Part shown: positions 1 through 64,000 of the stretch, piece by piece
How the letters are laid out: each line of letters starts with the position of its first letter
How positions within the stretch are numbered: position 1 is the stretch's first letter
NCBI GenBank assembly: GCA_002269645.1
Contig: NIVC01000352.1
Coordinates: 62,001-126,000 of the forward strand
Source: Macrostomum lignano
Lineage: Eukaryota
Length of the DNA: 64,000 nt
Reading direction: 5' to 3'
Program-made: the position numbers and the translations under genes
The notes under the pieces: generated by a model
The model's input: only the letters and a program-made list of their open reading frames with translations
Database searches by the model: none
What the model was told of the DNA's origin: nothing

Positions 1-5
1 TTCAG

Positions 6-278
6 ACGTTCGCGCTCACCCTGGCCCAGCCGTTGGCCTATCGCAGCTGCGACCTGCTGGCGGCCAGCATCTGCCTGCTGCCCAGCGTAGCCTCAGACGT
101 ACTGGAGAAGCGTTGCACTATTGAACTGGCCGGCGGCGTCACCAGAGGTCAGCTGGTGGTTGATTGGTTCGACAAGGCGGACCGCGGGCTCAGCAAAGTG
201 GCCACCGTGTCAGCCAGGTTTGTGACCAAAGTCGCACTGGATGCCTACCGGGCACTGCTGTTTGAAACTCTGGGATAA
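6..278 (+). CDS. Inosine/uridine-preferring nucleoside hydrolase, last exon (gene starts upstream of window)
   Basis: C-terminal IU-NH signature: CDLLAA..L.P and TIELAGGVTRGQLVVDW; possible acceptor ttcag at 1-5; stop at 276-278; AATAAA about 60 nt downstream. Confidence 0.75.
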   Translation, partial: TFALTLAQPLAYRSCDLLAASICLLPSVASDVLEKRCTIELAGGVTRGQLVVDWFDKADRGLSKVATVSARFVTKVALDAYRALLFETLG

Positions 279-449
279 TAGGGTTTTTCACTGCCAATTA
301 TTGACTATGCAGCTCTGCAGTCTCGGGTTATCAACTTAATAAAGAAAAATGAATTGTTAATTTTGCCTCAATAATCAATGTTGCTTTAGTTAGTTACTAT
401 GCAATTTAAAGTCGGAATATGCAATACTTTCCGTTCATGTTGGTAACTA

Positions 450-871
450 GCCTGAATTCATGGTGTCACCATTGCCTGAATAGCCTGAATGTACAGTATC
501 ACCTTTGCCTGAATAGCCTGAATGTACAGTGTCACCATTGCCTGAATAGCCTGAATGTACAGTGTCACCATTGCCTGAATAGCCTGAATGTACAGTGTCA
601 CCATTGCCTGAATAGCCTGAATGTACAGTGTCACCATTGCCTGAATAGCCTGAATGTACAGTGTCACCATTGCCTGAATAGCATGAATGTACAGTGTCAC
701 CATTGCCTGAATAGCCTGAATGCATGGTGTCATCATTGTTTGAATAGCCTGAATGTACAGTGTCACCATTGCCTGAATAGCCTGAATGTACAGTGTCACC
801 ATTGCCTGAATAGCCTGAATGTACAGTGTCACCATTGCCTGAATAGCCTGAATGTACAGTGTCACCATTGC
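450..871. repeat. 33-bp minisatellite (CCTGAATAGCCTGAATGTACAGTGTCACCATTG), about 13 copies
   Basis: Direct tandem units visible; explains repetitive ORFs 419-892, 447-725 and 458-868. Confidence 0.95.
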
Positions 872-1302
872 TTAGCTATTGATCAAGACTAACACAATCA
901 GCTAATTAAATACATGTACTTTTAACCTATTTTCAATCTGCATGCAGCTCTTTCTAAATGAAATTGAAATGCTTTTACGATACATATTTAGTACAATATA
1001 CAGATTAAATTTATGTTTAAATGTTGAGATTTATCCCCTTGCGTCTTTTCAATACCAGATTTATTAAATTGAAACTTTGATTCTGAAACGTGGCTAGTAT
1101 GTTTTAATGGCCTCTGTTTAACTGGTCTATTAATTATATTTATAGTATGCTAATGCGCATTTTAACTACATTAATCGTTTCCGGTCTATTAGATTTTACC
1201 TGCAATGATTTTTAAAATAAATTAGTAATGTCTTAATGTTTCTTTTGTTTTTTAGTGTACTGTTTTTACACTTGAACTTTACAGTATGAATTATTGCATA
1301 AA

Positions 1303-2145
<843 letters not shown>

Positions 2146-2186
2146 AATTCACTCTCACTGGCAACAATGCATGCTAATACAAAGCA

Positions 2187-2606
2187 ATGTCTCATTTAAC
2201 TTCGTTGCCATGGACGCTAATACTGCTTACGCTGGCAAGCTACGCTTTGCCAACAGCGGTAGCGAGTGGCGGCGACCCAATGCACGTGCACGACTCGGCG
2301 CACATGTTCTCCCATATGGAGCACCTGAGCATCAAGCCGAAGGATGGCAAAGAGCTCAGCGAGGCTGAGCAGGAATATTATTATTTCAAAATGCACGACT
2401 TTGATAACAACAACAAACTGGACGGATTGGAGCTGATGAAGTCGATGCTGGACCACGACGAAGGTAAGCAGGTTATGTCGGACACCGCACTGGAGCAGGC
2501 CATCAACGAGGTGCTGAAGGACGAGGACGCCAACGGGGACGGCTACATTGATTATTCGGAATTTGTTGCCTCCCAGCGCAAGACTGAAGACCCCAAAAGT
2601 GCTTGA
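2187..2606 (+). CDS. MCFD2: Multiple coagulation factor deficiency protein 2 (EF-hand ER cargo-receptor partner of ERGIC-53), single exon
   Basis: Signal peptide; HMEHL...ELSEAEQEYYYFKMHDFDNNNKLDGLEL and second EF hand DANGDGYIDYSEF match the MCFD2 family. Confidence 0.93.
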   Translation: MSHLTSLPWTLILLTLASYALPTAVASGGDPMHVHDSAHMFSHMEHLSIKPKDGKELSEAEQEYYYFKMHDFDNNNKLDGLELMKSMLDHDEGKQVMSDTALEQAINEVLKDEDANGDGYIDYSEFVASQRKTEDPKSA

Positions 2607-5374
2607 AACTATCGATTCATAGGCCACGGGCTACTAGAACAGAGCATAGATGGCCCTTAGATGTGCACTTCGTCATAGCTGTGTTGGGGAAAAAGGGATT
2701 CCAATGTTTTATTTGCAAGTATTTGCATATGTATAAATTGATTTTTGGGGCCACATACTTGCAAAAGTTTGAAATTAGTAGCTCAATTTTTGGCATCACG
2801 GCAGTTGTCAGTGGGGAGATGGCTCACGGCTTGCTAGTGCAGCAACGCCTAGACCACGGCCAGTGCGCGATTGCTATTGTAAAGCTTCACAGACCCGAGG
2901 GGCGGAGTTTGCCGAACCTTGATCTCGAGTATTTAGTATCCATGTAGTCTAATTTTGCTTTTACATGTTTTCGGGGAAATCGGAAATATTGTGTGGTTGC
3001 TACTGGGTCTGATGCTGCAGTTGCCGCCGTCTCGAACCTCCATCGTTTGAGATAATAAATCTGTCTATGTCAATGTGCCAATATATACTACTTGCAGTCG
3101 TGAAAGCAATTGAACTATAGCAAGGTGGTACACCTGTCCTTGATTGAAGTTTGCATTCTGTGCCGTTAATTTTAATACAGTGTATGCTGTATTTTTCTGT
3201 TGTACTTTCAGTTTAATCTCACTCGCTGAGTTTTTGGTGGTTGGGATTCTATTCAATATACTAATGACGTGTGTTCGCATAGTTGTACTTTAAAGCAATG
3301 TTTGATGCATTATCATGCGAGACCGAACAATATTCCTTCTCACTTTCTCGAATTTGGAATCTTTATTCTCTAAAATATCTCACTAATTTTATATTTCTCT
3401 ATATCTATATTTCAAAGGTATTTGGGTATTTTTACTGTGGCTCGATTTGTCTATTCAGAAGCCGTTTTAGTATTTTAGAGAACAGAAGCAACTGTTGCGC
3501 GTTCTGTTTAGTCTGTCTTTTATGAATTACTTATTTTATATTTTCTGCTTTTGTCGAATTCTTGTTTTTCTTTACAGAGTTATAAAAATTATAGCTTTTC
3601 AGATTGATTATGAGCAAATTTAGATGGCATTATTAAATTGGCTTTACAGAACGAGTAGATGGCCTTTTTACAGTGTACGTTTAACATTCGATATTTTATT
3701 CCGAGTCAAATCAATTTTATGGATATGATTTTGTTTGTGAAAATTGCCGCAGGCTTAGTGTCGTCTATATAGTTTGCCTGATCTAGTCGAAAATTAATTT
3801 AGTTATCTTTCTCCTATTCATTCGTCTTCTGTTGGTGTCGTTAAGCGATGTTTTCCAACTATTTCTGTGCTTTTAAAACATCTTAACCATGCAATTTTAA
3901 TTCGGCAAGCAAGTCTTTTTGTGTTGCGCGTTATAACCTTGTTTACGAAACAGTTCAATATTAAATTGGTTTTTGCTTCCTTGGCTGTCGCTCGATAAGA
4001 AACTTCGGTAAAAAAACTCAAAATGAAAACAGATGTGAGCTACTTGGACTTTGATTTCTGAGTATGGATTTTCAGGGTTCAGGCATTAGTACATGTACGA
4101 TATTAAAAAAAGACAATTCAGACCATTATAGTCGTGTACATGTACTCTCGTACATGGCCAGGGTTCACATGAGTGCAATTTATTAGAAGAATGAGCTGTT
4201 GAAACCTGCGGATTTTGGACCCGCTGAATTCCGATCCCCGGAACTGTTCTTGCATGCATTTTTAAATCTAAAGTCATACTCAAACAAACACTTGTAAGTA
4301 GTCGGGATGGAGGTAAACAAAAATTGGAGTAAATGTGTATCAAATTAAGATTTGAGGCCTTTAAAACTTCTCTCCTCTCCTCACTCTTCTCATCCATCTC
4401 CACTTTTATGTCACTCCTCTCTCTTCTCTCCTATTTCCTCAATTCTCTCTCCTCTCTTTTTGGAATTGGAATTGCATGGAATAGGATGCAGGGTAAAGGT
4501 GTAAACAATTTGCAGGGCAGTAAATCATTGTTAGGGATAAGTAGAATGTGCATTTCGTGTTAGAATTTGCAAGTAGCAGGGCATACGTAAATACACACTT
4601 TTACATATGTAAATACATACAGACAACTGAGTTTAAGTTACGATAAATAGGATTTTTTACATTGCACGCTATGAATGTTTATTTAATACCGTTTTTTCAA
4701 GTAAAGGCTCTATCACTATCAAACGGAACAAACTCTATTACTGATAGAGTTTGACTGAGCATTTTAACTATCAATGGGTTCATTTCTAGGTTTAATAATA
4801 ATTATTTAATCGAATGACATAACAAATACAAAAAGCAGTATATATCGGTGGGTGTTTATATGTAGTCATGTTAATTACTTTCCGAATCCTGACTTAGCTT
4901 CTCCGACGCATCCGCTTCTTCTGTGTGCTGACTCGCCACTCCTTCGCCACTGCCACTGCTCAAGTCTTTGTTGCTGTCGATGCCGCTCAGGTCTACTGAA
5001 TTTAGAAGGCTGTTGTCGAATTCCTCTTGCAGTTTCTCAAGGACAGTCTGTTTTTCTGTAAGTCGTTTCTTTTTAGCGTCCTGTTTTCCTCCTCGACATC
5101 GATAACCCGAGGAGGTCGAGTTTTACAAGGCGATTAAGATGCGATTTCTTAGCCTCAGCCAGAGGGAAATCGGCCATAGACATAGCTTTTAGTCCCTGCG
5201 AGCAAAAATACATTACTGAGATAGGAAAAAACAGCTGTGTTTGGGCCATTTTCAGCCATTTCTTTAGTTAGGACCTCCATTTTTTATTAGCCTGAGGCAC
5301 TCCCCGGAAAAATTCGTGTCTATTAGTCCAAGTCCCATCTTTCTACGACTTACCGTTTAGGAGTCCATTAGCGA

Positions 5375-5428
5375 ATACACACACAGACAACACACAGACA
5401 CACAGTTTCATTTTTATATATTGAGATT
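5375..5428 (+). mobile_element. Possible Helitron/DINE-like non-autonomous element end (ACAG repeats + TTTCATTTTTATA)
   Basis: cacacagacaacacacagacacacagtttcatttttatata; similar motifs at about 56343-56390 (+) and 6433-6465 (-). Family assignment is inference. Confidence 0.35.
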
Positions 5429-6780
5429 ATAAAAGCGTAGAATATGGTAGCATCGAAATACAAAGAGGGTCAAAGAAACAGAAATTGGTCATATAGGACA
5501 GATCGATGCAATGGAGCATTTTAACAATTGAGAAGTTAAGAAGAGCAGCGAAGGAGAGGGCATGCAGTGGTGGCCGGAGCTTGTGCCTGAATGGGTGCGC
5601 CCACGGCCATGACGGCTAGCGATAAAGAAGAAGAGATCGAAGAGTGTCCACGATCGTATGTTCTCTGCCAAGTCGATCTTGGTCTCTTTCTAGCCTAAAA
5701 ACTGCTTGCCCGGCGTCGGACGTAATCGCAAGTATTTTTTAAGTGCAAATGAAATTACCGGGTACCTGCCTTATTTATAAACTTTTAAGTAATATGATTA
5801 ACAAATCAAACACAGTAGCTTTATTTTCATTGCAAGTCTTAAAATTGTTTGCGAATAAAAGGCATAAAATAAATGCTTATTTGTTTCTTCAAACTATAAC
5901 TATTCTTAGTTGCAAAAACATTGAATTTGAATAAAAAACGGGGATGGAGGTCCTCGAGACCAGAGTCCAGGAAACCAGACTATTTTTAGCAAAGAGCTAA
6001 GTATTGTGTATGGTAAGTCTTTGAAGTAGTCTGTAGATCGTTTCGAATTAACAATAATCAAGATTTAAAAAAAATTTCCTAAATCTTAGATCATTCAGTT
6101 TTTGACACAATACAAGCACACCATCACCCTTCTTATCTTAGGCCTAGCCTAGTGTAGTGTGTACATTATCAGCCTATCCAGTATTAAGTCTAAGCTAGTG
6201 GCATATTGCTATTTATATTTTGTTGAAGATAGAATATAAATTTGTACTTAAGTTAAATAAGGCTTAGGCCTAGCCTTAATAGTAGGCTTAACTAAAAACT
6301 GTAGATATAAGATCAAAAGGTTTAGGCCTAGCATTTATAAAAAATCAAAATAGGGCCTACAAACTAAAACTGGGTAATTAGGCCTATACCTGCTGATGAG
6401 ATTTTTTAGAACTTGGTAAAATATCTATACCTATAAAAATGAAAACTCTGTATGTCTGTCTATGTACAAATTATTTCGTCTAGTATAAATTGAAATTTTT
6501 AGCTAATTATTAAGGCCTAAGTATAATGTATTACTCAGTATTAGTAGCCTAGGCCTAGTATAGTTGGTAGAAGAGAGCTCTAAGATTTTAAAAGTCAAGT
6601 ATATTTTTTCTTTTTTATAAGTGTCTAATGTGACAAATCTCATTTGCTAGATGCCTAGACTCTAGTCGTCTAGAATAAAAGTTATACACATTTATATTTT
6701 GAAAATTGGTCTGATAATAAAAAAATGCATATAGGCCTAGTGGCAAAAAGTTGCAAAGCCTTTTTATCATAATTTTTAAT

Positions 6781-7646
6781 CATACATGCGCAACCCCCCT
6801 GATTTACACTGGCTATATAACTTACTTTTTGACCAAAAATGCAACTTACCTCTGAAAGAAACCCTAACACAATTTTGGATAAATGGCAGAAGCCAGACTC
6901 CGGATGGTATACATGTACGCCGGAAAATTCCGGCATACAGAGGGACCTAGATTACACATTGGCGTACAACTTGGCGTACAAAGGCGCCTGGCGTGCCCTC
7001 TTGGCGTACAGCTTGGCGTATAGAGATTGCCGAGACCAGCAGGTGGGACCAAAAGTTCCGAGTCCCAACAATCAATCTACATAATTAGCATACAAAAATG
7101 ATTAAGTTTGCATTTGGCATAGTTTCCATGTACATAGTTACAGTAGCTAAATTTTGATCAGAAAGAATGGCTGGCCCTTTACGAAAAAAATGGAAAACTA
7201 AATTTAAAAAACCAGGCTTAACCTTTCCAAGAAAGTAAAAGTAAAACGAAATTAGTTAAAATGAACTAGTTCTCTACAGTTTAGTAAAAAGATTTTCAGT
7301 TTTAACTCATAGGTTGATCAAATATTAAAATTGTGCAAGCTTTTAATATTAGTTGTAGTTTGTAATTTCTATTTTGGCATATTTTTGTATGCGATAAAAA
7401 GTTCGTTGGCGTACATTGGCGTGCATGAGCTACGGAAGCAATTTTCGTTCCGGCGTACAGCGGTACACGATCCTGACCCTGGGGCAGAAGTAACTTTGAT
7501 TGTCTTTAAGGGCTAAATGCCTTATCATCTAATTAGTACTATATCTGTATTCTTTAGGCTGGCCATTTTTGCGACTTACCCCTGGTCCACCACAATTTAT
7601 GCTGGCCAGATCGACTAGGTCAGCCAGTAATTGCACATCATGTATA
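6781..7646. mobile_element. Non-autonomous TIR element, family B (CATACATGCGCAAC termini), 8-bp TSD TTTTTAAT
   Basis: Left TIR catacatgcgcaac at 6781; degenerate right TIR attgcacatcatgtata ending 7646; identical TTTTTAAT at 6773-6780 and 7647-7654. Confidence 0.8.
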
Positions 7647-8628
7647 TTTTTAATACTTTTGTTAAAGTTTTTTGCCTATGTCTATTAGATGCATACAAAA
7701 TTGGCAATAAACAAATTTGGCAATAACAATTTAATGTAGACAAATTTAGTGAAAACAAATTTGGTAACAAGTCTTTAACTTTGATTTATGATTGCAACCA
7801 AAGCTTTAGATATATAGGGCCTAAAATACTTGCATGTATGGCAGCCATCCACCTGACACCTAGTGTTTTAATTGTGTGCATGGTGGCTGTCTACCCAATG
7901 CAAAAAGTTTAAAGCATATAATGATATGACCAAACTATGATAAAACCACTTTATTCAAACTATACTTATCTATATACAACTTTTTATATTCTTACAAAAT
8001 GGATAATTCCAAATAATTTATATATCTGAAATTAAAAAAGCCTAAAATAGTAATATAATACTTGAACATTAAAATCCTTAATTAAAACAAATTAGAATAT
8101 AACATTCAAAGTGGCATATATAACCTAAACCAACTATGCCAAAATTTGTATAGATCTAGATTATTTCCATGCAAGAACTTTTTTACATTTTCAATATCTT
8201 TTTAAAAATGTTTTTTTTTAGAAAAGAATGACATTATTCCTTCATTGAAAAAATGACAAATATGCTTGAATTGGTATACATATTTTTAATAAGCTCCAAC
8301 TCATTGCTAAAGTGATTAACTATTCATAAAACTATTTTAGATAGGCTTTTTAATGTAATTGCATCTAAGCCAGATTCATTCAATATATGCATGTATGTAA
8401 AAAGAGACTCCACAACCAATTTTAATGATTATGTCAAAGCCAATTTATTGGTAAAATAATTTGCTACAAGATATACATAGCTATATGTATCCTATTGGCA
8501 AGATAATTAAAATACAATGTGGAAGCATATAGCACCAGACTTGATTTAAATTGCATGACTATGCAATGTATAAGCATTTAGTAATAAGTTTCTATATGCT
8601 AGCAGATAGTTTCCCTTAGCTAGTTATA

Positions 8629-8817
8629 TATACATATGCAACACCTAGCTAAGCTAGCCAATCTGGCATTTGGCCTCAACAATATAGTCATAATTACTCC
8701 TGCCATTTACCCAAAATTACATTAATTTTTGCTAAGGTACCTTTTATAGGTAAGTTGCATTTTTGATCAAAAAGTAAGTTGCATGGCCAGTGTAAATTCG
8801 AGGGTTATGCATGTATG
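8629..8817. mobile_element. MITE family B copy, 8-bp TSD TAGTTATA
   Basis: tatacatatgcaac ... ttatgcatgtatg; TAGTTATA at 8621-8628 and 8818-8825. Confidence 0.8.
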
Positions 8818-8956
8818 TAGTTATAGCTTATTTCCAGTAGAGATTTTTAATGAAAATTTATTGATTTCTATATTAATAAAAGTTTTACTAGTCTAATTGT
8901 TATAAAAAAATAAATTGATATATTGCCTAAGCTTATTAATAGCTTATTGATAGATA

Positions 8957-9251
8957 CATACATGCGCAACAGTCGGCCGAGTCGGCCGATCCGGCCGACT
9001 GATTTGGCAGCCAACCATGGAAGTCGCAAAAATGCCCACCCAAAAAACACCAAGTAGTAGTACTAAGTAGCTGACGAGGCATTTTTGCCTGATAAGACAG
9101 TCATGGTTACTCCCGCCGTTTACCCAAAGTTGCGTTAATTTTGCTTTAGGTTTTTTTACATGTAAGTCGCATTTTTGGCCAAAAACTACGTCGCATTTTT
9201 GTTAAAACTAAGTCGCACGGCCGACCGAATTTTGGACGTTGCGCATGTATG
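8957..9251. mobile_element. MITE family B copy, perfect 14-bp TIR, 8-bp TSD GATAGATA
   Basis: CATACATGCGCAAC (8957-8970) ... GTTGCGCATGTATG (9238-9251); GATAGATA on both flanks; subterminal AAGTCGCA motifs. Confidence 0.9.
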
Positions 9252-10452
9252 GATAGATATACCATAGGTTTATATAAATAGGCTAATTGCTTAACATTGG
9301 GCATTTAAATTTAAAATGGCCATAGGTTTTCTAAGGATCATAATCTAATGTGTCTCTAGAAAAGTTTTTAATAGTTGCTAAATTAAAATCTAACTCTATA
9401 TTTTACTAAGCTTCAAACTCCTTTTTGATTAAGGCCTTATGCTTTGAACCAAATCCATATAGCAGATGTAGTTATCCTACTATAGTTAAGGAGCCATAAC
9501 TTCTAAAAAGTTGGTAATATTTTCAAAATTCTTTCACTTGTGTCATTTGTAAATAAAGCAACTATGATACAAATTTGTTGCTGTTACTCTAGCTGTCTAT
9601 TAAAAAGAAACATGAATAAGTCCTAAGACTTTTGGATACCCCTTATAGTGCTGAAAAGTGCTTATTATTTGGCTTTCCCTTGGTTTTAATTTTTTTGTCT
9701 AGACAGTTTTTTCTTCTAAGAAATTTTATATTGTCTGCTCAATTTTTAGACTTAATTTTTTATGTTTCTATTTTACTCTGATATAATACAAATAAATATA
9801 GGTACAAAAAAGAGAAATTTCAACTTAAATGCTACTATATAGTCTATAGTAGCCATGGAAACTAAAGCACAGCATATGTCAGTGGCCTAAATTAGATTAG
9901 GCCACTGACATATGATTTGGGGCTAAATTAGAATCTCAGCTTGGCTCTAAGTCTGCTCATGCAATTAACAGCCTTGAGGGCCAATCCATAAGGCATATTG
10001 AAGTGTACATGCCTAATGATAAATAAAGTTAGGGCTACTGTACACTCCTGTGTGAGTGTGTGCCACTGTGCCTGTGCATATGACTGTACATATCTATGCA
10101 CATGTGTGCTTGCTCAGGGGAGTTGGTGGAATGGGCAGTAATGCCTTTTGCCGGTTGTGTGCCTATGTCGCCTTAAAGTGCGCCAGGGTGCACACAGCCC
10201 CCTGTCTGTAATAAAAATGTAAATAAAAGCTTCAGAACTGAAAATTAACTAGAAGTTATTAGCTTGTAGATTAGATTATTAGGATAACTAATCTATTCTA
10301 TCTAGAACTCTCCCTTTTTGCTACCAGGAGGTTAAGCTGGATGAAATGGTGATTACTTGTCAAATAAATTTACGGCTCTGTAATAGAGCTCACAGTGATG
10401 CTCTGGGCCAGTTTCCAGTTGACACTTTCTAATTTACTTTCATTCGCGCCAG

Positions 10453-11655
10453 TCATCCGCCATCTGTCGAGTAGCCTGCGCCCTGTCTGGCGGCGTTGAC
10501 AGTGCCGTTTCGGCCTACCTGCTCAGGCAGCGCGGCTTTCAAGTCACCTGCGTACACATGACCAACTGGGACGAACTGGACGAGACTGGCCACTGCTCCG
10601 GCGAGCGGGACCTTCGCGATGCCCAGCTAGTCAGTAAGCAGCTCGGCCTGCCATTCCTGCGTCTGAACTTCACCAAGGAGTATTGGACTCGGGTGTTTCA
10701 GCACACCCTGGGCGAGTACGAGTCCGGCCGAACTCCCAATCCGGATGTGCTGTGCAATAGGCACATTAAATTCGACTGCTTGTACAAGTATTGCATTGAC
10801 GAATTGAAATTCGATGCTCTGGCTACTGGCCACTATGCTAGGACGTCGTTTGGCGATTTTCTTGAGCACCGCCAACCGGGCGAGAGTGTCCGCCTGCTGT
10901 GCTCAGCCGATCCGGTTAAGGATCAGACATTCTGGCTGTGCCAGGTGCCGCAGGAGGCTCTGCGCCGGGCTGCTTTCCCTATTGGCAGCCTGATGAAGCC
11001 GGATGTCAAACGCCTGTGCTCAAACATCGGCCTGTCTAGCATAGCAACCAGACGGGAGAGCGCCGGAATTTGTTTTATTGGCAAGCGAAATTTTTCCGAT
11101 TTTATTGACCAGTACGTTGAACGTCGGCCAGGCAGATTTGTACACCTGGAGACTGGCAAAGAGCTCGGTCAGCACGATGGCGTACATCATTACACTCTTG
11201 GCCAGCGGCCGCGCTTAGCTATTGATCATCGGCGCTACTTTGTTGCCAAGCTGTGCCCGAACAGTCGGACAGTTTATCTAGTTGACGGCGTCAGCCACCC
11301 GTCTCTGTACCACAGAGATATGCGCTGTGAGCCGGCGCACTGGATTCACTCGGAGCCGCCTGAACTGGCCGCCACTGACCAGCTGCACTGCCAGCTCAGA
11401 TGGCAGAACAAATGGCGCCCGATCGACTGCCATCTGGCTAAAGATGGCGCCGGCTTGCGGGTCACCCTGGCCGAGCCGATGCGCTGCGTGTCGGCCGGTC
11501 AATACGCCGTGTTCTATCGCGACAATGAGTGCTTGGGTAGCGCTAGGATATTGGCCTCGCGTAGCCTGTGTGACGAGGGCAGTCGAGATCCGGTGCATTG
11601 GAACACGGACGATTTTCTAGTGCGATATCCAGATTCTGTTGCCCTATCTGCTTGA
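10453..11655 (+). CDS. TRMU: Mitochondrial tRNA 2-thiouridylase MnmA/TRMU; single coding exon with no in-frame initiator ATG before the PP-loop
   Basis: Frame extends upstream of ORF 10558 to SSAICRVACALSGGVDSAVSAYLL; catalytic NPDVLCNRHIKF, ATGHYAR, KDQTFWL, ESAGICFIG; acceptor cgccAG at 10451-10452; in-frame stop at 10420-10422. Confidence 0.95.
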   Translation, partial: SSAICRVACALSGGVDSAVSAYLLRQRGFQVTCVHMTNWDELDETGHCSGERDLRDAQLVSKQLGLPFLRLNFTKEYWTRVFQHTLGEYESGRTPNPDVLCNRHIKFDCLYKYCIDELKFDALATGHYARTSFGDFLEHRQPGESVRLLCSADPVKDQTFWLCQVPQEALRRAAFPIGSLMKPDVKRLCSNIGLSSIATRRESAGICFIGKRNFSDFIDQYVERRPGRFVHLETGKELGQHDGVHHYTLGQRPRLAIDHRRYFVAKLCPNSRTVYLVDGVSHPSLYHRDMRCEPAHWIHSEPPELAATDQLHCQLRWQNKWRPIDCHLAKDGAGLRVTLAEPMRCVSAGQYAVFYRDNECLGSARILASRSLCDEGSRDPVHWNTDDFLVRYPDSVALSA

Positions 11656-11934
11656 TGAGTCGCTTTAAATACTTTTTAATGATAGCTTGATTTTATGCAT
11701 TTAAATATAAACTTGAGAACTTATTTGACTTGTATCTGGAATCGTGATTGATACTTTTATCCGTTGGTGCTGTTTTTTAAACTGATTTTTTAGTTTATTA
11801 TCACGGATTTCAAATTATCTTTATCTGGGCAACTCTGATTCATCCAGTTCTGTCTGATCCAACTTTTCAAGTCTTTAAGTCCAGCTCTATTTAGCTAGAT
11901 TTTTATAGTTACCTAGTATTTCTACTCGTATCTT

Positions 11935-12460
11935 CATGTCTAATTCCACTATCCTTGCCAGGACATGTCCAATTCCCCTATCCTTTCGAGGGCATGTCTA
12001 ATTCCCCTGCCCTAGCCAGGACATTTCTAATTCCCTTATCCTAGCCATGACATGTCTAATTCCCTTATCCTTTCCAGAGCATGTCTAATTCCCTTATCCT
12101 TTCCAGAGCATGTCTAATTCCCCAGTCCTAGCCAGGACTGTCTAATTCCACTATCCTTGCCAGGACATGTCCAATTCCCCTATCCTTTCGAGGGCATGTC
12201 TAATTCCCCTGCCCTAGCCAGGACATTTCTAATTCCCTTATCCTAGCCAGGACATTTCTAATTCCCTTATCCTAGCCATGACATGTCTAATTCCCTTATC
12301 CTTTCCAGAGCATGTCTAATTCCCTTATCCTTTCCAGACCATGTCTAATTCCCCAGTCCTAGCCAGGACTGTCTAATTCCCCTATCCTAGCCAGGACATG
12401 TCTAATTCCCTTATCCTTTCCAGAGCATGTCTAATTCCCCAGTCCTAGCCAGGACATATC
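11935..12460. repeat. 29-bp minisatellite (CATGTCTAATTCCCYTATCCT...) with about 202-bp higher-order repeat
   Basis: Tandem units; variant block at 11951 recurs at 12153. Confidence 0.92.
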
Positions 12461-12885
12461 CAGACGTTATCCTCTCCTTTCATTCATCCTTAATCATTCT
12501 ATTCCTTCAATCTGCTCTTTTATTATTCTTGTGAAGCGCTGTTGTCAATTTGCTTTGTTGTTTTAAAGCTCTCGCCGGCGTCTCTTCCGCTATTCCGGCG
12601 CTGAGGCTCGCATATCAAGGGTCTAATTTCCCTACCTCATGCCCCGCACCTGCTGCCTCTTAGCTTACCCTCCCTATGTTCGGGCCTTCGATTTGCTGTT
12701 TTCCCCGAGATCAGTTCTCGTGTCTTTCCTTTTCCTCTTTAACCTACAGCCTTCTACTTCTAGTGAAATCTAAGATGTTCACGTGATGCAAGTAATTAAC
12801 TTAATAATTATACTGCACTAATTTTTGTTCTTATCTCTAGTGTTTATTTAGAGCTATCTAGAGCTATTTAAACACATTTTTACAG

Positions 12886-13341
12886 GCAACTTCAAAACCG
12901 GCGCCATCAGTCTCAGCTAGCGGCACCGGCATCAGCGTGTCGGAGCCGTCTCGCGACTACAAGATTAGCCTGCATTACGCTGTAGACAAGCTGTGCGACT
13001 CCGTAGCCACCCAGCAGCAGTGCAAATTCTCTCCAGAAGTTGTAGCGGCCATAGCCGAGTCTGTGCACCGCCTTGCGCAGACCTATTCCTTAGATTTAGA
13101 ATCCTTTGCTAGGCACGCCAAGCGGAGCACAGTTGGCATTGACGATGTCAGACTGTGCGCTAGGCGTAATCCTCAGCTATTGCGCCACTTGCTGACGCTT
13201 GGAGGCGGCGGCGGCGGCGGTCGACGCAAGAAAAGCCGAGATAACGGCGGCGGGGATTCAGCGGGAGGGACAGGACCGATGGTGCTTGACGAGGGCACGG
13301 CCGATTCTGCAGTTTCCGCTGCAGAGGCTGCCAGCTGTTAG
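12886..13341 (+). CDS. CENPS: Centromere protein S / MHF1 histone-fold protein; no in-frame ATG before the histone fold
   Basis: KISLHYAVDKLC...FSPEVVAAIAE...DLESFARHAKRSTVGIDDVRLCARRN is typical CENP-S; acceptor atttttacAG at 12884-12885, frame open from 12886; in-frame TAG at 12859-12861. Confidence 0.93.
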   Translation, partial: ATSKPAPSVSASGTGISVSEPSRDYKISLHYAVDKLCDSVATQQQCKFSPEVVAAIAESVHRLAQTYSLDLESFARHAKRSTVGIDDVRLCARRNPQLLRHLLTLGGGGGGGRRKKSRDNGGGDSAGGTGPMVLDEGTADSAVSAAEAASC

Positions 13342-13574
13342 TAGGGCTCTGTTGCTATGACAATGTTGCATTTCGATTCTGACTATGCATGTACTTATAT
13401 TCTTGTATTTACAGTAAGGCTTTCCTTGTAATCGACTTTTTAAAATATTTATTATTATAAAGATAAGTAACTTATGTTACAATATTTCTAAATTGTTTTG
13501 TCTTACTTTTTTTCAACTGCCAGCTTTGTAGGATAAACTGATTAGAAATTTATTGAACTTCTTTCTTAGCTATG

Positions 13575-13994
13575 CCCTCTAGTAACTACTAGATAGGCCA
13601 CTCAGCACATTTGCGTGCAACTACTTTCAGTTCAGTAGCTAGTTAAACAGAAGCATTTTAATGTATTTTTTAAACCCCTACAGCTTAAACCCTCCAACCG
13701 CGCCTTTCCACACTACCCCCTCGCCCCGCCCCAATTTTTATTGCCTTTCTCGGAATTCCAGCCTAAAGCTGCCATGTACATTTCAGTAGACTGGCTAATG
13801 TACATTATTGCTGAACCAATTAGCAAGTTATTTACGCCTGCAAGCTTGAGCTTCTAAACTTATCAAGGTCGTTTCAGCTGGCTTTATTTTATAAAATAGC
13901 TTATGTATTCTTCTTTGCTACTGAACTGAAAGTAGAAAGCTGATTTACTAAGTATTTATGCCTGAGTGGCCCATTTAGGTTATTTTAGTATGTG
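13575..13994 (+). mobile_element. MITE family A copy 1 (about 430 bp, TIR CACAGATACTAGAATAACTAGATGGGCCACTCAG)
   Basis: tagataggccactcag at 13590 and ctgagtggcccatttag at 13962; body shared with copies at 14.0, 34.5, 37.3 and 38.7 kb. Confidence 0.85.
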
Positions 13995-14004
13995 ACTATG
14001 CCCA

Positions 14005-14448
14005 ACCTATTATTTAACGGGTCAACTTAGGCATATATTATTAGAAAAACAGATTTCTACTTCCAGTTCAGTAGCAAGGAAAAAAACAAGCTATTTTATA
14101 AAAACCAACTTTATCAAGCAGCTGAAATGACTTTGCTAAGTTTAGAAGCCAAAGCTTGCAGACGTAAACAACTTGCTTATTGGTTCAGTCATAAAGTACA
14201 TTGGCCAACGCCACTAAAAGTAAAACGTACAGGGAATATTTTACCAAAAAGGGCAATAAAATTGGGCGGGTGTAGAGGTTTGGTGTGGAAAGACGCGGTT
14301 AAGGATTTATAAGCTAAGGTAAGAACTAACAAATGAGCCTTGTCCATAAAAGTACATTAAAAATGCTTCTGATTGACTTACTACTGAACTGGAAGTAGTT
14401 TACACGCAAATGTGCTGAGTAGCCCATCTAGTTATTCTACTATCTGTG
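14005..14448 (-). mobile_element. MITE family A copy 2, inverted and directly adjacent to copy 1
   Basis: Reverse complement of the copy 1 body; ends gctgagtagcccatctagttattctactatctgtg. Confidence 0.82.
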
Positions 14449-14908
14449 TACTATCGAATGTCGCGTGCTGTGCTGCAGATGCGTGAGGCACACAGCTTTG
14501 TGATATATTATATTCAAAGGCCTAGTTAGTAGGCAGCATTCCTCCTTGCCTTGACAATACTAATTCAATTTCCCTGCCTCCTAATCTGCTTACTCCTTAT
14601 TTGAGTTTTCTATCAATTGCATAGTGCCCAGTGCGAGTATATAACAAGGTACTAGTACAATAGTTAGCAGGTAATTAGTAGCTAGTAGATGCAGGAATTT
14701 GACTGGTTCTTGTCTTCTTCTCTCCTCTAAAACCCCTGAAATTATTGTCGGGCTCTTATTTGCATCGACTTGTGAGCTCCGACTAGAGAAAAAGATTTAG
14801 AGAAAAAAGACTACTTGTTTGTAGTAGTCGCTGGATAAAAATTGTTACTTCAAACCCAAACGTTGCAGCTCATATAAATCCAACAACTCAGCCTTAGATT
14901 AACCAAGT

Positions 14909-17900
14909 ATGTCGGATTTCGATAAAGCCGCCGCTGCAGCAATGCAGCAAACTTCTTCGTCTTCTTTCGGCGTTGGCGACGATATCGCTGTTGGCGACGG
15001 AGCGTCCGCGTCCGCGGCGGCCCCCACCCCGCCAGTTGAGCAGTACACGGCTGAGGAGAGGCAGATGGCCCAGCGCGCCGCTGAGCACTTTCAGCAGGGG
15101 AATCTGGAGGACTGCTTGCAGCTGGTTTGTTCGATAAACTATTTTAATAAATTTGGGGGGCATTTTGGAGGTTCAGGTGACAGCTGTGACCCACTGAAAG
15201 ATCAGGTGATAGCTGTGACCCATTGAAAGATCAGGTGATAGCTGTGACCCACTGAAAGATCAGGTGATAGCTGTGACCCACTGAGAGATCAGGTGACAGC
15301 TGTGACCCACTGAAAGATCAGGTGATAGCTGTGACCCATTGAAAGATCAGGTGATAGCTGTGACCCACTGAAAGATCAGGTGATAGCTGTGACCCATTGA
15401 AAGATCAGGTGATAGCTGTGACCCACTGAAAGATCAGGTGATAGCTGTGACCCATTGAAAGATCAGGTGATAGCTGTGACCCACTGAGAGATCAGGTGAT
15501 AGCTGTGACCCATTGAAAGATCAGGTGATAGCTGTGACCCACTGAGAGATCAGGTGATAGCTGTGACCCATTGAAAGATCAGGTGATAGCTGTGACCCAT
15601 TGAAAGATCAGGTGATAGCTGTGACCCACTGAGAGATCAGGTGATAGCTGTGACCCATTGAAAGATCAGGTGATAGCTGTGACCCATTGAAAGATCAGGT
15701 GATAGCTGTAAATTAATGTGACTGCACTTGGAATCGAGCCTGGGTCGCTGGCACACCAGAGCAGCTGCATTACCGCTGGGCTACGGCCCCCCTGAGATCA
15801 GGTGCTAGCTGTAACGCACTGATAGATCAGGTGCTAGCTGTGACCCACTGAGAGATTAGGTGCTAGCTGTGACCCACTGAGAGATAAGGTGCTAGCTGTG
15901 ACCCACTGAGAGATTAGGTGCTAGCTGTGACCCACTGAGAGATTAGGTTCTAGCTGTGACCCACTGAGAGATTAGGTGCTAGCTGTGACCCACTGAGAGA
16001 TTAGGTGCTAGCTGTGACCCACTGAGAGATTAGGTTCTAGCTGTGACCCACTGAGAGATTAGGTTCTAGCTGTGACCCACTGAGAGATCAGGTGCTAGCT
16101 GTGACCCACTGAGAGATAAGGTGATAGCTGTGACCCACTGAAATTAGGTGCCAGCTGTGACCCATTGTACGATCAGGTGACAGCTGTGACCCACTGAGAG
16201 ATCAGGTGACAGCTGTGACCCAGTGCAATGAAAGCCACAGTCAGCTAATCAGAGACCAACCAAACCTGAACAGGTGAAGCAGCTGTGCAGCGCCCATCCA
16301 GCAGACTGGGCTGCCCAGCAGAACCGCGCCGTTGCCGATTACGTGCGCTCGGCTTATTTTCGAACCGAAGAATTCCGTCAAACGCTGTTTAACGTGGCAT
16401 CGACGGCCAAATTTTCAATCGATGCTTGCGACCAGATTGAAGAGCCAGACAGTGCCGTACTGTTCTATAATCTGGCCCTGTTGAACTTCTACCAGCGGCA
16501 GCATCTGGAAGCCAGGCGGATTCTAAAGGTAGTTGTTTTGTTTCACATTAGAATTCTGCCTTCCTTAAATTCTGAATTATTAAAGAGACTAGCCTAACAA
16601 ACTAGAAATTTGTCCCATGACTTAATTCAAAAATTACGCTGAAGCCAGTCAGAAGAATCGCCCCCAAACCACCCGGAAGAATCGCCCCAAACCACCCGGA
16701 AGAATCGCCCCCAAAACGCCTGGAAGAATCGCCCCCCAAAACGTTTGTAAGAATCGTCCCAAACCACCCGGAAGAATCGCCCCCAAACCACCCGGGAGAA
16801 TCGCCCCAAACCACCCGGAAGAATTGCCCCCAAACCACCCGGGAGAATCGCCCGAAACCACCCGGAAGAATCGCCCCCAAAACACCTGTAAGAATCGCCC
16901 AAACCACCCGAGAGAATCGCCCCAAACCACCCGGAAGAATCGCCTCCAAAACGCCTGGAAGAATCGCCCCCAAAACGTTTGTAAGAATCGCCCCAAACCA
17001 CCCGGTAGAATCGCCCCCAAACCACCCGGAAGAATCGCCCCCAAAACGCCGGGAAGAATCGCCCCAAGCCACCCGGAAGAATCGCCCCAAACCACCCGGA
17101 AGAATCGCCCCAAACCACCAAGAAGAATCGCCACCAAAACGCCTGTAAGAATCGCCCCAAACCACCCGGAAGAATCGCCCCCAAACCACCCGGAAGAATC
17201 GCCCCAAACCACCCGGGAGAATCGCCCCCAAAACGCCGAGAAGAATCGCCCCAAACCACCCGGAAGAATCGGCCCCAAAACGTTTGTAAGAATTGCCCCA
17301 AACCACCCGGTAAAATCGCCCCAAACCACCCGGGAGAATCGCCCCAAACCACCTGGAAGAATCGCCCCCAAAACGCCGGGAAGAATCGCCCCAAACCATC
17401 CGGAAGAATAGCCCCAAACCACCCGGACGAATCGCCCCAAACCACCTGGACGAATTGCCCTAAACCACCCTGAAGAATCGTCCCAAACCACCCTGAAGAA
17501 TCGCCCCAAACCACCCGGAAGAATCGCCCCAAACCACCTGGACGAATCGCCCCAAACCACCCGGACGAATCGCCCCAAACCACCCGGAAGAATCGCCCCA
17601 AACCACCTGGACGAATCGCCCCAAACCACCAGGAAGAATCGCCCCAAACCACCCGGACGAATCGCCCCAAACCACCCGGAAGAATCGCCCCAAACCACCC
17701 GGAAGAATCGCCCCAAACCACCAGGAAGAATCGCCCCAAACCAACCGGAAGAATCGCCCCAAACCACCCGGAAGAATCGCCCCAAACCACCCGAAAGAAT
17801 CGCCCCAAACCACCCGGAAGAATCGCCCCAAACCACCTGGACGAATCGCCCCAAACCACCCTGAAGAATCGCCCCAAACCACCCGGAAGAATCGCCCCAA

Positions 17901-20900
17901 ACCACCTGGACGAATCGCCCCAAACCACCAGGAAGAATCGCCCCAAACCACCCGGACGAATCGCCCCAAACCACCCGGAAGAATCGCCCCAAACCACCCG
18001 GAAGAATCGCCCCAAACCACCAGGAAGAATCGCCCCAAACCACCCGGAAGAATCGCCCCAAACCACCCGGAAGAATCGCCCCAAACCACCCGGAAGAATC
18101 GCCCCAAACCACCCGGAAGAATCGCCCCAAACCACCCGGAAGAATCGCCCCAAACCACCCGGAAGAATCGCCCCCAAACCACCAGGAAGAATCGCCCAAA
18201 ACCACCCGGGAGAATCGCCCCCAAACCACCAGGAAGAATCGCCCCAAACCACCCGGAAGAATCGCCCCAAACCACCCGGAAGAATCGCCCCCAAAACGTT
18301 TGTAAGAATCGCCCCAAACCACCCGGACGAATGGCCGCCAGAGACCGCTCCCTAGACAGCCCATTTCCTTCATCCACCCAAACTTCATTGGCTCACTCCC
18401 AGGCGATGCTGCCGCTGTCCGAACTGCTGGAGCCGGCCTTCTACAGGGCGCTAGTCATGCTGCTACTTGACACTTTTCTGAAGCTCCAATGCCCGGAGGA
18501 TGCCATCCAGCTCCTAGCGGACGGCGAGAAAGTCGTCAGCCAGGCCGACGAAACCGATTCCGCTCTGTCGGCGTCCGCCGTTGAATCCGACGGTGGAGAC
18601 CCCGGCAGAGGCAGAGGGGCAGGCGGTTTGGAGAGAGCCAAGTCGGACCTGTGTCTGATCCGCATAGCCGCCCTGCTAATGCGCCGGGATCTGGGCTCCG
18701 CTAAGCAGCTAATTAAAGCTAATCGGCAACATCCGTCAGCTGATTTCACTCGTACTCTTCAGTTCCACCGGGCCCATTTAGCCTATCTAGCTGGAAATTT
18801 GCGCAAAGCGTTGCGCCTGATGCACGACATACCTGGGACGCCGCGTAGTCCAACAGACACGGGCGAATGCGAGGCGGTAATGCAGTGGAACAATTTAGCC
18901 TGCGTTCACTTTCACCTTGGCAAGCACAATCTGGGCGCTTTCTATCTGAAACGGGCTATTAAAGAGAATGAGAAAGCCTGCTCAGATTACCAAGCTAAGA
19001 AAGCTAATGGCAAGGGTAGCCACGTGTTGCACCATCAGATACCGCTGCGAGCCTATTCTATTAGCAGGCACTACGAACTGTTGCACAATCTGGGTTTGGA
19101 GCTGCTATTCAGGTGAGCATTTGCCTGTGTGTGCCTGTGCTCAGGGGTAAAAAAAATGAGGTGTGACTGTTTCCTTCCTGGCTTCTGCGGGTTGATTTAA
19201 CTATTCATTATTCCTAATAATTAAAGTTGTACTATACTAATTAAAACCAAGGAATTTGTGTCTCTAAAGTACGATATTAGTCTCCCATAATCAGGAGATT
19301 AGTGTCCCTGAGGTATGAGATTAGTCTCCCATAATCAGGAGATTAGTGTCTAAGGTATGAGATTAGTCTCCCATAATCAGTGGGTTAGTGTCCTTGAGGT
19401 ATGGGAGTAGTGTCTTATAATCAGGAGATTAGTGTCTCTGAGGTATGAGATTAGTCTCCCATAATCAAGAAATTAGTGTCTAAGGTATGAGATTAGTCTC
19501 CCATAATCAAGAAATTAGTGTCTAAGGTATGAGATTAGTCTCTTATAATCAGGAGATTAGTGTCTCGTCTGATGTATAAGGTTAGCCTCCCATACTCGGG
19601 GGGGGGGGTTATTGAAAGGCCCTATAAAGTACAGAGAAACCTACAATTTTTTCGAACCTACAGCGGCAAGCCGGTGCAAGCGTTTGACTACCTGCTCGAA
19701 GTAATTAACGTCTATCCGCGCAATCCCCGCCTGTGGCTCCGCCTAGCCGAGTGCTCCATCAAGTATCAGCGGCTTAGCAACAGCGCCGATCGCGAATTTC
19801 GCATCCGCCAACGAGCCGTCAAAGGCGTTGTCGGTTCCGGCCGGCACCGCAAGCTGCTGCTTGGCACCGGGGTGCAGGAAATAAAAAAGCCGTGGGAAGA
19901 GTCCGCGGCCATGCCCACTCCTACATTGGAATTCGCTTCCCTGTGCGTTAGAAATGCTTTGCTATTGCTGCCGCAGGAGCCGCCGTTTCCGCATGGCGAT
20001 ACCGACTATCACGGTCACGTGTTGCGCTGGGCCGAGACCCTCTGCTTGCCGCTTAGTCCGGCCGGATTCCTTCGCGGAGTTCAATTGATCCAATTCCGCG
20101 CCTCCGTGCTCACCTCGGCGGCTTATATCGCCCTGTGCCTGTGCGATCATCTGCAGGCCCTGCGCTACTGCAACCAGCTGCTGAGTCAGCCTGCACTGTC
20201 TGACTGTCAACTCTATCTGGGCAAAATGTACTTGGCCGAGGCTAAAGTCAACTTGCAGGTGAGTGTCATTCATTGGCTTGGGAGTTTAAAGGTGGAAGAT
20301 GGAGACGCTAATAAATTAGCTCTCAGCGTGAGATTTCTCCGCATCTCACGTGAGATTCCTCCGCATCTCAGCGTGAAATTCCTCCGCATCTCAGCCTCGG
20401 ACTCCTCTGCATCTCAGTGTGAGATTCCTCCTCATCTCAGCGGGAGATTCTTCCGCATCTCAACGTGAGATTCCTCCGCATCTCAGCGTGAAATTCCTCC
20501 GCATCTCAGCCTCGGATTCCTCTGCATCTCAGTGTGAGATTCCTCCTCATCTCAGCGTGAGATTCTTCCGCATCTCAACGTGAGATTCCTCCGCATCTCA
20601 GCGTGAAATTCCTCCGCATCTCAGCCTCGGATTCCTCTGCATCTCAGTGTGAGATTCCTCCTCATCTCAGCGTGAGATTCCTCCTCATCTCAGCGTGAGA
20701 TTCTTCCGCATCTCAACGTGAGATTCTTCCGCATCTCAGCGTGAGATTCCTCCTCAGCTCAGCGTGAGATTCCTCCGCATCTCAGCGTGGGATTCCCCCA
20801 TCTTACTCGTGAGATTTCTGCACATTTCAGCTTGAGATTCCTCCAACTTACTCATGAGATTTCTCCGCATCCCAGCGTGAGATTCCTCTATCTTACTCAT

Positions 20901-21538
20901 GAGATTTCTCTATCTTACTCACAAGATTTTCCCGCATCCCTGTGGGAGTTTTTCGAATCTTCCAAAGGGATTTCTCCCGTCTCATCTTACTGTAAGACAG
21001 CTTAAATTCGTACCACCAAACCGCCCAGGTGCCGGAGCACATCTCCAAGGACTATCTAAACGACGCTGTTCAGCTATTGAACCCGGCCTCTGTCACTCGA
21101 GTCGACGTTCTGCCCGCACAGCCGCCTCGCCCGGACGACTGGCCGAAGCGCAAAGAGTCTCCGGCGCCGTCCGTCAGCCAATGGACGCCCGACAACGTGC
21201 TGGAGGCGCAGAACATTATGAAGTACAACTTGTCCGTTGTTTACGCTATCAAAGGCGACTTCGATTTGGCTAGGCAGCACCTGCAGGATGTTGTGTACAA
21301 TCCCAAAGGCCAGGGCATGTCGCCGCCATTCCCGGCCCATTTCTACTTTTTTAAGCTCTACTTGGACCTGATGCAGGGCAGGCGCAGTTTTGCCCAACTG
21401 CTATTAAAAGAAACCTTCGGTCATCTGACGCCTAATCCGCCTAATTGGCGCTCTAAGCCGGCCGCCGCCGCCCCCGCTGTGGCGCCGCCGGATGCCTCCG
21501 CTGTGCAGCCGCCACAGGGAGCTCTGCCGCAGCAATAA
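14909..21538 (+). CDS. CNOT10: CCR4-NOT complex subunit 10 (TPR), 5 exons, about 761 aa
   Basis: Exons 14909-15124, 16274-16528, 18403-19112, 19664-20258, 21029-21538 with GT/AG and consistent phases (0,0,2,0); motifs NRAVADY, WNNLACVHFHLGKHNLGAFYL, YELLHNLGLELL, NPRLWLRLAECSI, VVGSGRHRKLLL, GKMYLAEA. Confidence 0.92.
15172..16222. repeat. 29-bp minisatellite (GACCCACTGAAAGATCAGGTGATAGCTGT) filling CNOT10 intron 1
   Basis: Tandem units; interrupted at about 15715-15792. Confidence 0.95.
15718..15792 (-). mobile_element. tRNA-derived SINE head or tRNA pseudogene inserted in the minisatellite
   Basis: Minus strand GGGGCCGTAGCCCAGCGGTAATG...CAGGCTCGATTCCAAG with A-box (TAGCCCAGCGG) and B-box-like (GGCTCGATTCC) motifs. 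Confidence 0.6.
16655..18328. repeat. 23-24-bp minisatellite (GAATCGCCCCAAACCACCCGGAA), about 70 copies, CNOT10 intron 2
   Basis: Tandem units; explains the long repetitive minus-strand ORFs 16602-18388. Confidence 0.97.
19275..19565. repeat. About 42-44-bp composite minisatellite (GATTAGTCTCCCATAATCAGGA/GATTAGTGTCTAAGGTATGA), CNOT10 intron 3
   Basis: Tandem units built from two related half-units. Confidence 0.9.
20323..20900. repeat. 23-bp minisatellite (CAGCGTGAGATTCCTCCGCATCT) with 115-bp 5-mer higher-order repeat, CNOT10 intron 4
   Basis: Variant cagcgtgaaa recurs at 20369, 20484 and 20599 (period 115 = 5 x 23). Confidence 0.93.
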
Positions 21539-22011
21539 GCTGTCTTCTACTAGAAGCTCTTTATTGCTTCTTTAGCAAATCAGTGAGAATTAACACAACC
21601 ATCCCCGTCCGTAATGCAGAATTGAGTAATTTTAATGAATTTCAATAATCCTTCAGAGATTTATAAAAAAAACACCAGTTGTCTCTAATAGTATTTATGT
21701 ATAATCATTTTGTAGCTTGTTTTTTTCAAAATAAAAATTATTTTGTTTAGACTACTACTATCAGTAGAGGTGAAAAAATTTCTTATTGGCCTTCAATAGC
21801 ATACAGTTTTATAGATCAATCGCTAATCGTTTATTGTTTTAAAGATATAAAATTTATAATAAGCTTTTTTCAAAAATATCATCTTAACTCAGTCATAAAC
21901 GCAGATACAAGATTGTGTCACTCGCAAGTAAGGTTATGAAAAAGCAGAGCGTCTACTCTTTTTCGGTAGTTTGTCTGCGCAGTGTCGCCTAAACTTAATT
22001 TAGCAGAGACA

Positions 22012-22322
22012 GACGAAACTCCGCCTAGGGGACAGGCCCCAATCTAGCTCATCCAGTGAGAGAGCAGTAAGGAGAGAGATCAAAGTCAAGAGGACGAAAC
22101 TCTGTCTAGGGAGCAGGCCCGATCTAGCTCAGCCAATGAGAGAGCAGTAAGGAGAGAGATCAAAGTCAAGAGGACGAAACTCTGTCTAGGGAGCAGGCCC
22201 AATCTAGCTCAGCCAATGAGAGAGCAGCAAGGAGAGAGGTCAAAGTCAAGAGGACGAAACTCTGTCTAGGCCCAATCTAGCTCAGCCAATGAGAGAGCAC
22301 TTAAGGAGAGAGGTCAAAGTCA
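22012..22322. repeat. About 79-bp tandem repeat, about 4 copies
   Basis: aggacgaaactctgtctaggg...gagagagatcaaagtcaag starts at 22091, 22170 and about 22250. Confidence 0.9.
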
Positions 22323-23410
22323 GACACAAGCGGTCAAGAGGAAAGCCGGCCTGGCTTTCTTGACCTGGCTGGGGACTTGGGCGCCACCCCTTTTCTCTTG
22401 CTCGCTACGCACACGTACTTAATTTGGGGTGCAGCTTCAAACAGAGTAAAGATGCTAATTTGATGGGTCTGCTTGAAGAAAGCCTTAAAGAAGCATTTTC
22501 ATGTATTTATCAGCAAAGATGAAACTTAGTAAGTAAATAAATATTCGCGAAAGATTAGGCAGTGACACATTGAAAAGAGCGTTTTATATTTTGTTTTTTC
22601 TTACTCTCTCGTACCCTTTCTTAGTCTTCGCAAAGTTTCCCTTAGTCACGTTATTGGTCGTCGTGTTTGCTTTCCCAGAATTCTTGTCCAGTTACTATCC
22701 CATTGGCAAGGGTCCTGGTGACCTATTTTTATTTTATTTTCTGTTTCTCTGTCATGACACTAACACACACATTATTAAGATAAGCATTAGCTTTAGTAGA
22801 CTATCAAAATTTCCCCCCTAATTTTAACTACTGAATGTGCTCATCTATAAATACGTATATATGCCGACTACGTACCAAATTCCATACCATATTCGCTTTA
22901 TCAACCTCTGTCCCACTCTCTGAACTGTTCACCTTATCTCCCTTTGCCGATCCAAATTTGCAATTGATCGGGCATTTCTTTTGCTTTGATACGCAGCTCT
23001 GGATTGGAATTTCCTCTGTTGCTGTGTTGTATCAATTTGTGTTGTATTTTTTCTGCTGTTACCGCTTCTTAATGTATTTATTTTGTGTACTTGACTGATT
23101 TCATCGCCCTAAAGGTTTTGCATAGTGTCGCAAACTTTATAATTAACTTAATAAGTGGATGCCGCAATGTGCGTTTTTTATATCTACATCGCTAGTTGTT
23201 ATCATTTCTATATGTAGTATTTAATATTATAATTTTTAACTAGTGCTTGTGTATTCCTGTGGTGCACCCGGTATAAAAAATGCATTAACAAAATTAAATA
23301 TCGTTGGTAAATCGTCTTTCTTATGTTTATTATTATTGACTATCGATATGTAAAAAATCGATTTTAGTAAGGTTCTACAATTGGATGCCAAACATTTTTA
23401 ACTGCCGACA

Positions 23411-23822
23411 CCCCACCCCAGCCAACCCCAACCCCAGCCAACCCTAACCCCACCCCAGCCAACCCCAACCCCAGCCAACCCTAACCCCACCCCAGCCAAC
23501 CCCAACCCCAGCCAACCCTAACCCCACCCCAGCCAACCCCAACCCCAGCCAACCCTCACCCCAGCCAACCATAACCCCACCCAAGCCAACCCCAACCCCA
23601 GCCAACCCCAGCCAACCCCAACCCCAGCCAACCCTCACCCCAGCCAACCCTAACCCCACCCCAGCCAACCCTAACCCCACCTCAGCCAACCCCAACCCCA
23701 GCTAACCCTAACCCCAGCCAACGCTAACTCCACCCAACCGCAGCCAACGCTAACTCCACCCAACCGCAGCCAACCCTAACCCTAACCCCAGCCAACCCTA
23801 ACAACACCCCAGCCAACCCTAA
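23411..23822. repeat. C-rich telomere-like variant repeat (CCCCAGCCAA/CCCTAA/CCCCAA)
   Basis: Mixed short units including CCCTAA; G-rich on minus strand; ends just upstream of the first photolyase coding exon. Confidence 0.9.
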
Positions 23823-23906
23823 CTAAGCTATACTTTTTTGCCTTCTCGTAGAAGTAAGATTTTCCTATGTTTCCTTTTCTGTCAATCCAAATTCAAACTG
23901 GAGCAG

Positions 23907-26900
23907 CTACCAAAAAAGAAGCGACGCTTGGATAGCGCCAGTTCGAGTGCCGAACCAGAGCAGCAGCCAAAAAAGAAGCAGCACTTGGATAGCGCCAATT
24001 CGAGCGCCGAACCAGAGCAGCAGCCAAAAAAGAAGCAGCGCTTGGATAGCGCCAATTCGAGCGCCGAACCAGAGCAGCAGCCAAAAAAGAAGCAGCACTT
24101 GGATAGCGCCAATTCGAGCGCCGAACCAGAGCAGCAGCCACAAAAAAAGCAGCAGCACTTGGATAGCGCCAATTCGAGCGCCGAACCAGAGCAGCAGCCA
24201 AAAAAGAAGCAGCGCTTGGATAGCGCTGGCTCTAGCGCCGAGCCATCTTCGTCAACTTCGACATCGCCAACCCGACCGCTGATGGAATTCAGCTACGCGT
24301 CGGCTTCAGTTGAAGAGTTTCGTTTTGCCGACAAGCGAGTCCGTTTGTTGACTAAAAAAGTGAAAGATTTGCTGCCCGATGGCCGGTGCGTCATCTATTG
24401 GATGTCGCGAGATCAGCGCGTTCAAGGTAAATTGAATTGAAGCATTCTGTGCCACGTGATACAGTGTTATTATCAGTACACAGGAACATTTGCCAGCGAT
24501 GGTGGGGGAGCATATACAATGCGCAGATAAAAATAAGCCTGAATTAAGACTGAATTAAGACTACTGAATTAAACAGTAGCTTATTAGCGTTTTAAGTGAT
24601 TTATAGCCAAATCCAAAATGCTAATAATCAATAATCAAAGCCTATTTCAAAAACAAGTAGTGTTTTTATCAACAGTGCATTGGAGATCTTTAGGATTTAT
24701 TCAAGCATTCTTTTCCTTCAAGCTGCCGGAGCACTCTCTCATCTCCCCCATCTCCCCTCCCCTCCTCTCCCCTCTTCCCCTCCCCTCTCCCCTTATCTCA
24801 CTTCTCTCTCATCTCCCTCTCTCCTCTCTCCCCTTCTCTCCTCTTCTCTCTTGATTGCCTCTCTTCTCTCCTCTCTGTCTCCCGCAGTCATGCGCTTGAT
24901 TCTATATCCGGCCCTTAAATTACATAGGTTTGCCGACCGCGCCGGCTGGAGGGGCTTTTGAGATATTTTCTCAGGCTTTGTTTTAACCCATGGAGTTCTA
25001 TTAATAGCATCTAAAGATAGATATTATGTTCTTATAGAGGTTGAAACATATCCGCTTATCCCCGCAGACAACTGGGCTCTAATCCACGCCCAACGACTGG
25101 CCCTGCGCTCACGACTGCCTTTGTGCGTCGCTTTCAACTTGGTGCCGAAGTTTCTCGACGCCACAATTCGCCAATTCGACTTCCTGCTGCGCGGCCTTGA
25201 ACACGTCGAGACCGAATGCCGACGGCTGGACATCGACTTCCGCCTGCTAACCGGCCAGCCAGTCGATAATCTGCCTCGAATGGTTCGCGACCTGTCAGCT
25301 GCCGCTCTGGTCGCTGATTTCAGCCCGCTGCGCGTGCCGCTCAACTGGGCGAATTCTGTAGCCGCTAAACTGCCGGCCGGGGTGCCCATGTACCAGGTGG
25401 ATGCGCACAATATTGTGCCAGTCTGGCTGGCCTCGGACAAGCTCGAATACGCGGCTAGAACTATACGGCCGAAGATTCATCGCTACCTGGGCGAATATCT
25501 GACCGAATTCCCGCGCATCGAACGGCATCCGTATCGGCTGCCGGAGGCCGACCGGGCCAAGCCGGTTAATTGGAAAGCTGCCAGAGACAGTCTGGAGGTT
25601 GGTGCTCAATATTCAGCATCATCAGCCCGATTACACTTTCATCTACCATTCTAATAATATATCTACCAACTTGTCTACCAATAAAAGTCTGATAGATTGG
25701 CCAGAAATGTGCCGATGCTGGGCTACTGTGTTGGGCAGTTAACAAAAGCGTTACGGCAGTGTAAAAACGGAGCAGTTATGCTGCTTTTATACTGATCCTA
25801 TATATCCATTTGTCCATTGGCTTGTGGCGATTGCCTACTCACCTACCTACCTACCTACCTACCTACCTACCTACCTACCTACCTACCTACCTACTTACTT
25901 ATCTACCTACCTACCTACCACCTACCCACCTACTCTACCTCTCCCTATTCTACTTACTTACCTACCTACTCATACCCCTCTACCTATTGTACATACCTAC
26001 CTTCCTGTCATCAATATTTTCTATTCAGATGCCAATTGGCTCCGTGATAATCCAGAAAACCCATTATATGAGATATGCATTTGGGAGTAGGGCGGCATTT
26101 ACTCGTGCGGCGCAAACGTATAGTTTTTGTCATCACTGTACATTAACAAATTTGTTGACAGCGAGGAACTAAGCAGTCATGCCCAATCACACAAGATGAA
26201 TGTGGCCGCGCATGGAATCGAACGCAAGATATTTGGGTTACGCTAAGCTGCTCTGCTCCACCTCTCTATCCTCATGCCCAGGTGAACATGTCGGTGCTGC
26301 CAGTGAAGTGGGCCGAGCCTGGCCCGGTCGGGGCCAGCCGGACCCTTGCGGAATTTCTGCAGAGTCGGCTGCGCCGGTTTGCCACCGGCCGCAACGATCC
26401 AAATGTGGCCGCGCTTAGCAACCTGTCGCCATGGCTGCACTTTGGCCAAATCAGCGCCCAGCGTTGCGCTTTCGAAGCTAAGAAAGTGAGTCGGATTGTA
26501 AAGATCCGTCATCTGTTCTTTGAGTTCCGTCACCTGTTCTTAGAGATCCTTCACCTGTTCTTTGAGATCCGTCACCTGTTCTTTGAGATCCGTCACCTGT
26601 TCTTTGAGATCCGTCACCTGTTCTTTGAGATCCGTCACCTGTTCTTTGAGATCCGTCACCTGTTCTTTGAGATCCGTCACCTGTTCTTTGAGATCCGTCA
26701 TCTGTTCTTAGAGATGTGTCACCTGTTCTTTGAGATCTGTCACCTGTTCTTTGAGATCCGTCACCTGTTCTTTGAGATGTGTCACCTGTTCTTTGAGATC
26801 CGTCACCTGTTCTTTGAGATCTGTCACCTGTTCTTTGAGATCTGTCACCTGTTTTTAGAGATCTGTCACCTGTTCTTTGAGATCCGTCACCTGTTCTTTG

Positions 26901-29089
26901 AGATCTGTCACCTGTTCTTTGAGATCCGTCACCTTTTCTTTGAGATCCGTCACCTGTTCTTTGAGATCCGTCACCTGTTCTAAGAGATCCGTCACCTGTT
27001 CTTTGAGATCCGTCACCTGTTCTTTGAGATCTGTCACCTGTTCTTTGAGATCTGTCACCTGTTCTTAGAGATCCGTCACCTGTTCTTTGAGATATGTCAC
27101 CTGTTCTTTGAGATATGTCACCTGTTCTTTGAGATCCGTCACCTGTTCTTTGAGATCTGTCACCTGTTCTTAGAGATCCGTCACCTGTTCTTTGAGATCT
27201 GTCACCTGTTCTTTGAGATATGTCACCTGTTCTTTGAGATATGTCACCTGTTCTTTGAGATCCGTCACCTGTTCTTAAAGATCCGTCACCTGTTCTTAGA
27301 GATCCGTCATCTGTTCTTTGAGATCTGTCGCCTGTTCTTTGAGATCTGTCACCTGTTCTTTGAGATCTGTCACCTGTTCTTTGAGATCTGTCACCTGTTT
27401 TTAGAGATCCGTCACCTGTTCTTTGAGATCCGTCACCTGTTCTTAGAGATCCGTCATCTGTTCTTTGAGATCCGTCACCTGTTCTTTGAGATCTGTCACC
27501 TGTTTTTAGAGATCCGTCATCTGTTCTTTGAGATCCGTCACCTGTTCTTAGAGATCCGTCATCTGTTCACCTTTTCTTCTTGGAGAGATCTTGGAGACAC
27601 ATTCTCTTTCTTTAAAGAAGTGAAATGAAAAGTCGGTACTACTAAATGAAACCCATATACAAACGGTATTTGATCCTCTCCCCCTTCCTTCACCGCCAGT
27701 TCCGCCCGTCCCACAAAGAATCAGTGGACGCCTTCATCGAAGAGTCCGTTGTCCGACGCGAATTAGCTGACAATTTCTGTCTGCACAATTCCAACTACGA
27801 TTCACTTGAAGGCGCCTATGATTGGGCGCGCGAAACTCTGCAGCGCCACTCCAGGGACGCACGGCCCTACCTGTACACCCGTCAGGAGCTGGAGGAAGGT
27901 CGGACTCACGACCGGCTGTGGAACGCTGCCCAGCTGCAGATGGTTCGCGAGGCCAAAATGCACGGCTACTTGCGCATGTACTGGGCCAAGAAGATTCTGG
28001 AGTGGACGGAGTCGCCCGCCGAGGCGCTGTCTATTTCTATCTACTTGAATGACAAGTACAATTTGGATGGCCGAGATCCCAATGGCTACGTTGGTTAGTG
28101 CAAATTTATTATGGCTCATTGCATGTTATAAGCAGTTTTATTATTCACTATGACCAGTCCTATGTTCATTATGGGCACTTGGGTAGTCACTATGACCATT
28201 TGGGTATTCAGTCACTATGACCATTAGGGTAGTCAGTCACTATGACCACTAGGGTATTCAGTCACTATGAGCATTAGGGTAGTCAGTCACTATGACCATT
28301 TGGGTATTCAGTCACTATGACCATTAGGGTAGTCAGTCACTATGACCACTAGGGTATTCAGTCACTATGAGCATTAGGGTAGTCAGTCACTATGACCATA
28401 GGGTAGTCAGTCACTATGACCATTAGGGTAGTCAGTCACTATGACCATTAGGGTAGTCAGTCACTATGACCATTAGGGTAGTCAGTCACTATGACCATTA
28501 GGGTAGTCAGTCACTATGACCATTAGGGTAGTCAGTCACTATGACCATTAGGGTAGTCAGTCACTATGACCATTAGTGTTAGTCAGTCACTATGACCATT
28601 AGGGTAGTCAGCTACTATGACCAGTCGGGTAGACACTATGACCATTAGGGTAGTCAGTCACTATGACCATTAGGGTAGTCAGCTACTATGACCAGTCGGG
28701 TAGTCACTATGACCATTAGGGTAGTCAGTCACTATGACCATTAGGGTAGTCAGTCACTATGACCATTAGGGTAGTCAGACACTATGACCAGTCGGGTATA
28801 TTAATGCTGGAGTGAAGCTATCCAATAAACCCACCCCGCAGGCTGCATGTGGTCAATCTGCGGCGTGCACGATCAGGGCTGGGGTGAGCGGGCCGTGTTT
28901 GGCAAGATTCGCTACATGAACTACGATGGCTGCAAGCGCAAATTTGACGTAGAGAAATTCAGCACCCTCTACTGCGGAGCTGGCCCGGCCGCGGGGTCTT
29001 CCCGGCCATCTACTAGCAAAGCTGGCGACAAGAAGCAGCAATCTACACTGCTCAAGTATTTGTCCAAGCCTAAAAATAAGAAGCGCTGA
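23907..29089 (+). CDS. phr: Class II CPD photolyase, 5 exons
   Basis: Exons about 23907-24426, 25068-25597, 26282-26485, 27700-28093, 28842-29089 (phases 1,0,0,1); motifs [80 protein letters not shown]. Start uncertain (acceptor at 23903/23906, or ATG about 24280). Confidence 0.95.
25840..25985. repeat. (CCTA)n microsatellite in photolyase intron 2
   Basis: acctacctacct... run. Confidence 0.9.
26500..27567. repeat. 21-bp minisatellite (GAGATCCGTCACCTGTTCTTT), about 50 copies, photolyase intron 3
   Basis: Starts about 15 bp after the GTGAGT donor at 26486. Confidence 0.97.
28147..28795. repeat. 25-bp minisatellite (CAGTCACTATGACCATTAGGGTAGT) in photolyase intron 4
   Basis: Tandem units, most containing TTAGGG. 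Confidence 0.95.
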
Positions 29090-29474
29090 TTGCAAAAATC
29101 GAAGCTGACTACTACTCGTAATCAGTAGTACTACATGCGATTTATTATTTCTATTAAAATGCTAGTGATGCATTTTCTGTTTATTTTGCGAGCTACAAAG
29201 ACAATTCTCATTACTACTCTAAGCAATCTCCAAATGCATTGTTAAATATAGCATTGACTGTGCCAGTTGTGTACCTTGCTAACTTCAATGTTCAACACCT
29301 ATTCATTTGCAGTTAATCTCGTGCGTTTGTATGCGTATGTAAATATTGCGTATGTTTTTTGTTTTGTTTGCACTTTTTAATTTCAAATAAATATGCGTTT
29401 GTCTTTGTTTTTCTATTCTTGTTTTTGTAGAAATATTGCTTACTTAGAAAGGAGACTAAAGGGTGTTTGACAAG

Positions 29475-29716
29475 GTAGATAGTGGGTGTTCAGTGAAGAA
29501 GATGGGAGTAATCAGTGAGGGAGATAGTGGGTATTCAGTGAGGGAGATGTGGGTATTCAGTGAGGGAGATGTGGGTATTCAGTGAGGGCGATAGTGGGTG
29601 TTCAGGGAGGCAGACAGTGGGTATTCAAGGAGGGAGATAGTGGGTATTCAGTGAGGGAGATAGTGGGTATTCAGTGAGGGAGATAGCGGGTATTCAGTGA
29701 GGGAGATAGCGGGTGT
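29475..29716. repeat. About 23-bp minisatellite (GTGGGTATTCAGTGAGGGAGATA) just upstream of the zinc-finger gene
   Basis: Tandem units ending about 35 bp before the acceptor at 29749-29750. Confidence 0.9.
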
Positions 29717-29759
29717 TCATATGTTCAGAGTTAATTTGCAAACTCTACAGTCTACATCA

Positions 29760-32700
29760 ATGACCTTTCCTGTTACAAACCGCTTCCGCCACCAGCAGCA
29801 GCAGCAGCACAATTCGTCAGCCGCAGTGCAGAGGCCGCCGCAGCCGGCTGCTGTGCTGGCAGGCCGCGCCAGACGCTGCGTATCACCGCCTCCCGGTGAT
29901 TACTCCTCTACTAACTCCTTGATGTGGCTTCAGAATCCCGGCATGATGCAGCACCAACAGCAGCAGCAATTCCAGCAGCAGCAGCAGATGCAGCAACACC
30001 TGCAGCAGCAGCAATTAGGTCACGTCCCGGCCGATTGTCTGATTTCTTACGGCGGCAGTCGCTCGCTGAACCCGTCGCCGCAGCAGTCGCCGCGCCCGTT
30101 GCAACGCTGCGGCTCGCTGAGCTCCCTGCTCGACCCCAGCATAGAGTTGCCCAACTTCAGCGCACTGGATGTTCAAGACGTGCTGTGCTGCGCCGCTCAC
30201 GATCAGCCAGAGCCGCCGCAATCTCCGCAAGTTAGTAGCCAGCGTCCAGCCGCGCCGCAATGGGCTATGTTTGACCCGTTCGCCGGCCTAGGCGAGTCCG
30301 TGCTAGTCGACTCGCTCATCGACGCCCCGTTCCCGTCTGGCGGCTCCGTGCTGTTCGGCAATCCCAGTCTGGCCAGCTGCGCCCAGCTGACCGCGCCGGC
30401 TTTCGACACCCAGCTGCGCCGATTAGATCCTGTCAACCTTATCCTGCCCAGGCCGCAGGTGCACGCCCAAGGCGATCTAGGTGGTTGCTTCCATCAGCCT
30501 ATGATGCTGCGCTGCTATCGGCCTTCCTCAATAGCCGGAGGCGGCGGCGGCGACACCGAAGGCGACGGCGAGTCGACCTCGTCGGCGTTGTCCTTCCCTA
30601 CTAGCGAGTCGCGCTCCTACGCAAGCGCCACTTCTGCTCCGTTGTTCGCTTGGCGAGTCGGCGGCGGCGGCGTCGGCTACGTCTGCAGCGAGGACGGCGA
30701 CGCAGTGGCAGCTGCCGGAGTCCACAGGGATCGTCGGGCGCCGGCGGCCGCGGCTGCTGCATCCTCCTCCTCTATGCAGCAGTCGCGGAGTCGCAATCTG
30801 TCACTTGATGCCAGCTTTAGCCGTGACTTGCCCTGCTTTCATCCGGTGCGTGGATCCATAGGATTTAGATTTGCTGGGACTATAGATCTGCTGGGATTTT
30901 AGATCTGCTGGGATTTTAGATCTGCTGGGATTATAGATCTGCTGGGATTTTAGATCTGCTAGGATTATAGATCTGCTGGGATTTTAGATCTGCTGGGATT
31001 TTAGATCTGCTAGGATTGTACGAGTAGATCTACTGGGATTATAGATCTGCTGGGATTTTAGATCTGCTGGGATTATAGATCTGCTGGGATTATATAGATC
31101 TGCTGGGATTATAGATCTGCTGGGATTATAGATCTGCTGGGATTTTAGATCTGCTGGGATTATATAGATCTGCTGGGATTATAGATCTGCTGGGATTATA
31201 TAGATCTGCTGGGATTATAGATCTGCTGGTATTATATAGATCTGCTGGGATTATAGATCTGCTGGGATTATAGATCTGCTGGGACTATAGATCAATAGTG
31301 AGAATCAACTATTTTACAAGTATCATTCTACTTACATGTGTCTTCATTCCCATTGTTTGTCAGACGGACAGGCTCACTTCGTTTGACCAGGAGTCCTCTG
31401 CAGCCGCCGCCGCTGCCGCCGTCTCTTCTCCAGCTACCTCAGCGGGTGGCGCGGTTGCGGCTCCGCTGTTGAAGCGGCCGCTCTCTGAGTGCCCCATCAG
31501 TCGACGGCTGCTGATTGAACCGAACAAGTCTCAGCAGCAGCAGCAGCAGCCGCAAGCAACGCAGCAGCCACCGCCTCCGCCGACCTCCGTGTTTGTCGCT
31601 TCCTCCGCTGCGAGTTTTTTCGAGTCGCAAGCGCCAACGCCGACACCGGAGACGCCAACTCAGGCGACGGTGGCCGCGGTGGCGTCAGCGTCAGCCGACT
31701 CCGTTGTCCTTGATCTGGTAGCCACCGATATTGCCAACACGTCGGCAGTTGCACCGCCGGCTTCCAAGGAGGCCGCCGTCAAATCGGCGGCATCGCTGAT
31801 TGAAGACGCCGACGCAACCCTGCTATTCTGCGATCATCCCGCCTGCTTAACGTCGGCTGTCGCATTTCCCAATGCTGAGCAGCTTCGCGAGCATCAGCTC
31901 AATGTTCACGACTATCTGTTCTGCGACTGGCCCGGCTGCGGCCGCGCCTTCCGCAGTCGCAAAGGCCTCAACAGGCACGTGAATTGTCAGCACTCGAAGC
32001 CGCTAACTTGCCCGCTCTGCTCGGCCCGGTACAGCGGCAGTCGGACCCATTTCGAACGGCATCTGTTGCACGGCCACCGGCGCTGGATGTGCCCGCACGC
32101 CGCCTGTACGGAGCTGTTCGCCTCCAAAGCCGAACGGGCGCGTCACGTTGCTGACCGGCATAGCAACACGCCCAAGGCCCAGCTGTCCTGTCCACTGTGC
32201 CCCTTCACTACTAATCATCAGCACGCCCTGCGCCGGCACACAGACTGTCACTCTAGGCGGCACGACTGTGCCCAGTGCGATCGGCACTTTCCCAGCCGGC
32301 GAGCCCTGGCCAGCCATCAGAGAATGCACCTGGCTGCTGCTAGTCTAGCCGAGACATCTGTGAGTGTGTTAATCCTGCCTTTGGTTATCTCCCTCATCCT
32401 CAGATTGAGTTGTCGACTCCCAGATTCTCAGATTGCGTAGGTCAATCTGACAACTCTCACAGATCCTCAGGTCAATCTGACAACTCTCCCAGATCCTCAG
32501 GTCAGTCTGACAACTCTCACAGATCCTCAGGTCAGTCTGACAACTCTCACAGATCCTCAGGTCAGTCTGACAACTCTCACAGATCCTCAGGTCAATCTGA
32601 AAACTCTCACAGATCCTCAGGTCAGTCTGATAATTCTCCCAGATCCTCAGGTCAATCTGACAACTCTCACAGATCCTCAGGTCAATCTGATAACTCTCAC

Positions 32701-34000
32701 AGATCCTCAGGTCACTCTGACAACTCTCCCAGATCCTCAGGTCACTCTGACAACTCTCACAGATCCTCAGGTCAATCTGACAACTCTCACAGATCCTCAG
32801 GTCAATCTGACAACTCTCCCAGATCCTCAGGTCACTCTGACAACTCTCACAGATAGACCTTACAAAACACTAGTGTACATTTTAGAGCAATCCATTGCAT
32901 GCGTTTGGCAAGTAATTCAAATTACCTTTTCCCGCATGCTTTGCCAGTCTGTCAATCTGGCGGAGAGTCCCTCCTCGCCCGACTGCCCGATGGCCGACTG
33001 CCCTGTTGTTGTCAATCGTCGCTCACTTGGCGGTGATTACCAAAGCAATGGCGGGGACGCTAGCGCACCTTGTCTGAGCGCCAGCGGCAGCTGCATCAGC
33101 GGCCTGACTGGCAGTGGCGGAGCGCCGCCGATGCACCGCCCGACACCGCGCCGGCTGGCCAGCGAGCCCTGTTGCTGCCTGTCAGTCGGCGGCGGCGGCG
33201 GCGGCGGCGGCGGTAATCGCGGCGCATCCTCGGCTTCGTCGCCAGCGGCAGCTGTATCGGCTGATTCTTCGGTCCAGACTCCGTCGCCTCCATCATTACA
33301 GCAGCAGCAGCAGCAGCAGCAACCTGAACAGCAGCAGCAGCTGGTGTACTGCTGTCCCGTTACCGACTGCCCGCTGTCGTTCGACAATCTGCCGGATTTC
33401 AAGAGCCATTTCGCTGACCACCTGTCCGGCCAGGTGCCCGGCGACGTCGCCTCGCTGATCGGCCTGCCTACTGGCGTCGGCGTCGACCACACGGCCGGGG
33501 CCGCCGACGGAGCCTGCGGCGCCAACGACGGTGATGACGATGTGAGTTCGGCTGCCGCCGCGGCCGCCGCTGCCGCCTTCAGCCTGGATGACGAGACTAC
33601 TTCGCTGGTGGCCGCCCTCGACCTCATGATGGCCTCCGACCAGTCGCTGATCTCCGCCATCAACGATCCGGACTCGGAGCTGCTCAACCAGATGTTGCTG
33701 ACGTCGGCCCTGACCCTGCCCGACGCTGAATCTGGCCGGCTCCGCTGTCGACGCCGCGGCCCGGGCATCGGGCAGCTCGGCTCTGGCAGCTGCGGCGGCG
33801 CCTGCGTCCAATCCTCGAGCTCGGCCCGGACGGACGCCAAAGCGAACAGCAGCCTGGCTGAGCTGGTTCGGCGCCGGCGCTGGCTGCTGCGTGAGCGGGT
33901 CGCCCGGCTGCAAGGCCGCGACGGATCACGCAATGTCGGCGAATGCCTGCCAATCAAATACCAGGAGGAGGATGTGGAAATCAACTGCCTGTCAGTTTAG
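29760..34000 (+). CDS. C2H2 zinc-finger protein with Q/S/A-rich low-complexity regions, 3 exons
   Basis: Exons 29760-30845, 31364-32359, 32948-34000, all phase 0 with GT/AG; fingers such as FCDWPGCGRAFRSRKGLNRHVNCQH, CPLCPFTTNHQHALRRHTDCH, CAQCDRHFPSRRALASHQRMH, CPVTDCPLSFDNLPDFKSHFADH. Confidence 0.8.
30880..31292. repeat. 17-19-bp minisatellite (TAGATCTGCTGGGATTW), zinc-finger intron 1
   Basis: Tandem units. Confidence 0.95.
32430..32852. repeat. 30-bp minisatellite (AGATCCTCAGGTCAATCTGACAACTCTCAC), zinc-finger intron 2
   Basis: About 14 tandem units. Confidence 0.95.
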
Positions 34001-34500
34001 CAGCCTGTGTGTCGCTTAATCCCCCTCCCTCCCTCCCTACTACCATATAAGCACCGCCGCCGCCCCTCTAGCCATGTCAGACCCGACCGCGAGTCGCTTC
34101 TTTTTACATTAGGTATATATATTATGCTGATGCCTATTTTTATTGTTTATTGCGTGTGCGCACGGAGACACCGGCAGGCTTCAATGCGCAGCGGGCAAAT
34201 GCATACGGAGCTTTTGATAATATAAATAGTTCCCAAATAATCAGAGCATGTTTCTCAAGATAATATTGAATAACACTGATTCCAAGAGCTAATTTCGATG
34301 GGTTTTTCTCGCCAATTATTAAATTCAACTTTTCTACGCGCTACTCATGCTACTTCGCTTAAATTTTGGTAGTCAGTAGTATAGTAGAAATGCCTGTAGG
34401 CTTAATTTGTGAATGTTCGTCGCTTTTTTTCTCGCAAGTTTCTCTCGCTTTTATGTTGATTATTCGGCAAAATTGTGAAGCTTTTTTATTTTTATTAAAC

Positions 34501-34947
34501 CACAGAAAACTAAAATAGCTAGATGGGGCACTCAGGAATATATACTTGGTACATCAGCTTTCTACTCTCAGTTCAGTAGCAAAAAAGAATGCTTAAGCTA
34601 TTTTATAAACAGACAGCTGAAATGACTTTGATAAGTTTAGAAGCCAAGCTTGCAGGCGTAAACAGCTTGCTAATTGGTTCAGCAATAATGTACATTGGCC
34701 AGTCCACTGAAATGTACATGGCAGCTTTTAGGCTGGAATTCCGAAAAAGGCAATAAAATTGGGGCGGGGCGAAGGGGGGTAGTGTGGAAAGGCGCGGTTG
34801 GAGGGTTTAGCTTGAGGGTAAGAGCCAATAAAATAAGCCTTGGCTTTAAAAATACATTAAAATGCTTCTGTTTAACTACTTACTGCTGAACTGAAAGTAG
34901 CTAGCATGCAAATTTGCTGAGTGGGCCATCTAGTTATTTATTGTGTG
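34501..34947 (-). mobile_element. MITE family A copy 3, 6-bp TSD TTAAAC
   Basis: cacagaaaactaaaatagctagatggggcactcag ... ctgagtgggccatctagttatttattgtgtg; TTAAAC at 34495-34500 and 34948-34953. Confidence 0.85.
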
Positions 34948-35436
34948 TTAAACTGGCAAACCGCTTGTTAATTTCATCAGTTTTCTTTGTATTCACTAAA
35001 TATATAACTACTAACTAGTAATATGTAATGATTGTTGTCAGACAGTTGCAGGTCACAGTCACCATATCCTTTTAGCACTATTAATTATTGTCATGTACTA
35101 ATATTTGTCAATATTATTATACAATTTGACAAATTCGGTTATAAATAATTGATGATTGATTGAATTTCATCAGTAGAGCTATATATACAAATATTATGCA
35201 ATTATACAATTCGGTCAGTAGTTCTTAGACTTATGTTTTGAGTTATCGCTGTCTAAAGAGATTAGTGGCATTGCGTATTTGTAGAAATTTTGTCTTTGTC
35301 AGTGTAACCCCGGTAGTCTCTGTACACATTTACTAACCTCAGCGTATCTCCGTGCGTCTAGTTTATTGATATTTGCTTGCTGCTATGCCAAGTTTTAATT
35401 GATATCTCATATTGCAAGGGGGAGGGGTCGATGATA

Positions 35437-36892
35437 CACCTTTTGCGTTCTATTTCGATTAAACTGCATTCAATTTCGGCAAACTGGCTTTCATTTTCGG
35501 CATCAGCTACGGCCGCACATCCAAACTGCATTTGAAATTTCGGCAAACTGTATTCAATTTCGGCAAGCTGCATTCAATTTCGGCAAACTGCTTAGATTGG
35601 CGCTGTCGAAATTGAGTGCAGTTTGCCGAAATTGAATGCAGTTTGCCGAAATTGAATACAGTTTGCCGAAATTGAGTGCAGTTTGCCGAAATTGAGTGCA
35701 GTTTGCCGAAATTGAATACAGTTTGCCGAAATTGAATACAGTTTGCCGAAATTGAGTGCAGTTTGCCGAAATTGAATGCAGTTTGCCGAAATTGAGTGCA
35801 GTTTGCCGAAATTGAGTGCAGTTTGCCGAAATTGAGTGCAGTTTGCCGAAATTGAATGCAGTTTGCCGAAATTGAATACAGTTTGCCGAAATTGAATACA
35901 GTTTGCCGAAATTGAATACAGTTTGCCGAAATTGAATACAGTTTGCCGAAATTGAGTGCAGTTTGCCGAAATTGAGTACAGTTTGCCGAAATTGAATACA
36001 GTTTGCCGAAATTGAATACAGTTTGCCGAAATTGAATACAGTTTGCCGAAATTGAATACAGTTTGCCGAAATTGAATACAGTTTGCCGAAATTGAGTGCA
36101 GTTTGCCGAAATTGAATACAGTTTGCCGAAATTGAATACAGTTTGCCGAAATTGAGTGCAGTTTGCCGAAATTGAATGCAGTTTGCCGAAATTGAGTGCA
36201 GTTTGCCGAAATTGAGTGCAGTTTGCCGAAATTGAGTGCAGTTTGCCGAAATTGAATGCAGTTTGCCGAAATTGAATACAGTTTGCCGAAATTGAATACA
36301 GTTTGCCGAAATTGAATACAGTTTGCCGAAATTGAATACAGTTTGCCGAAATTGAATACAGTTTGCCGAAATTGAGTGCAGTTTGCCGAAATTGAATACA
36401 GTTTGCCGAAATTGAATGCAGTTTGCCGAAATTGAATACAGTTTGCCGAAATTGAATACAGTTTGCCGAAATTGAATACAGTTTGCCGAAATTGAATACA
36501 GTTTGCCGAAATTGAATACAGTTTGCCGAAATTGAATGCAGTTTGCCGAAATTGAATACAGTTTGCCGAAATTGAATACAGTTTGCCGAAATTGAATACA
36601 GTTTGCCGAAATTGAGTGCAGTTTGCCGAAATTGAATACAGTTTGCCGAAATTGAGTGCAGTTTGCCGAAATTGAATACAGTTTGCCGAAATTGAATACA
36701 GTTTGCCGAAATTGAATACAGTTTGCCGAAATTGAATACAGTTTGCCGAAATTGAGTGCAGTTTGCCGAAACTGTTTCTCGGTTTGTCGAATTCGAATGC
36801 AGTTTGGATGTGCGGCCGTTGCTGATGCCGAAAATGAAAGCCAGTTTGCCGAAATTGAATGCATTTTTATCGAAATAGAACGCAAAAAGGTG
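35437..36892. mobile_element. Foldback-like TIR element (CACC...GGTG, flanked by TA) with about 59 internal copies of a 20-bp repeat
   Basis: About 110-bp inverted arms (caccttttgcgttctatttcg...cggccgcacatccaaactgc and its reverse complement at 36790-36892); the unit GTTTGCCGAAATTGAATACA occurs in both arms and is expanded over about 35600-36770. Confidence 0.85.
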
Positions 36893-37316
36893 TAGCAGAA
36901 TGCGATATTGCTGCTATTTGTCAGGCATTCCTAAAAGCACACACACACATACACACACAACTGTCTGAGGTATTCATTTTTAGGGGCACGTTCTATCATC
37001 CTCTGGTACTCAAAATACTACAATTACAAAGAGTTAAGAAAAGTTCTTCATTATTATTTCTTATTATTGTTGTCGTTATTGTCTAAGAAAATAATACAAA
37101 AATATACATCGAGCGCGTTCCTGCTGCGCGCTAGCAGTAAGATATTCTACAATACTTATTTGCTTGCATTCATCCGTTTCTGTTGGTTATTCCTTCTCCA
37201 AAAGACAAACATCTGTAGATTTTATCTGTTGACATTTATACACAAGTTTCGCTGTGAAAAAGCGACAGCAAGTCTGTCCCTGGCTTAATCCGACCCGGAA
37301 GATGCTGGCCACAGAC

Positions 37317-37749
37317 CACAAATACGAGAATAACCAGATGGGCCACTCAGCACATTTGCATGCAACTACTTTCAGTTCAGTAGTTAGTTAAACTTAAGCA
37401 TTTTTAAAGCCAAGGCTCATTTTATTGGCTCTTACCCTCTAGCTAAACCCTCCAACCGCGCCTTTCCACACTACCCCCCGCCCCACCCCAATTTTTATTG
37501 CCTTTCTCTGAATTCCAGTTTAAAGCTGCCATGTACATTTCAGTGGACTGGCTAATGTACATTATTGCTGAACCAATTAGCAAGCTGTTTACGCCTGCAA
37601 GCTTGGGCTTCTAAACTTATCAAAGTCGTTTCAGCTGGCTTTTTTTATAAAATAGCTTATGTATTCTTCTTTGCTACTGAACTGAAAGTAGAAACCTGTT
37701 TTACTAAGTGTATGCCTGAGTGGCCTATCTAGTTATTCTAGTATCTGTA
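37317..37749 (+). mobile_element. MITE family A copy 4
   Basis: cacaaatacgagaataaccagatgggccactcag ... ctgagtggcctatctagttattctagtatctgta. Confidence 0.88.
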
Positions 37750-37994
37750 CCAGAGACAAAAAGCTCCCAGCTAATTAAAACCCTGACAAAACCCTGTATG
37801 TCTGACAATAAGAAAGGCAGGCCGTTGTACACCCTGTGTGACCGTGTGCGTATCTGAGTTTTTGAGGATCAGCCTTGGGCGGAAAATAGCCTATCAGTAC
37901 TATGTAAATGACAATTTCCCATAAATTTGATCAATTTATGCATTGCACATCCTTAAATATCTACTCTCTCGCGTAGAAAAGTAGTGTATAAAGC

Positions 37995-38563
37995 ATGTCG
38001 ACTGCAGAATTTGCTCCAGGCCGCGGTCAGGCCGTGAATGGGCCGCACGGGCCCGGCTGCTGTGCCGACTATCTGGACGGCATGCTGGCCACGGACCCTG
38101 TCAGCCGGTACTACACCCGCTACGAGACCGCCGATGGTCACGTGACAGTGCTGGTCCACTCCAACCGGCTGCTGGTGCTCTGCCTGGGACTGAAGCACCC
38201 GGTTGTGACGGCCGGGCCAGCAGGCCTAACAGCAGTCGATTTTGGCCAGCGCGCCGATTCTCGGTCAGCGGTAAACGGAAACGTGGCGGCCAGTTTCTGC
38301 GGCAGGGCGGGCAGGTGTGCGAGCTCCGGTTGTCCGGCTCGGCGCATCAGCCAGTCCGCTGTCCGGTTAGCGGCAAACTGATCGAAGTCAATCCGCGATT
38401 GGCTGCTGAGCCTAGCCTGGCTGTGACTGAGCCAGTCGGCCAGGGCTACCTATGCATCCTGGCGCCTTCGCTGTCCGATTGGCCTAAACTACTGGAGCCG
38501 CTGGTTCGCTGCTCGCCAGCTGCAGCAGAGCAATCAGTGACAGCTGAAGTCGTGGACAGCTGA
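37995..38563 (+). CDS. ABITRAM: Actin-binding transcription modulator (Simiate/FAM206A; GCS-H-like fold), single exon with an apparent 1-nt frameshift near 38260
   Basis: Frame 1 SRYYTRY...VLVHSNRLLVLCL; frame 2 VSGKRKRGGQFL...VRCPVSGKLIEVNPRL...GQGYLCILAP; total 569 nt = 3n+2. Confidence 0.85.
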
Positions 38564-38749
38564 AGCAGAAGGGCGCTGCACTCGCAAATCCTGCGGTTTT
38601 CGCTGCGAAATGCACTTGCGAGATAGGAGTTTTCAGTTTTTTCAGCCTGGCCTAACTGAATTCCCAATATCTCACCGAACTTCCGAATGGCAAATGAAGT
38701 GCTCATGCATGTTGTAGAGAAGAAGGCGCAGTAAAAAAATTCTGGTTGG

Positions 38750-39195
38750 ATTACTAGAATAACCAGACGGGCCACTCAGCACATTTGCGTGCAAACTACT
38801 TTCAGTTCAGTAGTAAGTTAAACAGAAGCATTTTAATGTATTTTTTAAGCCAGGGCTTATTTTATTGGCTCTTACCAATACCCCCCCCCCCCACTTAAAC
38901 CCTCCAACCGCGCCTTTCCACACTACGCCCCGCCCCATCCCAATTTTTGCCTTTCTCTGAATTCCAGCCTAAAAGCTGCCATGTACATTTCAGTGGACTG
39001 GCTAATGTACGTTGTTGCTGAACCAATTACGAGCTGTTTACGCCTGCAAGCTTGGGCTTCTAAACTTATCAAAGTCGTTTCAGCTGTCTTTATTTTTATA
39101 CGAGCTAAAATAGCTTACGTATTCTTCTTTGCTACCGAACTGAAAGTAGAAAGCTGTTTTAATAAGTAGCTAATCTAGTTATTTTAGTATCTGTG
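38750..39195 (+). mobile_element. MITE family A copy 5, candidate 6-bp TSD GGTTGG
   Basis: tactagaataaccagacgggccactcag ... tctagttattttagtatctgtg; GGTTGG at 38744-38749 and 39196-39201. Confidence 0.85.
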
Positions 39196-39376
39196 GGTTG
39201 GATATGTTCGTTCTACTGTTAAATAAATATATAAATATATATTTACTGTAGTCTGTATATAACTTAATAGTCTTATAACAACTAATCATTGAGAACAAGC
39301 AATCAACACAATATTATTTAAAACAACACGAAAATCGGTGCGCATATTGGAGCAATTCAACTTCTTCATCAGCATA

Positions 39377-40711
39377 TTATTCGTCAGTTAGCAGCATTTC
39401 AACCACTTTACATTCGTCAGCTGTCATCGTGCGCAGCAGCGAGATGCTCGGGCTCAGCAGCACTTTGCTGATGTAAGCCACCTGCACAGCCAATAGGAAC
39501 AGCAGCACTAGGCCCAGCACGCCAATAACTGACAGGCAGGAGGCGATTGACAGGCAGAACACTAGACTAGTGTAGCTGACCTTGGCGGATACGTCAAAGC
39601 TATGCTTGTCGTATTCAAACGCGTACCATTCGTCCACAATGCGTAGCGTGTCGCCTAGGATGGCCAGCGCTAGGAATAGCGCTCCTAGGCAGGCGCACTT
39701 CGGCACCGAGTTGCTCTTTGGTCGCTCTGTCTTGGCTGGCTTTCTGTTGCAGGAAATGATTGAATATTGACCAGTTGCATAGTCAGAATCAATCAATCGA
39801 TATCAAAAATTCACCAGGTTACAAGCATCGCACTCTCAGACACTCACCAGTGCTGACATGCACTCTCAGACACTCACCAGTGCTGGCATGGCACTGTCAG
39901 ACACTCACCAGTGCTGGCATGGCACTGTCAGACACTCACCAGTGCTGGCATGGCACTGTCAGACACTCACCAGTGCTGGCATGACACTGTCAGACACTCA
40001 CCAGTGCTGGCATGACACTGTCAGACACTCACCAGTGCTGGCATGGCACCATCAGACACTCACCAGTGCTGGTATGGCACCGTCAGACACTCACCAGTGC
40101 TGACATGGCACTGTCAGACACTCACCAGTGCTGACATGGCACTGTCAGATACTCACCAGTGCTGGTATGGCACCGTCAGGCTCTCACCAGTGCTGACATG
40201 GCACTGTCAGACTCTCACCAGTGCTGACATGGCACTGTCAGACTCTCACCAGTGCTGACATGGCACTGTCAGACACTCACCAGTGCTGGCATGGCACCAT
40301 CAGACACTCACCAGTGCTGGCATGGCACCATCAGACACTCACCAGTGCTGGCATGGCACCATCAGACACTCACCAGCACCATCAGACACTCACCAGCACT
40401 ATCAGACATTCCCCATTTCCGTCTCACTCATTGGTTTGGCCCTGTTGGGCTTCGCCGACCGCTTCGGACCGAGTGCCGCAGTTCTCGGCCAGGTCCTTCC
40501 CCTGGCTGCTGTCGGCTGTGGCAGTCGTGTGGCGCATCAGATTGGAAATCCGTCTGCGGCTGTGCGCCTTTCTGGCCGGCTTCGCTTCGGAGGCGGCGTC
40601 GCCGGGTGCCAGCGACTTCAACGGGCCAACGCTGGCCAGGGTGAGTCGCTCTTCGGTGAAGCTCTCGGTTGAGCTCTCCGTTGAACTGTGGGTTTCATCT
40701 AGTGGGTTCAT
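39377..40711 (-). CDS. Uncharacterised multi-pass membrane protein, 2 exons, about 216 aa
   Basis: Exons 40428-40711 and 39377-39743 join in phase 2 (GTGAGA donor, caacAG acceptor); hydrophilic N-half, 2-3 hydrophobic helices; no family recognised. Confidence 0.55.
39835..40408. repeat. 31-bp minisatellite (CAGACACTCACCAGTGCTGGCATGGCACTGT) in the intron of the membrane-protein gene
   Basis: Tandem units. Confidence 0.95.
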
Positions 40712-43700
40712 TCCAGCGGACTAATGGGTCTCTTCTAATAACTGCCGGGCGTTCACAACAAACAATGTGATTTCGAGTATTGTATACAAGTACCTAGGCT
40801 TTAAGGGCGGTAATGAGAAATCAAGAGGGCTCCGTAGCCTTTATTATCCGCCTTCAAAGCCTAGCTAGGTGCCATAGACTAAGCGACAGCTGTTTATATT
40901 TGCTTTAATTCTATTCGAGCCAAGGAGTTATATAATTAGCATCCTGGAGTGAAAACATACTGGATCTATAATGCCATTAGAAAATCATGCAAGGCTTTGA
41001 GCAAAAATTCAATCTGCGTCCCTCTGTATACATTTAGGTCAATTCATAAGATTCACCTGAATCTAAATCTAATTAAATGATACAATACGTTGATACGTTC
41101 TGTTTTGCAGTGTATATACAAGACTCGTTCCGTACTAAGAAAACAAGATGTGAAGAACAATAGCAGACAGCCAAAGAAACAGAAAATATTTACACACACG
41201 GAAATTCAGAGGCAGCACTAAATTCTGTTGACAAAAACAATAGACATATTTAACTAATAGCTGTCAGTTCTACTCGTACTTTTAGTAAGAAATTATAAAC
41301 TTTAAACGACTCTAACTGTATTGGAGGAGCTTTTATTCGCGCTCGGCGATAATCTTTAGAAGTCCGTAACGCGGTGATTTTCATCAATCGCTGCCTCGCA
41401 GCAGACAAGTAGAAATTGCAGCTCAAACCGTTGCTGCAACAAGAGTCTCGATTCTAATGCAACCATGAGAGCGACGTTGGAAGTGAGTCCTGACTCCTGA
41501 AAGTCTGCTCGAACATTCGGCACAGACGACGACACAGCTCTTCTGACGGATATGATCACAAAGGCCACCCTTCGATGACCAGCAGGGCTGCCCGACATGT
41601 CTGACAACTCGGTCGGTCGGGCAACTACAGCTGACGAGCGATGCAGTGCAGTAATTTAGTGCCATTCTCCGATGTCAATCTGTCGAGATACTAGCTGCCT
41701 CGCGAAATGCCAAGTAGTCAACTAAGGAAGATCGGCTTTGCGCGCTTCTCCAAATAGAACCGCACCTGCAGCAGCCCTTCTGTTTAGAAGATCTGATGAA
41801 AGCAGATGAAGAGTGCTTCTATGTAAATCTATAACAACTAGAGTCCCAGCAGGTCCAGGTGCTCACCTCGAATTGAAAATATCGGAATAGTGTGCATGTC
41901 CACGACACGAATAGACTCAGAAGTTGCATCAGCAACTGGCCGCTCTAGCGATCTGAGAAATTCTATTGCATTAACTATTGACAAGCTAATTAAGTCTCTG
42001 CTGCTATAGCTAACACGCATTTTGTGCCGCTTCCGTTGGTGAACATGTGCATGCTTGTCGGTAATTAGTCAATTCGCAATGCGTAGCGACTCAGATTCCT
42101 GCACAGCATGCAGATGTTCTATGTACATGTACATGTATCGCCATTCAATTCGCTGTGTCGACTTTCACAAGCACGCCGTAACAACTCAGGCAGTTGCGCA
42201 CAAGCTTGACAAGATGGCAAGAGCAGAATCCCCCACTGTCCTTAAAAAAGGAAAGGGCAAGCACGAGGGCAAACCTCGGCGGGAAAACTTCCCGCAGGCA
42301 ATTCTCATCTATCCTCAACTAAGCTGACATGCCCTTAGCTGTCAGAATTGCAGGCATTTAATGCACTTATGCACTAGGTTCCAGCTGTTTCGCAATATGT
42401 ATTGACTACCAATGCCGAACACGAGTATGATGCACACTGGCATGTTGAGCCCCGGCTACTCCCGACAGTTGGCGAGCCAGATTGGAGGGATAGTCAGCCC
42501 TCTCCCTCTCCCCTACCTCTAGCTCCCCTTGCCCGATCTCCCCTAACAATTCCCTTCCCTCCTAATCTTTCTCCCCTTCCCTGTCTCATCTACATGTGAG
42601 CATTAGAGGGAGATGTAGCTAAAGTTGAAAATAGACCACGCAATACGAGCGTATATTGGTAAAATTGTCTAAAAGCAAATTAATGTTTTATACAAAAAAT
42701 ACAAGATTAGCTGAAAACTGTTTTAGTTGATATTAACATTTTCGACCCGGCCTTTGCTAGCCAAAATGTAATCGTCGATGGTAATCGTGTAATTTCAGGC
42801 CGCCCAATAGTAGTCCGATGGTACAATATCAAGATCGATGATGCCATAGACTGACTGAAGGTCGTAACATCGAGTGAACAATGTCCAAAGTATTTACACT
42901 AGTATGTATACACTTCGAGAGTACATGATACACGCACCGTGCATAATTGCAGTGTTTTTAAATACATGCAATGAATACATTTCACCGTGCATGAATTCTT
43001 CTGCACAAACAGACACTTTTACATAAATTTTCCTTCTTTTGTACATGTATATCCGCAGTCGAATATGGAGTTGATGGCTAGTTGATAGGTACAAAATGAC
43101 CCTAACCTTTCGTTTCGATTTTTTTCACTCAAATATAATTTTCGCTCGATCAAATGCATTTCTTTATTAATTGAATGTCTATTAATCCGTAAATCCAGCT
43201 TGTTAAAAGCAACAATTAACTGGCTATTCTCCTGTCTGAAGTGGACAAGGCACTCTCATAATGCATCTGTCTGTTTTTTTTCACTTTCACTGGCCCATTT
43301 AGTGAAAGCAGGCAATTAGCGCAGTAGCCATAAGTGGGCAAATCGGCCCTCACGGGGGGTGGGGCGGAGCCGACTGCATGCCTTTGAAAGTTTCTCAGTT
43401 ACCCAGTGTTATCGCCCCCAGCTCCCTCGCCATGCAGAACTTGTGCAAACAAACAACTCAAAAAGCTATACTAAACCCTGCGTAATGCAGTCTGCAGCAT
43501 AAATACATATGTGGCAGAATTGCGTTGCCATTGCCATACTTAAACTACTTATACATGCATAGCCGTGCAGTACACGATGTTTCCGCGTCTTCAAAATATT
43601 GGATGAGCGCGTGGGAACACACACGCGGACTCGAACAGCCGCTCCGCCCCTCCCGCCGCCGACAGCGAAAGTTTTCAATGTTTTCTCTAGCAGCTTGCAT

Positions 43701-44834
43701 TGTAGACTACAGGATTGGTGGCGTGAGAACTCGCTGTTGAAATAATTCTGATGATGGGGGTTGGAGTCTACATAGACGCGAGTTTAGCAAAGGCGAGTGC
43801 ATGAGAGCACGCTAAAAGGTCGTAGCGTCATATATTGGGTAAACCATTATCAAAAACATTTACCTTAATGGTTTAGGAGGCCGAAACGCGTCAAGTTAGT
43901 GGGAAGAGCATGAAAAGCTCAGTGCTAAAACGCGTCCCACGGTCCCGCCACGAATTTAGTGTGCGGCCACTCAGTTAGGGCGGATTGTGTACTATGTTTT
44001 CTTGGAAAATTTTAGGAGGCAGGTTTTTTATACGGAGGTAGGAGCTGTGTTCATTTGTACAGCACAAAAATTGTTATTGCTTTTGATAGAAGGGAATCCC
44101 AGTGTTAATCGTTTGATATATCTTGCCTTTCTTATATAGCTCTATTGATATTTATAAAGCTTTTTGTTTGGAAATTAAAATTAGGATTCTGGATGTTAAT
44201 TTTATATCGTCTCATTGGTTTTAGGAATTTATGAGTGCGTGCCGGCCTACTGCGCTTATTAAAGCCTTAATTTTGTAGCGAAATCTAGCCTTCGGTGCCA
44301 CTGGAGGTTTCCTGTTGCTACTAATGGCAATTGCGCAAGCAACGCAATTCTGATGCGCGTGTCAATTTAAATATTGTTTGCTCTCTGGAAATTTGTCAGG
44401 ATTCTGCGTTTGCCTGGCACAAATAAACGAGACTCGTAATGCTGGCATAGCCGGATTAACAAGTTAATTGTTAATTAATCTCATTAGTTAATAACAACTG
44501 TTATAATTAATATGTTTATTGCATATCAAAGTTGAAGATGTATAAATGAGGAAGCACACACACACGATAGTAAAAAAAACTTAAAATGTAGAGTTGGAGA
44601 ACGAGAGCCTGCGCACTCAACTCTAACAAAGTACAAGCCGTAAAAATGTTTAAATACGAGCTCAAGTGGACAGTTGCTAAGAAAAAGAAGACAATTAGAG
44701 CTGGTAAATAAATAAATATCAAGTGAAGCTTGTGAATTGTTGATAGCAAATTTAACGAATATTTCTTATCAAAACGGTTGCGATAGATATGCACCTGTGT
44801 AAGCCTCATTTTCGAATAATTCCTTTCCTTCTCA

Positions 44835-45965
44835 TCAGAACTTGATTGACACGTCTTTCTGGCGTTGCGTTTCTGCCGACTCCACTGCAGCCGGTAGTCC
44901 GTGGTTCGAGCCCCCCTCCCGTTCGGAAGCCTCGCCGTCGAGCAGGCCGGTCCTGGCCAGCTCCAGGGCGGAGCAGCGGGGAAAGCCGGGCACCGTCACC
45001 GTGTCGTGGAAGCCCTCGTAGTCGATGACGCATTCGCCTGTGTCCGTTGGCAAGATGCTGAGGTCCTCGAAGCGGTGTCCCCAGCGGATCTCCGTTGGCA
45101 GGTAGCTGGTCCGGGCCTCCGTGGTGGCGCCCGTCGAGATCACGACGCCGTTCATGAAGACCAGCAGCTCAAAGTCGGCCGCGTAGAGGTCCTTGGCGGA
45201 CATGTTCCAAAATGGCGAGCCGCTGTCGATTCTGTGCTGGACAACTACCGGCCAGCCGAGGAAGAGGCGGGCATCGCCGCCGTCCAGGCCCATGTTGATG
45301 ACCTGCTGCTCCAGTAAGAGCGTCTCGCCTTCAGCGGTGAGTCGCCGCTTCACCAGGACGCCGCGCACGCTGCAGTCGATGAGGTGAGAATGGCGAGCGT
45401 CGCCAACGCGGCAGAGCAGCACGAGATGCCCGTCGCGGCTGCAGATTGCCGCATTTTTGCTGAACAGCAGCGTGCCTGTCCGGTTCTTCGACTTCGTCAG
45501 CTTGGCCAGCACCGCGCCAGTCATCAGCGTCGTGATGATGAGGTTGCTGTAGGACTGCAGCGTCACCAGCAGCACCGCAATCGGGCACTTGTCCGACGGC
45601 GACCGCGACCCGTAGCCGATGGTGATCTGCGTCTCCATGGAGAACAGCAGCGTGGCCAGGAAGGAGTTCACGTTGAGTAGGCAGGGCTCGAACCCCAGCG
45701 GCGGGGTGGTCAGGTAGTCTCCATGGCCGTAGCTGAGCGCCCACCAGAAGAAGGTGAAGAGCAGCCAGCAGCTGAAGAAGGCGGAGAAGAACACGGCTAG
45801 GCAGTAGCGCCACTTCATGTCCACCAGGGTGGTGAAGATGTCGCCAAAGTAGCGGCGCTTCCGCTTCCGCACGTTGCTATGGACGACGTTGCACTTGCCG
45901 TTCTTCATCACCAGCCTGTCGTAGCCTCGCATGCGCATGATGGCGAACTGCGACTCGCGGCGCAT
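44835..45965 (-). CDS. Inward-rectifier potassium channel (Kir), single exon
   Basis: RLVMKNGKCNV, DIFTTLVDMKWR, FSMETQITIGYGSR pore, conserved extracellular Cys pair, ARTSYLPTEIRWGHRF. Confidence 0.95.
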   Translation of the reverse strand: MRRESQFAIMRMRGYDRLVMKNGKCNVVHSNVRKRKRRYFGDIFTTLVDMKWRYCLAVFFSAFFSCWLLFTFFWWALSYGHGDYLTTPPLGFEPCLLNVNSFLATLLFSMETQITIGYGSRSPSDKCPIAVLLVTLQSYSNLIITTLMTGAVLAKLTKSKNRTGTLLFSKNAAICSRDGHLVLLCRVGDARHSHLIDCSVRGVLVKRRLTAEGETLLLEQQVINMGLDGGDARLFLGWPVVVQHRIDSGSPFWNMSAKDLYAADFELLVFMNGVVISTGATTEARTSYLPTEIRWGHRFEDLSILPTDTGECVIDYEGFHDTVTVPGFPRCSALELARTGLLDGEASEREGGSNHGLPAAVESAETQRQKDVSIKF

Positions 45966-46680
45966 GATGGCGGACTGGCCAAGACTGCCAATTGATTGAT
46001 GGATGCTGAATTGAGGGGTCCGAGGACAGGTCGCTTGGAGGCTGGGGCTCGCATTATTGTCACCATTAAGTAACCGAGGGAGCGGAAAAACCAGTTTTTC
46101 TAAGGAACGAACTGGCTTGAAGCGGTTGGCTGATAGTTACTGTGTTCCTTTCTCTTTCTCTCTCTCTCTCTCTCATTGAGCTGCTTTAGTTTGAGTAGTT
46201 TCCATTAGTAGCGACATTCAATGTCAGTTCCATCGAAGCGGCGATTAGTTAGATATTTTATACGGTGCCCCCACGTAAAGCTGGCCTCGAATTGAACAGA
46301 TCGAGTTGAAACTCTATTGTATAATATGTTGCTTAGATTTATAAAAAAAGATATTTGATAAATGCAATACATTTCGGCTTAAAAATTGCATGCCAAAAAG
46401 CAACTATTATAAAAAACTGTTCAAAAGTTACTTAAAAGATTGAAGACAAGCAGTTAACAAATGCGCGAGATGCTACTATACCCCAGCAGTAACGTGTAAC
46501 AAATGGGTAATGAGGAAAGCACGACGGGAGCTCCTCGCTAAGAAAGCTAAAAATAGCAATAAGAATGCAGCCAATAACAGCTGGGCTCAGGAGAATCCGC
46601 GCTAACCAAACTGTGCAATAAAAAAGAGCAACCAGAGAATATCAACTGATCATGGATAAGACAGCTTAGAGAGATTAGCG

Positions 46681-49600
46681 ATGCCAAGACCAATAGCAGT
46701 CTCGGCAACAACACCAGAAATCCTGCCGTCGTCGGTTCATTCGCTAGCGTTGGCCATCTCGTTGCCGACGCTGGGCCTGGTGGCGCTGTGCGCTCTGGCC
46801 TGCGTCTGCTGCTGGCGGAGGAAGCGCAAGACCCGAGCTCGCCTGTTTGACCGGCTGGGCGAGGAGGCCAAGAGTGCAAGAACGACGGTCAGGTGACTTT
46901 TGCTGGTGGAGTGGATAAACTGATACAGGGACATTGCTGCTGGTTTGATTAACGGTACCTAAAACAAGGTGGAAGGCTCTACTGAAGGAGGACACTTAAG
47001 CGTTTACAGATATATGGATAGATAGACAGATAGATAGACAGACAGATAGATAGACCGATAGATAGACCGCTAATCCAGACCGAACCCTCAAACCGCAATG
47101 CAGGAAACTGACTCATAAGGCAAACCGAGCGGGCAGGCGGCTGGCCGCACCGAAGGCAGCGTCAGCTCCGAAGCTGATGCGGATGGTCTCAACAGTGCTG
47201 CAGCAGCTGCCGTCTGAGCAGCGCAGGCAGAAGTCTAAGCAGCATCGATCAGCGCGGAGGTCTTCATACATGTGCTGGCAGGATGCGGAGCGGAGGAAGG
47301 ATGAGCAGAAAGCGCCAGAGCAGCTGCCACATACAGACAGCTGGGTGAAGCGATCTGCGACGAGCGATGCTATTGAAGGCAAGAATGCAAGGCTGCAGTG
47401 TAAAGTATAGCTAGCTGCAGTCTGCTGCAGGACTTGGATTCACAAAAATACTTAAAATCATCTGATTCCGATAGACCGAAAAATTCGACTTAAATAAGGA
47501 TCCGACCACGCTTTGAAAAGGAAACGAATTATATTAGACTCCAATGACTGTTAGACAAGTATTTGCTCAAGACTACAAAGCCAGCTAAAAATAGATTTAC
47601 CAGTAATGAATAAGATAGGGTTGAGACTACAATGAATAGAGCGTGCCAGGCTATACCTCAGGCGCAGAGAGCAGAGAGCTAGGGCGCAGAGAGCTAGGCG
47701 GAGGGTTTACAACTGGCCAAATCCAAGATGTGCTCACTTTTCCCGGATTTATATCCCTCAAATGCTGCATCATCTCAGGTTTTTTGCTTCTCAAACTTGC
47801 CAGCAAGGTACGCTTGTCAGCGTAGACCACTGTAGTTTGGGTTGGTCAAGATTTCTCTCTCAGAGACTTTCCCAGTCATTGGGGTGTGTTTCCAGACTCT
47901 CCCAGTCATTGGGGTGTGTTTCCAGACTCTCCCAGTCATTGGGGTGTGTTTCCAGACTCTCCCAGTCATTGGGGTGTGTTTCCAGACTCTCCCAGTCATT
48001 GGAGTGTGTTTCCAGACTCTCCCAGTCATTGGAGTGTGTTTCCAGACTCTCCCAGTCATTGGAGTGTGTTTCCAGACTCTCCCAGTCATTGGGGTGTGTT
48101 TCCAGACTCTCCCAGTCATTGGAGTGTGTTTCCAGACTCTCCCAGTCATTGGGGTGTGTTTCCAGACTCTCCCTGCATTCATTGGTGTAGTTCCAGACTC
48201 TCCCTGCATTCATTGGTGTAGTTCCAGACTCTCCCTGCATTCATTGGTGTAGTTCCAGACTCTCCCTGCATTCATTGGTGTAGTGCCAGACTCTCCCTGC
48301 ATTCATTGGTGTAGTTCCAGACTCTCCCTGCATTCATTGGTGTAGTTCCAGACTCTCCATGCATTCATTGGTGTAGTTCCAGACTCTCCCTGCATTCATT
48401 GGTGTAGTTCCAGACTCTCCCTGCATTCATTGGTGTAGTTCCAGACTCTCCCTGCATTCATTGGTGTAGTGCCAGACTCTCCCTGCATTCATTGGTGTAG
48501 TTCCATACTCTCCCTGCATTCATTGGTGTAGTTCCAGACTCTCCCTGCATTCATTGGTGTAGTTCCAGACTCTCCCTGCATTCATTGGTGTAGTTCCAAA
48601 CTCTCCCTGCATTCATTGGTGTAGTGCCAGGCTCTCCCTGCATTCATTGGTGTAGTTCCAGACTCTCCCTGCATTCATTGGTGTAGTTCCAGACTCTCCC
48701 AGTCATTGGTGTATTACCAGACTCTTCCAGTCATTGGGGTGTTGCCAAACTTTCCCAGTCATTGGTGTATTACCAGACTCTTCCAGTCATTGGGTTGTGT
48801 TTCCAGACTCTCCCAGTCATTGGGGTGTATTACCAGACTCTCCCAGTCATTGGGGTGTGTTTCCAGACTCTCCCAGTCATAGGGGTGTATTACCAGACTC
48901 TCCCAGTCATTGGGGTGTGTTTCCAGACTCTCCCAGTCATTGGTGTATTACCAGACTCTCCCAGTCATTGGGTTGTGTTTCCAGACTCTCCCAGTCATTG
49001 GGTTGTTGCCACTCACTCCCCATCCCAGTCATAGTGATATGACCGTCCGCCCCTACTCTTTGCTCCCTTCCCACAGGCACGGATGCGGGCCTAGGCCAAA
49101 TCCAGCTGGGCATACGGTACGACAGACGGCACCGGTTCCTGACTGTGGCGCTGCTGCAAGCGGCAAATCTGCAGCTGCCTCCAAACCAAAAGCCGCCGCA
49201 GCAGGTTCAAGCGCTGTTGCAGATCCTACCGCCGCAAGGTAGCCGCCACCAAGAGTTCAACGACACCTTCCAGACTCCGCCAGCTGAGTTCAATTCAGGT
49301 CAACCCAACTGGCGATACGCGTTCAAATTTGTGCAGTTCCCGGGCCTGCTAGCCAGCTGGCAGCTGCGGGTGGCGGTGCGGCTGGCAGCGGAAGATCAGG
49401 AAGACGGGACGCCGCGCTCACTTGTCCAGCAGCCGGCGCACCTCGGCGAGACTTGGCTCGATTTGGCAAAGTTTTCGCGACTGTCAGAGTCGTCATCAAC
49501 TTCAACGCAAAACTCGTCGTCATCTTCGGCGACGGCGCCCGTCGAATCGCCGGCAAAGTGCGCAGACGATGGAGAGAAGCAGCGGCGACGGCAGCGACGG

Positions 49601-49705
49601 CAGCGGCGGCAGCGGAAGCTGCAACAGCAAGATGAAGCAGCAACTCTGGAGCAGGTGTTCTGGCAGCACCTGGAGCCTAGCAGGAGCTGCTGCGGTGGAT
49701 TCTGA
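46681..49705 (+). CDS. Synaptotagmin-like protein: N-terminal TM + Cys/basic cluster and one degenerate C2 domain (tentative model)
   Basis: Exon 46681-46892 (TM LGLVALCALACVCCWRRKRK, phase-2 donor); phase-compatible mini-exon 47779-47807; exon 49077-49705 reads GTDAGLGQIQLGIRYDRRHRFLTVALLQAANL...HLGETWLDL (C2 strands). A possible extra exon lies at 47104-47400. Confidence 0.6.
47868..49002. repeat. Compound 30/31-bp minisatellite (CCCAGTCATTGGGGTGTGTTTCCAGACTCT / CCCTGCATTCATTGGTGTAGTTCCAGACTCT)
   Basis: Three variant domains inside the 47808-49076 intron. Confidence 0.95.
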
Positions 49706-50184
49706 CACTAAACAGCTCAAGGTGTCAAGGTGGACTGATCGGTGGACTGAAGAGTACAGTTCCTTTAAAAATTTCCCAGAACGCGCCATCCTGAGAAACG
49801 TGTGACCTTCATTTCTTAGACAGGCTTTAAAGTACAAAGTGTGTATCCAGTTAGCTGCATCACACTGAAATGCAGTTTACAATACACCTAATCCAATAAC
49901 AGGTAACTTTTAAACTCAAGAAACTTGGAGAATTGAAACGCAGGAAAGTTCTTCATTGGTGCATTATAGCAGAGAAATTATTTAGCTGCAGTTCAAAGTA
50001 ACACCGAGAGTGCATTTCTTGAGTGGACAACTCAAGTAAAGCTCAATGCAGAAATGCAAACAAACCATACAAATAAAGGGCTTATTGAGTTATAAAAACC
50101 ACAAAGCCGTGATTAAAATGCTTCATATTAGTCATAAAACCGTTGTAGTCTAGCAGGGGAATTTGCTCTGCCAAATTATTAAGT

Positions 50185-53100
50185 TCACGAATTTTTGGCT
50201 ACAACTAAGTGCAGACTGCGCAGCATCTTCACTAGTTTGAAATCGTCATCGCTGAGCTGCGATGTGTCCACCTTGGCAACAGATGAGTTGTCCTTAGCAA
50301 CTGGCGAGGCCTTAGCAACCGACGAGTCCTTAGCAACCGAAGAGTCCTTAGCAACCGACGAGTCCTTAGCAACCGACGAGTTTGTCTTAGCAATAGGCTT
50401 CTTTTCTTCAGTAGCTAACGTATTCTCCTTAGCAACCAACGAATTCTCCTGAGCTGGTCCCGTAGCAACCGGTGCCTCAATAACACTGGAATTTTTATCT
50501 GGCGCTGGCAACTCGGCCCATACGCTGTCGTTCATAGGAGCGCATTCCAGAAACCGGGTCACTCGCTTCTTAGCATCCCCCTGCACAGCCGATTCGGGCC
50601 TGTACAGCCAGTAGAAACGGCACTGCAAGCTGGCCGACAGCTTGCGCACCGACGACAGGCAGCGGTGGAACTCGAAGAAGCCCAGGTCGTCGGGCGAGGG
50701 CGCAGACGGCGCCAGCAGCAGGTCAATCGGCAGGGCGGCACCGAGACGGTCGTCTTCCAGCAGTTCTACATCACCGAGATTGACAACTTGGCTGTCGTTG
50801 TTGATAGACGCTGTTGATTTTGCCGACAGACTAGAGGCCATCAGCAAAGTGGAGGTGAGCCCAGCTGCCTGCAGCAGCTTTAAGCTGAGCCCCTGCTGGT
50901 CGAACAGCACCAGGACGCGCAGCAGGCGAGTTGGGCTAGATTCGCGATCGAGCTGAGGCCTGAGGGGGTGGGTACACGGTGTGGCTGAGGCTTAAGCCCG
51001 TCGGTAACCAGTGGTCCGAACTGAAGTATCTGAGTTTGTCAAGACTGATGGGGAATATTCCCACCTGAGGGATCAATACATCTACACGGATGGGAAAAAT
51101 TCCCACCTGAGGGATCAATATGTCAAGACTGATGGGAATATTCCCACCTGAGGGATCAGTGTATCAACACGGATGGTGAATATTCCCACCTGAGGGATCA
51201 ATATGTCAAGACTGATGGGGAATATTCCCACCTGAGGGATCAATATGTCAAGACTGATGGTGAATATTCCCACCTGAGGGATCAAGACGTCAAGACTGAT
51301 GGTGAATATTCCCACCTGAGGGATCAATATATCAACACGGATGGGAAATATTCCCACCTGAGGGATTAATATATCAACACGGATGGGAAATATTCCCACC
51401 TGAGGGATCAATATATCAACACGGATGGGAAATATTCCCACCTGAGGGATCAATATGTCAAGACTGATGGGGAATATTCCCACCTGAGGGATCAATATGT
51501 CAAGACTGATGGGGAATATTCCCACCTGAGGGATCAATATGTCAATACTGATGGGGAATATTCCCACCTGAGGAATCAATATCAACACGGATGGGAAATA
51601 TTCCCACCTGAGAGATCAGTGTGTCAGGACTGATGGGGAACATTCCCACCTGAGGAATCAATACGTCAATACTAAATAGGATTGGGGGATCATAACTGAA
51701 TGACGTCAGTAGCCTGGCCTGTCAGGACGCAGGCAATAACAAAACTGTTACTAAACACAGTGCAAAACAAGTCTGATCTGTCCTTACCGACCAGCGGGTC
51801 GCAGCAGGCCCATCGGAGCGGACATGCACAGACAGCAAATCCAGTCAGTAGCGTCAGGCTCCAAGTAGGTGGCCAGGGCCCAGGCGGCCGGGCCGACAAG
51901 AAGGGTGAGACAGGCCTGCGGGAACACGGATACGGCTGATGACAGTCATCGGGATGTGGACAAGATCAGATAGGATGCAGACAAGATCAGAGAGGATGCG
52001 GACAGGATCAGAGCGGATGCAGACAAGATCAGAGAGGATGCAGACAAGATCAGAGAGGATGCAGACAAGATCAGAGAGGATGCGGACAAGATCAGAGAGG
52101 ATGCGGACAAGATCAGATAATGTAGGCAAGATCTGAGAGGATGCGGACAAGATCAGAGAGGATGCAGACAAGATCAGAGAGGATGCGGACAGGATCAGAG
52201 TGGATGCGGACAAGATCAGAGAGGATGCGGACAGGATCAGAGTGGATGCGGACAAGATCAGAGAGGATGCGGACAAGATCAGAGAGGATGCGGACAAGAT
52301 CAGAGAGGATGCAGACAAGATCAGATAGGATACGGACAAGATCAGAGTGGATGCGGACAAGATCAGAGAGGATGCGGACAGGATCAGAGTGGATGCGGAC
52401 AAGATCAGAGAGGATACGGACAAGATCAGAGCGGATGCGGACAAGATCAGAGCGGATGCGGACAAGATCAGAGAGGATGCGGACAAGATCAGAGAGGATG
52501 CGGACAAGATCAGATAATGTAGGCAAGATCTGAGAGGATGCGGACAAGATCAGAGAGGATGCGGACAGGATCAGAGTGGATGCGGACAGGATCAGAGTGG
52601 ATGCGGACAGGATCAGAGTGGATGCGGACAAGATCAGAGAGGATGCGGACAAGTCAGAGAGGATGCGGACAAGATCAGATAATGTAGGCAAGATCTGAGA
52701 GGATGCGGACAAGATCAGAGAGGATGCGGACAAGATCTGAGAGGATGCGGACAAGATCAGAGGATGCAGACAAGATCAGAGAGGATGCGGACAAGATCAG
52801 AGAGGATGCAGACAAGATCAGAGAGGATGCGGACAAGATCAGAGAGGATGCGGACAAGATCAGAGAGGATGCGGACAAGATCAGAGAGGATGCGGACAAG
52901 ATCAGAGAGGATGCGGACAAGATCAGAGGATTGCGGATGAAGCCATGAAGCCGGTAATACCTGGCAGAACAGTCGTTTGCAGCCTGTGCAAGTGGCCGCC
53001 TGCACGCGCAGCGCATCGCGCACACAGAGCAGGCGCGGGCGCCCACGCCGATGACGGCAGCGGCAAGGGCGTCATTTACCCGGCGGCTGCAGGGCTGACA

Positions 53101-54829
53101 CAGCTGGCCAGCGAATACGGGATGCTGGATAGCCGGGTCGCTGGCCGCCGAGCCGCCGCAGGCCAGACAGTAGTCAGGCTCGTTGATCCGGCTGCGCCTG
53201 TAGTTCCGCATCAGCTGGTCTGTGATAGGACGCGAACCCGGTACCTCCAGGCAATCGTTATCGTGGCTACCGCCGCTGCTACTGCCACTGGGACCTCCGC
53301 TTCTGTCTTCTCCCTCTCTCTTCTCCTTTGTTCCGACAGCTTGGTTAGGCTTTTTGCAGCCCCGTCCCACTGTTGAAGCGGCGGTCGCGCTCTGCTCAAA
53401 GTCGGAGTCGCTGTCGACCGCGGCGGCGGCTGATGTGACTGGACGACTCTGTGCAGCTGGGATGAGATGGTGCATCGAAGCATTTCATTGCGCAGTGCGT
53501 GGCGTTACCTTCAAGACCAAAGCATCAAACAGGACCCAGGGTCTTGCGCTATGGACAACCAAGGCAGAAGGACGCTGGACTGAAGCCAGCAGGTGTTTCG
53601 TCCGAGCTGCGCTCACAAGTTTATCAAGCTGTTTTTTTAACTGCTGCCGGAGACCGGCAAGCAAGCAAAGTTGCGGCGAAATTCCAGCTGCTCCTGTCTC
53701 TGCAGGACGGATTTGTCTATGGTAAAAACCTGCATAGTTTTATGTATGTAAAAAACCAAATCTCTGCAGTCGTTTAGAAAAGCTCTCCAATGATTTTTTA
53801 AACTTTTTTCTCTTGAAAAAAACTTGTGAGCGCCCCTCGGAGAAAACACCTGCTGGCTTCATCTGCAATTCGGAAGTCCAGCAGGTGAGGTATTGGGAAT
53901 TCAGTGCAGAAAAACTGAAAACTTCTTATCTCGCCAATGCATTCATATTCATACATGCGCAACTGCTGGCCAACCTGGCCGATCCGGCCACCGTAAATTG
54001 TGGTGGACCAGGTGGACCAAGTCGCATTTTTTATAAAAAAAGTAAGTCGTATGGCCAGTGTAAATCAGGGGGGGGGGGTTGCGCATGCATGTTTATAAAG
54101 ATTTCTTTTTTATTATTTAATATTATTGAGGGGTGTTTAAATTATTTTCTTGTTTTAGAAGTAGACCATATCTGTAGACGAACATGGATTTCATAAGACA
54201 GCAGCTAAACACTGACCAGGCGCGCCGCTTCTAACGTAGGAACGCCGGTGCCGCTCGCGCATGCTGTCCAGGCAGCGCTCGGCCCACTCGGACAGCCGAC
54301 AACCGTCGCCGCCGTTCAACAGCGCCTGCTGGCCGGCCTCCAGCTCGGCTAGCGACTCTCGTAGCCGGCCAAGCGCAACCCGGCTGGTCAGGGCGCCGCG
54401 CGCCAACAGCTCGTCCAGCAGGCGGACTAGGCCGCGTTGCTGCATCGAGCCGCTAGCGGGGGCGCCAGCACCAGCCGCAGGCAGATGGACCAGGGCTTTC
54501 TGGCTGCTCAGTGGCAGCAGGGATTTCTGAGCAACTTCGGACACTTTGCCTTCGGCTAGCCAAAGCAGCCAGCGCCAGCCTGGCCGAGCCGGGCGAAGGT
54601 GGCAGCGCCAGCCGGACACAACCATGCCGGGATAATGGCGCGCACCCCATGGCGCCCAGGCCAGAGCGCCGAAGTCTTCAACTAGCTCGCCCGACTGGGG
54701 GGCCAGCATGTTGTCAGCGGAGCTGACGGCGTTGCCCGATTCGTTGTCGGATGCGGATGAAGAGTCAGACGACTCATTGTAGTTGTTGCTGACAGGCCTG
54801 GGTCGCTTGGTTGCGCCGCGGGAAGGCAT
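50185..54829 (-). CDS. DNMT3: DNMT3-family protein (PWWP + ADD + catalytically degenerate, truncated MTase domain), 4 exons, about 670 aa, with an apparent 1-nt frameshift at about 53019
   Basis: Exons 54217-54829, 52961-53456, 51788-51915, 50185-50959 (phases 1,0,2 consistent). PWWP: ALAWAPWGARHYPGMVVSGW...RWLLWLAEGKVSEV. ADD: CLACG..HPVFAGQLCQPC-19aa-CSVC..CTGCKRLFCQACLTLLVGP..WICCLC..GLLRP. MTase-like: LRVLVLFD..LGDV..PIDLLL..FFEFHRCL..FYWLY..VTRFLECAP..VWAELP. Confidence 0.88.
51045..51665. repeat. 42-bp minisatellite (GGAATATTCCCACCTGAGGGATCAATATGTCAAGACTGATGG), DNMT3-like intron 3
   Basis: About 15 tandem units. Confidence 0.95.
51955..52930. repeat. 21-bp minisatellite (GATCAGAGAGGATGCGGACAA), DNMT3-like intron 2
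   Basis: About 45 tandem units with a recurring taatgtaggc variant. Confidence 0.96.
53950..54091. mobile_element. Minimal (142-bp) MITE family B copy in DNMT3-like intron 1
   Basis: catacatgcgcaac ... gttgcgcatgcatg; internal sequence matches both ends of the 6781-7646 element; TSD not clearly preserved. Confidence 0.8.
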
Positions 54830-55035
54830 CGCTCAGCTCTGTTGGCTGCAAAGCGGTCATGTAGAATAAAAGAATATGCTGCCCATACAGACTTCCAGAC
54901 TTTCTCAGTGTCAGCTGGCTATATTTTTGATAATGCTCAAATATATTTTCTTATATATTGCTTATAATATTTTTTTGCTATTGGACAATAAGAATCATAT
55001 TTTGGGCTTAAAGATATTGCTGCAGTCTAACATCT

Positions 55036-55230
55036 AGGGGTTGTAGCCTAGTGTTTAGAGGGTCAGATTCACAACTAAAAGGCTAGGGTTCCATTCTCAA
55101 CCCACTTAGAACAATTTGTGACCTTGAGAAAGACTTACTTAACTCTGCATTGCTTCAGTTCACCCAGTTGTAAAATGGATATGAATTAGCAGGGGTAATT
55201 GAGGGGGTATGTGTGTGGCAACCCCCTAGT
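55036..55230 (+). mobile_element. Degenerate tRNA-derived SINE
   Basis: A-box-like tagcctagtg, degenerate B-box ggttccattc, followed by gtgaccttgagaaagacttacttaactct...ttgcttcagttcacccagttgtaaaatgg, resembling conserved invertebrate SINE cores. Confidence 0.55.
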
Positions 55231-58200
55231 TGTCAGACTTATAATTTATAACCAAAATAATTCAGTAATCAGTTAAAATAAAAAATATTAATTTATATCT
55301 TGCTTGTTGCATTTGTACTTTCTTATTATATAGCCCCTATAGCTTGGCTAATTTACTTTATTTTATCTTCTTTACACTATTTGCTAGGCCTATATAGTCC
55401 TAAATAACATACTTATTATTATTAAAATTAATCGAAAAAGATAATGGTTAGATATATAACTATATTAAGGCTCTATGGCCTTAATAAGATACAATCTATA
55501 TTAAAAAATGAATTTAAACAAAGTAAAAATTACTTAGTAAGCATTCTCAAAATCCACTTTAAAAACAGTGATTTCCCAGGCCTAACTTTTAAAGCATTTA
55601 GAAATATATTATAAAAGTTATAAATGGGCTAAAAGTTAGCAATGGTCTAAAAGTTCTAGTCCAACTAGAGCTATTTGATTCTATTTATTGTTGATTTATT
55701 TCTATGTATATTATTTTGATGAACGAGGAGAATGAGGTAGGTGTGCACATTTTATAATCAAAGCATTGAGCTAAGAATGTTACTATTGACTCTTGACTCA
55801 TTTTTACAAAAATAAAAGAATTTAGAAAACTAGGGCTACAAAAAATAATTATGATATATAATTATAATAGTTTATAAAAAATATTCCAAAATGTAATATA
55901 TGTCTATCTATCAGTTTATCAATCTATCACCCTTTTGACTATTGCCTTTTTGACTATCATCCTTTTGATTAGTATCTATCTATACTCATACCTAGCTAGT
56001 CCCGAGTCTATTTTGGTATTCTATATAAAAGTTCAAGTTATAAATATGTACCTATTGCTTTATAACTAAAATGGCTATTATTAAAAATGCAATGTTACCA
56101 AAGTAGAAAGTACTAAAGTGGCTATTACAAAAGTTGATTATTATTACCATTTAAGTTCTATAGCCTATTGTTATATGCAACATATTGGGCTTATTAATAT
56201 TATAATGCCAAATTTAATATAGTTGTTACTGTGAGGAGTAAAAGTTAAGGCTTATAATTTATATTATATGCATTGAAACAAAAATAGGCCTATTGTATCA
56301 ATGTAGGCCTAGTAATAAAAAAGCAAAATTTTTATGCTATAAGACACACACAGACAGTCAACAGACAAAAGACAGTTTTCATTTTTATAGGTAGGCCTAG
56401 AGATAGCAGTCTATAGGCCCAAATTTTTATATCACTTTTTAACTTCCATGCAAGAGTAAAAACACTGCTCAAGATGACAAGGGTGCTTATTAGGATTTTA
56501 AAGTTGTTGTCTTATGCCTTATGGTTTTACACCAAACTTGTCAAAATCTAATTTGTCAACGGACATAAAATTTAAAAAGAAATTGAATTTGTCAACAGTT
56601 AAAACAAACTGAGCAAATTTGTCAACAACAAGACAGACTTACTAAAAAGCTTATTCTTTAGCATAAGTTTCTATAATTTGATGAGCAAAATATTGTAAAG
56701 ACTTTAACAAGACTTCATAAGTGCATACTCTAAATGCTATTGTGCATACACAACTCAAATCTAACAAATTGGGCAATCAATACTATGTAGCCCCAACATA
56801 ATACTACATTCTACTTAGTTGAGTATCCAGATATAAGTATATCAAGAGCTAGTCTATTGGGTGTTTGTGTGCTACATATGATTTATTATACTTTATTGCA
56901 TCTTTATAGTGAAGCAAGTCACTTTAATTCAATTTTTATTCCAAGTTTGTTTATCTCCTTAACCATTAACAAAGGTTTTGTTTGAGTATGACTTTAGATT
57001 CCAAAATGCGTATAAAAATAGTTCCAGGCAGATTTATTGCAATTTAGTGGACTTAAAATCCACAGGCTTTAACAGGTTCTAAAAAATATATAGGCCTATA
57101 TCAAATAAAACCATTCACATTTGTTATCTTATATGTATTGTCTCAATAGGCTTTTGTATTTCAATTTTTAGCATAGGGCCTATAGTAAAAATATACTAGC
57201 TAGTTAATAGCATATTGTCAGGTAGGCCTAACCAAATTTGTCAACAATGCTTGGTAAGGTAAACTGCTGTAGATGTTGACAAATTGGGTGGCAGTGGCAC
57301 CCATGGTTCTGGTTGGTTAGGCCTAGAAGACCTAAAAAGGAAAAGGCAGTGTCAACATAAACTTAGAGTACAGTCTAGGTTTAATACGCTAATCTGTCTG
57401 GGTTTCCCCACATATTTTCTAAAGTCTACTACTATTTAACAATAGAAATGAACAAGGCGGATATATAATAGGCCTATAATTAAATAGCTAGCATATCGTT
57501 AGAGCTAGCTGTGCAGCATTTCTTAGTGTATAGTAAGGCCTAGTATATATTATTTATTAGTACTGTACTGTATAGCACAAGCAATATAATTATTAATGGT
57601 ATTCTCCTATGCTGCATCCACTGCTCGGCAGAGCTCGTAGACAGAGGACCGGCTTCTAGGTTGGTTGGACAATTCTTAATGAAAGATTGAAACTTTGAAA
57701 GATAAAGAAATGTCTATGAAGGCTAAGCCTCTTTATAGCTGGAATGGCCGGCGTCGGCTCAGCGTGTCGGCTCACTAGACGCATTTAGAGCGGAGCGGTA
57801 CAGCGCGCATTATCCCTTCTAGTCGGACCAAATTTGTCCGCTTTATACCGTCTAGACGGTAGGGTATAGTATAGGACCCCTGGTCGGCTCACGGCTCAAT
57901 GTTTTAAATACGCGCCATCTTTTAAATCTTTTTATAAGACGAGATTTACTTATAGCTTAGAAGGGTGGAAAGCTTAGAAGCCGTAAAAATATTCGGCTTT
58001 GAAGATGAGGAAGAGCTGACATCATTTAAGTAGATACGTGTCAGTATTTTCCCTTTTTATAGTGGAAGTGGTCACATAGTCGCACGAATTTAAAACCTGT
58101 ATATTTTTGGTACATAATTTAAAAATTCCTGTTGATCTGGAATCTGGATTATAATGATTAAGTTAGGTGCCTTCGTGCCTAGCATTACAATAATTTATGT

Positions 58201-59029
58201 TGAATTGAATAGCTCAAATCTGAGAAAGATTTGGGCAGTCAGAACTCAGAACCGATATTATAATCATTCGTCTCTTATTAATATTTATTTTAGGGCCTAG
58301 TTAGGCCTAAGCTTAAGCCAATGTATTAGTTTATAATTATATGATGTCCTTGCCCTGTGCTGTGACATGGTTTGGTTTGTAGTATGCGTGGCCTAATGTT
58401 AGGGCCATTTCAACTAAGGCAGCCTAAGGCTTTAAAGTGACCCAACAGCCAACCAGAAATTTCTTAGGGGGCTTGCTTGGTATAAGACCAAGCTGGCCAC
58501 GCCCACACATCACACACCAAGATGGCCGCAACATTAAATCTCTATTATATCTACTCTCTCTATCATTAATTAGCAACTTCCATATACTAAAAATCAATAG
58601 CTATTGTTATAGGCCTAATAATTATTTGCTTATGCCTAGTCAATCATGTTTATATTATAAATACTGATAGACTAATAGTAATAGATTTGAAACTAGGCCT
58701 AATTACCCATAATACAAAAAACTTTATTTTTTTTAGTCATTAATTTTTGTGCCAATTTATTCCTTATCATTACATTTATTAAATTTATTAATATCAGTTT
58801 ATCAAGAAACCATTGCTAGGCCTAGGCCTAGTAAATAGGTTAGGGTTAGGGTTAGGGGCCTAGGGTTAGATAATCTACTTTGGTAATAGCCATTTCAGTA
58901 ATAGGCTTATGTATTGGTTTTCCAACAGAAATTCAGTTAGACATTCAGAAATTTTTTAGTAAATGTTTAACAAAATTGTCTATTTAGTACGCAAGACAAT
59001 ATAAATTTTTAGACTTTTTTACACATGTC

Positions 59030-59520
59030 TCTGCTTTAAAAAGACACATCAGACGTACACAAGGACACTTCATAAGCTGAGATATTCCCTAGCAATGGTT
59101 GTTATAGCATTTTGCAATATACCTAACACTGTCTATGGTCGTTTTTTAAAGAGTCACTATATCGTCGCACTTTGCTCTTTCTGAATGAAATTGCACAGCT
59201 GCTTTACGCATGTCTTTAGGCCTACTTTAAAATGACATATCAGACACACACAAAGACGCTTCACAAGCTGAGACAATGTTTTTAAAAAAAGCCTAGCAAC
59301 AGTTGTTACAACATTTTCTAGATATACCAAATGCTGTTTGATGTTGCTGTTTGAATCACATAACCATTTTTTCAGAAGCTGTGCTATTTCTGTAAGAAAA
59401 TTGCACTATTGCTTTACACATTCCTCACTATAAAAAGACACATTAAAGACCAACAAAGATGTTTCACAAGCTGAGGTATTCTTTAGCAACATTTGTTACA
59501 ATGTTTTCTAAATACTTAGT
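59030..59520. repeat. Old degenerate tandem repeat, about 200-bp period, 3 copies
   Basis: ...cttca(t/c)aagctgag...agcaa..gttgtta.a.catttt recurs near 59065, 59260 and 59463. Confidence 0.65.
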
Positions 59521-59804
59521 TTACCAATGCCTGTCTTTGGCATTTGCACATTCTCTAGTTGTTCGGTGGGCAATTTTGCTTACCCTTATTGGAGCTGTCA
59601 ATTGCAAATCACTTCAAGACTGATTTGCTTCTGCAGTAGGCAGATTGATTTCTTAAAGTGATACCTGATATTCTCTAGTCATAATTGCTTCTTCTTGGAA
59701 GACTCAGCAGAGTTGCAAATTTTCTTTGCCATTTTGAGAGTAAGGTCTTACTTTCTTTTAGTAGTCATTCGACAACTTTGCTATCTCAATGACTTGTGAC
59801 AATC

Positions 59805-60800
59805 CAATCAGGTATATTTAGGTATATCAGGTATATTAGGTAGCTGCAAGGGGCGTCCAGTGGATGTAGCGAGGAGGCAGAGGGAACCGCCCATTTCGCT
59901 AGTCCCTGGCAACCAATGACTTCCATTGAAGTGATGTCACCCAGGGGGACCCGTCGCTCTTGCTTGCAGCGCGGTCCTCCCCACTGGCGGTAGGGAAGAA
60001 GTCAGCTCATCCCATGTCCCTAAGGTACAGGGTGAGTAGTGGGATGCTCTCGGGCCTGCAAATGTCGGAGAGAACTTGGTTTGGCCCAAGGTGAGTGAGC
60101 CTGGCCTTGGTGAAAACCGGGCAGTGGCAGATAAAATGCTTGGCGTTTTCACTGCCTGAGCAGCAGAAGGGGCACTGCTCCTCAGGTACTTGGCCCTGAA
60201 GGAAATGGTGGCAAGAGAAGCAGCCATGCCCAGAAAGGGCCTGCTAACTGCTCTAAGGTCTCTGTGGTTGAGCCTGAGGAGGGCTCTACTCAGGAGAGGA
60301 GAGGGGCAAAGGATGGCCGCATGGGATTGCCTACAATTCTGAGTGTCGTGCCACCTGCGGAGATGCTCGGAGTCAGTCCAGCACTTAATGCAGGAGTTGA
60401 TCACCAAAGCGGGGATGGGGGCTCCCGGGCCTGGCCATAGCAGCACGCCGGCGAAGCCAGCCTTGGCCAGCAGGTCAACGCGCTCGTTGCCAAGGAAGCC
60501 GGCGTGGCCCGGGATCCATCTGAGCTTCACCTGGTTGCCTAGCGCAAGCCTGTTGAGTTGGGTGTTGCAGTCCAGGATGGACCTGGAGCTGGCAGTGCTG
60601 CGGCAAAGGGCCCGAAGGGCTGCTTGGCTGTCAGAGTGAAAAATAAATTTCCAACTGCTAAGCTGCCTTTGGCGCAACTCTGCCGCGTAGGAGCTGATGG
60701 CAAGCACCTCGCTCTGAAAAACACTGGAGTTGAGCCCAGTGTGCTAGGAGTAGCTCCACCCAACTTCTCCCTTGAAGAAGATGCAAGCTCCGAAGCCTGA
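59805..60800 (-). mobile_element. 5'-truncated non-LTR retrotransposon (RNase H-bearing, I/Loa/Tad-like): RNase H, CCHC knuckle, 3' UTR and short-repeat tail
   Basis: QSEVLAI, IFHSDSQAAL, VKLRWIPGHAGFLGNERVDLLAK; shifted-frame CPFCCSGSENAKHFICHCP; tail (tacctaa/tacctga)n at about 59805-59845; frameshifted. Confidence 0.85.
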
Positions 60801-61976
60801 AAGCCTGAAAATAAATGCTAATAGTGATATATTCTTTATTAGATTTAGAAATTTCATAGATTTTATTCTTGTTCTTGCATCTTTATTTAGAGAATCAATC
60901 AAAAAGTGACAGATCGAAAAGGCAATAGTCTAAAGGGCCATAACTATAACAAATACATATATTAGCCTTGTATTTATTAAAATGTATAATAGGCCCAATT
61001 AAAATATATTAGACTTCTACTATTATTCTACATGCATATATATTGATACTAAGGCAGGCATTATTTTAAATAGCTATCAAAATTTATGTTGCTTAGAAAT
61101 AAGAATAAACTTTATTTGAGTATAATATTTGTTATTTTTGCCTTTCAATGTCAATGTCATTTAACAACTATTTTATTTTAAAAGCTTTATGCATTAATTT
61201 TAGACAAAGATAACATGAAACAAGTCATACTTGCCTTCCTATATTCATGTCTAAAAAAGTTGCAAAGATTATTAACAATATTTAGCAAGTACTAAGAGTA
61301 AGAGATTAGACTCAGACTAGCAATCTAGTGCCCCCTTTAGGATGCCCAATAAGCAAAGAACAAAAATATTCATGCAAATTCATTAAAAAGCACATTTTCT
61401 TAAGAACCAATTCTTTTTTCAGTTTTATAAATCACCTTATTTGTGTAAACTTCTCATAGGCAAAGATTTTTATGTTTATTATGAATTTGTTTCTAAAAAA
61501 TAACAAAAGGACAACAAAATAAAGCCTTCACAAAGATAACAAGTATTCCCCTTATATAGAAAGCATCTCCTAGACTGCAAACATCCTTCTAAATAGCATG
61601 CATCTCTAGATGGCAAGCATCCCCCAATAATAAGTATCTCACAATGGCAAACATCCCTTAGATAGCAAGCATAGTAAGCACCCCCCATATAGCAAGTATC
61701 ATCAGAAAAATAGTATATTTCCATCATTGGAAGTCTTAGTAATTATTTTTGTTATAAATTAACAGCTTTATAAAAATCTCTTATATGAATTCTATTTTAG
61801 TTACTTTTAGTTGCTTAATGTAGTTAATTGTTCCAGTATGTGATGGCTCGGCACTTCACTGCATGCCAACTGCTGCGCATACGCAGAGCCGGTAGACCTG
61901 CCCTGTTTTCCTGGTCTGGTCCGCCAGATACTTACCCATCCAGCCAGTGCCTGCAAACCCCTTATCTCGCTTTACA

Positions 61977-62450
61977 ATGAGCATCCTGTGCCCATGCGCA
62001 GCCTCCAGCAGTGGTGCCTCATCTGGCGCCGAGGCCAAGTACTCGGTCGGCCGGGGCAACAAGCTGTCAGCCGAGCAGGTCAGTCGTCAAATCGATCGAC
62101 AGTTGAAAGCCGACCGGGAGCTTCGACGCCACGAACGCCGCATCCTGTTGCTAGGCACTGCAGCTAGCGGTAAAAGTACATTTCTGAGATCGATGCGTAT
62201 TATACACGAGGATCGATTCTCTGAGCAGGAGCTGCTCAGTTTCAAGTCAGTTATCTATTGCAATATTTGGCGCGGCCTGATGAAATTGCTGTACGTTAAA
62301 AAACGGCTTGGCATTCGCTGGGAGAATAATAAAACTGGCGTACCGGCTGTTAAAGCGCTGCTGGCTCTGGAGAAGGAAATTGGCCACTCGGCGCTCATGG
62401 CCTGCGGCCTGCGCGAGGATCAGTTCCTCAGGGCAGCGCCTTTTATTCAG
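61977..62450 (+). CDS. Heterotrimeric G-protein alpha subunit, G12/13-like, first coding exon (gene continues beyond window)
   Basis: SRQIDRQL, RILLLGTAASGKSTFLRSMRIIH, IYCNIWRGL; N-terminal Cys5/Cys7, no Gly2; phase-0 donor CAG/GTATTT at 62450. Confidence 0.9.
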
Positions 62451-62477
62451 GTATTTCTGTTTGCATGCTCTCCTGTG

Positions 62478-63750
62478 ATTATTATCCATTAGGTCATTAG
62501 GGTTTTGTTAGCTTTCCCATGATTGTCCATTAGGCCATTAGCATTTTTCTTGCTTTAATTCCCATGATGATTATCCATTAGGTCATTAGCGGTTTTCTTG
62601 CTTTAATTCCTATGGTGATTATCCATTAGGTCATTGAGGTTTTCTTGCTTTAATTCCCATGATGGTTATTCATTAGGTCATTAGCGGTTTTCTTGCTTTC
62701 CCATGATGATTATCCATTAGGTCATTAGCAGTTTTCTTGCTTTAATTCCCATGATGGTTATTCATTAGGTCATTAGCGGTTTTCTTGCTTTCCCATGATG
62801 ATTATCCATTAGGTCATTAGCGGTTTTCTTGCTTTCCCATGATGATTATCCATTAGGTCATTAGCGGTTTTCTTGCTTTCCCATGATGATTAACCATTAG
62901 GTCATTAGCGGTTTTCTTGCTTTAATCCCTATGGTGATTATCCATTAGGTCATTAGCGGTTTTCTTGCTTTAATTCCCATGATGATTAACCATTAGGTCG
63001 TTAGCGGTTTTCTTGCTTTAATTCCAATGATGATTATCCATTAGGTCATTAGCGGTTTTCTTGCTTTCCCATGATGATTATCCATTAGGTCATTAGCGGT
63101 TTTCTTGCTTTCCAATGATGATTATCCATTAGGTCATTAGCGGTTTTCTTGCTTTCCCATGATGATTATCCATTAGGTCATTAGCGGTTTTCTTGCTTTC
63201 CCATGATGATTATCCATTAGGTCATTAGCAGTTTTCTTGCTTTAATTCCCATGATGGTTATTCATTAGGTCATTAGCGGTTTTCTTGCTTTCCCATGATG
63301 ATTATCCATTAGGTCATTAGCGGTTTTCTTGCTTTCCCATGATGATTATCCATTAGGTCATTAGCGGTTTTCTTGCTTTAATCCCTATGGTGATTATCCA
63401 TTAGGTCATTAGCGGTTTTCTTGCTTTAATTCCCATGATGATTAACCATTAGGTCGTTAGCGGTTTTCTTGCTTTAATTCCAATGATGATTATCCATTAG
63501 GTCATTAGCGGTTTTCTTGCTTTCCAATGATGATTATCCATTAGGTCATTAGCGGTTTTCTTGCTTTCCCATGATGATTATCCATTAGGTCATTAGCGGT
63601 TTTCTTGCTTTCCCATGATGATTAACCATTAGGTCATTAGCGGTTTTCTTGCTTTAATTCCCATGATGATTATCCATTAGGTCATTAGCGGTTTTCTTGC
63701 TTTCCCATGATGATTATCCAGTAGGTCATTAGCAGTTTTCTTGCTTTCCC
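62478..63750. repeat. 44/48-bp minisatellite (CCCATGATGATTATCCATTAGGTCATTAGCGGTTTTCTTGCTTT[AATT]), G-alpha intron 1
   Basis: About 28 tandem units beginning about 30 bp after the donor. Confidence 0.96.
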
Positions 63751-64000
63751 AAGAGGACTATCTATTTAGTCATAGGGTTTCGACTACTAAAATATGATTT
63801 GCCATTACCTGGGTTGGAAGGGCCAGTGTCCTATAGCTGTTTGTGAATTCCAATCCGATTGCCACATGTACAGGAAACTTTTACTAATGAAATGTTATTG
63901 GGAAACTGGCTGCTATCCGACAAGCGGCGCACTAATCGCTATCCGTATTTGATAGGAATGAGTCAATCAGGCCAGCAGCAGTCAGTTTCTTATGGGCAAG

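What the first reader, a model, noticed from the sequence alone, without database searches (positions are those of the whole stretch)
10420..13341. Adjacent TRMU and CENP-S lack start codons and begin at phase-0 acceptors: candidate spliced-leader-donated AUG in a polycistronic cluster
Seen: TRMU coding starts right after cgccAG (10452) as SSAICRVACALSGGVDS, with an in-frame stop upstream and the first ATG only after the PP-loop. CENP-S starts after tttttacAG (12885) in frame, with an upstream in-frame stop and no ATG before the histone fold. Adding one Met gives MSSAICRVACALSGG, comparable in length to human MQALRHVVCALSGG. Known: flatworm spliced leaders end in AUG, which can serve as the initiator, and SL trans-splicing resolves operons. 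Inference: both proteins depend on trans-splicing for initiation; all recognised genes from 1 to 34 kb are co-oriented, consistent with an operon-like unit.
Basis: partly seen in the sequence, partly recalled or inferred. Interest (0 to 1): 0.75.

Follow-up and report, generated by a model that had tools for sequence, protein, structure and literature searches.

The report
Flatworm genes borrowing spliced-leader start codon
Two neighbouring genes of the flatworm Macrostomum lignano (a tRNA-modifying enzyme and a centromere protein) have no start codon of their own and almost certainly get it from the AUG at the end of the spliced leader RNA; this mechanism is already known in flatworms, so the main value is correcting the public annotation.

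Summary
The window is Macrostomum lignano scaffold NIVC01000352.1, and window position 1 is record position 62001.

- **TRMU:** it is a single exon at 10453-11655 that starts directly after an AG (10451-52). An in-frame stop lies 10 codons upstream, and the first ATG (10558) comes after the PP-loop.
- **CENP-S:** it is a single exon at 12886-13341 that starts after TTTACAG. An in-frame stop lies 8 codons upstream, and the only Met comes after the histone fold.
- **Spliced leader:** the published 35-nt M. lignano leader ends in ATG. Joined at either acceptor it reads in frame (MSSAICRVACALSGG; MATSKPAPS).
- **Orthologue check:** in 119 TRMU orthologues the Met sits a median of 11 residues before SGGVDS. 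The donated Met would sit 12 before it.
- **Public annotation:** both genes are labelled 'partial'. At a paralogous locus they are g1 and g2 of one transcriptional unit. In this window they are fused through an intron (11620-12885) that ends at the CENP-S acceptor, so they are co-transcribed.

I could reach no RNA reads, so trans-splicing at these exact bases is inferred. A two-gene operon is supported; a 34-kb operon is not. The mechanism is known (Cheng et al. 2006), so this is a new member of a known kind. Interest is low to moderate.

The parts
10420..10422 (+). In-frame TGA that closes the TRMU frame 10 codons upstream of the exon start
10423..10452 (+). 3' end of the TRMU outron. It is pyrimidine-rich, has a CTAAT branch-point-like motif about 20 nt upstream, and ends in acceptor cgcCAG (AG at 10451-52). 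This is the only AG between the upstream stop and the conserved domain.
   Evidence: Read from the sequence. The segment is 100% identical in paralogous locus L002. The branch point is inferred, not tested.
10453..11655 (+). TRMU (mitochondrial tRNA 2-thiouridylase) single coding exon: 400 codons without a start codon, plus the TGA stop
   Evidence: Pfam tRNA_Me_trans E=1.3e-71, with the match starting at exon residue 6 = profile position 2. 51% identity to animal TRMU.
10486..10503 (+). PP-loop SGGVDS (ATP-binding signature). It lies upstream of the first in-frame ATG.
10558..10560 (+). First in-frame ATG of TRMU (Met36 of the exon). A protein started here would lack the PP-loop.
11620..12885 (+). 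Intron of the GenBank fusion model PAA84975.1. A phase-0 donor CTA|GTGCGA inside the TRMU 3' coding end is joined to the CENP-S acceptor, giving DDFL|ATSK.
   Evidence: P0001 sequence compared with the window. The same junction is present in UniRef A0A1I8JAJ1.
11656..12885 (+). Spacer between the two genes, 1230 nt. It contains an AATATAAA poly(A)-signal-like motif at 11704-11711.
   Evidence: No ATGGT occurs anywhere in the spacer.
11935..12457 (.). Tandem repeat of a 29-nt unit, 18 copies, inside the spacer. Subtracting it leaves 707 nt.
   Evidence: The copy number differs in L002.
12859..12861 (+). In-frame TAG that closes the CENP-S frame 8 codons upstream of the exon start
12880..12885 (+). 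CENP-S acceptor TTACAG (TTTCAG in L002). It fits the published M. lignano trans-splice acceptor motif [T/C]TNCAG.
   Evidence: motif from PMC8629364
12886..13341 (+). CENP-S (MHF1) single coding exon: 151 codons without a start codon, plus the TAG stop
   Evidence: Pfam CENP-S E=2.2e-23, residues 26-98

Best explanation
TRMU and CENP-S form a two-gene, spliced-leader-resolved transcriptional unit of Macrostomum lignano.

One pre-mRNA covers both genes. The 35-nt spliced leader, which ends in AUG, is trans-spliced to the AG at 10452 and to the AG at 12885. Both acceptors sit exactly at a codon boundary, so the leader's terminal AUG becomes codon 1 of each protein (MSSAICRVACALSGG... and MATSKPAPS...). 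Each mRNA then has the same 32-nt 5' UTR.

Without trans-splicing, neither ORF has a usable start codon.

A minor route joins a donor inside the end of TRMU (11620) in cis to the CENP-S acceptor. This gives the in-frame TRMU-CENP-S chimera that GenBank annotates.

Shown: the sequence anatomy, the organism, the frame, the orthologue N-termini and the public gene models. Inferred: that the leader is actually joined at these two bases, and that translation starts at its AUG.
For: 1. Organism. The window is identical to M. lignano NIVC01000352.1.
2. Leader. The M. lignano SL is CGGTCTCTTACTGCGAAGACTCAATTTATTGCATG. About 30% of genes are trans-spliced and about 15% lie in operons (PMC8629364). Wiberg et al. 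describe its final ATG as a translation start codon (PMC10468722).
3. Anatomy. Both exons start in phase 0 directly after an AG, with an in-frame stop 8-10 codons upstream and no ATG before the essential domain.
4. TRMU N-terminus. In 119 TRMU orthologues the Met lies a median of 11 residues before SGGVDS. The SL Met would lie 12 before it, matching residue for residue sequences such as Lingula MSSLIRRVACGM, against [M]SSAICRVACAL here. The Pfam domain starts at exon residue 6.
5. Public models. Three transcript-derived TRMU-containing models and one CENP-S model from two annotation efforts all lack a Met and an upstream exon. One starts exactly at the acceptor, with SSAICR.
6. One transcriptional unit. 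At paralogous locus L002 the genes are Mlig005592.g1 and .g2. Genes are cut out of transcriptional units at trans-splice and poly(A) signals (PMC5730564; PMC5816591).
7. Co-transcription. The annotated intron 11620-12885 joins the two genes, which requires one pre-mRNA and shows that 12885 is a real acceptor.
8. Spacing and motif. The CENP-S acceptor fits [T/C]TNCAG. The repeat-adjusted spacer is 707 nt, below the published 1-kb operon threshold.
9. Precedent. Use of the SL AUG as initiator is established in flatworms (Cheng et al. 2006, as cited in PMC9851317 and PMC12582326).
Against: - I saw no SL-containing read or cDNA. No M. lignano RNA assemblies were reachable.
- The TRMU acceptor (CGCCAG) matches only the CAG part of the trans-splice motif.
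- The GenBank 5'-partial CDS starts lie 12-24 nt downstream of the acceptors, not at them. These models therefore give no base-precise support.
- The raw spacer (1230 nt) is far from the ~100-nt mode reported for M. lignano operons.
- The AUG context in the leader (U at -3) is poor by vertebrate rules.
- The 550 nt upstream of TRMU are 100% identical in both copies, so conservation says nothing.
- A cis-spliced isoform uses the CENP-S acceptor.
Confidence: 0.75

Rival explanations
1. A small cis-spliced 5' exon ending in ATG supplies the start codon of TRMU. The best candidate is ...GGATGAAATG|GTGATT at 10341-10349, which would leave a 103-nt intron ending at 10452.
For: One ATG|GT with a partly consensus donor (GTGAT, against the published GT[G/A]AG) lies 103 nt upstream of the acceptor, and it is present in both copies.
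Against: - One ATGGT in about 600 nt is roughly what chance gives. Only two occur in the 2 kb upstream.
- An out-of-frame ATG 5 nt upstream (ATGAAATG) would be met first and opens a 9-codon overlapping uORF.
- None of the three transcript-based TRMU models has such an exon, and one starts exactly at the acceptor.
- No ATGGT exists at all in the spacer, so this route cannot serve CENP-S.
Confidence: 0.08
2. CENP-S is not made as a separate protein. It is translated only as the C-terminal part of the in-frame TRMU-CENP-S fusion that GenBank (PAA84975.1) and UniRef (A0A1I8JAJ1) annotate.
For: The fusion intron 11620-12885 is annotated independently in two assemblies and keeps the reading frame.
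Against: - The paralogous locus annotates CENP-S as its own gene, g2, cut from the same transcriptional unit.
- Among the 120 best TRMU homologues listed, only this M. lignano model carries a CENP-S domain.
- TRMU and CENP-S are not neighbours in Hymenolepis or Opisthorchis.
- Chimeric models are a known artefact affecting about 21% of predicted flatworm operons (PMC12582326).
- Fusing a mitochondrial enzyme to a nuclear histone-fold protein is biologically implausible (inference).
Confidence: 0.1
3. The two ORFs are translated from a non-AUG codon or an internal Met, or they are decaying pseudogenes.
For: Neither ORF has an ATG at its start. All four differences between the two TRMU copies are non-synonymous.
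Against: - Both ORFs are intact over 400 and 151 codons in two copies, with full-length domain matches.
- Four substitutions give no statistical power.
- The internal Mets lie after the PP-loop and after the histone fold, so the products would lack those essential parts.
- Only 8-10 codons lie between the upstream stop and each exon start. By eye I saw no strong near-cognate start codon among them; this was not scored.
Confidence: 0.03

Closest known systems
Schistosoma mansoni mRNAs that need the spliced-leader AUG as initiator (Cheng, Cohen, Ndegwa and Davis, J Biol Chem 2006; cited in PMC9851317 and PMC12582326)
   Same: The flatworm SL ends in AUG. The recipient exon starts in phase 0 with no AUG of its own, so the leader supplies codon 1.
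   Different: This is a different, free-living and early-branching flatworm. Here both genes of one transcriptional unit depend on the leader AUG. There is no experimental proof at this locus.
Macrostomum lignano SL trans-splicing and operons (Wudarski et al. 2017, PMC5730564; Ustyantsev and Berezikov 2021, PMC8629364)
   Same: Same organism, same SL and same acceptor motif. It is a two-gene unit, the commonest operon size (75%), and the spacer is inflated by a tandem repeat, as those authors describe.
   Different: Those papers do not discuss the SL AUG as an initiator. Their annotation leaves such genes as 'partial'.
Chimeric gene models over flatworm operons, and shared cis/trans acceptors (Calvelo et al. 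2025, PMC12582326)
   Same: An operon is annotated as one fused gene, and the acceptor of the downstream gene is also used in cis.
   Different: Here the fusion is an actual in-frame splice from a donor inside the upstream coding sequence, not simply retained pre-mRNA. The species was not in that survey.
slORFs: ORFs created by SL addition (slORFfinder, PMC9851317)
   Same: The start codon is supplied by the leader.
   Different: slORFs in nematodes, ascidians and euglenozoans mostly use non-AUG NUG codons and create new or alternative ORFs. Here a canonical AUG completes two ancient, conserved ORFs.

Membership tests
SL-AUG-initiated flatworm mRNA (Cheng et al. 2006 type) | The organism has a spliced leader whose exon ends in AUG | tested here: met
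   The window is M. lignano. The published SL ends ...TTGCATG (PMC8629364; PMC10468722). No SL gene lies in the window itself.
SL-AUG-initiated flatworm mRNA (Cheng et al. 2006 type) | The SL AUG is in frame with the ORF, with no stop in between | tested here: met
   Both exons start in phase 0, at 10453 and 12886.
SL-AUG-initiated flatworm mRNA (Cheng et al. 2006 type) | The exon has no AUG of its own that could give the full-length functional protein | tested here: met
   The first ATG comes after the PP-loop in TRMU and after the histone fold in CENP-S. In-frame stops lie 8-10 codons upstream.
SL-AUG-initiated flatworm mRNA (Cheng et al. 2006 type) | The leader is physically joined to the mRNA at that acceptor | not testable with these tools
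   No RNA reads or cDNA were reachable. Support is indirect only.
SL-AUG-initiated flatworm mRNA (Cheng et al. 2006 type) | Translation starts at the SL AUG | not testable with these tools
   This needs ribosome profiling or N-terminal proteomics.
SL-resolved operon of M. lignano (Ustyantsev and Berezikov criteria) | Adjacent genes on the same strand with a repeat-adjusted spacer under 1 kb | tested here: met
   The raw spacer is 1230 nt. Subtracting the 523-nt tandem repeat leaves 707 nt.
SL-resolved operon of M. lignano (Ustyantsev and Berezikov criteria) | Both genes lie on one primary transcript | tested here: met
   This rests on public annotation only. The genes share a transcriptional-unit name, Mlig005592.g1/.g2, and an annotated intron joins them.
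SL-resolved operon of M. lignano (Ustyantsev and Berezikov criteria) | The downstream gene is SL trans-spliced | not testable with these tools
TRMU/MnmA tRNA 2-thiouridylase (PF03054 + PF20259 + PF20258) | Three-domain architecture with the PP-loop SGGxDS | tested here: met
   E-values are 1.3e-71, 8.3e-16 and 2.6e-15. SGGVDS occupies exon residues 12-17.
CENP-S/MHF1 histone-fold protein (PF15630) | Full-length CENP-S histone-fold domain | tested here: met
   E=2.2e-23, with profile positions 4-76 of 76 matched.

The most novel reading that the evidence does not exclude
Phase-0 acceptors that evolved to take the leader's AUG also make operon genes fusible. Any phase-0 donor in the upstream gene gives an in-frame chimera, and the annotated TRMU-CENP-S fusion would then be a real protein rather than splicing noise. 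Under this reading, both genes' complete dependence on the SL AUG also acts as a switch, in which trans-splicing licenses translation while precursor and unspliced RNAs stay silent.
Probability: 0.12. Interest if true: 0.5.

Novelty: new member of a known kind. Interest (0 to 1): 0.3.

Why it matters
The practical gain is in annotation. The GenBank model PAA84975.1 in this window is a chimera of two unrelated genes. Its counterparts at the paralogous locus (PAA84479.1 and PAA84478.1) are flagged 'partial' only because the leader's AUG was not counted. If this is general, part of the 'partial' M. lignano proteome may in fact be complete. Adding the SL AUG at mapped trans-splice sites would repair those models. 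Biologically, the locus extends SL-AUG initiation from parasitic flatworms to an early-branching, free-living and transgenesis-ready model, where it can be tested directly.

Tried and rejected
- **RNA evidence.** I looked up exact SL-Met products and ran homologue searches. Nothing from M. lignano turned up beyond the GenBank and UniRef models. A further exact look-up of ten variants was prepared but not run, because the cluster contents already excluded them.
- **Conservation between paralogous loci.** The 550 nt upstream of TRMU are 100% identical, so this is uninformative. A third copy (L003) ends 400 nt before the TRMU acceptor.
- **Synteny in parasitic flatworms.** TRMU is not next to CENP-S in Hymenolepis or Opisthorchis, so operon conservation cannot be used.
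- **Per-gene records in papers.** I found no mention of Mlig031338, Mlig005592 or Mlig032881 in the text or held supplements.
- **Naming the transcriptional units of the neighbours.** The third protein search did not return the M. lignano CNOT10. Rebuilding the IU-hydrolase CDS by enumerating introns gave 3757 solutions, so I abandoned it. An exact look-up of the IRK product failed.
- **SL RNA gene or other known RNAs in the window.** None were found.
- **dN/dS between the two copies.** There are only four differences, so there is no power.
Full report
**Source.** The TRMU reading frame finds a 98%-identical GenBank protein from Macrostomum lignano. The contig that encodes it is base-for-base identical to the window. 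The window is therefore scaffold NIVC01000352.1 of assembly Mlig_3_7, and window position p equals record position 62000 + p. The sequence is AT-rich and full of tandem repeats, with GC-rich exons.

**Observation.**
- TRMU is one exon. An in-frame TGA sits at 10420-22. The only AG between that stop and the conserved RVACALSGG block is at 10451-52. The exon starts at 10453 (SSAICRVACALSGGVDS) and ends with TGA at 11653-55.
- The first in-frame ATG of TRMU is at 10558, which lies after the PP-loop (10486-10503).
- CENP-S is also one exon. An in-frame TAG sits at 12859-61, the acceptor tttttacAG ends at 12885, the exon starts at 12886 (ATSKPAPS), and TAG is at 13339-41.
- The only Met in CENP-S lies after the histone fold.
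- Pfam confirms both identities. The TRMU domain begins at exon residue 6 (profile position 2), and CENP-S covers residues 26-98.
- GC content jumps at both acceptors.

**Why the start codon must come from outside the exon.** Both ORFs are intact in two genomic copies and match their families over the full length. Only 8-10 codons separate each exon start from the nearest upstream in-frame stop, and none of them is ATG. For TRMU the orthologues settle where the Met belongs. In 119 homologues that start with Met, the Met lies a median of 11 residues before SGGVDS. A Met placed immediately before the exon would lie 12 residues before it. That reproduces N-termini such as Lingula MSSLIRRVACGM, Paragonimus MPSLIRSVACAI and a shark MSRALRHVVCAL, against [M]SSAICRVACAL here. 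The missing codon therefore lies exactly at the splice junction.

**What supplies it.** M. lignano has one described spliced leader, CGGTCTCTTACTGCGAAGACTCAATTTATTGCATG. It is present on about 30% of genes, and about 15% of genes lie in operons. The enriched trans-splice acceptor motif is [T/C]TNCAG (PMC8629364). Joined to 10453, the leader reads ATG TCA TCC GCC. Joined to 12886, it reads ATG GCA ACT TCA. Both are in frame. The CENP-S acceptor (TTACAG here, TTTCAG in the paralogue) fits the motif. The TRMU acceptor (CGCCAG) fits only its CAG core. That the flatworm SL AUG can act as the initiator is established: in Schistosoma mansoni more than 40 cDNAs need it (Cheng et al. 2006, as summarised in PMC9851317, and PMC12582326). 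Wiberg et al. call the final ATG of the Macrostomum SL a translation start codon (PMC10468722).

**What the public annotation adds.** The Mlig_3_7 models come from RNA-seq. Transcriptional units are cut into genes at mapped trans-splice and poly(A) signals (PMC5730564; PMC5816591).
- In this window the model is PAA84975.1 (Mlig031338.g3, 'partial'). It is a TRMU-CENP-S fusion. Its CDS starts at 10471, has an intron at 11620-12885, and ends at 13341.
- At the paralogous locus (NIVC01000372.1, L002) the genes are separate: Mlig005592.g1 (TRMU, partial) and Mlig005592.g2 (CENP-S, partial). Two unrelated genes share a prefix only if they were cut from the same transcriptional unit.
- A third model, from the older assembly (UniRef A0A1I8JAJ1), is again the fusion and starts exactly at the acceptor with SSAICR.
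- No model has a Met or an upstream exon.
- The fusion intron shows that 12885 is a real acceptor and that both genes sit on one pre-mRNA.

One caveat applies. The GenBank CDS starts lie 12, 18 and 24 nt downstream of the acceptors and are not preceded by AG. They look like truncated 5' ends and give no base-precise support.

**Operon.** The spacer is 1230 nt. It contains an AATATAAA motif about 50 nt after the TRMU stop and a 523-nt array of a 29-nt repeat. Subtracting the repeat leaves 707 nt, which is below the 1-kb repeat-adjusted threshold used for M. lignano operons. Two-gene operons are the commonest class there. The pair is not conserved in Hymenolepis or Opisthorchis.

The larger claim is not supported. 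The recognisable genes from 1 to 34 kb are indeed all on the + strand. However, the EF-hand gene upstream belongs to a differently named unit (Mlig032881.g2) and lies 7.8 kb away. It and CNOT10 each have their own ATG. I could not establish the unit of CNOT10 or of the genes beyond it.

**Rivals.**
- *A cis exon ending in ATG.* The only candidate near TRMU is ATGAAATG|GTGATT at 10341-49. It is preceded by an out-of-frame ATG, is no more than chance would give, and is absent from all models. The spacer has no ATGGT at all.
- *Fusion as the only route to CENP-S.* This is contradicted by the separate g2 model, by the absence of such fusions among the 120 listed TRMU homologues, and by the known frequency of chimeric operon models in flatworms.
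- *Non-AUG initiation, internal initiation or pseudogenes.* This is unlikely given intact, full-length, duplicated ORFs.

**Verdict.** The finding is real, and its core interpretation is very probably right (0.75). It is one more instance of a mechanism described in 2006, in a species already known to have an AUG-ended leader and operons. What is new is local. Two named conserved genes, both members of one operon, depend on the leader's AUG. The GenBank models are wrong in an instructive way, being labelled 'partial' and chimeric. Direct proof needs SL-junction reads, which the tools here could not reach.

Noticed in passing
window 11620-12885 (intron of GenBank model PAA84975.1): The public annotation fuses TRMU and CENP-S in frame. 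A donor inside the last 36 nt of the TRMU coding sequence is joined to the CENP-S acceptor. The same junction is annotated independently in the older assembly.
   Followed up: yes
window 10471; L002 10001 and 12501: The GenBank 5'-partial CDS starts lie 18, 12 and 24 nt downstream of the acceptors and are not preceded by AG. The cause is unexplained; it may be an artefact of how the pipeline calls transcript 5' ends.
   Followed up: partly
window 13580-14448; copies at about 34.5-34.9, 37.3-37.75 and 38.75-39.17 kb: A foldback or terminal-inverted-repeat element of about 860 bp sits between CENP-S and CNOT10 and is repeated at least three more times in the window. Removing it would shorten that spacer from 1.57 kb to about 0.7 kb.
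   Followed up: partly
window 11935-12457: A 29-nt tandem repeat with 18 copies lies in the spacer. Its copy number differs between the two paralogous loci.
   Followed up: yes
L003 5462-5478: The IU-nucleoside hydrolase paralogue has an acceptor-like cTTACAG 6 nt before its own ATG. An SL AUG joined there would also be in frame (M-P-S-M-K-L-I-I-D).
   Followed up: no
window 23823-24437: The first exon of a class II photolyase gene carries a long in-frame N-terminal extension without an ATG. The extension is built from a 57-nt repeat ([19 protein letters not shown], 5.7 copies). The first in-frame ATG is at 24283, so the true start is unclear.
   Followed up: no
window 15173-16222, 16652-18336, 20321-20888: Within the CNOT10 gene span (14909-21538), probably in its introns (the exon structure was not resolved), lie large tandem arrays of 23-29-nt units. 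These arrays create long spurious ORFs on both strands.
   Followed up: no
window 44838-46136 (- strand) and 59940-60743 (- strand): An inward-rectifier K+ channel gene lies in one 433-codon ORF (Pfam IRK and IRK_C). Further on there is an ORF that looks like RNase H or reverse transcriptase; that reading is by eye only and was not checked.
   Followed up: partly

Follow-up and report, generated by a model that had tools for sequence, protein, structure and literature searches.

A DNMT3-derived gene of the flatworm Macrostomum lignano has lost its catalytic motifs and may encode a DNMT3 accessory protein

Inactive paralogues that regulate active siblings recur among methyltransferases, as with DNMT3L, DNMT3B3, DRM3, and METTL14. 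A four-exon gene of M. lignano raises the question whether such a paralogue also arose in Platyhelminthes, and the example is of interest because this is a phylum in which DNMT1 and DNMT3 were lost in parasitic flatworms and the planarian Schmidtea (PMC11292947). The original prediction described the gene product as a pseudo-methyltransferase that scaffolds or stimulates an active DNMT3. Our data support the first half of this description, a DNMT3-derived paralogue that is catalytically dead by its motif losses, while the role as partner or stimulator is inferred.

The gene lies in M. lignano assembly Mlig_3_7 on contig NIVC01000352.1, of which a 64-kb stretch (hereafter the window) was analysed. 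It occupies 54829-50185 of the minus strand, from the start ATG at 54829 to the stop TAA at 50187-50185, and is annotated as hypothetical protein BOX15_Mlig004102g2. The exons measure 613, 496, 128, and 775 nt, all introns are canonical (GT..AG), and the domain order (PWWP, ADD, truncated MTase-like domain) is collinear with that of DNMT3.

54217..54829, minus strand: exon 1, with the ATG, a Ser-rich N-terminus containing KRPRP, and the PWWP beta-barrel plus helical bundle (from ORF and splice site)
54679-54485, minus strand: PWWP beta-barrel of exon 1 (residues 51-115); the helical bundle runs up to about residue 199
Exon 1 donor, minus strand: CTG/GTCAGT, phase 1
53457..54216, minus strand: intron 1, 760 nt, AT-rich, with junctions identical in the annotated NCBI model
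52961..53456, minus strand: exon 2, with an acidic/Ser-rich linker, then the ADD GATA1-like finger, then the first PHD half
53169-53158 and 53100-53089, minus strand: CLAC and CQPC of the GATA1-like finger in exon 2
53031-53020, minus strand: CSVC of the first PHD half in exon 2, which runs to the exon end at CKRLFCQ
Exon 2 donor, minus strand: CAG/GTATTA, phase 0 once the frame is corrected
53007..53008, minus strand: frameshift site; the window reads ATGCGCTGC-GCGTGCAGG, and the second copy reads CTGCGGCGTGCAGG, one G more
51916..52960, minus strand: intron 2, nearly all 21-nt minisatellite (51952-52928, 47 copies)
51788..51915, minus strand: exon 3, the second PHD half of the ADD (ACLTLLVGPAAW...DWICCLC...GLLRPAG), aligned to DNMT3A and the active M. 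lignano DNMT3
Exon 3 donor, minus strand: TCG/GTAAGG, phase 2
50960..51787, minus strand: intron 3, mainly 42-nt minisatellite (51037-51673, 15 copies)
50479..50959, minus strand: 5' part of exon 4, MTase-like domain, residues 414-573
50185..50478, minus strand: 3' part of exon 4, low-complexity tail with SSVAKD repeat, ending in TAA at 50187-50185

An 18-nt repeat (50290-50381) underlies the SSVAKD tail, and a second genomic copy of the locus has one unit fewer. The NCBI model (438 aa) has precisely the same three introns as our reconstruction and, since Mlig_3_7 gene models come from a genome-guided transcriptome (PMC5730564), the window gene appears to be transcribed.

The four exons had been thought to splice in phase, which does not hold for the window as written: together they total 2012 nt, not a multiple of three. 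The junction of exons 1 and 2 is in frame, and within exon 2 the GATA-like finger and CSVC are read in one frame, and CKRLFCQ, which joins exon 3, in another. The literal window mRNA therefore loses its frame after CSVC and meets an early stop in exon 4, yielding the 438-aa NCBI model. A G is absent between 53008 and 53007, which accounts for the truncated annotated product, and inserting one G gives a 670-codon ORF. This G is present in the second copy, located where contig NIVC01000372.1 begins; that copy reads through, with exons 2 to 4 in frame in its annotated product (378 aa). Over 4.7 kb, the two copies differ by ten single-base indels (eight in homopolymers) and only two substitutions. 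These discrepant indels become sparser farther from the NIVC01000372.1 contig end (second-copy locus positions 60 to 3276), so most of the errors probably belong to that contig. At 51135, the window carries a 41-nt unit inside the 42-nt array where the second copy keeps 42, which suggests that the window contig also drops bases. The assembly was built with Canu from PacBio reads and polished by Pilon only (PMC5730564). The frameshift in the window copy is probably a long-read consensus or assembly error, short of certainty because the second copy too has single-base indels near its contig end; that the repairing G is itself the error seems quite improbable. Both public gene models of the locus are shortened by single-base indels, and their re-examination is warranted.

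We found the active DNMT3 paralogue that the original prediction had proposed to seek in the same genome. It encodes 846 aa (BOX15_Mlig034009g1, plus two near-identical copies), scores 66 bits against PF00145, and retains PC, ENV, and RxR. The window gene groups with it at 99.8% bootstrap in an NJ tree whose sample does not include DNMT3L itself, and this placement upholds an origin independent of mammalian DNMT3L; the window-gene branch is approximately 2.7 times longer than that of the active DNMT3. Scores likewise favour DNMT3A (73.6 bits) over DNMT3L (57 bits), which speaks against orthology to mammalian DNMT3L. A Kir channel gene adjoins both the window locus and the active DNMT3 locus. 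Divergence between the two is high (pS ~0.68; dS ~1.8, saturated), and identity to other DNMT3s is 34% for the MTase-like domain of the window gene versus 55% for the active copy. We found no orthologue of the window gene in other species, including in a library of 1.84e9 representatives. These sequence comparisons indicate that the window gene is an old, lineage-specific, fast-evolving duplicate of the active M. lignano DNMT3.

Such an age bears on whether the gene has simply decayed. In simulations, an intact 670-codon ORF outlasted 0.1 neutral substitutions per site in less than 1% of runs. The PWWP core is where the protein is most tightly constrained (dN/dS 0.12): 27 of 32 residues are identical to those of the active DNMT3 although 14 codons have changed synonymously. 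For the remainder of the protein, pairwise dN/dS lies at 0.4-0.6 and dS is saturated, values at which relaxed and purifying selection on the window-gene branch are not separable. Neutral decay, which would have marked a plain pseudogene, is thus not what the history of the gene reflects: judged from the 670-codon ORF, the PWWP dN/dS, and the ADD cysteines (11 of 12 kept), it stayed coding for nearly all its history and is not a long-dead pseudogene.

The retention of both PWWP and ADD was borne out by domain matches (phmmer, tblastn, and Pfam ADD_DNMT3). The PWWP is of the DNMT3 type: it matches DNMT3A (i-E 1e-5, phmmer against PDB) and the active M. lignano DNMT3 (E 3e-20, 42% identity, tblastn), and its predicted barrel (AF2 pLDDT ~90) has the PWWPs of DNMT3A and DNMT3B as top Foldseek matches (E 6e-6). 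The Pfam PWWP model matches neither the window protein nor the active M. lignano DNMT3. A partly degenerate PWWP cage had been described, and it is common to the active DNMT3 and hence no sign of decay. The ADD, with GATA1-like and PHD zinc fingers, matches DNMT3A (i-E 1e-7, phmmer against PDB) and scores 28.5-31 bits against Pfam ADD_DNMT3 PF17980 (gathering cut-off 26), while its PHD half, in frame only after the one-base correction, scores only 9.5 bits against PF21255 (cut-off 27). The zinc cysteines kept comprise all four of the GATA finger and seven of eight in the PHD. The ADD had been expected to read H3K4me0. D529 and D531 of DNMT3A sense unmethylated H3K4 (PMC10393158), and the window protein has I/G/V at these positions while the active paralogue keeps GDDG; without the Asp pair, such reading is doubtful.

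The C-terminal domain is derived from a C5-MTase. Homology to DNMT3A (E 1e-19, phmmer against PDB) falls in three ordered stretches, with the N-half of the MTase at i-E 0.1, and the MTase-like part of exon 4 matches residues 517-708 of the active DNMT3 (7e-19, tblastn). Among 1.84e9 representatives, its best matches are DNMT3s, and only DNMT3s were returned. The fold was predicted to align to the MTase domains of DNMT3A and DNMT3B (Foldseek TMq 0.61-0.71, E 2.5e-8; AF2 pLDDT 72, pTM 0.73), in a model that was built on a DNMT3 alignment and so is biased toward the DNMT3 fold; a fold foreign to C5-MTases, which would have undone the original prediction, is not what the model suggests. PF00145 gave no match in the window protein even at E up to 10.

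Alignments to the active M. lignano DNMT3 and other animal DNMT3s confirmed the predicted loss of catalytic motifs. Motif I changes from FDG to FDQ (LFDGIGTG to LFDQQGLS) and ASEID of motif II becomes ASSL, without the Glu, so that neither FxGxG nor the acidic residue of AdoMet binding is discernible in the alignment. Motif IV changes from GGSPCSQLS to APSA plus a deletion: the active GGSPCSQLSAANPNRQGLASESGLL stands opposite APSAPSPDDLG, the Pro-Cys loop is deleted, and no Cys nucleophile remains. FENV of motif VI becomes YRPE, the SAQRRARLF segment of motif VIII is deleted along with the RxR arginines, and motifs IX/X are replaced by the SSVAKD-repeat tail. Across all frames of the 64-kb stretch, tblastn gave no match to residues 709-846 of the active DNMT3, indicating no TRD or motifs IX/X there. 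Since the Cys loop, ENV, RxR, TRD, and motifs IX/X are all lost, the window protein, judged from its motifs, cannot methylate DNA. The structural segments said to be kept are present: LRVLVLFDQQG (a motif I remnant), LGDV, PIDLL, FFEFHR, FYWLYRPE, and TRFLE. The remnant is predicted to be truncated, five-stranded, and Rossmann-like, and its stable folding is uncertain because the beta6-beta7 hairpin and motif X are missing.

Among the retained segments, FFEFHR and TRFLE carry the equivalents of F732, R736, and F772 of DNMT3A (HMMER alignment), which are FF-interface residues (PMC10908127); the FF interface thus appears retained, as predicted, while the C-terminal region with the RD interface is absent. 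Our preferred reading, to which we give an even chance, is that the window gene is an ancient M. lignano DNMT3 duplicate turned non-enzymatic pseudo-methyltransferase and DNMT3 partner. Such a protein would dock onto the active DNMT3 via the FFEFHR and RFLE helices of its hydrophobic FF interface and would be positioned at the ends of DNMT3 oligomers, like DNMT3L and inactive DNMT3B3 in mammals, because the region forming the RD interface is missing. The strongly conserved PWWP may contribute chromatin or DNA anchoring and the ADD, which keeps its zinc scaffold, probably has a structural or other binding role since the sensing aspartates are lost. We more tentatively propose a hard-wired, PWWP-bearing flatworm DNMT3 accessory subunit that would join the active DNMT3 at the FF interface and fine-tune 5mC, which is sparse in M. 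lignano.

If the deletion after CSVC were real, the gene would instead be recently inactivated, its product at most a 438-aa PWWP and half-ADD protein with an out-of-frame tail, its ADD C-half and MTase-like exons fresh, undecayed relics of a loss that neopolyploid redundancy could allow. The window sequence and the 438-aa NCBI model are both frameshifted, both annotated models are truncated, and the second-copy indels cluster at a low-coverage contig end where the extra G may be an error. We nevertheless regard recent inactivation as unlikely: both copies keep the 300 downstream codons free of stops when read in the DNMT3 frame, which confines any loss of constraint to less than ~0.1 substitutions per site, compared with dS ~0.9 per lineage since the duplication. 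Moreover, the excess of indels over substitutions, mostly in homopolymer runs, is the signature of consensus error, and the 41-nt unit suggests that the window contig loses bases as well.

Two further explanations keep the protein functional. It might act independently of DNMT3 as a PWWP/ADD chromatin reader or scaffold in which the MTase remnant is no more than a module for structure or protein binding. The strongest constraint does fall on the PWWP rather than the MTase-like part, 5mC in M. lignano is only low (PMC11292947), and a similar role was suggested for Daphnia DNMT3.1, whose loss altered gene expression. The selective retention of FF-interface residues in a fast-evolving domain is, however, most simply understood as continued DNMT3 pairing, making an independent role an improbable one. 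The same interface residues would also serve a negative regulator that caps DNMT3 without DNMT3L-type stimulatory contacts, limiting its oligomerisation or activity and contributing to the low methylation reported for M. lignano (PMC11292947). Such capping is inferred, and the known inactive partners DNMT3L and DNMT3B3 stimulate rather than inhibit, so we consider it very unlikely.

The window gene is best read as a further case of the inactive DNMT3 paralogue, a type known from DNMT3L and Daphnia DNMT3.1. If it is indeed a DNMT3 partner, de novo methylation would have recruited dead paralogues repeatedly (mammals, Daphnia, plants, Platyhelminthes), and the features indispensable to an accessory role would be the FF interface, PWWP, and zinc scaffold, with H3K4me0 sensing dispensable. 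M. lignano, with transgenesis and RNAi, would then offer a tractable invertebrate system for partner stimulation, targeting, or restraint of de novo methylation.

By sequence, the closest relative is the M. lignano DNMT3 (34-38% identity overall), which differs in having at least nine exons rather than four, 150 additional aa at its N-terminus, GDDG in its ADD, and all of motifs I, IV, VI, VIII, IX, and X intact; at least one window-gene intron is at a different position. Arabidopsis DRM3 is reported to be a catalytically mutated Dnmt3-type paralogue needed for the function of the active enzyme (PMC2965745); the analogy is functional only, as this plant protein has rearranged motifs, UBA domains, and no PWWP/ADD. 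Novelty among invertebrates cannot be claimed, given the precedent of Daphnia magna DNMT3.1, whose diverged MTase domain lacks five of six motifs, 'as with DNMT3L' (PMC8016896; Nguyen et al. 2020), beside a motif-complete DNMT3.2; the PWWP-lacking paralogue there is the other one, not DNMT3.1 (PMC8016896). Both are invertebrate dead-type paralogues beside a motif-complete DNMT3, Daphnia DNMT3.1 being likened by its published description, yet they stem from separate duplications in different phyla, and Daphnia DNMT3.1 is reported to keep motif VI where the ENV of the window gene is RPE. Mammalian DNMT3L aligns in one continuous stretch (query 288-555 versus 3L 40-307, E 1e-14, phmmer against PDB). 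Like the window gene, it is DNMT3-derived and catalytically inert, with an ADD zinc scaffold, an MTase-like fold, and FF-interface phenylalanines, and it has neither an RD interface nor DNA-binding elements. The window gene differs in its independent origin, its repeat-encoded low-complexity tail, its PWWP (absent from DNMT3L), and its loss of the K4me0-sensing aspartates that DNMT3L uses; its stimulatory role is only proposed. In domain architecture, the closest analogue is human DNMT3B3, an inactive splice isoform that serves as an accessory subunit and likewise combines a PWWP and an ADD with a crippled MTase domain. It is made from an active gene and lacks 63 residues internally, whereas the flatworm protein has a hard-wired gene to itself and has lost far more (PC loop, ENV, TRD, motifs IX/X). 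DNMT3B3 structures (PDB 6pa7, 9e05, and related entries) are among the matches, and both proteins would be expected to be outer subunits of a DNMT3 tetramer, attached via the FF interface.

Three-frame translation and splice-site inspection placed the DNMT3-like gene, annotated as "hypothetical protein BOX15_Mlig004102g2" (P0001, 438 aa), in four exons.

50185-54829, minus strand: DNMT3-like gene, four exons
54829-54217, minus strand: E1, starting with ATG and with an in-frame stop upstream of it; donor CTG/GTCAGT
53456-52961, minus strand: E2, from translation and splice sites
51915-51788, minus strand: E3, from translation and splice sites
50959-50185, minus strand: E4, with TAA at its end

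We found that the proposed collinear homology to the PWWP, ADD, and methyltransferase (MTase)-like domains of DNMT3 is real and significant. Using phmmer against the PDB, the protein matched DNMT3A in three ordered stretches (E 1e-19) and DNMT3L in a single continuous stretch (E 1e-14), and a tblastn search of the window with P0002, the active M. lignano DNMT3, recovered the PWWP exon (3e-20) and E4 (7e-19). Pfam ADD_DNMT3 scored above its gathering threshold. AlphaFold2 models of E1 and of the E4 domain matched the DNMT3A/3B PWWP structures (E 6e-6) and MTase domains (TMq 0.61-0.71, E 2.5e-8), respectively, with both models biased toward DNMT3 folds by input alignments made of DNMT3s.

Alignment with P0002 and eight other animal DNMT3s bore out the predicted motif losses. 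FDG of motif I is FDQ, the catalytic loop of motif IV (GGSPC) is deleted and no Cys is left, FENV of motif VI is YRPE, and the arginine segment is gone (SAQRRARLF deleted). The motif II Glu is also absent. The TRD and motifs IX/X are missing, with no tblastn counterpart of P0002 residues 709-846 in the whole 64 kb; further downstream exons that might supply motifs IX/X were rejected, given that the P0002 tblastn was empty and that the convergent neighbour gene ends 480 bp beyond the stop. PF00145 gave no match in the window protein up to E 10 compared to 66 bits in P0002, and the MTase-like part is fast-evolving (34% identity to other animal DNMT3s versus 55% for P0002). Because of the motif losses, methylation chemistry by the predicted protein is excluded. 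P0002 is itself unusual (L002, the DNA carrying it, 20080-21380), having GSV instead of GDV in motif III, SYPA as its PWWP motif, and no match to the Pfam PWWP model.

The claim that the four exons splice in phase did not hold, as the exons sum to 2012 nt and only a corrected frame runs through. The E1 to E2 junction is in frame. E2 uses one frame for CLAC...CQPC...CSVC and a different one for its end, CKRLFCQ, from which E3 (ACLTLLVGPAAW...) continues, and the literal mRNA loses the DNMT3 frame after CSVC and meets an early stop in E4, which is exactly the annotated P0001. Contig NIVC01000372.1 (L004), reached via the adjoining Kir channel gene, opens with a second copy. Because of one additional G between window 53008 and 53007, E2 of this copy reads ...CSVCAMRCGVQAATCTGCKRLFCQ up to the splice site in one frame, and its annotated product is in frame through the 3' part of E2, E3, and E4. 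With the extra G, the window gene becomes a 670-codon ORF. Single-base indels also break the frame of the L004 copy, in E1 and early E2 (L004 60 and 1006, i.e., window 54350 and 53401), so its 378-aa NCBI model begins from an internal Met. The two public models of the gene are truncated in complementary fashion.

An 80-nt GC-rich "mini-intron" (53079-53000, CGG/GTAAAT...GTGCAG/) would restore the frame too. We rejected it on three counts: it would cost the protein the zinc ligands of CSVC, which line up collinearly with DNMT3; transcriptome-based models do not use it; and the second copy, with its one additional base, has an open frame across the site. The frame-repairing G of contig 372 could itself be an error. 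Mlig_3_7 is a Canu PacBio assembly polished solely with Pilon (PMC5730564), and in 4.7 kb of sequence the copies are separated by ten single-base indels in exons and introns alike (L004 60, 369, 601, 759, 805, 1006, 1400, 1756, 2721, and 3276; eight of the ten in homopolymer runs), by only two substitutions, and by one 18-nt repeat unit. The indels thin out away from the contig end, and past approximately L004 7449 the contigs show ordinary substitution-rich divergence (11 substitutions in the Kir CDS, 3-4% in noncoding DNA); contig 372 is therefore the probable source of most of the discrepancies. That a compensating error fell within the right 100 nt by chance is improbable, and the window contig may also be in error, as one 42-nt repeat unit measures 41 nt in the window at 51135 and 42 nt in the L004 copy. 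Weighing the low odds of a compensating error, this 41-nt unit, and the otherwise intact ORF, we consider the true gene likely to be in frame.

L004 1-7448 aligns with window 54408-47262 with almost no substitutions and with 1-nt indels that fade from the contig end, and changes abruptly to 3-4% substitution divergence near window 47261. Either homeologues were homogenised over this 7.4-kb tract, or the end of the contig is a chimera or assembly overlap. A search for a third genomic copy via the Kir neighbour found the Kir gene on two contigs only.

We compared the codons of the gene with those of the validated P0002 CDS. Synonymous divergence is saturated (pS 0.68, dS approximately 1.8), which indicates that the duplication is old and separate from the recent polyploidy that produced three near-identical active DNMT3 copies (P0002, P0003, and P0004). 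The corrected ORF has 670 codons without a stop; in simulations, fewer than 1% of such ORFs outlast 0.1 neutral substitutions per site, and the 300 codons that follow the frameshift outlast 0.2 neutral substitutions per site in 1.5% of runs. As judged from sequence, the gene is not a long-dead pseudogene. The PWWP core has a dN/dS of 0.12 against P0002, a domain-wise comparison limited by the saturated dS, and 27 of its 32 residues are identical to P0002, 14 of these 27 being encoded by different codons. Together these values indicate purifying selection on the core rather than gene conversion, a recent event of the latter kind being ruled out by the differing codons and a third-position identity of 47%. 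Zinc cysteines are kept at 4 of 4 positions in the GATA finger and 7 of 8 in the PHD finger. The branch leading to the window gene is approximately 2.7 times longer in the neighbor-joining (NJ) tree.

In that tree, the window protein forms a clade with M. lignano DNMT3 (99.8% bootstrap, 355 ungapped columns), which argues that the gene is a lineage-specific duplicate and not a DNMT3L orthologue. Having 3 introns compared to at least 8 in P0002, it might be taken for a retrocopy; retrocopying as the sole origin is unlikely given that a Kir (inward-rectifier K+) channel gene was duplicated alongside.

44835-46052 of the window, minus strand: Kir gene beside the dead locus, single exon, intronless
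29037-33738 of L002, minus strand: Kir gene beside the active DNMT3, multi-exon

The Kir proteins are approximately 55% identical and the genes differ in orientation relative to DNMT3. Their presence at both loci suggests an ancient segmental duplication of DNMT3 and Kir, then intron loss or inversion. Window intron 2 (52961/51915; FCQ/ACL, phase 0) lies 16 codons 3' of a P0002 intron (GNQ/AMC, phase 0; L002 approximately 16835/19339), with homologous coding sequence on opposite sides of the two; introns 1 and 3 share the phase of nearby P0002 introns at offset positions. Such differing positions between paralogues would imply intron loss plus gain or sliding. A word-indexed search with the whole window protein returned only P0001 and P0002, E3+E4 gave no match, and exhaustive HMMER against 1.84e9 representatives returned nothing beyond variants of M. 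lignano DNMT3 and the active DNMT3s of animals. None of these searches returned an orthologue, a transcript-derived protein of the gene, or the annotated L004 product.

Introns 2 and 3 of the window gene are almost wholly minisatellite (21-mer x47 and 42-mer x15, respectively), and introns of the active DNMT3 are likewise almost nothing but such arrays (e.g., L002 14166-15100 and 16900-19300). Arrays of 17-44-nt units in tens of copies crowd introns and intergenic DNA across the window (e.g., 1304-2145, 16652-18336, 26502-27568, 35607-36771, 47883-48992, 51037-51673, 51952-52928, and 62476-63780; 33 TRF rows with score >=150), together with a (GATA)210 run. Other apparent genes, from ORF reading only unless stated, are as follows.

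10558-11655: looks like a tRNA 2-thiouridylase (TRMU/MnmA-like)
18331-21538: looks like a CNOT10-like protein
25121-28098: looks like a DNA photolyase, interrupted by an intron of 21-nt minisatellite
59937-60707, minus strand: 256-aa ORF containing ...RWIPGHAGFLGNERVDLLAKAG..., by eye resembling a retrotransposon RNase H domain
61947-62492: G-protein alpha subunit, from ORF reading and Pfam G-alpha

The MTase remnant keeps two helices with the equivalents of DNMT3A F732 and R736 (FFEFHR) and F772 (RFLE), hydrophobic FF-interface residues that mediate DNMT3A/B pairing with DNMT3L or with one another (PMC10908127). The region responsible for the central RD interface and for DNA binding is absent. 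As in the 3L-3A-3A-3L and 3B3-3A-3A-3B3 tetramers, the protein would, by analogy, cap DNMT3 dimers and add its own PWWP. The PWWP, whose cage was described as partly degenerate, has a non-canonical motif (HYP/SYP) and a non-aromatic residue at the F303-equivalent cage position, and the active enzyme has these features too. DNMT3A D529 and D531 read H3K4me0 and mediate autoinhibition (PMC10393158). These positions are I/G/V in the window protein while P0002 keeps GDDG, so the suggested H3K4me0 sensing via ADD is doubtful.

Exon phase aside, the observations behind a catalytically dead DNMT3L-like paralogue were confirmed, and its interpretation is supported in part: the gene makes a good candidate for a DNMT3 accessory subunit that evolved convergently, in a flatworm open to experiment. 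Known inactive DNMT3 cases include DNMT3L and the inactive DNMT3B3 isoform. M. lignano retains DNMT1 and DNMT3 and has low 5mC (PMC11292947, PMC9246332); a literature search for the locus tag found no paper mentioning the gene. Plant DRM3 is a further case (PMC2965745). In Daphnia magna, DNMT3.1, which has a mutant phenotype, has a diverged MTase domain missing five of six motifs "as with the DNMT3L", the PWWP-less copy being the other Daphnia paralogue (PMC8016896). The concept of an inactive DNMT3 paralogue is therefore not new, nor is the window gene categorically new. Compared to DNMT3L, DNMT3B3, DRM3, and Daphnia DNMT3.1, it would be an independently evolved case of the same concept, and its predicted combination of a kept PWWP, lost K4-reading residues, and a very short MTase remnant is unusual.
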